Assembly: GCA_032718475.1 (NCBI GenBank)
Contig: JAUCBJ010006610.1
Span: forward strand, 1 to 64,000
Length of the DNA: 64,000 bases
Source: Nemertoderma westbladi
Lineage: Eukaryota > Animalia > Xenacoelomorpha
Direction: 5' to 3'
Shown here: piece after piece, positions 1-64,000 of the stretch
Layout of the letters: each line of letters opens with the position of its first letter
Position numbering within the stretch: position 1 is the first letter of the stretch
Position numbers and translations under genes: made by a program
The notes under the pieces: generated by a model
What the model saw: only the letters and a program-made list of their open reading frames with translations
Database searches by the model: none
Told to the model about the DNA's origin: nothing

Positions 1-493
1 CGTATCAGTTATCCCACAAAAGCTTTTACACTTTTAGCAAGGAGTTTTCCTCCCTTCGGATATCCCCTCCTCGTAAAATAAAATAAAAACATAAATAAAA
101 TAAAAACATAAAATAAAATAAAAACGCCATGACATACTGCTACTGAGTTCCACCTCCCATGCAGGGCCTTTATCCGCTGGTCAGATTTCTGATGACTAGC
201 ATTTATTACATGCCTTTATGCCTTTATGTTAATGTCTGTGTCTTGATCACATTACGAATTCATTGTTAATAATTGAACTTTATTTACGTACAGTATATTA
301 CATTATAACTGATATTCTGTCGTTAAACTCAATTTGCTGTCATCTTTGCTTAATATATCGCCGATATTACAGAATCAAGAAAGTTTTACACGCGCCACAA
401 CAGGTGGGTCACTATAATTAAGTATCAGTGATAATCTGGACAATTGCATCAGATTTGTGTGTTGTCGTACCTCTGATTTACTAAATAATTAAT

Positions 494-731
494 CAAAGCA
501 AGCAAAACAGTCGGCCGAAGCCGGAGGCGACCCGAAGGCTCCTCTTTCGATAGCTGCTACCCGAGGGTAGGGGTGGGCGCTACTCCAATCCCATGATTTG
601 CTCCCAGTTATTTAACTGGTACTCATTTTATCGACCCCAGTGGATGAAAGGCTGAGTGGACCATGGCGGGGCTGAATTTACAACCAATAGATTGCAGGCC
701 CGGCGCTCAACCAACTGAGCTACCTCGCCCT
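494..731 (-). mobile_element. tRNA-derived SINE, full length, with 12-bp TSD
   Basis: The minus strand begins GGGCGAGGTAGCTCAGTTGGTTGAGCG (A box), has a central CAGCCTTTCATCC..GGGGTCGATAAAATGAGTACCAG domain (recalled as Meta/Sauria-SINE-like) and ends in a (TTGC)n-like tail. It is flanked by the direct repeat TAAATAATTAAT at 482-493 and 732-743. A second copy lies at 42221. Confidence 0.85.
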
Positions 732-2389
732 TAAATAATTAATATATGGCGATATCTCAGACCATTATTATAAGCAAAGCTCTTATTGTTAACTACATCA
801 TGATTGAGAGTTGTCACAAATTGATTACGGTAGCAATATCAATATAATTAGACATAAAGACAAGTTACAATACGTTTCCTCTAAAGGGAAACACAATCAC
901 CAGACTTGAGTCCTTACAGAATTAATTAGTCAGTCATTTGCTTGGTGGGATAAATATTTCTCCATTTGACGCAACACCGCCGCGGCCGCTATGAGGGAGG
1001 TGAATACCGCGGCCGCTCCTAAAGCCGCAGGCCATCGCTAACTATATAGGTTAACTTGGGATTCTGGGGGACTTTTCGATGAAGGAACAGACCAAATTTT
1101 TTTATTTTCTCACCAGGGGAGCGGCTCGGAATTCTAAGATATTAGCAACTCTAACATTATTAAATCTAACCCTTCGACGGACACGGCGGACAAAAATCCG
1201 TCATTTTTTCGACAATTTTAAATTTTTTTTGAAAGGCGCTCTACAGTGGCTCGAAAAAACCCTAGGTTATTGCTTAGCCGACGCCGGGATACGATAGAAG
1301 GGATTAATTAGTGAATTCGTTTTTTTTTAAAAAAAAGATTACCACGCCTTTTTTCCGAAAATGTCCGTCAAAGTTGAAAAAAACGGACAAAATAACTTTG
1401 CGGGATCCGCTATAACTCGGCTAATATTAATCGTACGGGGACGAAAGTAACGCGGTTGGAAAGGGGAAGAGTGGTACTACCTTCGTATCGAATGGGGGTA
1501 AGATATTTATTACAATTTCGGGTGGAAAAAGGGGCTGTAAATTTGTACGTTTTTGTCCGTCTTTTTTGGAAAACTTATTTCCGAAATGTTTAATTCGACA
1601 ACGCGGGTAGGAATCCTCTAATTCTTTTATGAAACTCGTAGAAGACCATTGGGGCTACGTTCCTATCGAATGGGGGTACAAAAAATATATCGGCAATAGG
1701 GGCCAAAAAAGGCCAGAATTTGTAAAGTAGTTTTTATCGAATAATTTTTTATTTTCAACTTTAGTTGGTTAAGGTACATTCTATACAGTCAATATCCATA
1801 CGGGGAATTCAAATATGCTATCGGTTTTGCTCCAAGGATGATATTAAAAAAATGAGGGCCAAAATTGTAATTTCGCGCTTCAAACTTGCTTCGCGGGAAA
1901 TCGTCTAGCTCGAAAACTACTTAATTTACGGGAGATTTGTTTACACAGACTTATAGTGCGTTAAATTATCTATCTAACAGCGTTAATCACAGCGCCGGAG
2001 GTATTATAAAACTGGAACGGCAGGCGATCGTGTGAAATATAATATTTATAAAAAGGGACGAAAAATTTTTTTTTTAACAAATCGCTATTCCATTATAATT
2101 TAGCGTATTGCGCCAAAACTACCTGTAAAATGTATCAAATTAACTCCGCTATCTTTTTTCTTAACATAAATAATTAAAATTACGAATTTTAAGGGTCGAA
2201 AAATATCGCGTTATTTTGGCCCTTTTTTTTAATTTTTTTGGGGCCAAAAATAACCCCTTCTCAAAAGATTAAGAAAAAAATTACGGCAAAGAATATACCA
2301 ATTTTATTGAATTTGGACCACCAGAACCGAAGTTAGAGCGATTTTAGTGAAAAAATAAAAATAATTTTTTTTGCAAAAAAATTAAGAAT

Positions 2390-2467
2390 GGTCAGGTCAA
2401 TATTGGATTTCGAACCCGCGAACTTAGGTTTCATTAACGTGATTGATAACCACTAGACTATGTGACC
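2390..2467 (-). pseudogene. Degenerate tRNA-like sequence embedded in a probable repeat
   Basis: The minus strand reads GGTCA.. TAGTCTAGTGG (A box) .. GGTTCGAAATCC (B box) .. TGACCA. The anticodon arm pairs poorly. Confidence 0.35.
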
Positions 2468-4869
2468 AAGAGAATTTGAAATTTTCGAGTGACTATTTTT
2501 AAACATAAATAACTTCGGTTCTACAGGGCCATTTAATCTGAAACTTTTTTCATTGGATAGAGGATAGATTGTAGTGTGTGAAATAGGATAAAACTTGGGA
2601 AAAGACGCATGTGCACTTAGTGCAAAATGCACTTAAATAGTGAACATTTTTTCGATATTTCAAACACTGTTATTTCCAGTTCTATTCATCGTAGAATGTT
2701 ATTTTTTGGATTAAAATGTAGTTTGGAGTGATTTCTAACTATAATCGTAACATTTGTTTAACTTTTTATGTCTATAAAGTGACTTAAAAATGTCCATGAA
2801 TATGGTCCAAAATCGCAAATCCAGATTTATTAAATTGGATTTTTTACACTTTTAGCGACTGACACTTGATCATACACCATCGTAGATCGGTAGAGGATAA
2901 ACATAAGTTTGTTAAATAAGAGCCACCATTACGATCTGCTAAAGTGCATTTGTACAAATAAGTGTACAAAAGTGCAAATTTTTTAATAAGGTGAAATTAT
3001 ATAGTATTGGGTTCTTTTCTTTGCAAATACTTTATTTTCATATTAATATGTTGTTTGAACCTTACTGAGCGCATTAGGGGATATGCGTACAAATAACCGG
3101 CCCTTATGAGGCTTCGATTGGGTAAATTAATAAAACATAAGGTTGTATAGTATAATATTCTATAAACCAGTGTGATATTAAATGCACTTTAAATAATAAA
3201 TAGAAATCAAATAACAATTGGACCACACAATTAAAAACTCGCACAATTTTGTACATATTATATCGCTTCAAATTAATTCAACAGTGGATATTTGTGGGAA
3301 GGGGGAAGTTACAGTGTGCATTCGGGGGAAGTTTGGTTAACTGCATTTATGCAGTGAATCCAAACTTCCCCCTTTGATATATCATATACTTAAGACATGC
3401 TAGGGTGACGGGGAAATATTTGTTACTGTCACACTTTGCTTCCATTTATCCTATCCTTTATTATTACCCCAGTCAGATAAGAGATAATAAATCAGTAAAA
3501 ACTAAACTACACTGTCTTTCATGCAAACAAATTTCTAACTAAAGACGGGTGAATGAACATGACCATGGAAATAATTTTAAATATAATTGTATATCAACTA
3601 TTTGGGGAGGCTTCCAAGTTAAACCCGAAAACAATTATTTTGTTACATATATAGTAAATAACGTTGTATGTTCTTCTTCCTCTCATAATAAAATATAAAT
3701 GAAATATCTCAGATAGCTATGCCCTGTAACATTTCACAACCAAAATATTTAAGTGTGAAAAGTGTAGGCCTACCACACTCCGCCCAAACAACCGCAAACG
3801 CATAGCCAACAAATTTAACAAAAGGTTACATACATGTTGGGTTCATGACGAGATGAGTGAAAATTGATCGCGTAATATAAAGTAAAAAATTAAGAGACGG
3901 GCTGGCTCTCCTCCACTTTCTTACCCAATGGATATGTTGTTGTAATAATCTAATATTGGGGCGGCTTTCTCTCGTTATACTGTGTTGCCACACCCTCCCG
4001 GTATCATATCTCAGTTAAATACGATAGATAATCAAATACCGTATTGAACTAAATAAAATATAGAGCAAATCAATACATAAGAAGGGAAAAAGGGGGAGAT
4101 AAATCCAGTGAGCGGCCCTTCGTTGAAGGTATACTAGCGCCTTTCCGCTCATTGTATCAGACCAGCAAGATAAAACCTACCTGCATGTATTTTCAGTGAA
4201 ATTGTCAAAGAGTCACAATATATGAAATTGGGATTGAAAGAACATATTTTGTCAAATGCGCTAACAAAGGAAGCTCTACATTTTGAAGCCTATGTAACAA
4301 CTATAACTAAATCGAAACTTCGTGGTAAACAGTTGAAATAGATATATTGTGTACGGCCCTACAACTTTTAGAGTATTATTATGATATGATTAATTGTGCC
4401 ATTATATTTGTTTCTTTAAAACTTTATAAAAGCCTTTTTCTAGAAAATATTTTGTGCATGAGGGGGGGGGGGGGGGGGGGGGGGGTAGTCAAAATTCGAG
4501 GTGATCTAGCATTTATGATTGGGCCCTTATTTTGGGATTCCCCGGGCCCCTTACAGGGTCCCACCACGCCACTGATCTTGGTGAATTAATATTTCGCCTC
4601 AATGTTAAATTCTCAATTTAGGGAATTGTCAAATGAGCAGATTTATAGTGACAAGTATTTCTAACCAAAACAATAAACATATACAACATACAGTATACAT
4701 ACCGGTACAGCAGTACAGTCACACAATACAGTATGATGTTGTCTAGAATAATGATTGAAGATTGAATGTAGCGGTAATTTACAGTCTGACAGTGACAGTA
4801 GGCCTATTTAGTTGGTCAAACCTCAAACGTCAAATGCGCCTAATTAGCCTAATTACTGAATTATATCTT

Positions 4870-5972
4870 TAATTTGTTTTCATGACAATAAACACAAACT
4901 GACAAACACCAGAACAGTAAACTTTAACTTCTATAGTTTGTAAACTATTTGAGAAGGTAATCAGGAAATCCATCATTGACCATATGGATAGAAACAAGTT
5001 ATTCTCTAATGCACAACATGGATTTATATCTGGGAGAAATACGGTTACACAGCTTTTTGAATCATTGGACATTTGGTCCAAAATTATAGACAGCGGAGGA
5101 TCTCTATGTCATTTACTGTGATTTCATGAAGGCTTTTGACCGTGTTCCCCATGGGCTTTTATTGGCAAAGCTATACGAGGCTATGGTATATCTGGAAATG
5201 TATATAATGTCATTAGTGATTTTCTTAAAAATAGATTTCAACGCAGCAACGAGTGGTAATAAATGGCCATCATTCTGCATGGAAAAGTGTTATAAGTGGT
5301 ATTCCTCAAGGAAGCGTAATCGGGCCGTTACCGGTATTGTTTGTTTTATTTAACATAAAGGACCCCCTTGGAAATAATCTGCAAACAGGCAAAGCTTTAG
5401 GGGTAATCCTATATGTTATGTTGGACAATACCTTTATACCGGTACATTGTTTGGTGTATTTGTTATTGTTTTTACATAATGTAAAAATAAATCTATCTAT
5501 TTATAAATGATCTTCCCGACGTAGTTACATCGTATGTTCAGCTGTTTGCCGATGATACAAAGATATTTGCACGTACTGACAGTATTGAAGATTGTGAACA
5601 GCTACAGAGTTGCTTTGGATGAGTGGTCAAGAATACTGGAATATGGCAGTTATCATTTCACCCAGATAAATGTAACGTTCTACAGTACGTATGGGACACA
5701 ATATACAGGCTGACAGGATTTGTTATTGATGAGAAGGTGAAGCAACGTGCTGACGTGACCTTGGCGTGTTGGTTGATAATAAACTTAGTTTCAGTTTACA
5801 TGTGCAGGAAATAGCTAATAAAGCAAATAAAGTGATGGGAATTATAAGGAGATCATTCGATTATTTAGATGCATCAACTTTCCGCAAGCTATATTGTTCA
5901 TTGGTACGACCTCGTCTTGAATATGCTGGTCCGGTATGGAATCCAAGGAGGAAAGTCGAGGATATCGAATTA
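4870..5972 (+). mobile_element. CR1 LINE ORF2 (reverse transcriptase) relic, 5' part
   Basis: Frameshifted RT motifs: DFMKAFDRVPH, SGIPQGSVIGP, LFADDTK (about 5543-5563), and ANKVMGIIRRSF..LYCSLVRPRLEYAGPVWNP. Confidence 0.9.
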
Positions 5973-6345
5973 TTAACTCAATATACTCAATATATAATAT
6001 TTATTTTCCAAACATCAAATTTTGCACATAACAGTTTAATGTGTGAAAGTCTTGCAGATGAATATCAAAAATTTGAAATTATGTTCTAGAATTTTTATGG
6101 AAGCAACAGAGATTGTCAGTAGCAGATGCTAGTTTTGATAATAACTGTTGTAGTAACTTGATGTTGGAGAGGGGGGGGGGCTTACGCCTAAGGGGTAGGG
6201 GGGGGGGGGGGGGGATTGAGAGCAAAGCCAGATCAGGCGGATGATGTTTTAATTAATTTAGGTTTATGTTTATTTTATCTTACTTTATAGATTTAATTAT
6301 AATTATAATTATTATTCTATTCTATTAATTTTATTAATTAGTTAT

Positions 6346-9300
6346 TTATACCAGTTCTTCCATGAGTAGTTCTTTTAAATCTTTTGAAAATGATTGTTTT
6401 TTTATTTTTTTTATTTTTAGTGGTAGTGAGTTCCAGGTTATTGTCCCGTGGTATTTTAGAGATTTTTGCGTTTGCTGAAGTCTGGTACGATGAATGAAGT
6501 AGTTGCGGGTAGCTGTAGAACGTGTGATGTGGGAGTGAATAAGACTTGTCGGTTTAAACAGTGATGTAATGTATTCTTGTTTTTTGTGATTAATAATTTC
6601 CCACATAAGTTTAGCCGTTTCGAGTTCATATAGTTTGTCAATAGGTATAATGTTTAGTGATCTGTAAATCGGTGGTGCGTGTGCTAAGTAGTGGTTGAAG
6701 GTTATCGCGCGTATTATTTTGTTAACCTTGACTCTAATTGGATTAATATTTTTTGCACTTGAGTTTCCCCATAGAATTATTCCGTATGACAAGTAGGGAT
6801 GGATGAAGGTATGGTATAATGATTTTAATATTTTCAGAGGTAAGATATATCGTAGTTTGAAAAATAAACCAGCGGATTTTGAAATTTTTTTGTTTACATA
6901 AGCGCAGTGTTGTTGCCAAGTCAGTTTATTGTCGATAAATAAGCCTAAGAATTTAGTTGATTCTACAATATTGACTGGTTTCCCTTGAATTATAACTTGT
7001 TCGTCGGTAGTATTTTGTTTTTTAGTGATAAGTAGGTATTCCGTTTTTTTTAGATTTAGTGAGAGCTTATTGTCTAATAGCCATTCTTCAAGTTTGGTAA
7101 GTTCCTTATTAACAGTGTCGATGAGGGTGTCTTGGTTTGGGTGATAGTACAGTAGATTTGTGTCATCAGCGAAGAGAGTTGTTGTTAATTGTGTACAGTT
7201 TGGTAAGTCGTTAATGTATAAAAGGAATAGTGTGGCACTTAGAATTGCTCCTTGAGGTGTTCCACAGGTAGAGGTTAGGGGTTCGGATTGGTTGTTATTG
7301 AGGGAGACGTAATGGGTGCGTTCAGTTAGATAGCTTTTTAGAAGAGTGTGTGGCAGGCCTCGTATTCCGTAGCAGTTTAGTTTTTTGAGTAGTATTTCGT
7401 GATTCAGTGTGTCGAAGGCTTTTTTTAAATCTATTGTAATCAAACAGGCAGATTGCTCAGTGTCAAGTATTTCATATAGGCGTTCGGTAATTGTCAGAAT
7501 TGCATCAGTAGTTGTCGAATGTTTACGGAACCCATATTGGTCATTGGAAAGAATATTGTATTTCTCTAAATATGAAATTAATTGGGAGTTTATCACAGTT
7601 TCGTAAAGTTTAGTAAAGACAGGAAGTATGGATATGGGACGATAATTGTTTTTATCAGTCGGATCTCCACTTTTGTAAACGGGAATTATTTTGGCTTGTT
7701 TTAGGATATTTGGAAAGTAACCAGATCTTTATGGAGATATTAATGAAATTTGTGATGTGTGGGGCAAGGTCATAGGCTGCAATTTTTAGGATAGGAATGG
7801 GGAAGTTATCGTTAGTTGAGCAATTATTTCTTAGGTTTAGGATATTATATATAGTTTCAGTTTCGGACGTTTGAGAGAGGGAAAATGAGTTTGGTTTCCG
7901 GTGGTTTACAAAACGTGTTGGGTTACGCTTTGTTGCAGGAAGTGAACCGGCAAGTTGGGGGCCTACATTAGCAAAGTAGTGATTGAACGTAGTTGCTATG
8001 TCAAGTGGGTCAGTGTGTTCAAGTATACCAGTTGATGTAGTAGTTTTAAGTTTTTTAGGTGAAGAAAGTGATTTAGTCTTACGGAGTGCAGAGTTAATAG
8101 TTTGCCAAGTTTTCCTCGTATTATTTTTGTGTTTTTCAAATTGTGCGTGATAGTATGACTTCTCAGTTAGTCTTAGTACATTTGTCAGTTTATTGCGGTA
8201 TTTTTTATAGTAATTTATTTTTTCAGGACTGGGATTCTTACCTAACGAGGCATATAATTTATTTTTAGTTAATATTGACTTAACCAGGTTTTCAGTCATC
8301 CACGGTTTTTTTGGCATTTCCTTTTTTAGTAGTTCTTTTTTTGGTAAATGAATATTTACTATTTTTTGAAAGTCATTATAAAACAACTCAAATTTCTTTT
8401 CGTATGTATTATATGACCTTTGGTATGACCAATTACGTGGATTTCTTAAATCATTTAAGAAATTTGTTTTATTAAATTTTCGGTAGTCATACGTATACTG
8501 TTTTTCGGAGGATTTGAAAAAAACATTATAATTTTGAATAATAAGGAAAGTTGCAAGATGGTCAGTTGTTCCGATTTCTGATAGGAAAACTCCAGGCGTT
8601 ATTAATTTATCAGTTATATTAGAAGAGAAATGATCTATAAGTGTTCTAGAGTGGGGTGTTATTCTAGTTGCAACCTTGATATACTGATCAAAAGAGTTAG
8701 ATTGTAGGCTTTGGGTATATTTGTTGGAAATGTTGGTTGATTTGAGTAAATCTAAAACTATGTCTAGATTTCTTTTTGATAATTGGAATATAGTCTTATT
8801 TAAGTTTTCAATAAATTCATCAGCATCGCACGATTGGGGGCGATATATAGTTCCTAGTAGTAACGGCTTCTGTGTCTGAGTAAGTAAGTTCCGTGAGCGG
8901 TTAACAGTTATCCAAGTTGACTCGCAGTTTTCAATTTTAATATCTTGACAGATGGAGTAATTCTTGACAGATGGAGTAATCCAGACTATTCTTATTGTAT
9001 ATGGCGGTGCCGCCACGGTTTAATTGTCCATATTTTCGGTTTGTAATAAGTGGGGGACTGTAGCCAGGGATATTAAAGTAAGTGAGATCAGTATCGTCAG
9101 TGAGAAAAGTTTCAGTGAAAGTAAGAACGTCGAACTGATAATCTAGGAGAGCTATGTGTCTAAAGTGTGGCTTAAATTTTTGTTCAGACTCCGGCAGTTT
9201 AAATTGAAAATTGAAAAAGAGTTATTTTTTTGGGGGATATTATTGAATTTTGATATATTAAAGTACCTACCGTCGTCAGTATTATTAGAGTTCAAGTTTT

Positions 9301-9590
9301 GATCGGGATCAATATCGTTAAAATAGTTATTTAGTTGTTTTGAGTTTTCAGCTAAACTGATATCAGATTCATTATTAGAAAATATATCGTCATCATAATT
9401 AGGAATCATATGAAACGGGAAAATTTCCAAATTGCAGAAATTACAGTAAATTTCATGTTTTTGTATGGAGATATCACTGGTTGACAAATGGGTACCACAT
9501 GGTACGTGGTATAAATTGGTGCAAAAGGCGCATTTAAAAGAAAATTCATTAGGGTTAAATTTTGAAAAACAAAATTCGCAAGAATTGACG
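6346..9590 (-). pseudogene. LINE ORF2: PHD finger, APE endonuclease, RT (frameshifted)
   Basis: PHD-like CEFC..CAFC..HVPC..CNFC followed by EIFPF. EN motifs FNLNCRSL, TFTETFL, IYRP, TLIDH, TDH. RT motifs QYGFR, DLKKAFDT, GTPQGAILS, LFADDT. Frame breaks near 9150, 9015 and 7720. Confidence 0.88.
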
Positions 9591-10167
9591 CTGGCTGTGC
9601 TCTACTGTATAGGAGAAACTATAAAATTAGTACGGGAGGGGGAAATAAAAGGTAAGTTTGATATTCAACTGAGATTGCCAGGAGAAAATAGCAATCTGAA
9701 AAATTAATCTAGCCTAGCATAAGGTGGTACAATATGATATCAGCTATACCAGTAGTGAAATCTATGGTAATTGATATGCTGAGTAATGATAGAAAATTCT
9801 GATAATAAAATATTGTTTATCAGCACTGTTATCATGAGATGACATGTATTATTATGAAGGGAATATTTTTTGGTATGGTTAGTTGGTGACAGCGTTAGTC
9901 GGCACACGCAAACGCGTGTATAAAATGGTTTCGAAAATAAAAGTGGTGATATATACTTTACATTTATATTTCTATGAGAAGTGAAACGAATTGGATAAGG
10001 TAGAGTTTATTCTTTGTTATATGCTGAAGAAACATGATTATGATTTACAATGTTATGTTACATGAATTTCCAAGTCTAATTAGGCCTAGTTTTACACAGA
10101 CGAGGGAAAGAAACATGATAGATTTTAATAGATGGATAGATGTTGTGTTACATGAACGACTTAATGT

Positions 10168-10505
10168 TTACATGCTGTTAGTGTTAGTTAGACGATTGAT
10201 ATCCTCGAGGCAGTTTATCGCCGTTGGGTGCGAGTTAGCAGTCAGCTTAGCCATAACAGTCCCATTGTAGGAGTATGCGGAATTTATCTTTCGTTGTTTC
10301 TTCATGTCAACTAGAGACTTTAGAAGAATAGCGCGTCGTGGTGTTAGGTTCTCGGCTACGTAAACTTTATCTCCTCTATTCTGCACGTCGGATAGGATAT
10401 TTTTCTTTCGGATAGTAGAGTTTCGCGATATGAAACGAACTATAACTGGGCGTGGGCCTGTCTTTTTCTTACCGAGGCGATGAAAGTTATCCCTCCCTAC
10501 TCTCG
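10168..10505 (-). pseudogene. LINE ORF1 C-terminal fragment
   Basis: HRLG..PRPVIVRF..VYVAENLTPRR is typical of the L1/CR1-type ORF1 RRM-CTD region. Confidence 0.8.
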
Positions 10506-10770
10506 TGTTTAGACGGCTACGTGGTGACATGATTCAGGTATACAAGTACATACATGGACTCTACAACTCGCGAATCCTGTTCAGTGTCGCTCAATCTAGT
10601 AGTACAAGGGGTCATATTTTTAAATTGGAAAAACCTCGGTCTAGTAAATGTTCCCGTCAGCATTATTTTAATTTGCGTGTTGTAAATAGCTGGAACTCAC
10701 TACCGTCGAATGTTGTAACCTCCCCAACCATAAACTCTTTTAAGAATATCCTTGATGCGCACTACTGCAC
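10506..10770 (+). mobile_element. CR1 LINE ORF2 C-terminus (3' part of the interrupted element)
   Basis: RRLRGDMIQVYK..TRGHIFKL..RVVNSWNSLP..FKN.LD is the characteristic CR1 C-terminal signature. Confidence 0.9.
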
Positions 10771-11016
10771 TAGTGTAACCACCCACTTTTATATAACTTT
10801 AAAGGCACGCAGTAATGTATTTAAATGTTTTTTACTTAAATATACGTTTTTAAACTGTATTTTTAGTTCAGTGTTTTTAATTTTACTGGTATGTGTATAG
10901 GTAAAAATTACCTCTATCACTTAAACAATTATATTTCTGTATTTAGTAATAATAATATCAAATATACTGTAGGGTGCATTTTTAGTCAGATGCCGTCCGA
11001 TCCGATCCGATCCGAT

Positions 11017-11064
11017 CAAGGACTACTATACTACTACTATACTATAGTAGTATAGTAGTCCTTG
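11017..11064. mobile_element. 48-bp palindromic micro-MITE with 3-bp TSD (GAT)
   Basis: CAAGGACTACTATACTACTA...TAGTAGTATAGTAGTCCTTG is flanked by GAT on both sides and is absent from the opposite TIR of the host element. Confidence 0.65.
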
Positions 11065-11099
11065 GATCCGATGCATTCCGGCAATTATTGTAGCTACAA

Positions 11100-12127
11100 C
11101 ACAAGTCCCTAAAAGGTGCCACCCTGCTCCATAGCGCGGGAAATTCAAATGATTGAAAGACATGTAATTTATACTGGAAAGGATGGCAGATCAGATCTAC
11201 CACCTATATTTTGGCGGTAAATTAAAATCTGTTTTAACATAGCGATAGCAGCATAGAATACGTCTTATAAGACTACCGGTATTGTAATTCATTGAATTCG
11301 AATAAATTATTTCTAATCGGTTTAATTCACTCATCCGTTATTGTTGTTGTTTTATCTATTCTGGGGCTTCGAGCAGCACGTGAACAACTAAACTGAACTG
11401 TTAAGGCCTACTACACATGCAGTAGCAGTAGCTACTACAGTAAGAAGTTTTACAGTATGAAGTATACTGCTCTAACTCCTTGACCTTTTAGTACGTTACT
11501 CACGTACATAGTGCAGCACACTGTGTACAGTTTGTGATGGAAATATGATAATTCTGTAATTTGAATCAATCGCCAAAAATATATCAATTCACTGCGCCTT
11601 TCTATTTATCCACTTGAAATCTACTATTAATATACTAGGTATAAGTGTATAATTGTTATGATTATAATGTTCTAGACTTTACTGTGATAGAAGTTAAAAC
11701 AAATCCCGCCGACACCCCCCCCCCCCTCAATTTTGCTCGATATGTCCCATTCTAGTTAACCAGTCAGCTTAGTTGATCACGTGCTGCTCGAAGTCACAGA
11801 CTAGTTAACCAGTCAGCTTAGTTGTTCACGTGCTGCTCGATGTCCCAGACTAATTAACCAGTCAGCTTAGTTGTTCGCGTGCTGCTCGAACAATAACAAC
11901 AATAACGGATGAGTGAATTAAACCGATAAGAAATAATTTATTCTGATTCAATGAATTACATTAGTCTTACTCTATTCATGTATTCAATGTTTAAACAGAT
12001 TTGAATTTACCGCCAAAATATTGGTGGCAGATCTGATCTGCCACCCTCTCTAGTACAAATTACATGTCTTTCAATCATTTGAATTTCCCGCGCTATGGAG
12101 CAGGGTGGCACCTTTTAGGGACTTGTG
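11100..12127. mobile_element. Foldback/MITE with about 300-bp TIRs (CAC...GTG ends)
   Basis: 11100-11400 is the reverse complement of about 11810-12127 (CACAAGTCCCTAAAAGGTGCCACCC vs GGGTGGCACCTTTTAGGGACTTGTG). Three 48-bp tandem units at about 11752-11890. Confidence 0.8.
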
Positions 12128-12616
12128 GCTTTCATTGCAGTAAAGAAAAGTGTAGGCGCCGTATAACCGCGGTATAATCAGTTTTCAGATCTAGCCCCTC
12201 TACTAATTCATTATGCCCTATATTAATTAAATAAAACACAGCAAAGATAGGTGGAATATTCTGATATTCAATTAAAGGGATATTGCGTTAGAGAAACTGT
12301 GATAGGCAAAACAGAAGTAGGCCTAAGCAGCTGGGCTTGTACAGTCTGCAGTCTGACAGTTGTAGCTAGAATAATTGCTGAATTTGCATCGGATCGGATC
12401 GGATCGGACGGCATCTGACATATAATTCTACCTCAATATACTGTTATAGGCCTAGTAACGTGGGATACATGACCGAACGTAATCAGGATCGAATGTAACA
12501 TAGTTTTTACGAATCGAACGTAACCTCAATTATGTTACATTGGATCCTATAAGCTATAACTATGTTACATTGGATCTATAAATTACTAAGCCCGAATGTA
12601 ACATACATTTATTTTT

Positions 12617-14133
12617 GGCAGTGATTTTTTATGTCCTTCTTTTGACTTTTTTTTGTCCTTTTTTTTTACGAATTATGCATAATGACTTTTGTTGTCCTTT
12701 TAATGACTTTTATTGTCCTTTTAATGACTTTTTATGTATGTATTTCTTCAAACTGTCAGACTGCTGATTTCTGGACTGTCAGACAGTTGATTTCACTATG
12801 CCTGTGCCAAAACATTCCATGATTCCATGATTTATAGACTATGAGATAGATTTCCATATGCGCCTGTGATAAAAAGACTCTATATTTAATAGTTTGTGGT
12901 TGTTGTCGATAATCGATTACCACATGACGTAGCAAAACACTCATTTTATAGCCAAAAACAATTACCAATTGATGAAAAGGAGCAGGTTAAGGCCGAGTTT
13001 TCTAACCAAAACAATAAACAGTCACTTTACCAAATCAGGGAAAGGAGCAGGTTACAGAGACGGGATTTTCAAACCAAAACAAATAAACGATCACTTAACT
13101 AATTGAGGGAAAGGAGCAGGTTACAGAGTCGGGATTTTCTAACCAAAACAATAAACGATCACTTAACTTATTGAGGGAAAGGAGCAGGTTACAGAGGCGG
13201 GATTTTCTAACCAAAACAATAAACGATCATTTAACTAATTGAGGGAAAGGGACAGGTTACAGAGGCGGAATGTTCTAACCAAAACAATAAACGATCACTT
13301 AACTAATTGCGGGAAAGGAGCAGGTTACAGAGGCGGGATTTTCTAACCAAAACAATAAACGATAATTTAACTAATTGAGGGAAAGTGGCAGGTTACAGAG
13401 GCGGGCCTTTCTAACCAAAACATTAAACGGTCACTTTACCAATTCAGGGAAAGGAGCAGGTTACAGAGGCGGGATTTTCTAACCAAAACAATAAACGATC
13501 ATTTAACTAATTGAGGGAAAGGGGCAGGTTACAGAGGCGGGATTTTTTAACCAAACCAAAACAATAAACGATCATTTAACTAATTGAGGGAAAGGAGCAG
13601 GTTACAGAGACGGGATTTTCTAACCAAAACAATAAACTATGTCATGAACATAACAATAAACTATGTCATGAACATTTGAGGGAATGGGACAGCTTAACAG
13701 CTTAAAGATAAAGCCGCATCATTGATTTACATTTCAAATTACATAAATTCAATTAAATTTTATTTCAAATAAAATTAATACAATTTCTTCACCTGTCAAA
13801 TTAAATCAATACAATGTAATTACTGTACCATTAGCACAACCGGTCAGCCGGTAGGCCTACCATTACCGTATTTAAATGGTAGGCTACACAGTAGGCCTAA
13901 AGCAGTACCGGTGCCGGTACCGGTACTAAAATACAGAAATACCTGCTTTATACCTACATCTGTACATACAATACAGCAAAATAGTGCTATATATACTAAT
14001 ACCGGTACTGATAGCCTGAGAGAACAGCAGTAGAGAAACCGGTAGCATGGAACTAACATTAGACTTTTGGAGGACATAAAAAATAAAAAAAAGGACAAAA
14101 AAAGGATTTAAACGGACAATAAAAATTATTGCG
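12617..14133. mobile_element. Mutator-like non-autonomous element nested in a TIR, 9-bp TSD TTTATTTTT
   Basis: Imperfect TIRs GGCAGTGATTTTTTATGTCC and GGACAATAAAAATTATTGCG. TSD at 12608-12616 and 14134-14142. The opposite TIR of the host element has only one copy of the 9-mer. Confidence 0.75.
12970..13640. repeat. About 60-bp tandem minisatellite (about 11 units)
   Basis: Unit GAGGGAAAGGAGCAGGTTACAGAGGCGGGATTTTCTAACCAAAACAATAAACGATCACTTAACTAATT. Related monomers occur near 4620, 15480 (inverted) and 58838. Confidence 0.9.
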
Positions 14134-14889
14134 TTTATTTTTGTTCTATCTATTTATAATATTTGTTTTAATTTCAGGGATTAACTGATGAAACGCTTCT
14201 TCGTTTATTTAAAGGAGGATAAGAAACGGATTCTCAATGATAACCTTAGAGTTGGGTAAGGGGCTGTTCACATACAGTATTACGTAACGCCAATTTTGTC
14301 ATTTTTTGACCCCCCCCCCCCCCCCCCCCTTGTAACACATAGTAACATTTTTTGTTAACCCCCCCCCCCCCCCCATCTAGTAACGTACGCTAGCTTGAGT
14401 ATAATTTTATTAATTGATTTATTTTATTAACATAATATATTATATTAATAATATATTATTATTATAGTTATTATTTTATTATAGTTATATATATTATTAT
14501 ATTAATATATTATATTTATTATATATATTATTATATTAATATATTATATTATTATATTTATCAGTATGTACATGTACACGTACAGTACATTGTTCCGGTA
14601 GCACAGGTAGTTAGTTACCTGGCCTATAGATTTATTTCATCCAGTGGGAGTATTGTAATCAATAATAATTTTATGAAAGTTATATTAAAGACTTTCATAT
14701 TTAAATATAAATGTTTTGTATTGTAACTTTTGGCAATTTGGATTCTACTGTATTGTTTCCTTTAAGTCAAATATCTGACGAAACAAATTTTAATAACAAT
14801 ATTCACGTATATTTTTCCTTTAGTCAAATATTTTCTGAAACAAATTTAAATAACTATTCACTGTATTCAATTTTATAAATTACACTATC

Positions 14890-15200
14890 ACCCAGCACCA
14901 CCCTGTAGACACACCAACCTTACCCGCACCCAGCACCACCCTGCAGACAAACAAACCTCGCCTCCACCCAGCACCACTCTGCACACACACCAACCTTTCC
15001 TCCACCCAGCACCACCCTTCAGACATACCAACCATGCCTCCACCCAGTACCACCCTGCAGACACACCAACCTTTCCTCCGCACAGCACCACCCTGCAGAC
15101 ATACCAACTATGCCTCCACCCAGCACCACCCTGCAGACATACCAACCATGCCTCCACCCAGTACCACCCTACAGACACACAAACCTTTCCTCGACCCAGC
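14890..15200. repeat. C-rich tandem repeat of about 38 bp
   Basis: Recurring CCCAGCACCACCCTGCAGACACACCAACC..CCTCCA. Confidence 0.8.
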
Positions 15201-16310
15201 ATCATCTCCACTCATACATAGATAATGATACATGATGTATAATTTAAGTTTGGACTGGGAGGGGGGATATTCGACGCAAATAGTGTTTTTCGAGATTATT
15301 CACGTATATTTTTCCTTTAGTCAAATATTTGCCGAAACAAATTTAAATAACGATTCACTGTATTCAATTTTATGAATTACACTATCTCATACATACAGTA
15401 GATAATCATACATACTGTATCATTCAGGTTGGGACTGGGGGTTTTTCGTTTATTGTATTCTTAGAAAAACGTGCCATATTGTAACCTGCTCCTTTCCCTT
15501 ACTGATTCTAAAATACCCAACTCTAAGGTTATCATTGAGAATCCGTTTCTTATCCTCCTTTAAATAAACGAAGAAGCGTTTCATCAGTTAATCCCTGAAA
15601 TTAAAACAAATATTATAAATAGATAGAACAAAAATAAATGTATGTTACATTCGGGCTTAGTAATTTCAGAATTTATAGATCCAATATAACATAGTTATAG
15701 GATCCAATGTAACATAATTGCGGTTACGTTCGATTCCAAATAACTATGTTACATTCGATCCTGATTACGTTCAGTCTGCCACCCTGTAACGTGTAACGGC
15801 CCAACGGCCCAACCCTGAACGCGAACGGTACTCTGGCAGTCTGGTACTGCGGTATACAGGTATATGGAATGGAGTGAGGTACCGGTACCGTATATAACTA
15901 TATATATACATACTGACTTGACAGCATGACATACATACCTGTCTGCCTAGGCCTACTGCCTGTATACCGGTAATAGCCTATTACCGGTAATAGGCAGATA
16001 GGCCCTATACTATAGGCCTATACAGATATAGGCCTACTACTGTACTACTACCTGAATATTTTATCGTACCCGGGTATTCCTTTACTATATCACTGTATCA
16101 GTATCAGTCTGTCAGTACCGGTACCTGTACAGCTGTATCTGTGTATTGCTGTATTGTAGGCCTATAGCAGTATAGGCCTATTCTAAATTCAGAAATTGTA
16201 CAGTTGTAACTTGTAAGTCTGTAAGTAAATACTGAAATACAGAAGTACCGGTAGGAGTAGGCCCGAGGAAGTTCTGATGAAATTTGCCGAGCTCGCGAGC
16301 TGATAATGTT

Positions 16311-18758
16311 ATGGCGAACATGGATCTAATAGGTGGGTGGAGTGATTCTCACTCAGCTGCTGTTGAAAGGCAATCTGTTTTTTCGCCAAATGTTGAATCT
16401 GACTTACAACAAAATGCGAAATCGAAGACACCAGTTCGAGCAGTAACCAAACTCTTCACAAAGATGTTGCGCCACTTAGCGCAAGTGGATACGGATTATT
16501 GCGTGCAGAACGCTGCCTTTTATTTCACTACAAACCAAAACGCACGCACAGGTAGTGAGCCTTTACTTCGACGTCGTAAAGATTCCAACCAAAAAGGCAG
16601 CATCGTCTCCACCATGAGCACTAAAAGCGAACGTTTAGTGCCGACAATCAACGGTAAAATACCGGGTCTCATCGGTTTCAATAACCACGGTAACACCTGT
16701 TTCATCAATGCCATCCTCCAATGCCTTAGCTGCACCGATCTGTTTGCTGAGTACTTCGTAACTGGCGCCTATAAATGCGATATTGGTAAGCGGAAATCTT
16801 CATTCTCAAAGTTCTCATCCAAAGGAGAAATAACTGAGCAATTGGCGTTGGTTCTTAAGGGGAAATGGCGATGCGCGTATCAACCTGAACTAACAAGCAG
16901 TTTCAAAGAAGTGATCGGTAAATACGGGGCTCAATATCGTGGATGTTCGCAGCATGATGCTCAGGAGTTCCTCCTGTGGTTGCTGGATAAAGTCCACGAG
17001 GACCTAAACAACACTGCGGTTCGTAAGAGACTCCCGTTCCTGAATGCTGCGAGAGCCCAACCTGAGGAGTCGGGGGCCAACCGGAAGGAATCGATTATAA
17101 ACAACTTGTTCCGGGCTCAGTACCGCAGCAAGTTAACCTGCGAGTCGTGCAGTCGCTCGAGTTCCACGTACGATCCCTTCCTGTGCATCTCGCTACCCAT
17201 ACCACAGCCGCCGCCCCCCGCCGCGGTGGCGGTCACGGTGGCAAGAGAGCTGGGCCCTCACGCACCGGAGAAGATCCAGGTGGCGTTGCAGGACCCCGAC
17301 ACCGACACCGTGGCGTCGCTACGGGACTCTGTGAGTGCCGCTATCGGTGTCCGACGAGACCGTTTACTGCTGCTCCTCGTGTCCCACAAGGCGGGGTTCC
17401 TCCGCACGCTACTGGAGGAGGACTCGGTGGCTGTGGCGTCCGGGGGCGGCGTAGTCGCGTTGGTCTCCCGCTCGCCCCCGGACACCGTCGTCGGCTCCTC
17501 CGTACTCCTCTGTTGCGTGGCTCGTTGCAGTCTCGTTGTTCTCGGGTACCCGTTCTCCCTGGTGGTTAAGCGCAACATCTCCGGCTCTCATCTCCGCGAC
17601 ACTTTATCCAACTACCTCTACATATCCCTGGGTATCTCTGTATCTGTTGCTCTCTCCGTCGAGACCACAGGTAACCAGGTGAACGCTCCACTCGCTGTGG
17701 ATCTCTCTCTCGCGCAACCGCTCTATTCCAACGCCGCGGTCCGCTGCGTAAACAACGCCTCTACCGGGGGCCTCCCGCATCTATTACTCCACGTAAATCT
17801 GTTGACGGAAGGCGAGGAAGAAAAAATCCCGAGTGAGTTGTTCGATTCGCCTGTTCGACTAGAGGATCCGACAGTATCGGACGCGACCAGTGTGGAGGAG
17901 TGTCTAGCGGCGTACACGCGGGAAGAGCGACTGTCCGGGGAGAACGCGTGGCGGTGCCCGCACTGCGCTCACAGCCGGACTATAAAGAAACTCCATCTGT
18001 GGTCGCTACCCACCATACTCACGCTGCATCTAAAGCGGTTCAAACAGGTCGGCAATCTCCGCAAGAAGTTGGAAACGCTCGTCGACTTCCCACTCGTCGG
18101 TTTATCGCTGGATAAATACGTAGCGGAGAGGCCCGCGGTGCAGCGGAACCAGTTCGGGACGGTACCGGTGCGGAGGCAGCGTGGCGACTCGTGGGAGAGT
18201 CGGACTTACGATCTGTACGCGGTCTGCAACCACCACGGTACCATGGCGGGCGGCCACTACACTGCGGCGGCTCGGCACCCCGCCACCGGGCGGTGGTTCG
18301 CCTACGACGACGCCAGTCTGCGGCCCCTAGATAGCGCCGGCGTCGTCACCAACGACTCCTACATTCTCTTCTACCAGCGGCGCGACTGTTCGCAGAGCCG
18401 CTCCGGTGTCTGGGACGCTCATTGGTCCGCCGGGCTGCCGGGGGTCACCATGACTCCCGCCTCGTCCACCGGCTCTTTGTTGTCTGACGAGGGGGTCAGT
18501 GGTCTAAACGGTGTCGTAGCAACTGTAACCAACGGTGCCGGTGTAACCAATGATGCCGGTGCAACTACAACCAATGGTGCCGGTGCAACTGTAACCAATG
18601 GTACCGGTGCAACTGTAACCAATGGTACCGGAGCAACTGTAACCAATGGTACCGGTGCAACTATACCCAACGGTGCCAATGACACCAATACCTTTGGAGC
18701 CCCATTATGTCGCCCGGAAAGTGTCCACTCTATCTGCGACACTTTTGAACCTTTATAG
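16311..18758 (+). CDS. Ubiquitin carboxyl-terminal hydrolase, USP31/USP43-like, single exon
   Basis: Cys box GFNNHGNTCFINAILQCLS, QHDAQEFLLWLLDKVHEDLN, CESC/CPHC zinc-binding pair, LHLKRF, His box YDLYAVCNHHGTMAGGHYTA and WFAYDD. The LFAEY and LLDKVHEDLN motifs match the USP31/43 subfamily. The first ATG is at 16311; the ORF track starts at an upstream TTG. Confidence 0.9.
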   Translation: MANMDLIGGWSDSHSAAVERQSVFSPNVESDLQQNAKSKTPVRAVTKLFTKMLRHLAQVDTDYCVQNAAFYFTTNQNARTGSEPLLRRRKDSNQKGSIVSTMSTKSERLVPTINGKIPGLIGFNNHGNTCFINAILQCLSCTDLFAEYFVTGAYKCDIGKRKSSFSKFSSKGEITEQLALVLKGKWRCAYQPELTSSFKEVIGKYGAQYRGCSQHDAQEFLLWLLDKVHEDLNNTAVRKRLPFLNAARAQPEESGANRKESIINNLFRAQYRSKLTCESCSRSSSTYDPFLCISLPIPQPPPPAAVAVTVARELGPHAPEKIQVALQDPDTDTVASLRDSVSAAIGVRRDRLLLLLVSHKAGFLRTLLEEDSVAVASGGGVVALVSRSPPDTVVGSSVLLCCVARCSLVVLGYPFSLVVKRNISGSHLRDTLSNYLYISLGISVSVALSVETTGNQVNAPLAVDLSLAQPLYSNAAVRCVNNASTGGLPHLLLHVNLLTEGEEEKIPSELFDSPVRLEDPTVSDATSVEECLAAYTREERLSGENAWRCPHCAHSRTIKKLHLWSLPTILTLHLKRFKQVGNLRKKLETLVDFPLVGLSLDKYVAERPAVQRNQFGTVPVRRQRGDSWESRTYDLYAVCNHHGTMAGGHYTAAARHPATGRWFAYDDASLRPLDSAGVVTNDSYILFYQRRDCSQSRSGVWDAHWSAGLPGVTMTPASSTGSLLSDEGVSGLNGVVATVTNGAGVTNDAGATTTNGAGATVTNGTGATVTNGTGATVTNGTGATIPNGANDTNTFGAPLCRPESVHSICDTFEPL
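18520..18690 (+). repeat. 24-bp coding tandem repeat (ATVTNGTG) in the USP C-terminal tail
   Basis: GCAACTGTAACCAATGGTACCGGT repeated about 6-7 times in frame. Confidence 0.85.
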
Positions 18759-20366
18759 GTAATTAATTACTATCGTTGCGATAGATAATATTGGTGGTGA
18801 AGGATTTAGCTTTTATTTATTTTATCGCGCGCTTAATAAATGGTTCTATTTAGTCGGAAAGTAACTTTATCATGCCATTGAATAAGAAAATTATTATTTA
18901 CGAAATTACAAGTGTGTATATACAAGTGTACATATTCTTTACAGTTTGCTGATCGGAAGGGTTTCTTACACGAAAGATCGCAGAGATTGAGTTCAAATAA
19001 AGCCTTACGGATCATAACACTGTAAAGTACTTTGCAACAACAATGCTTTTAGTTTTATTCCAAAATTGTAACATTACGAATCGATTTCTATTCAAAAGCT
19101 GCACGTGAAACTATCGTTGTTGTAAAATAATTTTTTGTTGTTTATCTCATATTTTCTAAGTATTTAAAAGTATAAAAAGTTGTCATTCAAAATAAATTGT
19201 TTAATTTAGCAAATTCCATGGTTTATCGATATTTATGTGTCCGTATGGTAACGCCTAGACCCTACAGTGACTACTAACTTCCAGTTGACGTTTTCCCTAT
19301 CCCGTCTATCCTAGTTCCACATTTAGTTTTACTATAAAGTTACCCCCCCCCCCCCCCCCTCCCTAGAACTGTAGAATCCACATCACCCGGCTACTCGGTG
19401 TGCTACATAACAACTGGCCGCTGTTAATTAACGGTTTTTAGCAATGTTACAATTTTTTATATATTTACTAAAAAAAAATGAGTTTAAATGCTTGTGAGTC
19501 GCACAGCAAGAATATAATATTAATTGATATATTTATTTATATCATTCATTGTCGTATGTAGAATAGAATCTTTTTATTTAGTCTGGAAATCGAAGTACCA
19601 AGTTTTTAGTTTCTAACACTACGTAAACAATTAATAGATCCCCGGTAGTATTTTATAATTATGTATTTATAGAGTTCCTATTGTTTGCTTGCTTTAAAGT
19701 TTAGTTACATTAGATACTTAAATGGGATGGAAATATTAATTTTTTAGCATTTAATTGGCGTGGCGTTGGGTTTTTTACTGCTACTTTTTATATCGATTGC
19801 GTGTCTGTTTTATATAGCGGCTTCTAGTTACGGTACCTACCTACTGTACGTATAGACAGACACGTCACTTATACCGCATTCGCATATACGTATTGTATTG
19901 TATAGGATACGTATATAATTTCATATTTAATTTAATGTGCCATAACTGTTTATTCAGAGCCATTCCAACTATACCAACATTAATATATTCATTGTCGACT
20001 TATTTATTGTATTTTTGTACTAATGGGGTTTCATTAAATAGTTTATGTACATCGGATGTTTGTATCGGTTTTATTAAACGGCTTTGTATTAATGAATTTC
20101 ATTAAATTAATTAAATTAAGGCGCGCTTTCTCTTTTGCAAACGTGTTGTAGTTCTTATTGTTCCAAATAATTAATTAATTGTCCCAAAATGTCCATTCTA
20201 TATTTTACTACAAGCGATATAACTTATCACGTCATCTTTCGTCATACTACATACGGTATTTATGGTATCAGAATAAATTTTAAACTCTTTAGTTTTTCCT
20301 TTACTAGTTTCAATGAAATTATGTTTATTAAATTGCCATTCGACTACTCAGGGTCCAATTTCCTTG

Positions 20367-21106
20367 AGTAAAAAGTATTAGTAAAAGTATTAGTAAAGTA
20401 AAGTAAAGTATTAGTAAAGTAAAGTATTAGTAAAAGTATTAGTAAAGTAAAGTATTAGTAAAGTAAAGTAAAGTAAAGTATTAGTAAAGTAAAGTAAATT
20501 ATTAGTAAAGTAAATTATTAGTAAAGTAAAGTAAATTATTAGTAAAGTAAAGTATTAGTAAAGTAAAGTAAATTATTAGTAAAGTAAAGTAAATTATTTG
20601 TAAAGTAAAGTATTAGTAAAGTAAAGTAAAGTATTAGTAAAGTAAAGTAAAGTATTAGTAAAGTAAAGTAAAGTATTAGTAAAGTAAAGTATTAGTAAAG
20701 TAAAGTATTAGTAAAGTAAAGTATTAGTAAAGTAAAGTATTAGTAAAGTAAAGTATTAGTAAAGTAAAGTAAAGTAAAGTATTAGTAAAGTAAAGTAAAG
20801 TAAAGTAAAGTAAAGTATTAGTAAAGTAAAGTATTAGTAAAGTAAAGTAAAGTATTAGTAAAGTAAAGTATTAGTAAAGTAAAGTAAAGTATTAGTAAAG
20901 TAAAGTAAAGTATTAGTAAAGTTAAGTATTAGTAAAGTAAAGTATTAGTAAAGTAAAGTATTAGTAAAGTAAAGTATTAGTAAAGTAAAGTATTAGTAAA
21001 GTAAAGTATTATTAAAGTAAAGTAAAGTATTAGTAAAGTAAAGTATTAGTAAAGTAATAGTAAAGTATTAGTAAGGTAAAGTAAAGTAAAGTATTAGTAA
21101 AAGTAT
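20367..21106. repeat. Compound microsatellite (AGTAA)n/(AGTATT)
   Basis: About 740 bp made only of AGTAA and AGTATT/ATTATT units. Confidence 0.95.
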
Positions 21107-21920
21107 TTCTTTGCCGTTTATTTGCCTGTGTTACACGATTTTTTTTTCCATTTTAATATTTATTATTTTTACCTCAATCTTATCCTAACTACTTTAATTG
21201 TTTTGTTATAAAGCCATGTCTATGGCCATGAAATGTATATGAAATTTATTGAACACGTAAACGATCAGTTTAGTTCTAGTACTAATTTTATTTGGTGAAT
21301 TAGAATATGTATATAAATTTATATGAAAGCATTTCAAATAAGACTAAAACGATTATGATTACTGTGTATCTCTATTATGTGCGCATCTATTTTTCGTTTT
21401 CTTTTAATTATTGACTTTCCTTTTGTACATACATGTAGTATTTTATAACTGGAGTAATTTCTTTCTTCAGTGCTCTTTATTATATAGCTATGTGGGGTCG
21501 GTTCATTCTTTGTTTTGACTCTGATTTTCTAATTATTTTGTAACGAAACTCCCCTCCCCTCTCCCATGTCAGGGGGGGATCCCGGCTTTTACTAATCTTC
21601 AAATTTCGAATCAAATTTAGAACAAGTTATTATTTAGTACACCTTATTGATGAGAGTTTATCAAAAACTAATTTAAATTATTTGATCATCATTATGTATT
21701 TAATCATCTTCACATTAATAAACTGAATACAAACAATATTATCTATTTATTAGATGGTAAATAATAGCGCTCTTTTCCCGCCTTCGTATGATGTTGTATA
21801 ATTTGCTGAGTGAGTGTAGTGGACGAGTGTAGTGAGCGAGGTCAAGGTAAAATCTGAATATTTTTAATTCAAATTACTGCAATTCATCTTCTCCCCAACG
21901 AAATTAATAATGAATTTTTT

Positions 21921-22580
21921 TTAAGGGGGGGGGGGGGGGGTACACCATTTTCGGACAACTCTTCGATTTATCAATCTCAGCGTTACAAAATTGTTTGGTT
22001 TTGGCTAAAATTTGGAATATAGGTGCCTAAGATGCTATTCTACATGACAGGTCCGAAATGTTTTTTTCGCTATTTAATATTAGTTAATACAAGTTAACAT
22101 TAAAAAAAACTTGGTTGCGCTTAAAACCCTAAGGCTTTTACTGTTTTGAATCTAATCACATGAAAGTTTTTTTATATGATAGATCAAAGATGGGGCAACA
22201 TAACTATCAGGCGAAATTTTGTGAAAAAAATTCTGCACCGCTAGGTGGCCTTCAAATTTATGCAAATTTTTAGGTTTGTTATAAATAGTATTAAATTTTA
22301 TTAACAAAAAAAATTTCGAAAAGTTGTCTGATATTTTTATACAGGGTGGCTATGTAGATTGTAGACACCCACAGAAAGTTTCAGACTAATTGCTCAAAAA
22401 TTGTAGAAGTAGTAGGGTTTTGAATTTGACAATTTCATAAAAAAATATTTGGAGATAATCGACCTTTCATTATACATAGTAATAGTAATTTCAATAGGAT
22501 TCCCTAAATGGAAATTGTTATAACTTGAATTCCCCCCCTTAAGCTTATAACCCCCCCCCCCCCCCCCCCCCCCCCTTAAG
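21921..22580. mobile_element. Possible Kolobok-like non-autonomous element (TTAA-GG...CC-TTAA)
   Basis: Starts TTAAGGGGG and ends CCCCCTTAA. The interior is non-coding. Confidence 0.4.
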
Positions 22581-23539
22581 GAATATTTAAGTCAAGATTT
22601 CCATCAGTACTATTTCAAGTTGATATAGAGACTATAGCTCAATCTATAGCTGTTTTAGATTTTATGTAGGGGAGGAGAGTGGTGGTTATTAGCATTTTTA
22701 CTTATTTAAAAATACAACGGTTGAAAACATTCCCACTGAGATTTAGATCAATGACATTCGACGGTTTACATGTGTATTACATTTCATATACCAGAAATCG
22801 GTCCAGTTGGTAGGCTGGTGTGGCAGGGAAAGGAATAGTCACTAATCATAGTCAGTCTAGTTACTTGATCAGAAGTTCTATTTCTCAGACTGCATTATAA
22901 TTTTATGTATAATAAGTATAAATTTATTAAAAATACAAATTGAAATCATTCTATAGAACTCACTGAGTCACGCACATGATATATTTTTATAACTTTCTTT
23001 GGGCACAGCTTTTCGAAGTCGGCATTGACATCTAGGTGGGGTCGAACTGGTGACCGCCAGGTTGGTGCGATCCCACCTGCACGTCATTGTCGAATGTGCC
23101 AAAGCTTTGCAATACGAAAGTTATAATAATATGAAACCAATCGTTATCCCAAAACAACAGGTTGCAAATGATTAACACATGATATCTGGTCTCCTAGGTC
23201 CGAAAATTACTCCTAATCATGTCACTTTATCAATATTAGCTATTTTTATTTTTTATAAATTAATTATTTTTATATTTATTTATTATTCATATGTTAAATA
23301 TATGTAAAAAAATATAATAAATATATCCATAACAACTAACTGCGACTGTCCTATTTAATAAACATTTATTATAGGAAGGGATCTAGGGGTCTTTACCTCG
23401 AATGATAAGTTTATTTTACCGAAAATAACTTATCTTTTATGGATCCTAGATCCTAGATCCCTTCCTATAATAAATGTATAATAACAAACACCTCGAAAAA
23501 TACAGCTTGCCAACACATTGTTACTATTTAATAAAGGAG

Positions 23540-23648
23540 GACTTACTCAACTCACGACGGTTTTAAAGAAAGCCAGCATGGATCCCGAAATGTTTAAGAA
23601 CTTTCAGCCGTTTTCTAACTTATTATTTATATCGAAGCTAGTCGAGAG
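23540..23648 (+). mobile_element. Small L2-like LINE RT fragment cut off by the LTR element
   Basis: LKKASMDPEMFKNFQPFSNLLFISKLVE matches LKKLRLDPEILNHFRPVSNLLYISKLTE of the L2 ORF2 at about 46200. Similarity stops where the LTR starts. Confidence 0.7.
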
Positions 23649-24820
23649 TGTTCGCGGTATTTCAACTTTTCCTAACGCGAGTTTAATATTTTTTGGATTT
23701 ATTTGAAATGAATATTCCAATATCAATACTGGGTGCGGGAACATGGAATTCGGGCACATTCAATGGACTGGGGGCGATTTACGGGCGAATATTGGGGCGA
23801 CTTACGGGGTACGGGACTCATGTCAGATATTTAAGGGCCAGGGGTGGGAGGCAAAGTTAAGCAGTACTCAGGTTTACCTGAATTACTATTAGGCCTAGCC
23901 AACTTCCTGCTGCCTGTAGAGGTGGATTTGGTAACTCGCTAGGCCTAGGGACAAGGCCCCTAGCGGTCCCTGGTCAACAGCAGTTATTACGAGCCTGAAT
24001 AAGGACTCGGAAAGTCTGCTGCTTGTGTCAGGGATTTGCGACGGGAACCGACAGACAGATCCTTAGCAGTCCCTGGTCACCGGCAGTTATTACGAGCCTG
24101 AATAAGGACTCGGAAAGCTTGCCGACTACGCCAGGGACTTGAGACGGGTCGACCGACTAAACGGAGGAAGGGTTCGACGAGGACTGCCTTCCTGGAGTGG
24201 GTTCCACGACCGGCGTTAGTATGAGCCTGAATAAGGACTTGGAAAACTACCAACAGTTGGGACTCACGATGGGCTGACAGACCCCTTGCCAAGCCGTACC
24301 GCTTTCCTGATGACCCATCCCTTCGGGGTTCGGGAAGGGTGGGACGGACACGCAACGGGGTCGAAAGACAAAGGACCGGACTCCACTGGCCTACCGACTG
24401 TTTGGAGCAGCTTCTCGGCTACCGAAGCGACTATGAGCCTGAAAAGGATTCGGAATGCTTAGGTGGTTGGTTCCCTGTGATGAACCGACGGACCCCTAGC
24501 CAAGCCGCACCGCTTTCCTGATGACCGATCCCTTCGGGGTTCGGGAAGGGTGGGACGGACATGCAAACGGGTCCACCGACGCGACAGACCCCTAGCCAAG
24601 CTGTACCGCTTTCCTGATGACCGATCCCTTCGGGGTTCGGGAAGGGTGGGACGGACACGCAACCGGGTCTACTGACTTGACCGACCCTTAGCCAAGCCAT
24701 ACCGCTTTCCTGATGACTGATCCCTTCGGGGTTCGGGGAGGGTGGGACGGACACGCAACAGGGTCGATCGACACCGACACTACGGTACCGAGACTAGGAC
24801 CGAGGGAAAATTGTGGAACA
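23649..24820 (+). repeat. 5' LTR (TGTTC...GAACA, about 1172 bp)
   Basis: Identity to the copy at 34002 begins exactly at TGTTCGCGG. The right end is inferred from the terminal inverted repeat GAACA; an alternative end at 25117 before TGGTGTCGG is possible. Confidence 0.75.
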
Positions 24821-25365
24821 TTAGTTAGGTTAAAATCTAAAGCGAACAGTGGGTAATTAAATAATGTACTGTAGGGATTTATATTGTCGTATATTATTGT
24901 GAATATTTGGTGTATATTGGTGTGGGGAAGCCCAACTTATTCTCAATCAAGATTCAACTGTAGGAAAGTTACATTAAAAGATTATATCCAACCAATGCAA
25001 CATTTTCTCAACCGCAATCTTGCATTTAAGAAAGTACTCCTCCACTCCCAATATCCAGTGACTGGCCGGAATTCCGTGGTTTAAAAGTTCCGCCTCCAGC
25101 ATCAGCGTTTTCCCCCATGGTGTCGGGAATAACGGCAACAAAATTGAGAATAAGACGCGGCCAACTTCAACTGGTGGAAGTTGGGAATTCTACAGTACTC
25201 TTTAACTTTAAACTCTCTCCGTGCTTACCCAGCACCCACTACGAGGAAACTCTGGTATTTGATTTAATCATTTTAATCGATTTAATCCGTGGTTCAATCA
25301 ATCTACAAACTCGAACTAAAAAACTCGTAGTCGGCAGATCATAAATAGAGAGTCGTTAACAGGGA

Positions 25366-25557
25366 ATGGAAGTATCGATCACACCTATTGATATAATCCA
25401 AGTTGAGCCAGGAATCTGGCACATCAAAGTCGAAGTACAAGGAACGAACGTTGGACGATTCAGGATTACCGTTCGGGTAGTCCAGGCTGAATACGAGACC
25501 TACGAAGAACTATTTTACGATATCACATATCTAGCGATCAACGAGGCGCTAGAATGA
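25366..25557 (+). CDS. Small upstream ORF (63 aa) overlapping the gag start (ATGA)
   Basis: ATG start with a globular-looking sequence. Its TGA overlaps the gag ATG. The second copy is frameshifted. Confidence 0.35.
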   Translation: MEVSITPIDIIQVEPGIWHIKVEVQGTNVGRFRITVRVVQAEYETYEELFYDITYLAINEALE

Positions 25558-27240
25558 CGACGAATAACGTCTCCGATACTGATGAAATGGACCCCCACAC
25601 AGACTCGGAAACCGACGAGGTACCAAATGTGAAGAACATGGCTCATCGACTGGGAGCTCTCAAAGGCGGAGTGACTCGAGCATACCACCGCATCGAGAAA
25701 CAACTAAAGGGAGCCGAGAACCCCCTCAGCGATATACAGACTCAATTACAGAATATCCGAAGTACCCTACAACGATATGAAGGGATGATACAGGCATATC
25801 AGGAACTCATTCCCGCAACCGATCTGGGAAACTACCCCAGACTGGAAGAACACGTCGCACATCTGGACGAGTTCCGCAAGCAACATCGGAGGACCCTCAG
25901 CCTCGTAAGAGGCTACGAGGAACAGTATTATAAACGAACTGAAAGGGCGGACGCAGAATCGGTACGGACCTGCGGAACCAGGACCGTGGTTCAGCGAAAA
26001 AAACTGGGTCCTCGAGGCACCAGCACTCCAGCGCTAGGATCGAGATATCTGGTTCAGCGCGCAGTTCTCAAGGGGGTCAACCACTCCGAGATCAGCTACG
26101 AGAACAGAGGGCACTGGCCCTTAAAGCTCGAATGGAAGACGAATATGTCCAACTACAGATTGAACAGGATGTATTAGCTGAGGAGAGACATAAACAGGAG
26201 GCCGAAATGCAGGCCGAGATACGGAAACAAGAGGCCGAACGACAAAAACAAGAGGCCGAAATGCGTAAAGTAGAGGCCGAACAACAGGCTGAGACACAGA
26301 AACAAGAGGCCGAACGACAAAAACAAGAGGCCGAAATGCGGAAAGTAGAGGCCGACCAACAGGCCGAGACACGGAAACAAGAGGCTGAACGACAAAAACA
26401 AGAGGCCGAAATGCGTAAAGTAGAGGTCGACCAACAGGCCGAGACACGGAAACAAGAGGCCAAAATGCGTAAACGAAGTGCCGAGGCCCAAGCGTTTCTT
26501 GTTCACAAAAAGAAAGCGGACATTGCTAAACTCGCAGACCACGAGGCCGCACTCATAGAACGGGACCTCCAACTATACGAGGACTGGGAAAGGGGTATAG
26601 AACAGGACTATGAACCAATCCCAGTCCCGGAATTAGAAAAGTCATTCACGCCACCGACCACGAAACCTCCGAAACCTGAGTTCCCGCCAACCATACAGTC
26701 TACGTTATCGGCACAAGCCCCGTATTCCATCCCCCACTGGTTACGCTTAAGAATGAGGAACCTTATTTCCCATCCAATCCCACGGCACCGAGTGTTCCCC
26801 AGTACGAGCCTGAAAAGGACTCGGAACGGGATGCCACCCCTCGATCCAATAATCCGTTCACATCCACACTGAAAATCTGTAACCGCGTCATCATTAAAAC
26901 CCCACCTCTCATCGATCCATCGTATATGGGAGAGAGTGTCAGTAATTATAATCCTCCTAGTCATTCCAGTTCAGACGACGTCGGCATCATCCGAACCTTG
27001 GAACACCGCCTGGCTATGCCCAAGATGGAGATCCGCACCTTCGAGGGAGACCCCGTCGATTACCTCGGATTTAAGATACGGTTCTTCGCTCAGATCGGGT
27101 CAACGGATATAACCGACGCACAAAAACTGGTATATTTATCCCAATACCTGGGTGACAAACCACGTCGAATCATTAAATGTTTCGAAGGAGGATCTCACGA
27201 AGCGTACCACGACGCATGGAAAACTCTAGATAAAAGATAA
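25554..27240 (+). pseudogene. BEL/Pao gag (frameshifted, truncated)
   Basis: The N-terminal helical region and coiled-coil repeats are followed by the BEL gag (DUF1759-like) motif MPKMEIRTFEGDPVDYLGF..QKLVYLSQYL..YHDAWKTLDKR. Confidence 0.85.
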
Positions 27241-27247
27241 GGAACTT

Positions 27248-29782
27248 ATGGAAAAGTTCCCAGAGGAAATCAGACTAGACGACAATAAAATGTATTCCGA
27301 GGGTGTGGATCACCGTGTACTCGGTATCGAATGGGACATAGAATTGGATGAGTTCATCTTCAAATATAACCCCCTACCCAAGCCCATGACAAAAAGGGGA
27401 TGTTTGTCTATAAAGAGTGCTATATTTGATCCACTAAACTTCATATCTCCAGTAACATTGGCTGGAATTAATTTGATCAAAGAGATGTGGATAGAAGGAC
27501 TGGGATGGGACGAAGAACTACCCCCATACCTCAGTTCCAAATTGAGAAAGTGGATGGAACAACTCGAACATCTACATCTTATGCGGATCCCTCGACCGTT
27601 CTTCCTCGATAAACTACCCACCGATATATTCCAGCTCCATACTTTCTCGGATGCATCGAATACCTGAATCGGCGTAGTTACCTTCTTAAGAAGATTAAGT
27701 CAGGATGGAAACGGCGATACAAGCTTCTTATTCTCTAAGGCTAAGATGGTATCCGGGGAATTCGTAGCAATGATACCGAGACTCGAGCTACAGGCCGCAG
27801 TTTGGGCAGTGAGACAGAACCGCATGATCATGCGGAAATTAAGAATCCCCATCGAATCGCAGCATTTCTGGGTTGATTCGAGTATCGTACTCTACTACCT
27901 CTACTCACCATCACGGCGACACACCACGTTCGTAGCGAACCGAGCCACGGAAATAAAACAGTGCACCGGCCGAGAACAGTGGCACCATGTAAACGGGAAA
28001 GAAAATCCAGCGGACTTATAGAGCAGAGGCGCCACCCCACGACAGCTTGGTAAGAGTAAACTTTGGCTCACAGGCCCAGAATTCCTACAGCAGCCACAAT
28101 TAACCTGGAGTACCCGATTCGATCCTGAACTAGATAGCGGAAAATACTCCGAAGACGACAAGGAGATCCGTAAAGTCCATAGAAGCGCCACTGTGGAGAT
28201 CTATAGTTGCCTGACCGAACATGCAAAGGACTCGGGCAGGCACTATAACATCGCGACTATCACGCAACCAGCGGCGTCTTTACAACTATTGATAGAGCGA
28301 ACCTCCTCAATGAGACGTCTCATCCACCATGTCATAACTCTTTGCAACTTCCTACGGTGGAAGGATAACAAACCGATAGTTCGACGAAGTATACAAGAAC
28401 TCATTATTGCGGAGGAATGTATTGTTAGATATGTCCAGAATGAAAGTTTCCCCGATGAGTGGGAACAGCTCAGTGCGGGCAAGACCTTGAAAAGGGGGAT
28501 GATGGGGGAAGATGGACTGATTCGACTAAATACCCGGATGGCAAACGCCCCGGTCGAATACAAAGTCAAATACCCAGAGCTTCTGCCCGGAACGTCAACA
28601 CTAGCCAAGCTATTAATCCAACAGTGTCACGAGGAAAACCATCACGCGGGCCAGAATTGGATTATGGTTAACATCCGGCAGATATATTGGATCTCCCACA
28701 TCCAGCCACTGATCCGGAAAGTATTAAAGCGTTGTTTCCCTTGCAGAAGATACCTAGCGCCACCGCTCACACAAAGAATGGCTGACCTACTGGCTACACG
28801 ACTGCAGTCCGACTCACCGCCGTTCTACATAACTGGAGTAGACTGTTTCGGACCATTTACAGTCATCGAGCGATGATCCAACATCAAATGCTGGGGAGCC
28901 ATCTTTACATGTCTTTGGTCTAGGGCGATTTACCTAGACCTCGTAGTAAACCTTACGCAACACGCATTTATCAATGCCCTGCGTCGGTTCGTGGCAAACA
29001 ATGGAACATGTCGTCATATGTACTCCGATAATGGTACAAACTTCGTGGGGGGAGAAAGAGAACTTAGAGAGGCGATCGAGGGATGGTTCACCGAAGACAC
29101 CGCATCCCAAGTCTGGAGGGAACACCATATACAGTGGCACTTCCAAACACCCTTAGCACCCCATACGAGCGGAGTGTGGGAGAAGCTCATCGACTTGGTA
29201 AAACGATCCATGCGCGTCGCATTAGGAGACACCCGGGTAACCCACGACACCCTCCGCACAACGTTCTGCGAGATCACGGCTACCCTAAACAACTGGCCCA
29301 TCGTACCTATCCGCGATGACCCCACAGATCTGGAGCCTCTCACTCCTAACCATCTACTCGGAAGACCCAAAACCCACATTCTTCCAGAGACGATGTTTCC
29401 GGATCCCAACGATATCGCGAGACATACCAATTGGAAGAAGGCCCAAGCGTTGGCAGCGCATTGGTGGAGAATCTGGCCCCAAGAGTACCTCATAACCCTC
29501 CGGACCAGGAGGAAGTGGAATAACACCTACAGGAACGTTGCAGTTGGCGACATGGTGCTAGTTAAGGAAGACCTTAAAGACCGCGTCCACTGGCCTGTGG
29601 CGCGAGTCGTGGCAATAACCCTAAGTAAAGACGGACTTGCGAGGACTGTGACGATACGAAAGGCAAAGGGCTACTACCAACGCCCTATCCAGAGGCTGTG
29701 CCTTCTTGAAGGCAATGACAGCGGTGACTCTACGAGAGGTGATAAGTTCCCTACTCCGGATCCTGCTGTTGGACATTGGTGA
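27248..29782 (+). pseudogene. BEL/Pao pol C-terminal half: RNase H/peptidase A17 region and integrase
   Basis: VLGIEWD, TKRGCLS..FDPLNFISP, LHTFSDAS, IPRLELQAA, FWVDS, NPAD, HHCC zinc finger, TGVDCFGP, YSDNGTNFVG, GVWE, LTPNHLL, GDMVLV..WPVARV. In-frame stops at about 27665, 28019 and 28874. Confidence 0.93.
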
Positions 29783-31065
29783 CAATGCTAAACCCGTTTA
29801 AACCCTTCTCATCCTGTTGATAAACTCTTTTAAAATGTGATTTACTGACAATGAATAATGGACCCCCCTTAAACCAACTGTAACCACGCAATGGTATTTG
29901 TGTTTCCTCGTGTGTTATGTGGAGTCCAGCGTCACCCTGCAGATGTTTCGACTGACGCAGGGTCGTTTATGTATTGTTTACCCTGATTTTGGTCATTGGG
30001 ACCAACTGTATTGGATTATTGGAAATGGTAAAGATTTGAAGTGGAATTCATTGTATCCATTGTTTTGTATTGTGTTGTCCATTGCGTGCGCAGTTCGAGG
30101 CGTAGGCCGTGTAACTAGTCCAGCTGTAGATCCTGAATTGCCGCGCAACACCCCCTCTATCCCGTTATTCTGGTGGGTCCATGGTGCATCCACATGACTT
30201 CGTCGATAGAGGTTTTATGTTTCTCAGTCGCGTTATTCTGGTGGGACCGTTGCCTGGATTTTGGGGCGTAGGCGGTGTAACTAGTCCAGCTGTAGATCCC
30301 AGAATGTTGCGTAACCCCATCTCACATGACTTCGTCGGCTGAGCTTTATGTTGTTGGGAGTGTTATTCTGGTGGGTCCCTGGTGCATTCCACGTGACTTC
30401 ACTCCCAGCGTCTTCATTGTCCGTTACGTGTGCAGTTTGGGGCGTAGGCGGTATAACTAGCCCAGCTGTAGATCCCAGATTGCCGCGTAACACCCCTTCC
30501 ACAACGAAAATTTCCCAAAGAAGATGATTGAATGTAGTTGGAAATGATGAAAAGAAACAGATGACCCTACTATAAACTGAATGATGACACGTATGATGAT
30601 GAAAATGTAATGATGCGCACCCTGGTGCTGCGCTTATAACAAATGATGATAGCCGGGGGGCTATAACCCCAATGATGAAATGGAAATAAATGAAATGTGT
30701 AATAAATGGTGTAATAAATGATGAAATGTGGAAATAAATGATGAAATGTGATGAAATAATGAAATGTGAAATGAGTAATAAATGAGAAATGAAAAAAGAC
30801 AAAAAAAATGTAAAAAATGTAGAAAGGAAAAGAATTGAAAAAAGAAGAGGACATAAAAAGTCAAAAACTGGTTGGATATTAATGTATAGCTATAGTAACT
30901 GTAAATACTGAATGTAGTAGCAATAAGATTGTAGATGCCTATATAGCAATAATAATTAATAAACTGAATTACAAATAAACTGAATTATTCTGCAGTCACT
31001 ATAGAATTAAACTTTCTGGATTTATAATTAACTGATGTAAATTTGCAACGGACATAATTGAAAAT

Positions 31066-33666
31066 ATGGACCCAAATTGCCAAATTCTCGGCGAACTACG
31101 TAATACACTAGATTTACTAGAATATCCACAGCCTGGATCTCCTAACTTCGATGCGGAATGGAACGCCCTGATAAATGAGAATGTGCGAATCATTAAATTC
31201 TCCGGGCGAGAGGGACCGGATTCCCGTAATCTACGAGAGCTCCGGTTGTCCGATGCTAGTACGAGACTGAAAAGAACTCGGAACGCAAAGGCAACCAGAG
31301 GAGAGGAGTTGTCGTTCTGGGATACGTTCCGGCAAAGCGTCTACAAATCCCGATGTTTCATATACGACAACGAGGGAAACGCGACGCCCACCTCGAAAGC
31401 GATTACGTTGGCGCGATGCCAAAGTTTCGTCGACGACAAGAGTACGTACCTCACCCACTGGGGAAACCTAGCGGAGTGTACAGCGACGCTGCGAGAGGAA
31501 CGTATATCAGTTATCCAGAATCGCGACGACTACCAGGAGAAGTATGGGACGAATGAATACGGTCGATCATTGGTCATCGTCCTCGGAACCTTGGATGGTC
31601 TGGTGTTGATATATCGAATATTCCCAACACCCAAACAGGAGGTGCGGACAGCCGGATCGATCTGGCTATTACCACCGGAGATCCAACAGATCCTATTTGA
31701 TTTTGATGTCATTAAAATCGGGTTGGTTATAAAGGCGGACGTCCGAAACGACTACGCTAATGCCCCTTTCGGAAGAAACCGTCGAGAAGATCTCAACGCC
31801 ATGAGTCATTGCGTCGATACCCAAACACTGTTAGCCTGGTTACGATCCACTGAATTCATGCGTGGACTCCGGGAGGTGAGACGGACAAAATCCGGTATCA
31901 GCTACCTCGCGGTGCTAAACGGCGGTATAGACTTTAAACCTCAGAAATTCCAGGATTATAATAAGATACATGGTGGGTACCCAGAATTAGAGATAAAGAG
32001 TGAGCGAGAGAGTCATTGGAAGGACGTAGAAAGAAAGTGGACAATCCACCACAAGTGGGAGAATCCGGATCGACGGAACTATATCTACGTCGTTATGGAA
32101 TCATACACAGTTGCCAAGTTCGTCTGTAAGACTCTCGATAATCTCATTAAGGCGGTTCCTAGATCCTTTATCGACTATGAGTGGAACGAAGTTATCGACC
32201 ACGCGTTCAAAGCGGTAGAGAATATTCCACCGGGAGAGACGAAAACGCTCCACGTCATCGCATCCTGGGACGAGAATGGACCGTTCGACATTCCTACGAT
32301 TGCTGATTTCCTCGGTGCAGAGGAACCACTGATATCTTCGGATGGGGAGGAATTATGGCTACAGGAAGGTGTCCTACTGTCCACACCAAAGCGACAACTC
32401 GATCCGGAAGTTGCGTACGAACCGGCCGCCAAACGGGTCACCTCGGCCGAACCTGCGATGGAAGTAGGTGTATCCACCCCACTTGGCTCCTGTAGTCCCG
32501 CTAGGGAGCTAGTAACTACCTTCGCGCTGAATGACTTCGGCGACATATGCCAGAGGTTGTCTCCATATCTGTTCCCGGGGGGAGAAGACTGGTCTTCGGA
32601 GATCCCGAGTACCAGCACCCAACAGACCCGCTCAGCGATACAGGTTGCAAAGGGTCCCAGCGTTGCTCCGACTCCCGTAGATCTCCTCGGAATTCCTCCG
32701 GCGAACGCCCCGGCACCTCTTCGCCGACCAGCTGTGGCAACGGCCCCTTCCGTTCCACAAGACCCTATGCGACTGACCCGATGGTACGCCAAACAGACCG
32801 AGTGGATCCACCACCAGAAACGGGCGCCCGGGATGCGACCGGCAGGCTATAAAGAAGGTTATCGAAATAAGAATATACTACGCCAAAGCCCAGCATTCTG
32901 CGGGCTACCAGCCACGGCGAGTATCCCCAAAAGCGACCAGCGACTGGAGTATTACGCCGGCGTCCCGATTCCGATATTCTTCGGCTGGGAGATGCAACTG
33001 GAGGTGTGCGGAAACTGCGGTTCGGAGCAGTGTCCACGCGGAAGGAGAAATCGGGTTACCGATTCGTGCCTCCAGCTCCTTGGGATACTCTACTGTCCCT
33101 ATTGCGCGACATCGGGCCACGATGTCTCGGTTTGTCCTATCCTTTACAACCTCTGCACAGATTGCGGCTTCCTTGGACATTCCGCAAGCCCCCGTTGTAA
33201 CATAAAGTGTCCTACGAAGGATGTAACCGCTATTGGAAATATGGTTATGTTTGAAACCTACGCCAATAACCACATAAAGACCAAAGTGCGGAGAAGCGCT
33301 CGAAATATCCCGCAAGAGATGGCGTGCGGGTACTTCTCGTTCCCAGAATGCCTCCATACGACAGCGACGCTACCATTCCATTACGTGGATCTATTATTAA
33401 GCGCTGGATTATTCGGCCCCTTCGAGATCCTTAGGCGTTTATATTCATATAAGGAAGAATTCGGTGACGGAAAGTGGTTCCTAGAGGCACGCACCACCGA
33501 GTTAGAGAGACGGACGGATATGATCCCGCTACCATCTAAGGGAAGAGCCGCCAGGAGACAAGCTGAAGCGATGCTCACGATGGACGTTGATGCTCCCCTA
33601 CCAGCACTGGCGATCGACGAGAGTAGACGGGCGAAGAGGAGAAAGGCGTATCTGAGTAAGAAATAG
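31066..33666 (+). CDS. Retrotransposon accessory protein: DnaQ-like 3'-5' exonuclease domain, CCHC zinc knuckles, basic C-terminus
   Basis: Uninterrupted 866-aa ORF. ExoI-like FIYDNE (D101/E103); WRN-like LPPEIQQILFDFDVIKIG..AD (D225); VDTQ; SGISYLA; ExoIII-like W..YVVME (Y341/E345). Zinc knuckles CPYCATSGHDVSVC and CTDCGFLGHSASPRC. C-terminal RRAKRRK. Confidence 0.8.
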   Translation: MDPNCQILGELRNTLDLLEYPQPGSPNFDAEWNALINENVRIIKFSGREGPDSRNLRELRLSDASTRLKRTRNAKATRGEELSFWDTFRQSVYKSRCFIYDNEGNATPTSKAITLARCQSFVDDKSTYLTHWGNLAECTATLREERISVIQNRDDYQEKYGTNEYGRSLVIVLGTLDGLVLIYRIFPTPKQEVRTAGSIWLLPPEIQQILFDFDVIKIGLVIKADVRNDYANAPFGRNRREDLNAMSHCVDTQTLLAWLRSTEFMRGLREVRRTKSGISYLAVLNGGIDFKPQKFQDYNKIHGGYPELEIKSERESHWKDVERKWTIHHKWENPDRRNYIYVVMESYTVAKFVCKTLDNLIKAVPRSFIDYEWNEVIDHAFKAVENIPPGETKTLHVIASWDENGPFDIPTIADFLGAEEPLISSDGEELWLQEGVLLSTPKRQLDPEVAYEPAAKRVTSAEPAMEVGVSTPLGSCSPARELVTTFALNDFGDICQRLSPYLFPGGEDWSSEIPSTSTQQTRSAIQVAKGPSVAPTPVDLLGIPPANAPAPLRRPAVATAPSVPQDPMRLTRWYAKQTEWIHHQKRAPGMRPAGYKEGYRNKNILRQSPAFCGLPATASIPKSDQRLEYYAGVPIPIFFGWEMQLEVCGNCGSEQCPRGRRNRVTDSCLQLLGILYCPYCATSGHDVSVCPILYNLCTDCGFLGHSASPRCNIKCPTKDVTAIGNMVMFETYANNHIKTKVRRSARNIPQEMACGYFSFPECLHTTATLPFHYVDLLLSAGLFGPFEILRRLYSYKEEFGDGKWFLEARTTELERRTDMIPLPSKGRAARRQAEAMLTMDVDAPLPALAIDESRRAKRRKAYLSKK

Positions 33667-33902
33667 AGGACCAGGATATTCCAGGGACATTTATATCGAA
33701 CATTTATTTTTATATATTTACATAAACTGACTCTAGAAAAAATTAGATGCTCCCCTACCAGCACTGGCGATCGACGAGAGTAGACGGGCGAAGAGGAGAA
33801 AGGCGTATCAGAGTAAGAAATAGAGGACCAGGATATTCCAGGGACATTTATATCGAACATTTATTTTTATATATTTACATAAACTGACTCTAGAAAAAAT
33901 TA
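33589..33902 (+). repeat. Tandem direct duplication of about 157 bp covering the accessory ORF end and 3' UTR
   Basis: GATGCTCCCCTACCAGCACTGGCG...CTCTAGAAAAAATTA occurs twice in succession, nearly identical. Confidence 0.92.
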
Positions 33903-34001
33903 ATCAAGACTATGCAATATTAAAATTTGGGTTTTTTTTATGGGAAATGACCTACGCAAACTCGATCTACCGATAGACCTCACGAAGGTCATTGGGGGGA
34001 C

Positions 34002-35045
34002 TGTTCGCGGTATTTCAACTTTTCCTAATGCGAGTTGAATATTTTTTGGATTTATTTGAAATGAATATTCCAATATCAATACTGGGTGCGGGAACATGGA
34101 ATTTGGGCACATTCAATGGACTGGGGGCGATTTACGGGCGAATATTGGGGCGACTTACGGGGTACGGGACTCATGTCAGATATTTAAGGGCCAGGGGTGG
34201 GAGGCAAAGTTAAGCAGTAATCAGGTTTACCTGAATTACTATTAGGCCTAGCCAACTTCCTGCTGCCTGTAGAGGTGGATTTGGTAACTCGCTAGGCCTA
34301 GGGACAAGGCCCCTAGCGGTCCCTGGCCAACAGCAGTTATTACGAGCCTGAATAAGGACTCGGAAAGTCTGCTGCTTGTATCAGGGATTTGCGACAGGAA
34401 CCGACAGACAGATCCTTAGCAGTCCCTGGTCACCGGCAGTTATTACGAGCCTGAATAAGGACTCAGAAAGCTTGTCGACTACGCCAGGGACTTGCGACGG
34501 GTCGACCGACTAAACGGAGGAAGGGTTCGACGAAGACTGCCTTCCTGGAGTGGGTTCCACGACCGGCGTTAGTATGAGCCTGAATAAGGACTTGGAAAAC
34601 TACCAACAGTTGGGACTCACGACGGGCTGACAGACCCCTAGCCAAGCCGAAGCGACTACGAGCCTGAAAAGGATTCGGAACGCTTAGGTGGTTTGGTCCC
34701 TGTGATGAACCGACGGACTCCTAGCCAAGCCGCACCGCTTTCCTGATGACCGATCCCTTCAGGGTTCGGGAAGGGTGGGACGGACACGCAAACGGGTCCA
34801 CCGACGCGACAGACCCCTAGCCAAGCTGTACCGCTTTCTTGATGACCGATCCCTTCAGGGTTCGGGAAGGGTGGGACGGACACGCAACCGGGTCTACCGA
34901 CTTGACCGACCCTTAGCCAAGCCATACCGCTTTCCTGATGACTGATCCCTTCGGGGTTCGGGAAGGGTGGGACGGACACGCAACAGGGTCGATCGACACC
35001 GACACTACGGTACCGAGACTAGGACCGAGGGAAAATTGGGGAACA
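34002..35045 (+). repeat. Second LTR (shared 3'/5' LTR), about 128 bp shorter
   Basis: Follows the PPT GGGGGGA. Matches 23649-24820 except that about 24297-24424 is missing. Confidence 0.8.
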
Positions 35046-36703
35046 TTAGTTAGGTTAAAATCTAAAGTGAACAGTGGGTAATTAAATAATGTACTGTAGG
35101 GATTTATATTGTCGTATATTATTGTGAATATTTGGTGTATATTGGTGTGGGGAAGCCCAACTTATTCTCAATCAAGATTCAACTGTAGGAAAGTTACATT
35201 AAAAGATTATATCCAACCAATGCAACATTTTCTCAACCGCAATCTTGCATTTAAGAAAGTACTCCTTCTCCACTCCCAATATCCGGTGACTGGCCGGAAT
35301 TCCGTGGTTTAAAAGTTCCGCCTCCAGCATCAGCGTTTTCCCCCATGGTGTCGGGAATAACGGCAACAAAATTGAGAATAAGACGCGGCCAACTTCAACT
35401 GGTGGAAGTTGGGAATTCTACAGTACTCTTCAAACTCTCAACGTGCTTACCCAGCACCCACTACGAGGAAACTCTGGTATTTGATTTAATCATTTTAATC
35501 GATTTAATCCGTGGTTCAATCAATCTACAAACTCGAACTAAGAAACTCGTAGTCGGCAGATCATAAATAGAGAGTCGTTAACAGGGAATGGAAGTATCGA
35601 TCACACCTTGATATAATCCAAGTTGAGCCAGGAATCTGGCACGTCGAAGTCGAAGTACAAGGAACGAATGTTGGACGATTCAGGATTACCGTTCGGGTAG
35701 TCCAGGCTGAATACGAGACCTACGAAGAACTATTTTACGATATCACATATCTAGCGATCAACGAGGCGCTAGAATGACGACGAATAACGTCTCCGATACT
35801 GATGAAATGGACCCCCACACAGACTCGGAAACCGACGAGGTACCAAATGTGAAGAACATGGCTCGTCGACTAGGAGCTCTCAAAGGCGGAGTGACTCGAG
35901 CATACCACCGCATCGAGAAACAACTAAAGGGAGCCGAGACCCCCCTCAGCGATATACAGACTCAATTACAGAATATCCGAAGTACCCTACAACGATATGA
36001 ACGGATGATACAGGCATATCAGGAACTCATTCCCGCAACCAATCTGGGAAACTACCCCAGACTGGAAGAACACATCGCACATCTGGACGAGTTCCGCAAG
36101 CAACATCGGAGGACCCTCAGCCTCGTAAGAGGCTACGAGGAACAGTATTATAAACGAACTGAAAGGGCGAACGCAGAATCGGTACGGACCTGCGGAACCA
36201 GGACCGTGGTTCAGCGAAAAAAAACTGGGTCCTCGAGGCTCCAGCGCTAGGAGCGAGATATCTGGTTCAGCGCGCAGTTCTCAAGGGGGTCAACCACTCC
36301 GAGATCAGCTACGAGAACAGAGGGCACTGGCCCTTAAAGCTCGAATGGAAGACGAATATGTCCAACTACAGATTGAACAGGATGTATTAGCTGAGGAGAG
36401 ACATAAACAGGAGGCCGAAATGCAGGCCGAGATACGGAAACAAGAGGCCGAACGACAAAAACAAGAGGCCGAAATGCGTAAAGTAGAGGCCGAACAACAG
36501 GCCGAGACACAGAAACAAGAGGCCGAACGACAAAAACAAGAGGCCGAAATGCGGAAAGTAGAGGCCGACCAACAGGCGGAGACACGGAAACAAGAGGCTG
36601 AACGACAAAAACAAGAGGCCGAAATGCGTAAAGTAGAGGCCGACCAACAGGCCGAGACACGGAAACAAGAGGCCGAAATGCGCAAACGAAGTGCCGAGGC
36701 CCA
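35046..36703 (+). mobile_element. Second tandem copy of the BEL/Pao internal region (leader and gag 5' part), truncated
   Basis: Near-identical to 24821-26492. Ends abruptly at GCCGAGGCCCAAG. Confidence 0.92.
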
Positions 36704-37800
36704 AGATCAGTTAGGTACTTGGCAGGATTTCCTCGACTTCTGGAGCCAGTAGGTGGAGTTATCATCACCCCATCATCATTATGATGATCTAAGGACATGC
36801 GTAGAACATAGTCAACAACAATTATGAACAAGAATGGTGCAAGTGTGTCTCCCTGGAGGACGCTCCATAACACTTCAAATGGTTCTGTGTCACCGTCAAC
36901 CGTAGACACAAATGTTGTCGAACCATCGTATACTGATCTGATCGCTGCAATAATTTCATCAGGAATCCCGCCCATATAATGAAAGTATGCTGAACATACG
37001 TGAGCGAGAGACTGAGTCAAAGGCCTTGAAGAAGTCAACAAAGATAACAGCCAGATGCCTGTCTTTCTTTTGTGATAACTCTTCAATTATCCTTCTAAGT
37101 GCCATAATGGGCTCCATGGTCCCACGACCTTTACGGAACCCATTCTGATTTCCACGGAGCAGTCTCTCAATGGGATCCCTGATGCGATTTAATAGAATTA
37201 TATTGTATAACTCGATCTAGCAATCGAGATCAATAAGATTCCCCGAAAAGAAGCAGAGAGTGTTAGGTTGCCCTTCTTGGGAACTGGCACCAACTTATTT
37301 GTTTTCATTTCTTGTGGGACTCTTGTTGTTCGGTACATGTCTACTATGATGGGATAGATGAGCTTTAAACACTCAGGTAATTTAAAGACCTCAGGGGGAA
37401 CACCATCTACTCCACTGGCACGATTGGTCTTAATGCTCTTTGCAGCAGCCTTCACTTCTGCAAAGGAGATATCACCAATGGGAATATCTGGGAGTACAGA
37501 CTCAGACACTTTTACTTCTATAAAGTTATCAGGCAATACCCTGTCATTATTGAGGAGCTTTTCAAAGTGGGCCTTCCAACCATTGAGGCGATCGGCTGGT
37601 GATTCAGCCTTAACCTTGGTGGTTGGTTGGCTTTTTCGACCAGCAAGCAAGTTGATCGATCTCCATGCCTGGGATGATTGCCTGCTGTCGTCAGCATCAT
37701 TGATGGCATCAACCTCACACAGCCCAGCACAAAATTTCTTACCCATCACCAAAAAGTACAAGTTTGCTATGTCCAGTGCCGTTTTTATTGATTCCATCGG
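36704..37800 (-). mobile_element. RTE-clade LINE RT fragment
   Basis: RASGVDGVPPEVFK, VPVPKKGNL..FRGI, QNGFRKGR, GIPDEII, VLQGDTLAPFLFIIVVDYVLR, then LTDL. It breaks just before the expected FADD motif. Confidence 0.88.
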
Positions 37801-38419
37801 ATTCAGGACCCTCATAAACCCGTATAACGCAAGAAACAATACGATAGGCCCTACTACTATGAATTGATCAAAATTTCAAAAATTTGAAAATTTACAAGTT
37901 TGAGATTTTTAGTTATATAATTATCTATTGAATTGAATTCAGAACTCCCATAAACCTCGAGAAAGTTCGACAACGTTGTCCTCGACGTTGTCACAATTAA
38001 TTGAACTATTGAATGGATTATCAAAATTTGTGTAGGCACCTGATTTTGCACACAGAACCGGAAAATACAAGTTTGATATGCCTGGTGCGAATCATCGAAA
38101 TGGGAACCCCAAAAAACCCTATTGCGCAAAAAACAGGTTAAAAATTAATCAATTTCAAAATCAAAATTTGGTGTTGGCACCAAAATTTAAATTTAAAATT
38201 TCCATCTAATTGGTGCGAACTCAAAAAAACGGCGTAACTCAAGAAATATAGATTGATTTCAGTGATTTCCGAGATCAATCGTATGTCATGAAATGTAATT
38301 TTGAAAAAACGTCTCAAAAAATTTTTTTTTTATGAAAAGTCGTAAAATTTCAGATTCCCAGCTGCGTTTGTTTCAGAGGCGCGAGGAGACCGGACAGACC
38401 ATTATTGGGTGTTTACAAC

Positions 38420-39160
38420 CGGATGCTGAAAGGGGAAAACCCACCACCAATATGGACTAAAGGACAACTAAAGCCTCTCCCAAAGAAAAGAGAAACTAAC
38501 AAACTATCGTGGGATCAGTCTCCTTAAAATAAGGTAGCTGAAAAATATACAGTACAACAAAATGGTTTAGACACCGCATAGACAAACTACTTTCAGTCAA
38601 AGAACCTTCCTGTAGTTATAACATTTGTCGATTTGTGAACTGCAAGAAAGCATTCAACTTCACCCATAGAGGTAAAATGCTCGAAATCGTAATAGCTTAG
38701 GAATACCAGAAGTACTGTAATTGTCGAAGTTAGGAAAGCAAAGGCAATGGAAACCATATCCGTTTTTGATTGACCTACTCAATCAAAAATGTATACCATC
38801 TGGAAATCAGACCTCTTCAGGCACCTGAAGAATAAGTTATTTTGAGCCGCAGTGGAAAGTGTATTTTTATACGGGGGTGAGACCTGGACACTGACTAAAT
38901 CACTTGAACAACGAATTGATGGTTGCTACACAAGACTACTAAGGGCAGCCCCTAAACATCAGCTGGAGACAAAACATGACAAACGCCGAGCTTTATGGTA
39001 CAATACCACCTGTATCAACCACCCTCCGCGAACGCAGATTAAGATTCAGTGGGCTCTGCGGGAGAAGTAAAGACGAGGTCATATCAGATCTACTATTCTA
39101 GCAACCAACACATGGAAAGCGTAGTCGTGGACGACCGGCCATAACATGTATACTGTAGAC
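38420..39160 (+). mobile_element. Highly decayed RTE-clade LINE relic
   Basis: PLPKK..NYRGISL, VESVFLYGGETWTLTKSLEQRIDGCYTRLLR, RRLRFSG and GKRSRGRP fragments. Confidence 0.78.
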
Positions 39161-40968
39161 CAACTTGAATTGAAATTGAGAGAAACGAAATTGCGACAAC
39201 TTATTGAGAACCGGGAAAATCATAGTATGATTTGATATTTACGCTTCGCGTATTTGTTACTATTTTTTTAAACCATTTTATTGAGTTAGTATAACCAAAG
39301 CCATCGTAATATTATATATAATATTAGGAATATTAATATTAAGAAGGAATTGGTATAACTGCCAAGATTATAGATCAAATATCTGTTTCCCGTCAGAGTT
39401 CCAAAAACAACCGAACCGAGGTGCAACAAGTTCGCCTTGCTGAACCTACAGTACAGTATGACAGTTCTACAACTGTAATAATATTGATTTAAATAGAGTA
39501 ATATAAAATACTATAAACAATTATAGTAAGAAAGTGTTGGGACCCTGCTGACTTTAACGCCGGCCTTTTGGGATATGTTTGGGCATAAATAATCCATATA
39601 ACCTGGAGCAAGTTTTATATCGAACTGAAAATGCATCATAAATCACCACCTACAGATACTGTACGGATTTGTAATGTTATATTTGGAGATTCCCATATTA
39701 TCTTATCGGCGCTGCTTCGTTATTGTGAAACCCGATAGCCGTTTCAAGTGAATTGGCCAGACATTATAATCTTGGGATAATTTTTACTCTGTGGAGAGAA
39801 AAAGTGTTGGTCTGTGGAATCTGTCCGGTTCAGTAGCTTTATCTGGACACCTCACTGCGGTCATCTGTAGTTAGTTGAAGAATTTATAACGGGTATTATA
39901 TGAGATGGCGCCAGACGTTGGTGTATATCACACATTGACACTGGGCACAGCAGTGGAAGTGATCCCAGTTGACATGTTATATTCCTATTCAGAATTTCTT
40001 AAAATATAAATCTCCATGGAGAGCAGACTTTATTGTATATATGAATTTTAGATATTTATTATTCTTTATTTTTCTAAAGTACCACTTTAAATTCTATTGG
40101 AATTTATTTATTATTTTCAGTAATAGGCCTTTACACTTTTTTATTGATAGTCAGTGCCACTTTCCTTAGCTTCCAACTGTCATTCTGAAAATATGCAATT
40201 ACCTGACATGGTGGTCTAGTGGTTGTGATTGTACAGTTAGTTCAATATTATTTATGTCGTGATGTTTTGGTGTCTTTAGAGTAAGTCCGTAGAACGGCGA
40301 GCGAAATAGTATCCTGTCAGGAAGGAACTCGTTAGGAAGGTAAATCACATCTTAGAAGCGAGTAAATATATCGTCTCAAAGTGCAGCTTACCTCATTCTA
40401 ACCAAAACAAGACAAATATTAGGCCTACCATTATTGACGCCAATCAATGCAAATACAGTACAGTACTGTAACAGCTGATTGCCAACTACAATACACCTGT
40501 ATGTACCTTTACACCATATCCTGGAATATAGTGTCGTTATTCAGGTACACCCCCCCCCCCCCCCACCCTAAAAAAAAAAAAACTTTTCAACAAAATCTTA
40601 TGAGATTGCATGAAACCTACAAGCGTTTTGTATGAAAGCAAAAATATAAACTCTGGTTCACCCACTAAGGAGAACTGAGAAGGGAGGTGAAACTACAGTA
40701 CTACTGTACAGTATCTCTGTTTCAAATTTTATACAATCTCATTAAGTAGATTTATAGAAAAATTTGGGTCGTAGAGCAGGTTAGTACCTCAATGAGTTAT
40801 TCCAGAACATGGTGTACTCAATGTAAATACATCAGGGCAGGCGTTACACCTACTGTAATAATCCTACATAGTTAGGCCTACAGTAAATCAAATAGTTAAT
40901 GTGGTTAAAAGAATACGACTCTTCGTCTCTAACGCTTACATTATCTACAGTATCATTAATATAAAATA

Positions 40969-41202
40969 ATGCAGAGCAATTCGGACGGATCCAAATCAAT
41001 GAGTCAACGAATAATGCAGAATAAGCAATTATGCGTTACCGCAGTGCTGGTAGCTGCGTTTGTATGCTCGATTTGTGTCGCAATCTACTGCGCGCACCTA
41101 ACATCGCGTGTTGTTCTTCTGGAATCCAGGATGCAAAAACTTGAAGATCTAATTATTTTAGTTGCCACTGATGATGGTGAAGCATTTGATGATCAAAAAC
41201 AG
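40969..41202 (+). CDS. Exon 1 of a probable type II transmembrane collagen (collagen XIII/XXIII/XXV-like or colmedin-like)
   Basis: Short cytosolic N-terminus, hydrophobic TM segment LCVTAVLVAAFVCSICVAIY, juxtamembrane coiled coil LTSRVVLLESRMQKLE, and donor CAG|GTGGGT in phase 0. Confidence 0.65.
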
Positions 41203-41239
41203 GTGGGTATTATCGGTATACAGTGCTGATGCTGACTGT

Positions 41240-41645
41240 AGTGTTTAAACGGGATTCCGATCCCGATCTCGCAAAACCGGGATCGCGGCAAAAAATGCAA
41301 CCCCTGTCCTGATCCCTATCCCGCCTTTTTTGGAACGGGATCCCGAAGTACAGTATATAGTTAAGTAAATTTGTTGAATATCTGATAAATAGTTCCAGCA
41401 GAACGGAAATTTATTGATTATATCTAATTTTTATGTCAGTAAACCAACCAGTAAACAATTGTAAGATAATTTTAATATAACTTTATCTTACTAACATTTC
41501 AGAAGTGTAAGATAAAGTGAATGTTGCCCAAAACCCGCTACATATACTATTAATTTATGGAAATTTATCCAAAATTGATCCCGCGAGTGATAATCCCAGT
41601 CCCGATACCGGAAATCCCGAAAGTGTGATCCTGTTTGAAAACTAC
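41240..41645. mobile_element. MITE-like element with (CGG)GATCCCG subterminal motifs
   Basis: Imperfect inverted ends AGTGTTTAAACGGGA and TCCTGTTTGAAAACT, with repeated ATCCCG motifs near both ends. Confidence 0.45.
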
Positions 41646-42220
41646 AGGGTGTAAAGTATACAGTAATATTACAAGAGGTGGTTTAACAACCTACCTCAGC
41701 CTCAGGGGATGTGAGGCTAACATGGGCCCAAGTGGAGATAAGAATTGTGGGGCTGGTATAAGCCGCCCAACGAGGGAGTGCCACCAAGCAATTATTTGGA
41801 TGTGTATCGTTTGGATGGCCAATAATGCGTACACGTTCGTGGGGCCATCGCGCAGGACGAGGCTCAGTTATTAGATACAGGTTAAAATTGAGCAACTCTA
41901 TCCCAAAATCGGTACTTCAAGAAATTTAAATAAATAAATAAGAAATTTAACCAAACCGCCTATAAGAATAAATCAAAGAAGAAAGGAAAGTTCCCCTTAC
42001 CTTATGCCGATAGTATTGATACTGAAATATTAATTTATCATGTTAATGCAAATGCCTCAACGAAATCATTTAGCTAATATATCTAAAGAATCACCATTAC
42101 ATTCAGCCAATCAGTGTGCTAGATAGAGCAAACTCAGTGGGAGTATGAGTGGAATGTTTCCCATCTAGGCAATATCAAGAATGCCAAGGAATGATGAGAC
42201 TGGAAGTATAGAGTGATCAA

Positions 42221-42350
42221 AAAAGCAAGCAAACAGTCGGCCGAAGCCGGAGGCGACCCGAAGGCTCATCTTTCGATAGCTGCTACCCGAGGTTAGGGGT
42301 GGGCGCTACTCCTATCCCAAGATTTGCTCCCAGTTATTTAACTGGTACTC
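42221..42350 (-). mobile_element. 5'-truncated copy of the SINE at 494-731
   Basis: Near-identical to 497-626. Confidence 0.85.
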
Positions 42351-43522
42351 AGTGATATCGAATAGATATCGCGATATAGAGTGATATCGAATGCATTTTA
42401 ACTTAATTACGTTTAAATCTCTTGAACTAATTAAAAACTATAATGGAATGGTTTATGGGGATTACAGCTGTATAACTTTTAAGTATAATTATTTAAATCT
42501 TATACTAGAAAATAATTAATATCCTTTAAGGAGGCAGGTTATCTTAGCTTCTCGAAGGCCACGCGAAAATTCGACTTGGAAAATTTCTAAACTTTGGCCA
42601 GACTACATGTGTACCAAGTTTGGTTAAATTTCATTAACATTTGGCTGAGTTATTAACGTTAGATCAACAGAGCAACAGACACACCGATTGAGTTAGTGGT
42701 ACCTGTATGCTAAGCTCGCCTACTTTCCTCGCTCGCCCCACAACACTACTAACAACTACGTACAATACTATGTAATGTATTTTTCCCTGTTTCCATATAT
42801 ATTGATATCAAGTGCCTACCAATACAGTTGGCTATATCATTCATGTAGAATGTCGCACAGATTTCAACGTCGTCCGTAGTCTAAGTAATTATACTGATTG
42901 ACCTTTAATCCATTTTATGGTAAACATTGCAAGTTATTATAACAATGATTAACATGAAACTCTTTGTATTCTCCGGCCTTCAGCCTGCAGTTTTATCAAC
43001 GTGGCGATGTAGGAAACTACTAACAAAGCAGTCAATCCGGTCGGGATCCCTTTAGCCAACCAGGATCCCGTCACACCCAGTTTATCCTGGAAAGGTTCTT
43101 AAAAATGAAAAGTAACAAACGGGAATAATACTGTACTGAATGTTCGGTATATTTCGATATTTCATTGTTCTCACGGTCGCCTCACATTGATTGGCCGTTC
43201 ATAGGCCTATTGGTGCAGAGGAAACGTAAAAGTAGGTCTAGAGTATTTAAAATTAGAACCTACTGTATGGGTGGACGTGGCATCTGATTGGCCCGTGGAA
43301 CGATCGCGCAGTTAAAGTATGGGTTACGATTATAAGGCCAAAGACTAATTAATTAATTATTAACTGCGAATCATACATGCGATGAGGTTAATACCTATGA
43401 TAATGTTTAGGTAAATAGAATAAAAATTCAAAATGTATGCCGTAGTTCATACAGTACTGTAATGTTGGCACGTAAAAACAGTATCAAGGTAGGCCTATGT
43501 GATACAAATTTTATTTTTCCAG

Positions 43523-43652
43523 GACATCGATGTAAATGCAACGTTACTGAGAAGCGCTCGAAGTCCAAGTTCTTATTATGAATATTTGGCGGATCGGATA
43601 AAAATGGAGAAAAAATTCACAAAGAAAAACAAAGACTGTGAATGTCCTGCGG
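43523..43652 (+). CDS. Exon 2 of the probable transmembrane collagen
   Basis: Acceptor TTTTATTTTTCCAG and donor G|GTAAGT. In frame with exon 1, it encodes DIDVNATLLRSARSPSSYYEYLADRIKMEKKFTKKNKDCECPA(G), with an RxxR furin-like site and the CxCPxG motif that precedes the first collagen domain in MACITs. Confidence 0.7.
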
Positions 43653-44831
43653 GTAAGTGTGAGTGATGCCAAAAGCTACTGTAACATTCAGATATTGAGA
43701 TATTGATAAATAAGTGGTAGGGGGCCTAAATTAAATAACATAACTGTTAAAGATTCCTTGATTGATGCCAATGAGTGTAGCCCTAATGAAGAAGCGGTAG
43801 GCCTACTAGTAACTACTGTAGTACTGTACAGTATGTTGAGTGGGGTAGATTTTGTTATAAGTTAAAATCGTTCTAAGGAACATACTGTAAATTATGCACT
43901 TTCAATTCCGTTTTAAGTATATCACAAGGCCAATACATTTATGATTGCTAATCATTACAGTATGTGAGAGTTTGAGAATTCCAACCCTTAAAATTTTAAT
44001 TAAACCAATAACACTGAGCGTCAAGCGATAGAAACACCGTCAAGTATCCCTCAATGAGGGGGGGGGGGGGGGGGGGGGGGGGTCTTGACCTCTAGTAGGG
44101 TGGTAGACTTGAACCCTCCTATAGAAAAAAAAGTAGTGGAAATAATGAAAAATCACCACGAAAACAAATTGATTTTATGACCATGTGGTTTTTTTGGGAT
44201 GCTGATCACGAATATGACACTGAGAAATATCCTACCTTGTTGATTACGGCTTTTTTGGATAATAATAATAATAATAATATATATTTATTTATATAGCGCC
44301 AAATTTACATAATATACGTACTCTAAGGCGCTGACAACACATAGTACACAGTAATTAATAGTTCGTGACTGCAATAGCAATAGTTATGAAATAAAAAAAT
44401 CAACTAAAATAATGTAGTAATTAAAAACCAACAATAAAAACATCATAAAATATAGTAAAAACAAACAATAAAAACGATCATCGTAAATATTGTAGCATAT
44501 AGTAAAAAACAAACAATAAAAAAAACGATCAACGCAAGCATTCCAGTGCGGGTTAAATTAAAATGTAATTAATGGCAGAATAGAATATAATGGCAGTGAT
44601 AATGAATTAAAATTAATAGTAAAAACAAACAATAAAAACAACTGTTATGGTGGACTTTTTAAGATTTAAAATATATTGATGTTAAAAACAATCGTGTATA
44701 CATCCAGTACTTAAGTTAAAATTAAATTTAAAATTGAAAGTAATTAATTAAAAAATGTCAGTCGTCCATAAAAACAAATAAATAATGTTTAGTTTAGATT
44801 TAACTTCATATGCACAGCGTAATATAGGACA

Positions 44832-47800
44832 CTAGTTTACGTGGTATTCCAGATTGTACAGGTGAGTTTTTAGACGTTTCTTAAAAATGCCCACATTCGA
44901 TGATTCGCGTATGGCCGGAGGCAATGCGTTCCATACAGTTGGAGCAGCAATGGAGAACGATCGCCTACCATAATGTTCCGTATTGTAGCGAGGGGCCACG
45001 AGTAAACCCAGCCCGCTGGATCGCATCTCGCGGATGGGTAGGTACGGAGTTAGTAAGTCGCTTAGATACTTCGGGGCACAGTTATTTACGCATTTCCAAG
45101 TTAGCAAGGCAATTTTAAAGTCTATACGGCGAACTATAGGTAACCAGTGCAATGCTTTTAGGGTTGGAGTTATATGGTCCCTCTTCTTTACACCACATAG
45201 AAGTCGAGCCGCGGAGTTTTGAACGTACTGTAGTTTCTGAATGGATTTTTTTGGCAGACCGTAGTAGAGAGAATTATTGGCGTCAAGCTTTGATGTTACA
45301 AGTGCGTGTATAAGTATTTCCATGTTTTGTTTGTTGACGTATCGCTTTATCTTTGAAAGATTCCTTAAATGGAAGAATGCCTCACGAACGGTGATTCCTA
45401 TTTGCTTGCACATTGTAAGCTGAGAGTCTAATTCGAACCCGATATTGCGAACGTTTGGGCTGCACGATATTATGTCGCTCCCAATGGTCAGTACTGGGGG
45501 GTCCTGCTGGATGCCGAACCTGGACTGCAATAACAGGACTTTAGTTTTATCGGAATTCATTTTTAAGTAGTTTTTATCCATCCACTCCAGCACATCCACG
45601 AGGCAACTCTCAGTTACTTTTACAGCGCTGTTTAATTCAATTGGCTTGAAAATCAAATATAATTGGGTATCATCCGCGTAGAAATGACAATGTAGACCAT
45701 GCCGCTTTATTACAGCTGATAGTGAACGCGTGTATACCGTAAACAGAATCGGACCCAATACCGAACCCTGTGGTAGTCCATAGCGGAGGTGCTTTGCGAT
45801 GGAATATGTATTCCCAATACGCACCTGTTGCGAGCGCTCCGATAGATATGATACGAACCATTTAAGGGCGACGCCATCAATGCCAATATCGTGTTTAAGT
45901 ATCTGCAATAGTTTGCTATGTTCAACCGTGTCGAATGCCGCGCTTAAATCAAGTGTGATAAACAAACACACCGAACCATCGTCAATTCCACGAAGTACCG
46001 TATCAGCAACAGATAACAAAGCAGTTTCCGTACCGTGTAATGGGCGGTAGGCACTCTGGTAGGGTTCATGCAGACCGTTCAGATTCATGTGGTGCTTTAA
46101 CTGCTCTACCACCACCTTCTCAGTTAATTTGGAAATGTACAGTAAGTTCGAAACCGGTCTAAAGTGATTGAGTATTTCCGGGTCTAATCGCAATTTCTTT
46201 AGTATTGGTGTGAGAATTGCTTCTTTGAAACGCGAAGCCACAGTTCCAGTTCGTAAAGATAAGTTAATTATCAATGTAATGACCATCAATAGTGGTTTTA
46301 AGGACATCTTTAGTATGCTGGTTGGAATCGGGTCACGTGGACTTGATTTTGACTTCGAGTCGCTTATCAGTTTTTCAACGCCGTCGCTCGTTACGTCACA
46401 AAATTTGTGAAGGACCGGTGCTGGAGGCGTCCCGGACGGCGCGGGAGGCACCCCGGACGGCTTCCCGGACGGTGCGGGAGGCGTCCCGGACGGCGCCCCG
46501 GATGGCGCAGGAGGTACCCTGGTCGGAGCGAGAGGCGCCCTGGATGACGTGGGAGGCGTCCCTGACGGTCCTTGAGGCGTCCCGGACGGCGCGGGAGGCG
46601 TACCAGATGGCCTGGGAGGCGACCCGCATGGCGTGGGTGTAGGCACCCCGGACGGCGCGGGCAGCACCCCAGACGGCGAGGGAGGCGTCCCGGATGGCGT
46701 GGGAGGCGTCCCGGATGGCCTGGGAGGCGACCCGCATGGCGTGGGTGGAGGCACCCCGGACGGCGCGGGCAGCACCCCAGACGGCGAGGGAGGCGTCCCG
46801 GATGGCGTGGGAGGCGTCCCGGATGGCGTCCCGGATGACGTCCCATTGTGGTTTAGACCATCTCGAATAGATTTAATCTTATTATCGAAGTAGTTTACAA
46901 ATCTGTTAGCTAATTCCAATTCAGAATTATGTCTCGGTAATATAACCTTATTTCCTCTGTGTAAAACTTTATTGACGACTTTAAATAGTGTTTTTAGGTC
47001 CTCTGAATTGTTCTTGATTATCCCGCTATAATATTGTTCCTTAGCCGTTGAGATGGCCGCCGCTACCTTGTAACATTGGTTTCTGTATTCCAAGAGGTCA
47101 ACATGCAGTTTCGTTGTCCGATATTTGCGCTCCAATCGGCGTCTAGTTCTCTTCTCATTGGCTATTGACTCGGTATACCATGGTGCCATTGGACGCTCAA
47201 TTACTGTCTTCGTTACCAATGGTGCATGTCTATCCAGTAGTGATAATAGTGTTTTGTCATAGAGTTCTACCAGTTGGTCAACGTCATGCGGTAGTGGGTT
47301 TACACATAATGCTGATGTTTCGATATCTGAAATCAAGTTGCCCATGTTTATACGGCTCAGTTTCCTGTGCGAAATAATCTTTTTTACCGCAATAGGTTTT
47401 GGTAGTGATATATCAAAACATATTAAGTAGTGATCCGAGATACCGATGTCACACACCCGTATATCCTTAATTATATCGATATCGTCTTTGTGCATCAACA
47501 CCAAATCTAAAGTGTGTCCTTTGCGGTGTGTTGCCTCATGTAATAATTGTTCCATGCCAAAACAGTTCACAACATCTAAGAAACTTGCAGATTCCTTATT
47601 TGTTGAATCATCCACCCAGAAGTTAAAATCTCCCATAATAATTAATTTCCCCGTTGCCACCATAAGTTGTTGCAGTAGATCACTAAATTCCTCAAGGAAC
47701 ATCGATGTATTTAGTTTGTTTACTGTTGAGGGATAAGTACGGTACAGAATTAACAGGCGGAAGTAGGCACCAAGGTGCGTTAGTGTCAATTCAATATATT

Positions 47801-49022
47801 CGAAAGATCGATATGTAGCTCGTACGATCTTGAATGGTTCCATATCCAAACTGCCCTTGTAAGCGCAGCCAACTCCACCACCTGATGTCCATGTTCTGGG
47901 TTCGTGTGCGAATTTAAATCCAGCAGGGCACGTTTCCTCCACGACAGAGTCATCCTCATCCTTGCCTGTCAGCCATGTCTCCGTAAGAGCAAGTATGTCA
48001 ATATTCAAGTCGACTATATAATCCTTAATTATTGCAGCCTTATTATTTATCGATCGCGCATTGAATAGTCCAATGCAAAACTTCTGTTTGCTTCCCGCAA
48101 CCCTCGGAGCTGGAGGAGACTGGCCCGCAACCCTCAGACCCAGAGGAGACCGACCCGCAACCCTCGGAGCTGGAGGAAACCGACCCGCAACCCCCAGAGC
48201 CGGAGGAGACCAACCCGCAACCCCCGGAGCCGGAGGAGACCGACCCGCAACCCCCGGAGCCGGAGGAGACCAACCCGCAACACCCAGACCCGGAGGAGAC
48301 CAACCCGCAACCCTCGGAGCCGGAGGAGACCGGCCCACAACCCCCAGACCCGGAGGAGACCGACCCGCAACCCTTGGAGCCAGAGGAGTCCGACCCGCAA
48401 CCCTCAGACCCGGAGGAGACCGACCCGCAACCCTCAGATCTGGAGGAGACCGGCCCGCAACCTTCGGAGCCGGAGGAGACCGGCCCGCAACCCTCAGACC
48501 CGGAGGAGACCGACCAGCAACCCTCGGAGCTGGAGGAGACCGACCCGCAACACCCGGAGCTAGAGGAGACCAACCCGCAACCCCAGGAGCCGGAGGAGAC
48601 TGACCCGCAACACCCAGACCCGGAGGAGACCAACCCGCAACCCTCGGAGCCGGAGGAGACCGGCCCGCAACCCCCAGACCCGGAGGAGACCGACCCGCAA
48701 CCCTTGGAGCCAGAGGAGTCCGACCCACAACCTTCAGACCCGGAGGAGACCGACCCGCAACCCTCGGAACTGGAGGAGACCGGCCCACAACCCTCGGAGC
48801 CAGAGGAAACCGACCCGCAACCCTCAGACCCGGAGGAGACCGACCCGCAACCCTCGGAGCTGGAGGAGACCGACCCGCAACCCTCAGAGCTGGAGGAGAC
48901 AGACCCGCAACCCCCGGAGCTAGAGGAGACCGGCCCGCAACCCTCGGAACCGGAGGAGACCGACCCGCAACCCTCGGAGTTTGAATAAGATTGGAGCACG
49001 TCGGTTCAGGGCATTTAGGCAA
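44832..49022 (-). CDS. L2 ORF2 (APE endonuclease and RT), 1396 aa with two repeat expansions
   Basis: EN motifs FNARS, LTETWL, GGGV, MGDFN, TLDLV, ISDH. RT motifs QSAYR..HGTETAL, DLSAAFDTV, GLPQGSVLGP, YADDTQ. L2 C-terminus QNSAAR..HITP.L..LHWLP. Confidence 0.93.
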   Translation of the reverse strand: MPKCPEPTCSNLIQTPRVAGRSPPVPRVAGRSPLAPGVAGLSPPALRVAGRSPPAPRVAGRSPPGLRVAGRFPLAPRVVGRSPPVPRVAGRSPPGLKVVGRTPLAPRVAGRSPPGLGVAGRSPPAPRVAGWSPPGLGVAGQSPPAPGVAGWSPLAPGVAGRSPPAPRVAGRSPPGLRVAGRSPPAPKVAGRSPPDLRVAGRSPPGLRVAGRTPLAPRVAGRSPPGLGVVGRSPPAPRVAGWSPPGLGVAGWSPPAPGVAGRSPPAPGVAGWSPPALGVAGRFPPAPRVAGRSPLGLRVAGQSPPAPRVAGSKQKFCIGLFNARSINNKAAIIKDYIVDLNIDILALTETWLTGKDEDDSVVEETCPAGFKFAHEPRTWTSGGGVGCAYKGSLDMEPFKIVRATYRSFEYIELTLTHLGAYFRLLILYRTYPSTVNKLNTSMFLEEFSDLLQQLMVATGKLIIMGDFNFWVDDSTNKESASFLDVVNCFGMEQLLHEATHRKGHTLDLVLMHKDDIDIIKDIRVCDIGISDHYLICFDISLPKPIAVKKIISHRKLSRINMGNLISDIETSALCVNPLPHDVDQLVELYDKTLLSLLDRHAPLVTKTVIERPMAPWYTESIANEKRTRRRLERKYRTTKLHVDLLEYRNQCYKVAAAISTAKEQYYSGIIKNNSEDLKTLFKVVNKVLHRGNKVILPRHNSELELANRFVNYFDNKIKSIRDGLNHNGTSSGTPSGTPPTPSGTPPSPSGVLPAPSGVPPPTPCGSPPRPSGTPPTPSGTPPSPSGVLPAPSGVPTPTPCGSPPRPSGTPPAPSGTPQGPSGTPPTSSRAPLAPTRVPPAPSGAPSGTPPAPSGKPSGVPPAPSGTPPAPVLHKFCDVTSDGVEKLISDSKSKSSPRDPIPTSILKMSLKPLLMVITLIINLSLRTGTVASRFKEAILTPILKKLRLDPEILNHFRPVSNLLYISKLTEKVVVEQLKHHMNLNGLHEPYQSAYRPLHGTETALLSVADTVLRGIDDGSVCLFITLDLSAAFDTVEHSKLLQILKHDIGIDGVALKWFVSYLSERSQQVRIGNTYSIAKHLRYGLPQGSVLGPILFTVYTRSLSAVIKRHGLHCHFYADDTQLYLIFKPIELNSAVKVTESCLVDVLEWMDKNYLKMNSDKTKVLLLQSRFGIQQDPPVLTIGSDIISCSPNVRNIGFELDSQLTMCKQIGITVREAFFHLRNLSKIKRYVNKQNMEILIHALVTSKLDANNSLYYGLPKKSIQKLQYVQNSAARLLCGVKKRDHITPTLKALHWLPIVRRIDFKIALLTWKCVNNCAPKYLSDLLTPYLPIREMRSSGLGLLVAPRYNTEHYGRRSFSIAAPTVWNALPPAIRESSNVGIFKKRLKTHLYNLEYHVN
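46420..46842 (-). repeat. GC-rich coding repeat of about 21 bp (PSGTPPA) in the EN-RT linker
   Basis: Repeated GGGAGGCGTCCCGGATGGCGT units with a higher-order duplication of about 108 bp. Confidence 0.9.
48092..48980 (-). repeat. 30-bp coding tandem repeat (RVAGRSPPAP), about 29 units
   Basis: The plus-strand unit CGACCCGCAACCCTCGGAGCCGGAGGAGAC keeps an exact 30-bp period. Confidence 0.95.
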
Positions 49023-49057
49023 TAGTCAGTCCACCCGCCTTGACTCATCAATTACAA

Positions 49058-50353
49058 TTAAAGTTTTTCAGGCAACCCTTGGATCTCGTTCTGAGTGTTG
49101 GCACTTGTCGACTGACGTTGACGGGTGCCACGCGTGTTGGGGCGGTTGACAGTCACCGAGTCTACTACAGCACCGTTGTGGATAATCCAGTCTATATTCG
49201 GATCCGCTGCAGCCATGGCGCGTCGTTCCTGCCGGAGAGAATATTGAAGTTTGCTTTCCGCTGGTGTGTAGTCGGGCGATATGTATATATCTCTGTAACG
49301 TGACGACTTGCGGAGATTGCGAGCCCTCTTCAACAATATCTCGCGCTTTTCTTTCGAAAGAGTGACAATGATTGGATGTGAATTTTGATTGTCTCGCAGC
49401 TGCCCGACTCGTTTAGTTTTAATCTCTGATTCATCTAGTTCGACTCCCAGTTCGTCAGCTATATCTAACACTACTTGTTTGTCGTTTGTGCTTGGCTTGG
49501 AACCTTTAAGAACGATGTTAGTTTTTCGTCTGCTCTGTTCCGCCTCTTCATTTTTTATTTGTTTAGAGAGAAGAGCTAGATTTGGCGAAATTGAAGCGAT
49601 GTCATTTCGTTTGTTACGACGTTGTGGCTTAACCTTCTGCCAATCACCGTCCGCAACGACGTCCGACCATATTTGGGGCGATTCTTCATCTGCTGAGCTG
49701 CTTTTCATTGTTTCTAGTTTGTATTCAGTGTCACTGATTTTTACTTCATTCGCAGTACAGGAGAGTTCGAGTTGCTCGACTTTTTGTTCCAGCGATAGTA
49801 TCTCGCCAGCAGTCGTTTTCTCTAGGCGTGATAGCTTGTCTTCAAGTTTCGTTTCTATATCGTGTAGTTCCTTGGTGAACCTGGTAAAGTGGCGTGCCGC
49901 GCAACTTCCACAGTAGAAATCTAAGCGGCCCCATTGTGTTCCCGATTTAGCGATACATATAACCGATACGGTACAGTTCGAGCCCGAGCAACCAACTTCG
50001 AACTCTTTCCGACCGTCGGTGTGGGTATTTCCGGTACTCGAATCACCCGAGTTCTGTTTTCCTCCCGAGACGCTCAGCCGTGAGGTTCCACCTCTTGAAC
50101 CGGAACCCGAACCCGACATACCACTACCGCGTCTGGATTTATCCGGTAAAGCATCCGGTAATGAATTATTACGGTTTGAAGTCATCCTGGCAGCTTTGCA
50201 GACTGGCTGTGTGCTGGTAGGGATAACTTCCGACTTCAGTGCACGCCGGTTCGTTCTACGCGTGATCTTTCTTTCTGTCTTTGGGAGACGATTAGTTGGC
50301 GGAGGGGGCAATGGCTTGAAGGGCAACCCGGCGTAAGACCGGCGCCAACTCAA
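49058..50353 (-). CDS. L2 ORF1 (Cys cluster, coiled coil, RRM-like domain)
   Basis: C..C..C..FYCGSC, coiled coil, RRKTNIVLKG, RVG..PIIVTL and IYISPDYT. The first ATG is at 50185. Confidence 0.85.
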   Translation of the reverse strand: MSWRRSYAGLPFKPLPPPPTNRLPKTERKITRRTNRRALKSEVIPTSTQPVCKAARMTSNRNNSLPDALPDKSRRGSGMSGSGSGSRGGTSRLSVSGGKQNSGDSSTGNTHTDGRKEFEVGCSGSNCTVSVICIAKSGTQWGRLDFYCGSCAARHFTRFTKELHDIETKLEDKLSRLEKTTAGEILSLEQKVEQLELSCTANEVKISDTEYKLETMKSSSADEESPQIWSDVVADGDWQKVKPQRRNKRNDIASISPNLALLSKQIKNEEAEQSRRKTNIVLKGSKPSTNDKQVVLDIADELGVELDESEIKTKRVGQLRDNQNSHPIIVTLSKEKREILLKRARNLRKSSRYRDIYISPDYTPAESKLQYSLRQERRAMAAADPNIDWIIHNGAVVDSVTVNRPNTRGTRQRQSTSANTQNEIQGLPEKL

Positions 50354-51559
50354 TGTACGCGTGTACAGTACGGTTAAAATTAAAAGGTAGGCCTATTCAG
50401 CAGTCAGCTATTGCTATTGCAGTATTGGATACGTGTCAATGTCATTGTGCGGCACGAAAATTACAAGTAGCACAAATTTGATAATAAAAAATCATTACCT
50501 AATCAACCTGATTTTATGCCATTATGGGTATTCTGAGATGCTGATCACGAATATGACACACATAAATATCGTTTTATCCAACCAAATTTGATTTTTGCAG
50601 TTTGAAATTTTATGCTACATGTATTTTTAGTCCCACCAGGGACTTTTACTTGTACTTTTCATCCTGGAGGCCTAAATAGCACCAAAAATGATTGATGTAT
50701 TGCCAGAAAATATTTTTAACAAGTTTTATCGTGATCAGCGTCCTCGACATTGTAATTTTTGAGCCAAGATCTAAAAAAAGAAAAAAAAGATAAAAAAGGC
50801 AAGCCCCCCCCCCCCCCCCCCCCCCACGGGCCAATTAAGTATTGTAGTAATATAGCCCGGGCCAGATAGCAGATAGTGTTAAACGTACAGGTAACTCAGG
50901 ATTGGTAGTAACTGAATAGGAATCTCTTAATTTTCGCATCAAACACATAGTAGAGTAGAGTAAAATAAAGTATCAGTTCCTCAAATCATTAAACGACACT
51001 ATATTCCAGGATAGTTAATAAGAATTCCCCTAAATAATATCAGTTCCTCATTATATTGAAGTCGTAATATTAATTTATCTCAGTTATTATATAACCTTTG
51101 ACTATTAAATCCAAGAGGCAGTTAGAAGCGAACACTGTTAAAGTGACCACGCATATTGTCTATAACTTGAGATCCTTCGAAAGGGCCGATATGTCCTCGG
51201 GGGATTCAGATAGGATTCCCGCTGGTTTAGGCATGATAATAACACTAGCGTTATGGATATTAAAGAATAACCCCCCCCCCCCCCACCCCAAGAGTCCAGC
51301 AGTCTCTACATCAGATAAAGAACTTATTTTACTCTCCTTTATGAATTTCAAAATTTGAGGCATTTAGCACACTAAAGTCGGAACAGATTCCGGGTTTACT
51401 GAATATATCGCCTATCGAAATATAGAAATATAAGTTAGTGGAAGCGGAAGGCCCTGGTGTCATCTGTTCTGTGTTGAAAAGCCCTGACTAGTCGAACTAA
51501 GTGCCACTTTGTAGACCGAGCGCGTGGGCGGCATCTGTAGGCCTACACATCTACAGTGC

Positions 51560-52940
51560 CATGAGGATCCTGAGAAGTATTTCCTGTTGATGAAAAATCC
51601 GCAGATGCGCTTAAAGGATTCCTTATCCAGCATGATGTTTGATGGACTCAAACATGTTGGAGGGAGATTAACTAATGCACCACTTTCCTTTGATACTAAG
51701 TTCCCCATCATCATTAGAAATCTTGAAATACAAATCAAGATGATTGTATATATCCATAGTAATCTTTATCATGCTGGTAGGGAACGAGTTCTTAGCGAAG
51801 TCAGAACGTGCTATTATTTTTATAAGCCGCATAAAGCACTAAATCAAGTTCTTAGGAACTGCACACCATGTAGGAAAGCATTTAGTAGGCCTTTAACCCA
51901 GCGAGAGGCAGAATTACCTACAGTAGGGAAAGAGTAAGCTGTTATGAACCACCCCTAACTAATACTGGTGTGGATTTATTTAGCCCTATTTAGGTATGTC
52001 GTACTAGAACTATAGTCAAGCGATGGTGCGTCATTTTTGTTTGTATGACTTGTAGAGCGATTCATCTGGACATGGTGAACGATTTGTCTACTAATAGTTT
52101 CATACTCAGTCTATGCCAACAAATCGCTCGCTTTCGGACTAGCAATACCATGCAATCGGATAAAGGCACCAACTTTATCAGAGCCAACAACGAGATAAAG
52201 GCTTACGTCAACGACTGGAACCAGCAACAGGTAGATGATCAGCTGAGAGTGACAGCATCCAGCTGGACTTTCAATGCCGCTGATGCTCCATGGTGGGGAG
52301 GAAGTTGGGAGAGACTTATACGCAGTGTCAAGACCGCATTCCACTTTGTCGTGCCATGCCGCGCGTATCTCACTGATGAACTCCTACGAACTCTAATGGT
52401 GGAAATTGCCGCCTACCTGAACGAGTGACTGCTCATGCCAGTCTCTTCCAGTCCCGATTCCCTAGAAGCGCTAACACCCGTGCACATTCTACTGAAGAAG
52501 CCGGTGGCCATGCTTCCCACTTCGGATATAAACGACGGAGACGAGTATTGTAAACAAACTTGGCAGCTCATGCAATTGTTATCCCGCCGTTTCGCTGACC
52601 ATTTCGAGAAGTATAATCTCCCGATGCTGCAGCTTAGAACTAAGTGGTTCGCGCAGCAGTCAGTACCGGAGACATGGTTTTAATAGTTGATTCGGATCTA
52701 CCTCACAAGAGGTAGCAGATAGGTCGTATCATCGAGACCCATATATCCGACGACGGTTTAGTGCGATCGGTAGAACTCATTGTAAAGAGACAAAACCATA
52801 AGAAGAAAGGAATCATCTTCGAGACACAACAACTGAACCGCCCCGTTGGTCGTCTATGTCTAATAGAACGAGACAGGGAGTTGTCTGGAAATTACGGTAA
52901 ACAGGAAACACTCCCGACGACCACCTCCCAGATTAAATGA
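51560..52940 (+). pseudogene. BEL/Pao integrase relic (second family)
   Basis: VGGRL..PII, H..HAG..CTPC, TGVDLF, TCRAIHLD, SDKGTNFI, PWWGGSWERLIRSVK, LTPVHIL, DDGLVRSV, RPVGRLCLI. Many stops and frameshifts. Confidence 0.9.
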
Positions 52941-54146
52941 ACATCTAGAGACTAACTGACTCTTAGTTAGGCGAGTGGGCGCAGGACCATTATTTATAGG
53001 TATATTTTGTCTTTATGTACGTTTTACTATGTAATTTTATATTATTATTATCGTTTTATTTAATTATAGTTAGTAGAATAACCCTGTAAATAATAATAGT
53101 TTAATTTATTAGTTTGTAATATATTTAGACAACGACGGGAAATAAATTCTTTTATCCCTTACTTACTGTCCGTATATTATTCTAAATGCGTGATTACAGT
53201 GAGATGTCGTACTTGTTAAAGTACAATACACCCGCCCCTACTGTACCTTAGGTATTATTGGTAAACGTAGAGTATTAGGAATGCAAAGTTCAGATCCTCG
53301 TGTCTCGGCTAAACGAAGCTTTGGGTAGTCCTTGGAAACGACTTGCCTCTTCTCACTGACATTGTTTATTGCAATATTACTCTCATACCGTAGTCCTAAA
53401 ATAATACGTATAGTAGATGATGTCCATTTAACAGTAAAACTATCACAGTAAATCTGTTAAACCCTTTGATTATCTGAAATTCTAGTCGATTAATATCGTG
53501 GCACCCACCGATATACTTAAAATACAAATTTTCTAGAATCAGTGGTTAACGTCCCCAGACAAGTTCTGGAATAAATTGATGCCCATCCTAACATAAATTT
53601 ATAAAAGTTACGGGAATAAAATTAAATTCATAATTCATTATGAATTAAATAAAATCATCAATTTTAGACAATTATTATAATATTCCCTAAAATTAATCAA
53701 TTAATAGATCATGAGAGCGGAGATTCACCCATTATAACAAGTGTGAGAGAATCCCCTTGTATGCATGGAATAGCTGGCAAAATTAATAAACATCACATAT
53801 AAGGGAGTAAAAATAACCTTTGAGCCACTATTAAATATAATTCCAGATCTGTATGCATGAGAAATACTCTAATCTCCATTGCTAGCTTTGCATAATGTCA
53901 CCATAGCAACGCCCATGCTAGATAGTCCATAGTTAGAGAACAATAGAAAGCCTTCCACGTTAAATAGAATACATAGTGTATAATATCCAAGGATACACAA
54001 CAACAACGTGACATTCTGGAAGGCATTTGACTAACGGACAAATGGACCCAAATTGTGCGAATTGTGGTATGAATGTAGAATGTGTGCATTTAAAGGTGAA
54101 TGTTACTACTAAAGTGTGTTTACAGTAGCAAACCGCAAAGGCAGCG

Positions 54147-57100
54147 ATGCTCGCTAGCCTTATATTAGCGCCGATAAACTCCCATACAATGACTGAACTG
54201 ATAGAAGAAGACCTTGGTATTAAGGAGAGATATACACAACCTCTACAAGCGTTTCTCGATAGTTTGTTGAGTGGTGATGCTAGTCAATCTACGACTGCAG
54301 ACAATGGATAATACATCGAACCACCGATGACCGAGGAACAACTTAAGCGAGAACTCGATTATAGAAAATTCATCTCACGCTATACGCATCGCGATGGTAC
54401 GTATATGGATTTCTTAACTACTGGTCATCCTATCGATTTACATGATACTGATGCTATGGATATGGAGACAGGGATGGTTCTATTTAAGTTTCACACACAA
54501 TGGAGTCGAAATGACAAACAACGTATCGAACATGAAAACTCTATTAGAAATCGTTTCGAAAGAGAAGATGTGGAAGAACCCGATAAACGCACTAACTTTT
54601 ACGAATATATGGAGTTCCTGTGAGAGACTTATCTCAATATCGCTAGTCAATAGAACTTGGAAACTCGATATCCTCAAGGTATAGATCCTGACCCCATGAT
54701 CGAACTCAAATGATTATATTTTACGATGATGTACCTTACAGCGAATCAACTGCTACCTGTTCTGCTGGACAGCTTCAAACAGATGGAAGAATACTGTAAA
54801 ACGGGAGAAAGGTTACCAGCATTTCCTCTACAAGATGTGCGTCTTTGGTATTATTGTGACTAATGCCCAACGCCATAAACATCCGCGGAGACGTTGCGAT
54901 AAACATAGTTTTACTTACAGGACTTACGGGAGTTTTGAGCGAAACCTATTTGACATCCCTCCCATGCTTGCTCGAGTCAAACGCTCCTTAAGTAAACCCA
55001 TGATCAGAGTTCCGGAATACTCGGTCAGGCCTCCCCACCCCTCAGTGCGACCACAAACTCTCGATCCTAAAAGTATAACCGACCCTCCTGAGTTATACTC
55101 ACTGTTCAAAGATCTAGTTCTACCCGAACAGTTAATCGGTGGCATTTCAGCTGTCGGTTCCATGGATATCTGTCCAACATACCCAGCCGGATTGGGACGA
55201 GGAGACTTGATCTCCCCGTTCAACCCCTATAATCGGCCTGGGTTAGCTCCTATCCAACCTGTTACAGAAGTGGAAGAAAGCATAGTAAAGAACGTGCTTG
55301 AAGCGATTCGCCAAAAGGTCAGAAAAGGAACTTACAATGTCTTAGACAAACGCAAGTTGCATCAGCAGGTGCAGGCTGTGAAAGAATTGCCATTACCTTA
55401 ATTCGATCGAGAGATTGAAGAGCTAGAGAGAGATATTGAACTCGGACATACATATTCTCTACAAGAATGCTTGGGTGATAGGTTTCGTAGACAAGAAAGA
55501 AAGAGGAGAAACAGATTGAAATGAATGAAAGAGAGGAAGCCGCTTTAGTGCAACCTGAAGCGCAAGTACTCATGATAGACCTCTACTTGAAAACTATCCT
55601 ACATCCCTCAATGGTTCCCCAGTTTGGCGATCAACTCTTTGCCACTATGCAACCTCAACCAGTCAAAACTGATTTGAGATCTCGCGAGCTTATCGCTGAT
55701 GCCCACAGGTTACAGCATTCCCTAATTGAAACCACTCGAGTAGACGGTATACTGATAGAACCTCCAGAAAATCAAACCGACCTTATCGGGCGTATGGTGC
55801 AAGAGGTTACTATGTGAGTGAGACCCTTGCAAAACTCATTCTACGGGATCAAAGACCACCCATATTTCGTCCATCTGGCTCAATATTATATGGTGAAACC
55901 CGAAGATCCTACACACAGCTTAAGATTTCTGCCCCTGATAAATCCTTTCGATGTTGTTGAATTAGAACAGCTTCAAAAACATCTAGACCAGTTGGTTAAG
56001 TCGAACTCCTTTCGAAAACCCTATAATGTTGCAAGAATTGAAAGGGAAGTTCTCCCTCATTACAACCTTGATGGATTCATCAAAACTCAATTAGTCCATT
56101 GGAATTTGGATGTGTTGTTCGAAGAAGAATGCATACAACACTATGGGAAAGAAGATATGCATACTACGCACTATTTAAAATATTGCGACCTCCCTAATGC
56201 GAGTGATAGAGCGACATTGTGGCACCCTGTAGATATGACTTTGGAAAAGGCCACTACCCCATAGAATGAAACTCGAAATATTATCTAAATGTATGGTGTA
56301 ATGTATGGCAAACTAATGTCGGAACTACGAGATTAATCCACATTCGGGGATTAGCCGGTTCTATACACGTCTTTACTCGTGCTTGCTCTGATGCCATCGA
56401 TTACTCTTTTGAGACCCTCACAGAGACCCAAAAGAGACTTAAACATGAGCAATTGGAACTCGCATGGCGTTAAGTCCTGAATACTGAGTGGAAACCAGCT
56501 ATGGGAATAGATGGATTCATGCTTCCGCAACCTGTACTCGAGATGTTATTCGACGATAAAATAATTAAAGTCGGTTCTGTGATCTATGGAGATCTTCAGA
56601 AGGATTTTAGGAATATGAATAATATTCCATATCCGTTCATCGATACCCAGCTAATAGCGCCTTGGGCAGAAGGCAGAGGATTTTTCCAAACCACTTACGC
56701 CACTACACCTAGTGGGATCAACAAAGTTCAAAGAACTTCTATCGGACATTTGGCGTATCAAGAGTATGGATGGAATTATAAGGTTGGGAATCAGCTCAAC
56801 TATCAGCAAGTTTATGGCGACCATTATTCTCGCTTATATTTCGATGGACCATTGACGGCACCAGGAGAAGTTTATAGTTTTATGAGTGTGCTCCTCCGTG
56901 CTTCCTTAGCCATTTATACTATATTCGAAAATACAGCACTTTCCAGATAGTTAGCCGATGTGTGCAGCCGAACTATACGTTCACACCCCTTAATCCTGGG
57001 AACCAAATGCACGAAATTAGTTGAACATAACAAATTTATCCGATTTGAATGTTTCAGGCACTTTCTGACTCTGTTTCGGAACATTGATAGTCAGTTTAAA

Positions 57101-58480
57101 GACTGCACACTGACCAAACTCAGCCTGCGAGATTCCGCTGCTGAGAAATTAGATAGTGCCGGATCCGCTATCTGCAAAGATGTATGCATACAGAATATGC
57201 ATTCTACTGTTCTACAGAGACCTAAACTCCTGTCGGGATATTCGGTTATGGAAATACAAACTGTAGAAACCATATCAAGAATGACTATACCTGTAGAAAT
57301 TCTTCCGACTGACGAGGAACCAACCTGTATGGTTGAATGTAATGGTTGATGGTGGCTGAACCAACCAATCCAGCCCACAGTCCCTCGTAGTAGTGATGAT
57401 GATCACACGCTGGAATGGTATCAAGGCACACAATGTCTCACTGCCTATGACTACTGACACGCCAGCTACGTGTCTAGGAAACTCTGCCGTTTATGCGCCT
57501 CTCGTGATCACACTACTCCGTTGACCTCTGATGAACTCTGTTCCTACTTTAAAGATGGAGATATATTGTGCTTATTATCGAGTCAATGATAAGCATATCT
57601 TCGCAGTCTGTCCACAGTTCATGACATAATGTCATCACTGTCAGTTAAAGGGACACGCTAGTTGGGATTGCCCTTTTAGCCCCAACATGGAAAGCGTAGA
57701 TGAGTTGATTGTATTGCGATACATATGAGCATGGGAAGCTAGCGCAGACCTTCACTGCGATTTGCACCACTGCTACTATCCCGGACGCACCTATGAGGGA
57801 GTGTACGCGTTTCACCCTTACCTATTTCCCCAAACCAAACAGAAAACTCATATTCCCAGTTATGAACTACTCAAACGTGTTGGTGAGTCCATTTTCACCA
57901 AATATATGAGGAAATATTTGAGAAATATCATCCCGAACAACCTGAACTCATATAATATACTTGGTTGTATCGGCCGGCCGAGACCTGGAGTACGGTAAGA
58001 CATTTCTAAATACACATCCCGAGTTGCAGGAGGTCCACCAACACCCTTATGAATATAAGACGAGGGAATGGGAATTAGTAAGAACTGTAAAACCCCGTAA
58101 ATACCTCACGACCCATGGCCTACCAATGGCAGTCGTATAAATGACTAAAGCAGGACCAGTCCAAGCTGCATTCCTAAGACAAGCGTTAAAGATCGTGCAA
58201 CCTCAATCCATTTGATCCTCTGGTAGACGTGTCGATACCAGAACAACTTCTCAGGAGAGAAGCATATCTTCTATGGATATCAATCAACCAGGTACCTCGA
58301 CCGGCGGATACACCTATCGTAACCCCAACCCTTCTGATGCAATTATATTGTACCCTTCCCCAAGAAGTTATAGCCCTCCGAGTAAAGTGGCTCGTAGCAT
58401 TGGGAAGAATACAACCACAGCCCAAAGGTTCAAGAAACTCCATAAACGTCATTCTAGAAAGAAAGATTGATTGTTTAGAG
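54147..58480 (+). pseudogene. Decayed accessory ORF of the second BEL/Pao element, homologous to 31066-33666
   Basis: Chain of plus-strand ORF fragments. 56501-56830 reads LPQPVLEMLFDDKIIKVGSVIYGDLQKDF..FIDTQLIAPW..SIGHLA..GWNYK. 57485-57675 reads CRLC..H..C / YCAYY..H..VCP..CHHCQLKGHASWDC. It is followed by a PPT-like GGGAGCGG and TGTTAAG at 58551. Confidence 0.72.
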
Positions 58481-59520
58481 TAGTTATTATATTAAGAAAT
58501 TGTCACTCTATGGATATTTTATAGACTTAAGTCCCATTTTCTGGGAGCGGTGTTAAGCTTTTGCGGAGAAAATGTCCCGTTTTATACAATGTGCTGGTTA
58601 CTCTAAACCCTTGAAAAACTCTCAAGAACTTTTTATTTTATGAACTAATATAAACTCACTCCCTCCAGCTTTTATTCTAAGTACAACACTTTCCCATACA
58701 TTCCCACAGAAACTCTGATGCACAGATTACGAATTCACCAGTCATTGGGAGACAGGGGGGGGGGGGGGGGGGGGAACTCGACGCAAAACCCGCCTTGGTG
58801 AATTAATATACCGCCTCAATATAAAATTATCCATTTAGGGAAAGGAGCAGGTTACAGTGGCACATTATTTTAACCAAAACAATAATAACAGGTTACAGTT
58901 TTATTTTTGAGAGTAATCAGTGGTTATGAATGAGGGATGAATTTTTATTGCGTCCAGTTTCCTCCCCTATCTGGTCATTGGATACTACTCCCTTTGTTTA
59001 CATTCTTCTTTGTTAGTCACCGTCCAATCAGTATACTTTCCCTTCTATGTCACCCCATAGCCTAAATTGCTGGATCCAATAGTTACAGGTTGATGGCATG
59101 GTAACTGGTCCCTGATTGGGAGTTCTTGCATATTTCATATGTTCTTTGGCGTTCGATGTGATTCATGCTTGTGGACTACTTGAGGCAAGAATATTCTTAC
59201 AGCACTTCAGTGTCAATGTTTATTCATTTTCTGACTTTGTCCAAAAGACCATGAGGCTAGAGTGTCAGGGAATTACACAGAACAGTAAATAAACAGGCAC
59301 ATCCATTCCTGACTTTCTGACATCTGACTGATGATTAAATGCCGCACACCACGTAATTTATATTGTTTATATTGTTATAATACTGCAATTTGTTACATAT
59401 TGATTAATGTTAATGGTTGGAGAATACTTATGAATAACCAGTAGATCTCTTGGTTTTCATGATCATTGAGGTAAGCAGAGGGGTTTACTATTCACAATTG
59501 CATAGTTCAAATAGCAGTGG

Positions 59521-62500
59521 TTTGTATGAGTTTAAGCTGTTTCATAGTCCCCAACGTATGTGAGTTAAATTCTCCTTATATGCGAGTAAAATTGGTGATA
59601 GTCAGCAAATTAGCGTGTTTCAGTACTATTGTCAGTTGTGTGAATGCGAGCGAATAATTATACAATCCTTAAGAATGTAAACATTGTGCAGTCTCATGTC
59701 CATCCGTTGTAATTAGTATAAGTCATATAATATTTAAAGCGCAGCACCTGAAAGGAACTGTTGGTATTTCACTGAAAATAAACATAGTTTTTGGAGATTA
59801 TGTATTTGAGATCAATTTAATAATATAAAGTAGCCTATGGTTCTCTCTGCCATTAAATCCAGTCTCCCACCTCCGGTAGGACATACACCGCGCTAAACTG
59901 GCTTCGTCTGGGGTCATATTTGTACAGGCTATCAGACATCATAAGACACATTAATTAACAGGTTAAACTGTTAAAGGTCTAAAAGCGTGGAACACAATAA
60001 GTAGCTTGAAATTTTCAAATAGCCAAAATTAGTAATTTGATGACCTTATAGTTTGGCTACTGAGGTTTTAGATTGTGCTGATTTCATTGGCAAGGTTTAT
60101 AAAATTGTGGTATTTCCAAAAATGGCCAATGTGTCAGTCGCAAAGTTTAAGTTCTAGCTAGTGCATTTCTATTTCAGTACTGCAGTACTCTGGTACTGGT
60201 CCGGTAATAATGTAGGGAATTATTCAGTATGTGGTATGTGCAGTAGAAGCCTCAGTAGTTGCTTGTTGGTATCATCATGCTCCTGATTAGTGATCATTTC
60301 AGCTAAATACTTAGTAGGTAGCCAATAAGTGGGAAGGTCTTTGATGGTATTGACCCTTTCAACCTTTTCGTGGATGGCGTCGTGGGTTTCTTTAGTCTTG
60401 GAATAGTGATGGTGGAAAAGCCATTTCAAATAAGTTATTGCTTTACAAAGTCTTTTCCAAGAACTGTAGTGGGCCATCGCTCTCTTCACTATAGGTGAGA
60501 GTCCTTTTGAGACATCGGGTATACCAGTCTTCCAATCTCAACTCTGAATATATGCTGATGTTCCGTTTGGGGTTGGCTGCGTAGTATCATTGTTGTCACC
60601 GACAGTGTGTAGAACCGATAGATCGAGCATTGGTTTAAACAGTTTGGATTTACTTGTCCGAATCTTTGGTTTAACAGTTTCCACTCCCTTGGCTTGTCTG
60701 ATCTCGGTGGTGGTAACATGGGGGGGGGGGGGGGGGCATTCCTCCTCTTCTTTACTCAGGAAGTCGGGGCCACCTAGCCAATTTGGCGTCTCAGTTAATT
60801 CCTTGGGTGTCGCTCCTCTGGAGGCGATATCGGTGGGATTAATAGTCCCAGGGCAATGTCTCCATTGGTCCACCTTTGTCTGGCTGAGTATAATATCCAC
60901 GCAGTTAGTTATAAAGATGCTGAACTGTCAGACTTCGTTAGTCAAATATTCTAGAACAAGTAATGCATCCGTCCAATAAACCGTTTTCCTCACCAGGTAT
61001 ACTATCTGTTCGGTGATATTCCTACCAACGGCGGTAGCATACAATGCTGCCTTTAATTCCGCTCTAAGGACACGCAGCTTGTTGTTTATTAGAGCATTCG
61101 AGGCGGCTAAGGAAACCTTAATTCCGTCCGGTGCATCGACTCTCAAATAAGCTACTATACCTATTCCAATATCACCAGCATCCGCAAAGATGTGGAGTTG
61201 ATAGGAGTAGGTGGGGAGGAGAACATGACCGAAGTATGAGCGAGAAATTTTGTATGAGTTTATGCTGTTTCATAGTCCCCAACTTATGTGAGTTAAATTC
61301 TCCTTATTTGCGAGTAAAATTGGTGATAGTCAGCAAATTAGCGTGTTTCAGTACTATTGTCAGTTGTGTGAATGCGAGCGAATAATTATACAATCCTTAA
61401 GAATGTAAACATTGTGCAGTCTCATGTCCATCCGTTGAAATTAGTATAAGTCATATAATATTTAAAGCGCAGCACCTGAAAGGAACTGTTGGTATTTCGC
61501 TGAAAATAAACATAGTTTTTGGAGATTATATAGTAGAGATCAATTTAATAATACAAAGTAGCCTATGGTTCTCTCTGCCATTGAATCCAGTCTCCCACCT
61601 CCGGTAGGTCATACACCACGCTAGACTGGCTTCGGCTGGGGTCATATTTGTACAGGCTATCAGACATCATAAGACACATTAATTAACAGGTTAAACTGTT
61701 AAAGGTCTAAAAGCGCGGAACACAATAAGTAGCTCGAAATTTTCAAATAGCCAAAATTAGTAATTTGATGACCTTATAGTTTGGCTACTGAGGTTTTAGA
61801 ATGTGCTGATTTCATTGGCAAGGTTTATAAAATTGTGGTACTTTCAAAAATGGCCAATGTGTCAGTTGAAAAGTTTAAGTTCTAGCCAGTGCACTTCTAT
61901 TTCAGTACTGCAGTACTCTGGTACTGGTCCGGTAATAATGTAGGGAATTATTCAGTATGTGGTATGTGCAGTAGAAGCCTCAGTAGTTGCTTGTTGGTAT
62001 CATCATGCTCCTGATGAGTGATCATGTCAGCTAAATACTTAGTAGGTAGCCGATAAGTGGGAAGGTCTTTGATGGTATTGACCCTTTCAACCTTTTCGTG
62101 GATGGCGTCGTGGGTTTCTTTAGTCTTGGAATAGTGATGGTGGAAAAGCTGTGTCAAATAAGTTATCGCTTTACAAAGTCTTTTCCAAGAACTGTAGTGG
62201 GCCATCGCTCTCTTCACTATACGTGAGAGTCCTTTTGAGACATCGGGTATACCAGTCTTCCAATCTCAACTCTGAATATATGCCGATGTTCCGTTTGGGG
62301 TTGGCTGCGTAGTATCATTGTTGTCACCGACAGTGTGTAGAACCGATAGATCGAGCATTGGTTTAAACAGTTTGGATTTACTTGTCTGAGTCTTTGGTTT
62401 AACAGTTTCCACTCCCTTGGCTTGTCTGATCTCGGCGGTGGTAAGATGGGGGAGGGGGGGGGGGGGGGCATTCCTCCCCTTCTTTACTCAGGAAGTCGGG

Positions 62501-62976
62501 GCCACCTAGCCAATTTGGCGTCTCAGTTAATTCCTTGGGTATCGCTCTTCTGGAGACGATATCGGTGGGATTAATAGTCCCAGGGCAATATCTCCATTGG
62601 TCCACCTTTGTCTGGCTGAGTATAATATCCACGCAGTTAGTTATAAAGACGCTGAACTGGCAGACTTCGTTAGTCAAATATTCTAGAACGAGTAATGCAT
62701 CTGTCCAATAAACCGTTTTCTCCAACAGGTATACTATCTGTTCGGTGATATTCCTACCAATGGCGGTAGCATACAATGCTGCCTTTAATTCCGCTCTAAG
62801 GACACGCAGCTTGTTGTTTATTAGAGCTTTCGAGGTGGCTAAGGAAACCTTAATTCTGTCCAGTGTATCGACTCTCAAATAAGCTACTATACCTATTCCA
62901 ATATCACTGGCATCCGCAAAGACGTGGAGTTGATAGGAGTAGGTGGGGAGAACAGGACCGAAGTATGAGTGAGAAA
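59521..62976. repeat. Tandem segmental duplication, unit about 1728 bp
   Basis: 59521-61248 is near-identical to 61249-62976 (both begin TTTGTATGAGTTTA.GCTGTTTCATAGTCCCC). Each unit holds non-coding DNA plus a BEL pol fragment. Confidence 0.92.
60220..61248 (-). pseudogene. Duplicated BEL/Pao RNase H-region fragment
   Basis: LHIFADA, RAELKAA, YWTDA, WRHCPGTINPTDIASRG, WLGGPDFL, YSSWKRL. Confidence 0.88.
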
Positions 62977-64000
62977 TCTTAAAGACTTCAATAAATGGTA
63001 AAGAGTTTTCCCACTTCATCCATTTCTTCAATAGTTTGCCCTTTAATTTGTCATCCCAAGAGTGGTTCTCGAGCCACATCTGCTGGACTAGACTCCGAGC
63101 AACCAGGATTACTGGGCTAATGAATCCAAATGGATAGAAACATGTACTCAGAATACTCAAGCAGTTGTTTTAATTGGAAGAACAAAATATCGCCCTCTGT
63201 ATCCCACTTTAGTCCGAGAGTTTTGGTTTCTGGGAGGTCGTCTTTAATGAGGTCGAGATCTTTACCACCTCATTCTTTCTCTGGGATCGCCTCCAGAAAC
63301 CCAAGAGAGTTGCTGGTGAATTTCGTTAACCGGAATCTACCGTGTTGAAGACACTCTACCTTTCCCTTGGCAACCTCTATAGCTTCTTTCACCGTAGGTA
63401 GTGACTTAAGGTTGTCGTTCATGTAGATGGCACATTTGATGTTATCGATGACTGCTTTGGGGAAGGCGTCTCGATTCTCATCTGTAGTAGTACGCACTAC
63501 TCAGCCGGCATTGGATGGACTAGAGATAATTCCGAAGGCCTGGATAGTCATCCAGTACTCTACTGGTTCTTCGTCGAAGTCACCATTAGGCCAACATAAG
63601 AAACGTAAGCTATCTCGGTCCCATTGCAGCGCTTTCACCTGAAGAAACATGCCTTCTATATCGGAGGCAAAGGCGATAGAATACTGCCGGAGTTGCAGTA
63701 GTATTCTCTACAATGATTGAAGTGGGTTGGGTCCTGGCAATAAATCAGAGTTGAGGGATTGTCCCTTATATAGCGCAGAGCCGTCGAACACCACCCGGAC
63801 TTCGTTGGGCTTTCCGGGTTTAGGAACGTAATGGTGTGTTAGATAATACATCCTCTCCATCATAGGTGTATCAGTTGGAACTCGCTCTGCGTATCCCTTG
63901 TCGATGAACTTTTTCAACTGGGTCTTTTACATCTCTTTGGCTTGGTCATTACTTGACAAACGTCGATGTAGTTGTTCGATTCTCTTGATGGCTAATGGTC
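61948..64000 (-). pseudogene. BEL/Pao pol (RT and RNase H region) relic, third family, continuing beyond the window
   Basis: YYLTHH.V.KPGKP..VRVVFDGSA..SLN..LLPGP, ASDIEGMFLQ, LRFLCW, FGIISSP, IYMND, FRLTKF, LGLKWD, FGFISP, LHVFADAS. Confidence 0.92.

Follow-up and report, generated by a model that had tools for sequence, protein, structure and literature searches.

A BEL/Pao retrotransposon of Nemertoderma westbladi carries a third gene, ORF3, whose predicted product joins a DEDDy exonuclease-like domain to three zinc knuckles, and genes of this kind occur in at least four BEL/Pao lineages. We give a probability of roughly 0.5 to the reading that ORF3 acts as a helper that binds the RNA of its own element. 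This reading starts from the position of the gene, its spread, the homology of its domains and a synonymous bias among its copies, and from these we infer all of the functional steps.

The element lies in the window, by which we mean the whole 64,000-nucleotide stretch of DNA that was analysed. Pfam identified DUF1759, Peptidase_A17, Integrase_H2C2 and DUF5641 in gag-pol order. Since these domains are Pao specific, the host element of ORF3 was assigned to BEL/Pao. Its parts are as follows.

23649..25117, + strand: 5' LTR of 1,469 bp, TG...CA, with internal repeats (by comparison with the 3' LTR)
25118..25135, + strand: putative PBS, starting TGG directly 3' of the 5' LTR (from the sequence)
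25554..27240, + strand: gag remnant in several frames, with a partial DUF1759 at its end (ORFs; Pfam DUF1759, E 6e-5)
27248..29782, + strand: 3' part of pol, with Peptidase_A17/RNase H, integrase H2C2, core and DUF5641 (Pfam)
29783..31065, + strand: noncoding spacer with three 83-nt repeats (at 30075, 30241 and 30417) and an A-rich stretch
33589..33902, + strand: 157-bp tandem duplication that repeats the end of ORF3 and its stop codon
33994..34000, + strand: polypurine tract (PPT), G-rich (from the sequence)
34002..35345, + strand: 3' LTR of 1,344 bp, TG...CA, common to the tandem second copy
35346..36705, + strand: tandem second copy, with PBS and gag start, truncated by other repeat DNA (97% identity to 24422-26492)

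The two LTRs are identical at 1,314 of 1,341 aligned bases (98%). At 1.3 to 1.5 kb they are longer than the range of 0.2 to 1.2 kb that the ICTV profile gives for Belpaoviridae, the BEL/Pao elements of metazoans (PMC8742986). The copy that bears ORF3 is defective: gag is broken, the main pol frame contains 4 stops in 845 codons, and it lacks the protease and most of RT: tblastn with these two regions of a related element (L005, below) found no match within the element. The LTR repeats look hammerhead-like by eye; this candidate was rejected after Rfam reported no match at E 1 in 23600-36800.

ORF3 itself (31066-33666, +) spans 866 codons from ATG to stop with no internal stop or frameshift, downstream of Peptidase_A17, Integrase_H2C2 and DUF5641 and upstream of the PPT and 3' LTR. 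An earlier sequence-only reading had described an intact 866-aa sense ORF between the integrase and the PPT/3' LTR, in a BEL/Pao element whose third gene is not env, and the ORF listing, the Pfam domain set and the LTR comparison bore this out. Pfam found no envelope family in ORF3. Just one stretch of the protein is strongly hydrophobic (aa 168-186; Kyte-Doolittle 1.9). It falls in a predicted sheet that corresponds, in the alignment, to strands two and three of EXD2 and Egalitarian, and the eight stretches that rank highest in hydrophobicity are confined to aa 164-189. The following features were placed within the gene.

31260..31283, + strand: 24-nt motif common to both LTRs and gag, predicted small hairpin
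31366..31374, + strand: candidate ExoI motif D101-x-E103, assignment uncertain
31540..32169, + strand: DEDDy-like core, aa 159-368, with D225 (ExoII), DTQ and Y341-x3-E345 (ExoIII with Glu)
32998..33441, + strand: zinc domain, aa 645-792, with one degenerate and two CCHC knuckles and a conserved FE..A...T...G...Y...L module
33622..33663, + strand: basic C-terminal tail, NLS-like by eye (from the sequence)

The N-terminal domain of ORF3 very probably belongs, judging from profile comparisons, to the WRN/EXD2/Egalitarian group of DEDDy exonucleases, as had been suggested by eye. When an eight-row profile of ORF3 relatives was searched against the PDB, EXD2 was the top of 4 matches (E 0.0042), with a match that spans only the ExoI-ExoII half, from the first strand through ExoII. 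A five-sequence family profile matched only Egalitarian and EXD2 up to E 10, both at E 0.16-0.17. In the Atlas feature search, clusters of PF01612 made up 24 of 30 matches (score 0.93); the top three matches were unnamed clusters, and the PF01612 match covered 165 of 256 features against the tool's guide value of 170. A profile built without the ORF3 of this window matched its aa 159-368 at 53 bits. The LP motif, K.G...D225, DTQ (D251), G+..LA and Y341-x3-E345, from which the domain had been recognized, are all in register with the relatives.

Other searches were negative. Pfam, the check that the earlier reading had proposed, reported no exonuclease match for ORF3 or for any relative scanned, and a single-sequence PDB search with the exonuclease-like domain of L005 found no nuclease. 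Two AlphaFold models reached a pLDDT of only 32.5 and 36.8, a confidence at which the lack of a Foldseek match at E 0.001 is meaningless. The EXD2/Egalitarian/WRN-exo group (PDB 6K17 and 9UJU; PF01612) provides the best solved matches for the N-terminal domain. ORF3 differs from that group in falling below the Pfam threshold, in its mobile-element context, in the replacement of the ExoIII Asp by Glu in 4 of 8 ORF3 lineages and in an additional conserved stretch, containing [KRN]P, that separates ExoII from ExoIII.

The fusion of this domain to zinc knuckles, as put forward in the sequence-only reading, is supported. The CCHC knuckles at aa 677-690 and 697-711 and the basic tail are present as first described; the former is an exact C-x2-C-x4-H-x4-C and the latter an x5 variant. 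A third, degenerate knuckle (aa 648-668) and the module that follows the knuckles are additions to that description. Pfam matched zf-CCHC_4 at E 0.002, below its cut-off, and an Atlas search with the zinc domain returned only scores of 0.85 or less. The zinc profile matched Lin28, HIV nucleocapsid, TbRND and Air2 (E 0.001-0.1), and because of these matches we favor an RNA-binding role. Invariant columns number 21 in the zinc domain (6 sequences) and 5 in the exonuclease domain (5 sequences).

The relatives were collected in several searches. A phmmer search of 1.84 billion representatives gave 6 matches at E 0.001 or better, of which 5 were left after P0007, a PKD-repeat protein, was rejected as a false match. 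P0002, P0003, P0005 and P0006 contain both the N-terminal and the Cys-rich domain and P0004 the Cys-rich domain alone; none of these relatives has an informative name or a Pfam match above the cut-off. Word-index protein searches found no ORF3 relatives, an alignment search returned the seed alone, and among viral contigs none of 217 candidate stretches was confirmed. When metagenome contigs were scanned with zinc-domain patterns, 13 loci (L001 to L013) were retained from 241 candidates. The exonuclease profile matches 10 of the 13, 4 of which served to build it. The loci are not independent and form about two BEL-linked groups plus singletons.

A BEL integrase or DUF5641 lies upstream on the same strand in 7 of the 13 metagenome loci. 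L005 contains an intact 2,277-aa BEL gag-pol with the full domain set and ORF3 directly downstream of it, its near-twin L007 has an open gag-pol of more than 2,250 codons followed by ORF3, and in L008 two LTRs flank pol and ORF3. No BEL pol was found upstream in the other 6 loci. Two of these (L002 and L012) offer too little sequence ahead of the match. In L001, decayed direct repeats flank an intact ORF3, and 8.6 kb contain no pol. Upstream of the gene lie a remnant of a Gypsy-type RNase H in L003 and a DDE_1 transposase in L006, whereas in L009 there is a long N-terminal part that is unrelated. The window itself holds a second BEL family with a decayed ORF3.

51515..52919, + strand: remnant of integrase and DUF5641 from the second BEL family, whose integrase is 31% identical to that of the first
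56474..57758, + strand: ORF3 of the second family, decayed, with an exonuclease-like part at 56474-56989 and a zinc domain at 57552-57758 (by profiles)

Within the window, the profiles match this decayed ORF3 at E 9e-10 (exonuclease-like) and 6e-6 (zinc), and the gene order is the same, with BEL integrase/DUF5641 and then ORF3. In line with the earlier reading, the relatives are mostly found behind a BEL integrase. Four BEL-linked lineages can be distinguished: this element, the second window family, L005/L007 and the L008 group. Their integrases are 30 to 32% identical, and their exonuclease-like domains are roughly 20 to 32% identical where aligned. These data establish ORF3 as lineage cargo behind the integrase in at least four divergent BEL/Pao lineages. 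The relatives maintain open frames of 630 to 880 codons at 20 to 30% identity; broken copies occur in L004, L008, L011, L013 and the second window family.

The sequence-only reading also held that the nuclease is intact. For this copy the claim hangs on ExoI: D225, DTQ and Y341-x3-E345 are in register, but the match of D101/E103 to ExoI does not go beyond chance. It is the sole hhhDxE in aa 1-220 and the best 21-residue match to the helix and ExoI block of the relatives, a match equalled in 255 of 2,000 shuffles (p about 0.13), and searching ORF3 with a profile made from this block only yields no domain. The strand that usually comes just before ExoI instead has its match at aa 145-159 (5 of 1,000 shuffles), downstream of D101. 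From D101/E103 to the conserved LP motif there are 98 residues in ORF3 versus 29 to 65 in the relatives; inserts of smaller size are tolerated here in L005 and P0006. D225, the ExoII Asp, is in register with the relatives and with EXD2/Egalitarian, and ExoIII is Y341-x3-E345 rather than the canonical Y-x3-D. From the order of the motifs, either the region has been rearranged around a large insert or ExoI has been lost in what would be a binding-only protein. An internal duplication as the cause of this order was unsupported (890 of 2,000 shuffles). A copy-specific ExoI deletion was rejected as well: contigs of three DNA runs (two samples), some of which bridge the ExoI site, show no indel row across 31150-31900, and the ExoI arrangement is therefore the family state. 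The odds that the ORF3 copy described here would be catalytically active are about even.

The motifs were compared across eight lineages, namely this ORF3, the second window family, L005/L007, the L001 group, P0002, P0003, P0005 and P0006. L005/L007 are canonical (DxE, D and Y-x3-D); P0002 and P0003 differ in ending with Y-x3-E after DxE and D. In the L001 group, DxE and Y-x3-D are present but ExoII lacks an in-register Asp. ExoI is unreadable in the second window family, which shows D and Y-x3-E, and P0005 and P0006 keep the first Asp alone. The ExoIII Glu of ORF3 is thus shared with P0002, P0003 and the second window family, and Asp is found in L005/L007 and the L001 group. All four acidic residues are in register in 3 of the 8 lineages and mostly lost in 2 (P0005 and P0006); counting doubtful cases, 5 lineages have lost catalytic residues or may have done so.

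Contigs from DNA runs of the same species revealed a multicopy family of ORF3 elements with variants along the whole element. Among 40 variants listed of 124 variant sites (aa 42-268), 22 were synonymous versus 11.6 expected (p 5e-4) and 18 changed a residue. There is therefore a synonymous bias among ORF3 copies.

A motif of 24 to 25 nt is repeated in the element, with four copies in each LTR, one in gag and one in ORF3, far beyond chance. All copies fold into the same predicted small hairpin, and 41 of 42 pair cells hold; the pairs are kept by one-sided changes only, with no two-sided compensatory change. The motif is absent from all 13 related metagenome loci. It could act as a cis signal, and that it is the binding site of the ORF3 protein is a guess.

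The precedents that the sequence-only reading had named, DEDDy ORFs in bdelloid rotifers and in nematode Cer1, were traced in part. DEDDy ORF3s are described in the rotifer Gypsy elements Juno and Vesta and in Athena/Terminon elements, but Cer1 is not mentioned in the available text of that paper (PMC5408684), and no exonuclease appears in that of the paper on the Cer1 protein CERV (PMC10309623). Like ORF3, the rotifer proteins are DEDDy-like, occupy the third-gene position and lack a membrane segment, and their function is given as untested (PMC5408684). Their hosts are Ty3/Gypsy or Penelope-like rather than BEL/Pao elements, their motif is DEED where ORF3 has Glu at ExoIII, and the accessible sections describe no zinc-knuckle fusion and no BEL/Pao case (PMC5408684).

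The fusion of an exonuclease to CCHC knuckles does have a cellular precedent that the earlier reading did not name. TbRND, the RNase D of Trypanosoma brucei (PDB 7C42/7C45), is likewise a DEDD exonuclease with C-terminal tandem CCHC knuckles, which are reported to provide RNA binding and to increase cleavage (PMC7797062). By profile, the ORF3 knuckles match those of TbRND (E 0.004). TbRND is, however, a cellular mitochondrial enzyme with four knuckles after a short linker (PMC7797062), whereas ORF3 has three knuckles and an extra module about 270 residues after the exonuclease-like domain. Since the ORF3 exonuclease profile does not match TbRND, the shared architecture is probably convergent.

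Within the superfamily, some Belpaoviridae carry env-like genes (Roo F-like and gB-like; PMC8742986, PMC13524379) in the position that ORF3 takes here, after pol and before the 3' LTR. As described there, these encode membrane glycoproteins, whereas the ORF3 product is predicted to be a soluble nucleic-acid-binding protein. The ICTV profile names env-like third genes only (PMC8742986). No BEL/Pao exonuclease gene was found in the available text of BEL/Pao and envelope surveys searched by term (PMC3118150, PMC6238403, PMC13524379) or in a literature search mostly at title and abstract level, and a precedent may exist in Repbase, Dfam, GyDB or supplements. A functional analogy is offered by CERV of C. 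elegans Cer1, a Cys-rich nuclear protein encoded by the element and required for export of its genomic RNA (PMC10309623). CERV belongs to a Gypsy element and shares its N-terminal part with Gag; it is likened to ORF3 by description, and the accessible text mentions no exonuclease (PMC10309623). As an LTR element's own RNA-export protein, CERV supports the reading of ORF3 as a helper for element RNA.

As such a helper, the ORF3 protein would grip single-stranded RNA with its knuckles and, in the manner of TbRND, feed the 3' end into the DEDDy pocket. Where all four acidic residues are present, the protein would trim this end; in other lineages it would only bind, like Egalitarian, and thereby protect, export or localize the genomic RNA. 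The basic tail may bring the protein into the nucleus. We place binding above catalysis because the zinc domain is the more invariant (21 versus 5 columns), because catalytic residues are mostly lost in two lineages, and because the zinc domain is also doubled (P0005) or occurs without the nuclease (P0004/P0008 and L009). The relatives were found mostly via the zinc domain, and this conservation argument is therefore biased in its favor. For Egalitarian, RNA binding, also to the I-factor signal, is reported not to depend on the catalytic residues (10.1101/2025.08.03.668247), and the persistence of ORF3 beyond its catalytic residues in some lineages fits this behavior. Against the helper reading, the repeated capture of DEDD nucleases by retroelements may mean that catalysis is the point.

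Alternatively, ORF3 could serve counter-defense by trimming or degrading host piRNAs, siRNAs or their precursors, or by competing with trimming enzymes, and so weaken silencing. This is the main rival, although unlikely: among the closest named relatives, the EXD and Egalitarian group, are proteins of small-RNA pathways, for example Exd1; TbRND, whose architecture is the same, is reported to deplete guide RNAs (PMC7797062); DEDDy third genes are described as captured at least twice in rotifers (PMC5408684); and three lineages have all four acidic residues in register. The gene nevertheless persists in five lineages whose catalytic residues are lost or doubtful, and a suppressor acting in trans would, we reason, benefit competing elements too. 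The same loss of residues in several lineages weighs on a role in DNA processing, in which ORF3 would trim or proofread cDNA 3' ends in the course of reverse transcription or ahead of integration and its knuckles would serve as a second nucleocapsid. EXD2 and WRN are reported to cut DNA (PMC6648332) and the ORF3 knuckles resemble retroviral nucleocapsid, but most BEL/Pao elements lack a gene of this kind and still replicate (PMC8742986), and as a separate ORF 1.3 kb after pol, ORF3 would not be packaged within the polyprotein. We regard this role as improbable.

Two further explanations were considered. Broken copies are many and motifs are degenerate in several lineages, as expected of a neutral passenger, in which a piece of a host gene, once captured, would be copied with the element and decay. 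The recurrence of the gene in the same slot of four lineages with about 30% integrase identity, its open frames of 630 to 880 codons at 20 to 30% identity and the synonymous excess make this very improbable. Slightly less probable still is that the host kept this copy of ORF3 after the death of the element. Such domestication would account for 866 codons without a stop beside a pol with 4 stops in 845 codons and a large deletion, and for the intact ORF3 without pol in L001. The difference of 0 versus 4 stops is not significant, however (about p 0.06), the LTRs are only 2% apart, many variant copies occur in the runs of the same species, and a nonautonomous derivative, like TelKA2n as described in rotifers (PMC5408684), explains the pattern equally well.

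BEL/Pao third genes have so far been described as envelope-like, and ORF3 is an enzyme-derived nonenvelope gene that spans deeply split lineages. With it, the capture of DEDDy genes, described for Gypsy and Penelope-like elements of rotifers, reaches a further LTR superfamily. More tentatively, a deep and undescribed BEL/Pao clade may long have carried its own RNA-handling protein, made of an EXD/Egalitarian-type nuclease and a zinc domain and alternating between active and binding-only forms, which might disarm small-RNA silencing or recognize the repeated hairpin in the manner of Rev or Egalitarian. Natural ORF3 variants with canonical DEDD motifs, with Glu at ExoIII or without the motifs share one conserved zinc domain, and the function of retroelement exonucleases is therefore testable with purified proteins.

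A 24- to 25-nt hairpin-forming motif recurs in both long terminal repeats (LTRs), gag and ORF3 (the 866-aa exonuclease-like and zinc domain gene) of the first BEL/Pao element, at these positions in the window:

23988-24455, hairpin-forming motif, 5' LTR
26803, hairpin-forming motif, gag
31260, hairpin-forming motif, ORF3
34341-34680, hairpin-forming motif, 3' LTR

The LTRs also hold GC-rich 96-nt repeats (24268-24781 and 34704-35006), which by eye appeared hammerhead-like and to which Rfam gave no match. At the end of ORF3, a 157-bp tandem duplication (33589-33902) repeats the final codons and stop.

A second, divergent BEL family (51515-57758, plus strand) also has an ORF3 of the first element's type, in decayed form. 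Its integrase is separated from the exonuclease-like part by a gap of ~3.5 kb containing unassigned open frames, none of which was matched by Pfam:

54730-55401, open frame
55818-56264, open frame

Three further features were found in the window:

59521-63944, minus strand, third BEL remnant with RT and Peptidase_A17, containing a 1.73-kb tandem duplication (96% identity)
44832-50392, minus strand, LINE-like element with endonuclease and RT motifs recognized by eye; its long ORF includes two in-frame repeats, a 30-bp tandem array and a second, Pro-rich one
16281-18758, plus strand, uninterrupted 825-codon ubiquitin-specific protease frame (UCH, E 1e-56)

The protease frame is more GC-rich than the flanking DNA and is possibly an intronless gene or a retrocopy.

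Among the metagenome loci with an ORF3-type zinc domain, two showed variant architectures. L002:79-2022 (protein relative P0005) has the zinc domain twice, alongside a degenerate nuclease, and L009:3-3485 is a 1161-codon frame that ends in the zinc domain and gave no match to the exonuclease. At L001:8082-11145 and L004:6118-10618, the latter holding two exonuclease-like copies, decayed direct repeats flank ORF3 and pol is scarce or absent. These two loci may represent non-autonomous derivatives that have retained ORF3.

Follow-up and report, generated by a model that had tools for sequence, protein, structure and literature searches.

Homologous third reading frames with a predicted RNase D/EXD2-like domain and zinc knuckles behind the integrases of two diverged BEL/Pao families in Nemertoderma westbladi

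Does the DNA behind the integrase of two strongly diverged BEL/Pao retroelements encode the same accessory protein, and does that protein mark a BEL/Pao lineage? BEL/Pao elements have LTRs of 0.2–1.2 kb, a polypurine tract (~10 nt) that precedes the 3′ LTR, and a primer-binding site for tRNA-Arg or tRNA-Gly. The window analyzed here is a stretch of 64 kb, in which no tRNA genes were found. Published descriptions of BEL/Pao elements give them gag and pol, and in some cases env, and the order reported for Belpaoviridae is gag, protease, RT, RNase H and integrase (PMC8742986). A sequence-only reading of the window had proposed that the 866-aa ORF3 of one element (copy 1) has a decayed counterpart at 54147, behind a second and very divergent BEL integrase (copy 2), and that the exonuclease and zinc-knuckle cassette is an ancient, selectively retained module defining a BEL/Pao lineage rather than a one-off capture.

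The features of the two elements are collected in Table 1. The LTR of copy 1 forms a 97–98% repeat with the sequence from 34002 onward and is ~1.0–1.2 kb long. The Pfam matches of its gag-pol include DUF1759, Integrase_H2C2, DUF5641 and Peptidase_A17 (1.8e-37); the order is gag DUF1759, PF05380, integrase, with the protease and most of the RT apparently deleted. The ORF3 of copy 1 is open over 866 codons, whereas 4 stops, counting the terminal one, fall within the 852 codons of its pol frame, and 8 of 12 listed ORF3 variants (a program-chosen subset of ~1050 rows) are synonymous. These observations lend weak support to the proposed selective retention. Copy 2 is cut off 5′ of ~51561; the truncated copy has no primer-binding site, and the contigs of other copies continue upstream into sequence absent here. 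Its integrase matched PF17921 (5e-7) and PF18701 (7.7e-8). An integrase search with a limit of E≤1e-10 gave 1554 matches; among the 120 listed, the majority have the Pao domain PF05380, and on these sequence matches the integrases of both carriers are assigned to the BEL/Pao type. The ORF3 of copy 2 was read along a frame path picked by eye for openness, with 54861–54948 left out; 20 stops fall in the chosen frames vs. 193 in the other two frames together. Purine-rich 8-mers stand immediately ahead of TGTT at 34002 in copy 1 and at 58551 in copy 2, and two contigs from other copies follow copy 2 as far as 58556 and then diverge. Copy 2 is a dead relic. The window also holds a third BEL piece, at 59.5–64 kb, which ends ahead of the integrase and so cannot bear on the cassette claim.

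Table 1. Features of the two BEL/Pao elements in the window (aa, amino acids; positions are those of the window)
Feature	Positions	Strand	Basis or remark
Copy 1 5′ LTR	23649..24820	+	Start firm; 3′ end inferred from short terminal inverted repeat
Copy 1 gag-pol, broken, apparent internal deletion near 27240	25491..29782	+	Pfam, translation
Copy 1 ORF3, open, 866 aa (protein 31066–33663)	31066..33666	+	Exonuclease-like part 155–382, Cys/His module 644–779
Copy 1 polypurine tract and 3′ LTR (from 34002)	33994..35045	+	Common to following partial tandem unit
Copy 2 integrase, decayed BEL/Pao (H2C2, core, DUF5641)	51561..52940	+	tblastx to copy 1 integrase, E 4.5e-47
Copy 2 spacer, AT-rich, non-coding, 1.1 kb	52941..54041	+	Sequence, GC 0.31
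Copy 2 ORF3, decayed, ~1470 codons over six frame segments, 19 internal stops	54042..58470	+	
Copy 2 ORF3 start, 14 nt identical to copy 1 ORF3 start	54042..54055	+	
Copy 2 long N-terminal region	54042..56329	+	Without Pfam match bar a spurious one of 20 aa, E 0.17
Copy 2 DnaQ-like/DEDDy-type exonuclease-like domain (predicted)	56330..56960	+	Profile, tblastn, frameshift-aware alignment, RNase D models
Copy 2 zinc-knuckle module, three Cys/His clusters, degenerate, frame change and stop	57485..57662	+	
Copy 2 basic C-terminal tail, like that of copy 1	58426..58470	+	Translation
Copy 2 candidate polypurine tract	58543..58550	+	Sequence
Copy 2 candidate 3′ LTR, TGTT...AACA, 138 nt, partner 5′ LTR absent	58551..58688	+	

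Homology of the copy 2 ORF3 to the 866-aa ORF3 of copy 1 is confirmed by sequence comparison. With the 866-aa protein as the query, tblastn matched 56516–56824 of the window (E 4e-7 to 8e-7, 26% identity), and the frameshift-aware alignment of the whole protein was significant, with a score of 105 vs. a shuffle maximum of 53 (n = 40). The knuckle region scored 53 in this alignment, equalled in 0 of 200 local-window and 1 of 100 whole-region shuffles. A profile from outside proteins only (n = 5; without any window sequence, and with P0007, a near-copy of P0003, left out as from all profiles) matched 56519–56833 (iE 3e-10) and 57558–57674 (iE 2.7e-4) in the correct order. A module-only profile matched the copy 2 knuckles at 1.9e-7, and the outside protein P0001 matched the copy 2 exonuclease-like domain in tblastn at E 3e-13. 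Chance or convergent likeness between generic nuclease-like stretches and between motifs rich in Cys would accord with the tblastn values of the knuckle alone (E 0.54–9.8) and with the linker and N-terminal parts, which gave no alignment between the two ORF3s, but it is refuted by the ordered matches of the outside-only profile and by that of P0001. All of the peptides quoted in the sequence-only reading exist in the + strand translation, RLIHIRG (56330), LPQPVLE (56522), IDTQL (56639), SIGHLA (56738) and GWNYK (56768) in the exonuclease part and YCAYY (57564), VCP (57606) and CHHC (57630) in the knuckles. Of their pairings with copy 1, that of RLIHIRG with SLVIVLG, made by eye only, falls outside the significant alignments and would require an insertion of ~30 aa.

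Both copies have the order integrase, spacer of 1.1–1.3 kb, ORF3, polypurine tract and TG-start. The position behind a BEL integrase was thus described correctly, as was the non-coding spacer, although its length in copy 2 had been put at ~1.2 kb. An identical 14 nt (MDPNC) opens both ORFs, at 31066 and 54042; the 14-mer is present twice in the window, and its chance expectation in the spacer is 4.5e-6 for a match spotted post hoc. The copy 2 ORF3 therefore likely starts at 54042 and not at 54147. Its N-terminal region is indeed much longer (~760 codons vs. 167 in copy 1) and has no detectable similarity to copy 1 (49 of 60 shuffles equal the score). Also as proposed, the coding parts lack DNA similarity, with no blastn match and a score equalled in 34 of 60 shuffles. 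The conserved post-knuckle segment gave no significant alignment in copy 2, spacer DNA gave no significant match between the copies (23 of 300 shuffles equal the score), and 3′ UTR similarity was rejected (166 of 300). An apparent common motif upstream of both start codons was rejected as well, since 125 of 1000 shuffles equal it. The exonuclease cores of the two copies are 27% identical, and each is 20–32% identical to outside homologues; no closer to one another than to these, the cores point to a great age of ORF3, in line with the antiquity that had been claimed.

On sequence grounds ORF3 represents an unnamed, Pfam-less protein family and, as had been argued, is not a one-off capture. Both of the element families are multi-copy, with 30 of 30 bins of each element covered by contigs 80–99% alike, and homologues exist elsewhere. 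A full HMMER search gave six matches, five with the Cys/His module and four of these with an upstream exonuclease-like part; the outside homologues are five metagenomic protein clusters from unrelated metagenomes. The sixth match, P0006, was dropped as an unrelated repeat-protein artefact. Word-indexed protein searches gave no near-length protein among 1469 candidates and one among 7987, P0001 itself. Locus searches confirmed none in viral contigs or prokaryote genomes, and 145 pattern matches in metagenome contigs yielded one locus (L001), the sole outside locus, whose 3.7 kb contain no integrase. No outside homologue was placed beside an integrase in viral contigs, prokaryote genomes or metagenome contigs.

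The exonuclease label (RNase D, EXD2, PF01612) is a prediction from converging sub-threshold matches. Pfam gave no match to the domain in the copies or the outside proteins. RNase D models matched copy 2 at E 0.012–0.013 and the EXD2 profile matches had E 0.36 and 1.8. Foldseek ranks 1–6 were EXD2 chains (E 0.19–0.86, TM 0.1–0.2) from a low-confidence model (pLDDT 46), the other predicted fold being also of low confidence (pLDDT 35). The Atlas comparison gave 0.93 to PF01612 clusters, with 165 of 256 features in common and PF01612 on 50% of that cluster. A phmmer search of the copy 1 domain against the PDB returned one irrelevant match only, and a wide VIA structure search returned short helical matches only (Z at most 5.0). 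The DEDDy motifs are D-x-E in ExoI, an aspartate in ExoII and Y-x3-D in ExoIII. P0001 and P0002 both have the D-x-E of ExoI, which cannot be read in copy 2. In copy 1 the best profile match is a candidate D-x-E at 101–103, but it is equalled in 37 of 500 shuffles, and a rival alignment in which the ExoI strand is missing is equalled in 9 of 1000 shuffles with P0002 and falls short of significance with P0001 and P0004; on these alignments, ExoI in copy 1 is ambiguous. The ExoII Asp after a KxG segment occurs in copy 1, copy 2, P0001 and P0002. The third motif is Y-x3-E, not Y-x3-D, in copy 1, P0001 and P0002 and is unreadable in one frame in copy 2. The domain would resemble the DEDDy/DnaQ-like family in its working, and with Y-x3-E it is not filed as a canonical member.

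The zinc knuckle had been recognized correctly in copy 2, except that the Cys/His clusters are three, the first at 57485. In copy 1 and in each of the five outside clusters the middle knuckle has the spacing CX2CX4HX4C; in copy 2 it is degenerate. The P0001 knuckles matched HIV nucleocapsid (E 1e-4), Lin28 was matched at E 0.006, and the top Atlas rows for the module were zf-CCHC at 0.87, a lead only. The module is distinct from the gag knuckle of BEL elements, as none of 120 BEL polyproteins matches it at iE <0.01.

The reading that we favor, and hold to be probable by a modest degree, is that two deeply diverged BEL/Pao families carry a homologous ORF3 whose RNase D/EXD2-like domain and triple zinc knuckle would bind RNA and trim its 3′ ends or cap them off, to the profit of the element. 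ORF3 would have a start of its own behind the AT-rich spacer and be expressed via a subgenomic or spliced RNA. The nucleocapsid-like knuckles would hold single-stranded RNA, and the DEDDy-type domain, with D-x-E, D and Y-x3-E in P0001 and P0002, would remove 3′ nucleotides or, where ExoI is lost, only bind RNA ends. The basic tail is a possible nuclear-localization signal and may take the protein to the nucleus. The likeliest target would be silencing RNA of the host or the ends of the element's own transcripts, and the ORF3 would be old and likely kept by selection. Catalysis may instead have been lost, so that the domain, like EXD1 or Maelstrom, would serve only as a decoy or scaffold that binds RNA. 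This is a conceivable but rather doubtful alternative. The ambiguous ExoI of copy 1 recurs in the layout of another family 1 copy (31126–31808, 3 gap letters) and so is not private decay of copy 1; P0004 and P0005 are without a clear acidic set, and the third motif ends in E. Against it, P0001 and P0002 retain the three motifs in order and copy 1 retains D225, Y341-x3-E345 and its candidate D101-x-E103. That the ORF at 54–58.5 kb is a separate insertion or host pseudogene, a chance neighbor of the integrase, is very improbable. Among the contigs listed none bridges the copy 2 integrase to ORF3, the 5′ LTR partner is missing, and the summed contig depth over 55312–58074, which is not a copy number, is one to two orders below that of the integrase, spacer and 5′ ORF3 bins, so that many copy 2 relatives may lack the cassette or have diverged in it. 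But diverged contigs cover every bin from the integrase to the polypurine tract. Overlapping pieces bridge the end of the integrase and also the stretch between knuckles and polypurine tract, the latter stretch being spanned by one contig from another family 2 copy. The parts lie on the same strand, and the layout is that of copy 1, whose ORF sits within an LTR pair and has a coverage in family 1 of the same order as pol.

The claim that the cassette defines a BEL/Pao lineage is not supported by the integrase comparison. The two integrases are 31.7% identical to each other, and each is nearer to the BEL integrases of unrelated animals (medians of 39.5 and 35.5% among the 120 matches listed of 1554). 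An AU test of the two integrases as one clade gave p-AU 0.685 with long branches, on 40 of the 120 matches (13 chosen and 27 random, no outgroup), which came from a profile of both copies. On these sequences a single clade is neither supported nor rejected. ORF3 may be an old accessory ORF that moves among unrelated retroelements by template switching, gained separately by the two BEL families and no lineage mark, a possibility to be taken seriously although we place it somewhat below an even chance. It would suit the integrase distances and the copy 2 exonuclease core, which at 32% identity is slightly nearer to P0001 than it is to copy 1, at 27%. At least two gains of DEDDy ORFs are described for rotifer elements, and Athena elements share these ORFs (PMC5408684). 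On the other side stand the equal position, similar spacer length and identical 14-nt start, and a best tree with the integrases held together that is 5.8 log-likelihood units above the free quick search, which long branches may explain. Exchange of the ORF between lineages and vertical descent are about as likely; descent from a common BEL ancestor would be the simplest account, with about an even chance, and exchange follows close behind. Going beyond the favored RNA 3′-end reading, it is unlikely that an ancient BEL/Pao lineage across distant animals carries a nucleocapsid-guided counter-silencing ribonuclease that destroys or mis-trims host piRNAs; if true, an LTR element would possess a nuclease dedicated to countering RNA silencing.

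The literature searched gave no BEL/Pao element with an exonuclease ORF; Repbase, subscription journals and supplements may hold such elements. The homologous ORF3s would widen the reach of exonuclease ORF3s from rotifer elements to a second LTR superfamily, as a non-env, enzyme-like third gene in two families with 32%-identical integrases and with homologues in unrelated metagenomes. Copy 1, P0001 and P0002 offer intact natural members for assay, with which the function of DEDDy exonucleases encoded by retroelements could be tested, including any action against small-RNA silencing. DEDDy ORF3s have been reported in the rotifer elements Juno and Vesta (Ty3/Gypsy-like) and Athena/Terminon (PMC5408684; PMC6431247), with repeated gain and exchange between lineages proposed and RNA 3′-end processing or silencing as suggested roles (PMC5408684). 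As in Juno, Vesta and Athena, an enzyme-like third ORF with a predicted RNase D-like DEDDy domain lies here downstream of pol in an LTR element. In contrast to Juno and Vesta, the ORF here has a BEL/Pao carrier and the acidic pattern D-E-D-E rather than DEED (PMC5408684), and, with the rotifer ORFs compared by description, its domain is joined to a CCHC-like module of three clusters and to another conserved segment. BEL/Pao elements with env (Roo; mosquito elements with a Chuviridae-like glycoprotein) also have a third gene behind pol and ahead of the 3′ LTR (PMC8742986, PMC13524379), whereas the one here is nuclease-like with zinc knuckles and without a fusion-protein match. EXD1, Maelstrom and MUT-7 act in small-RNA pathways (PMC5408684). 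Cellular RNase D, EXD2 and Nibbler/MUT-7 are the best, non-significant, matches of the ORF3 domain, which differs from RNase D, EXD2 and MUT-7 in being element-borne, below all family cut-offs and of Y-x3-E type; Trypanosoma RNase D (PDB 7c42/7c43) also combines RNase D with CCHC knuckles, with a weak knuckle match (E 0.019). The spacing of the middle knuckle is that of retroviral nucleocapsid and Lin28, while unlike these the module has three clusters and a conserved downstream segment and stands in a separate ORF.

Besides LINEs and a USP gene, the repeat-rich animal DNA of the window includes three BEL/Pao pieces. Two BEL families, represented by copy 1 (family 1) and the decayed copy 2 (family 2), carry in the same position an accessory ORF, ORF3, which belongs to a single ORF family and has an exonuclease-like part and a Cys/His (zinc-knuckle) module.

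Layout of the two BEL/Pao elements that carry ORF3
Element	Feature	Position	Remark
Copy 1	First LTR	from 23649	
Copy 1	gag-pol	25491-29782	broken
Copy 1	Spacer between gag-pol and ORF		1.28 kb
Copy 1	ORF3	31066-33666	open, 866 aa
Copy 1	Second LTR	34002	preceded by purine tract
Copy 2	Integrase remnant	51561-52940	
Copy 2	Spacer		1.1 kb, AT-rich
Copy 2	ORF3	54042-58470	decayed
Copy 2	Purine tract, then TGTT	TGTT at 58551	

A partial second unit follows copy 1 and has the 3' LTR in common with it, forming a tandem array (23649-36705, 97-98% alike) that a minus-strand, LINE-like piece cuts at about 36705. In copy 1, at about 27240 of the window, gag (DUF1759) joins directly to the RT end; ORF3 is nevertheless open. 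Protease, the gag knuckles and the greater part of RT appear to be deleted, and copy 1 may belong to a non-autonomous subfamily retaining ORF3. In-frame repeats of 75, 54 and 21 nt in its gag (26116-26559) encode a coiled-coil-like stretch. The third BEL/Pao piece (59521-64000, minus strand) contains RT, a Pao domain and a 1.73-kb tandem duplication (96% identity), and stops before the integrase. Elsewhere lies an uninterrupted USP-type deubiquitinase ORF of 825 aa (16281-18758; Pfam UCH 1e-56) that is GC-rich in the middle and ends in a 24-nt repeat; it is perhaps the window's sole host gene. A LINE ORF2 of 1397 aa (44832-49025, minus strand) is open through two tandem repeats that keep the frame, with units of 30 and 21 nt. 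The 68-nt minisatellite unit at 12962-13635 marks a dispersed repeat of very high abundance and is found once more, singly, at 58827-58885, just past copy 2.

The homology and position of the copy 2 ORF3 relative to that of copy 1 are almost certain. All peptides quoted for copy 2 in the sequence-only reading were found in the translation, including RLIHIRG, whose similarity was judged by eye alone. The 866-aa protein matches copy 2 at 56516-56824 (E 4e-7), and the proposed frameshift-aware alignment reached a score of 105, where 40 shuffles gave no more than 53. For the knuckles the score was 53, equalled in 0 of 200 local and 1 of 100 whole-region shuffles; the N-terminal part and linker are unalignable with copy 1. 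A module profile matched copy 2 at 1.9e-7. Among 1.84 billion representatives, all searched with HMMER, there were six matches. Five of them, named only 'hypothetical protein', have in common the Cys/His module and, after it, a conserved segment; four of these five also have the upstream exonuclease-like part. The sixth was an artefact. A profile built solely from the five outside proteins recovered both copy 2 parts in the correct order (iE 3e-10 and 2.7e-4); the homology is therefore real and the ORF is part of a wider unnamed family. The claimed lack of DNA-level similarity held, the coding DNA of the two ORFs being unalignable, except for an identical first 14 nt, which makes 54042 the likely copy 2 start. 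The longer N-terminal region was also borne out, with about 760 codons before the domain versus 167 in copy 1. These codons matched nothing in copy 1 or Pfam, and they may once have formed one ORF with the remainder.

The only outside locus found (L001) is 3.7 kb long and contains no integrase; it carries one family protein (P0004, 79-2025 of the locus), preceded by an AT-rich stretch. In this protein the Cys/His module is duplicated (585-nt spacing) and the exonuclease part is degenerate. Some 1.3 kb of non-coding DNA follows, and then an acidic ORF without a Pfam match begins at the contig end (3381-3685); these might represent an LTR and the gag of a next element.

The domain is probably an exonuclease by descent, with every individual test non-significant, and DnaQ-like ancestry is highly likely. 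Pfam returned nothing on the exonuclease-like part. Four weak lines agree: Atlas clusters with PF01612 (0.93), a profile comparison with EXD2 (E 0.36), a Foldseek search with a poor model in which EXD2 took ranks 1-6, and RNase D on copy 2 itself (E 0.012). D-x-E, D and Y-x3-E occur in this order in two outside proteins (P0001 and P0002). Copy 1 has D225 and Y341-x3-E345, and its ExoI is ambiguous, being either D101-x-E103 before a long insertion (equalled in 37 of 500 shuffles) or missing; a second copy of family 1 is laid out identically at this place, which is thus a family trait. ExoI and ExoIII are unreadable in decayed copy 2. The knuckles resemble those of retroviral nucleocapsid and Lin28 and do not match BEL gag knuckles (0 of 120 BEL polyproteins).

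Linkage was examined with public DNA contigs from this organism, which stem from four runs and no more than three samples; one of these may be the source of the window. Both elements were covered in 30 of 30 bins in three runs, at 80-99% likeness. In family 1, cover on ORF3 and on pol agrees in order of magnitude. For family 2, contigs from other copies reveal that copy 2 is cut at about 51561; one runs from the knuckles as far as the purine tract, and another two diverge past 58556. Two points speak against linkage in family 2. None of the contigs listed bridges integrase and ORF3, and summed contig depth, which is no copy number, is one to two orders lower at 55312-58074 than in the integrase, the spacer and the initial 1.3 kb of the ORF; in many family-2 relatives the cassette may be missing or more than 20% different. 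At 54084-55311 and 58075-58688 this depth is far higher, as in the spacer, with loose ends at 58276, and there may be a derivative of copy 2, present in abundance, that is diverged or has an internal deletion.

The cassette is ancient and no one-off capture, as the sequence-only reading had it. The exonuclease cores are 27% identical between the copies and 20-32% to outside homologues, hence no closer mutually. Selective retention gains slight support from the open copy 1 ORF3 (0 stops in 866 codons, versus 4 in 852 of the pol frame, terminal one included) and from 8 of 12 listed ORF3 variants being synonymous. The interpretation was thus borne out in part: that the cassette defines a BEL/Pao lineage, as further proposed, is no more than possible. 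The integrases are 31.7% identical, and their medians against 120 other BEL integrases are higher (39.5% and 35.5%, decay lowering the value of copy 2). FastTree did not join them. In an AU test on 40 of the 120 the tree holding them together was 5.8 units better than a quick free search (p-AU 0.685), a result that permits one clade but does not establish it. Vertical descent of ORF3 has an even chance.

ORF3 would be expressed separately, downstream of the spacer; its knuckles would bind RNA, the DEDDy-type domain could trim or bind RNA 3' ends, and the basic tail may import the protein into the nucleus. Its role would most likely be handling the element's own RNA ends or interfering with small-RNA silencing; any single target is unlikely.

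The Belpaoviridae gene list comprises gag, pol and env only (PMC8742986), and the word 'exonuclease' is absent from the main texts of PMC3118150, PMC13524379 and PMC12440569. No BEL/Pao exonuclease ORF was found in the literature searched, a scope outside which Repbase, subscription journals and supplements lie. PMC5408684 describes DEDDy ORF3s in the rotifer elements Juno and Vesta, with at least two gains, common to Athena elements and of putative activity, an account repeated in PMC6431247 and PMC6338049.
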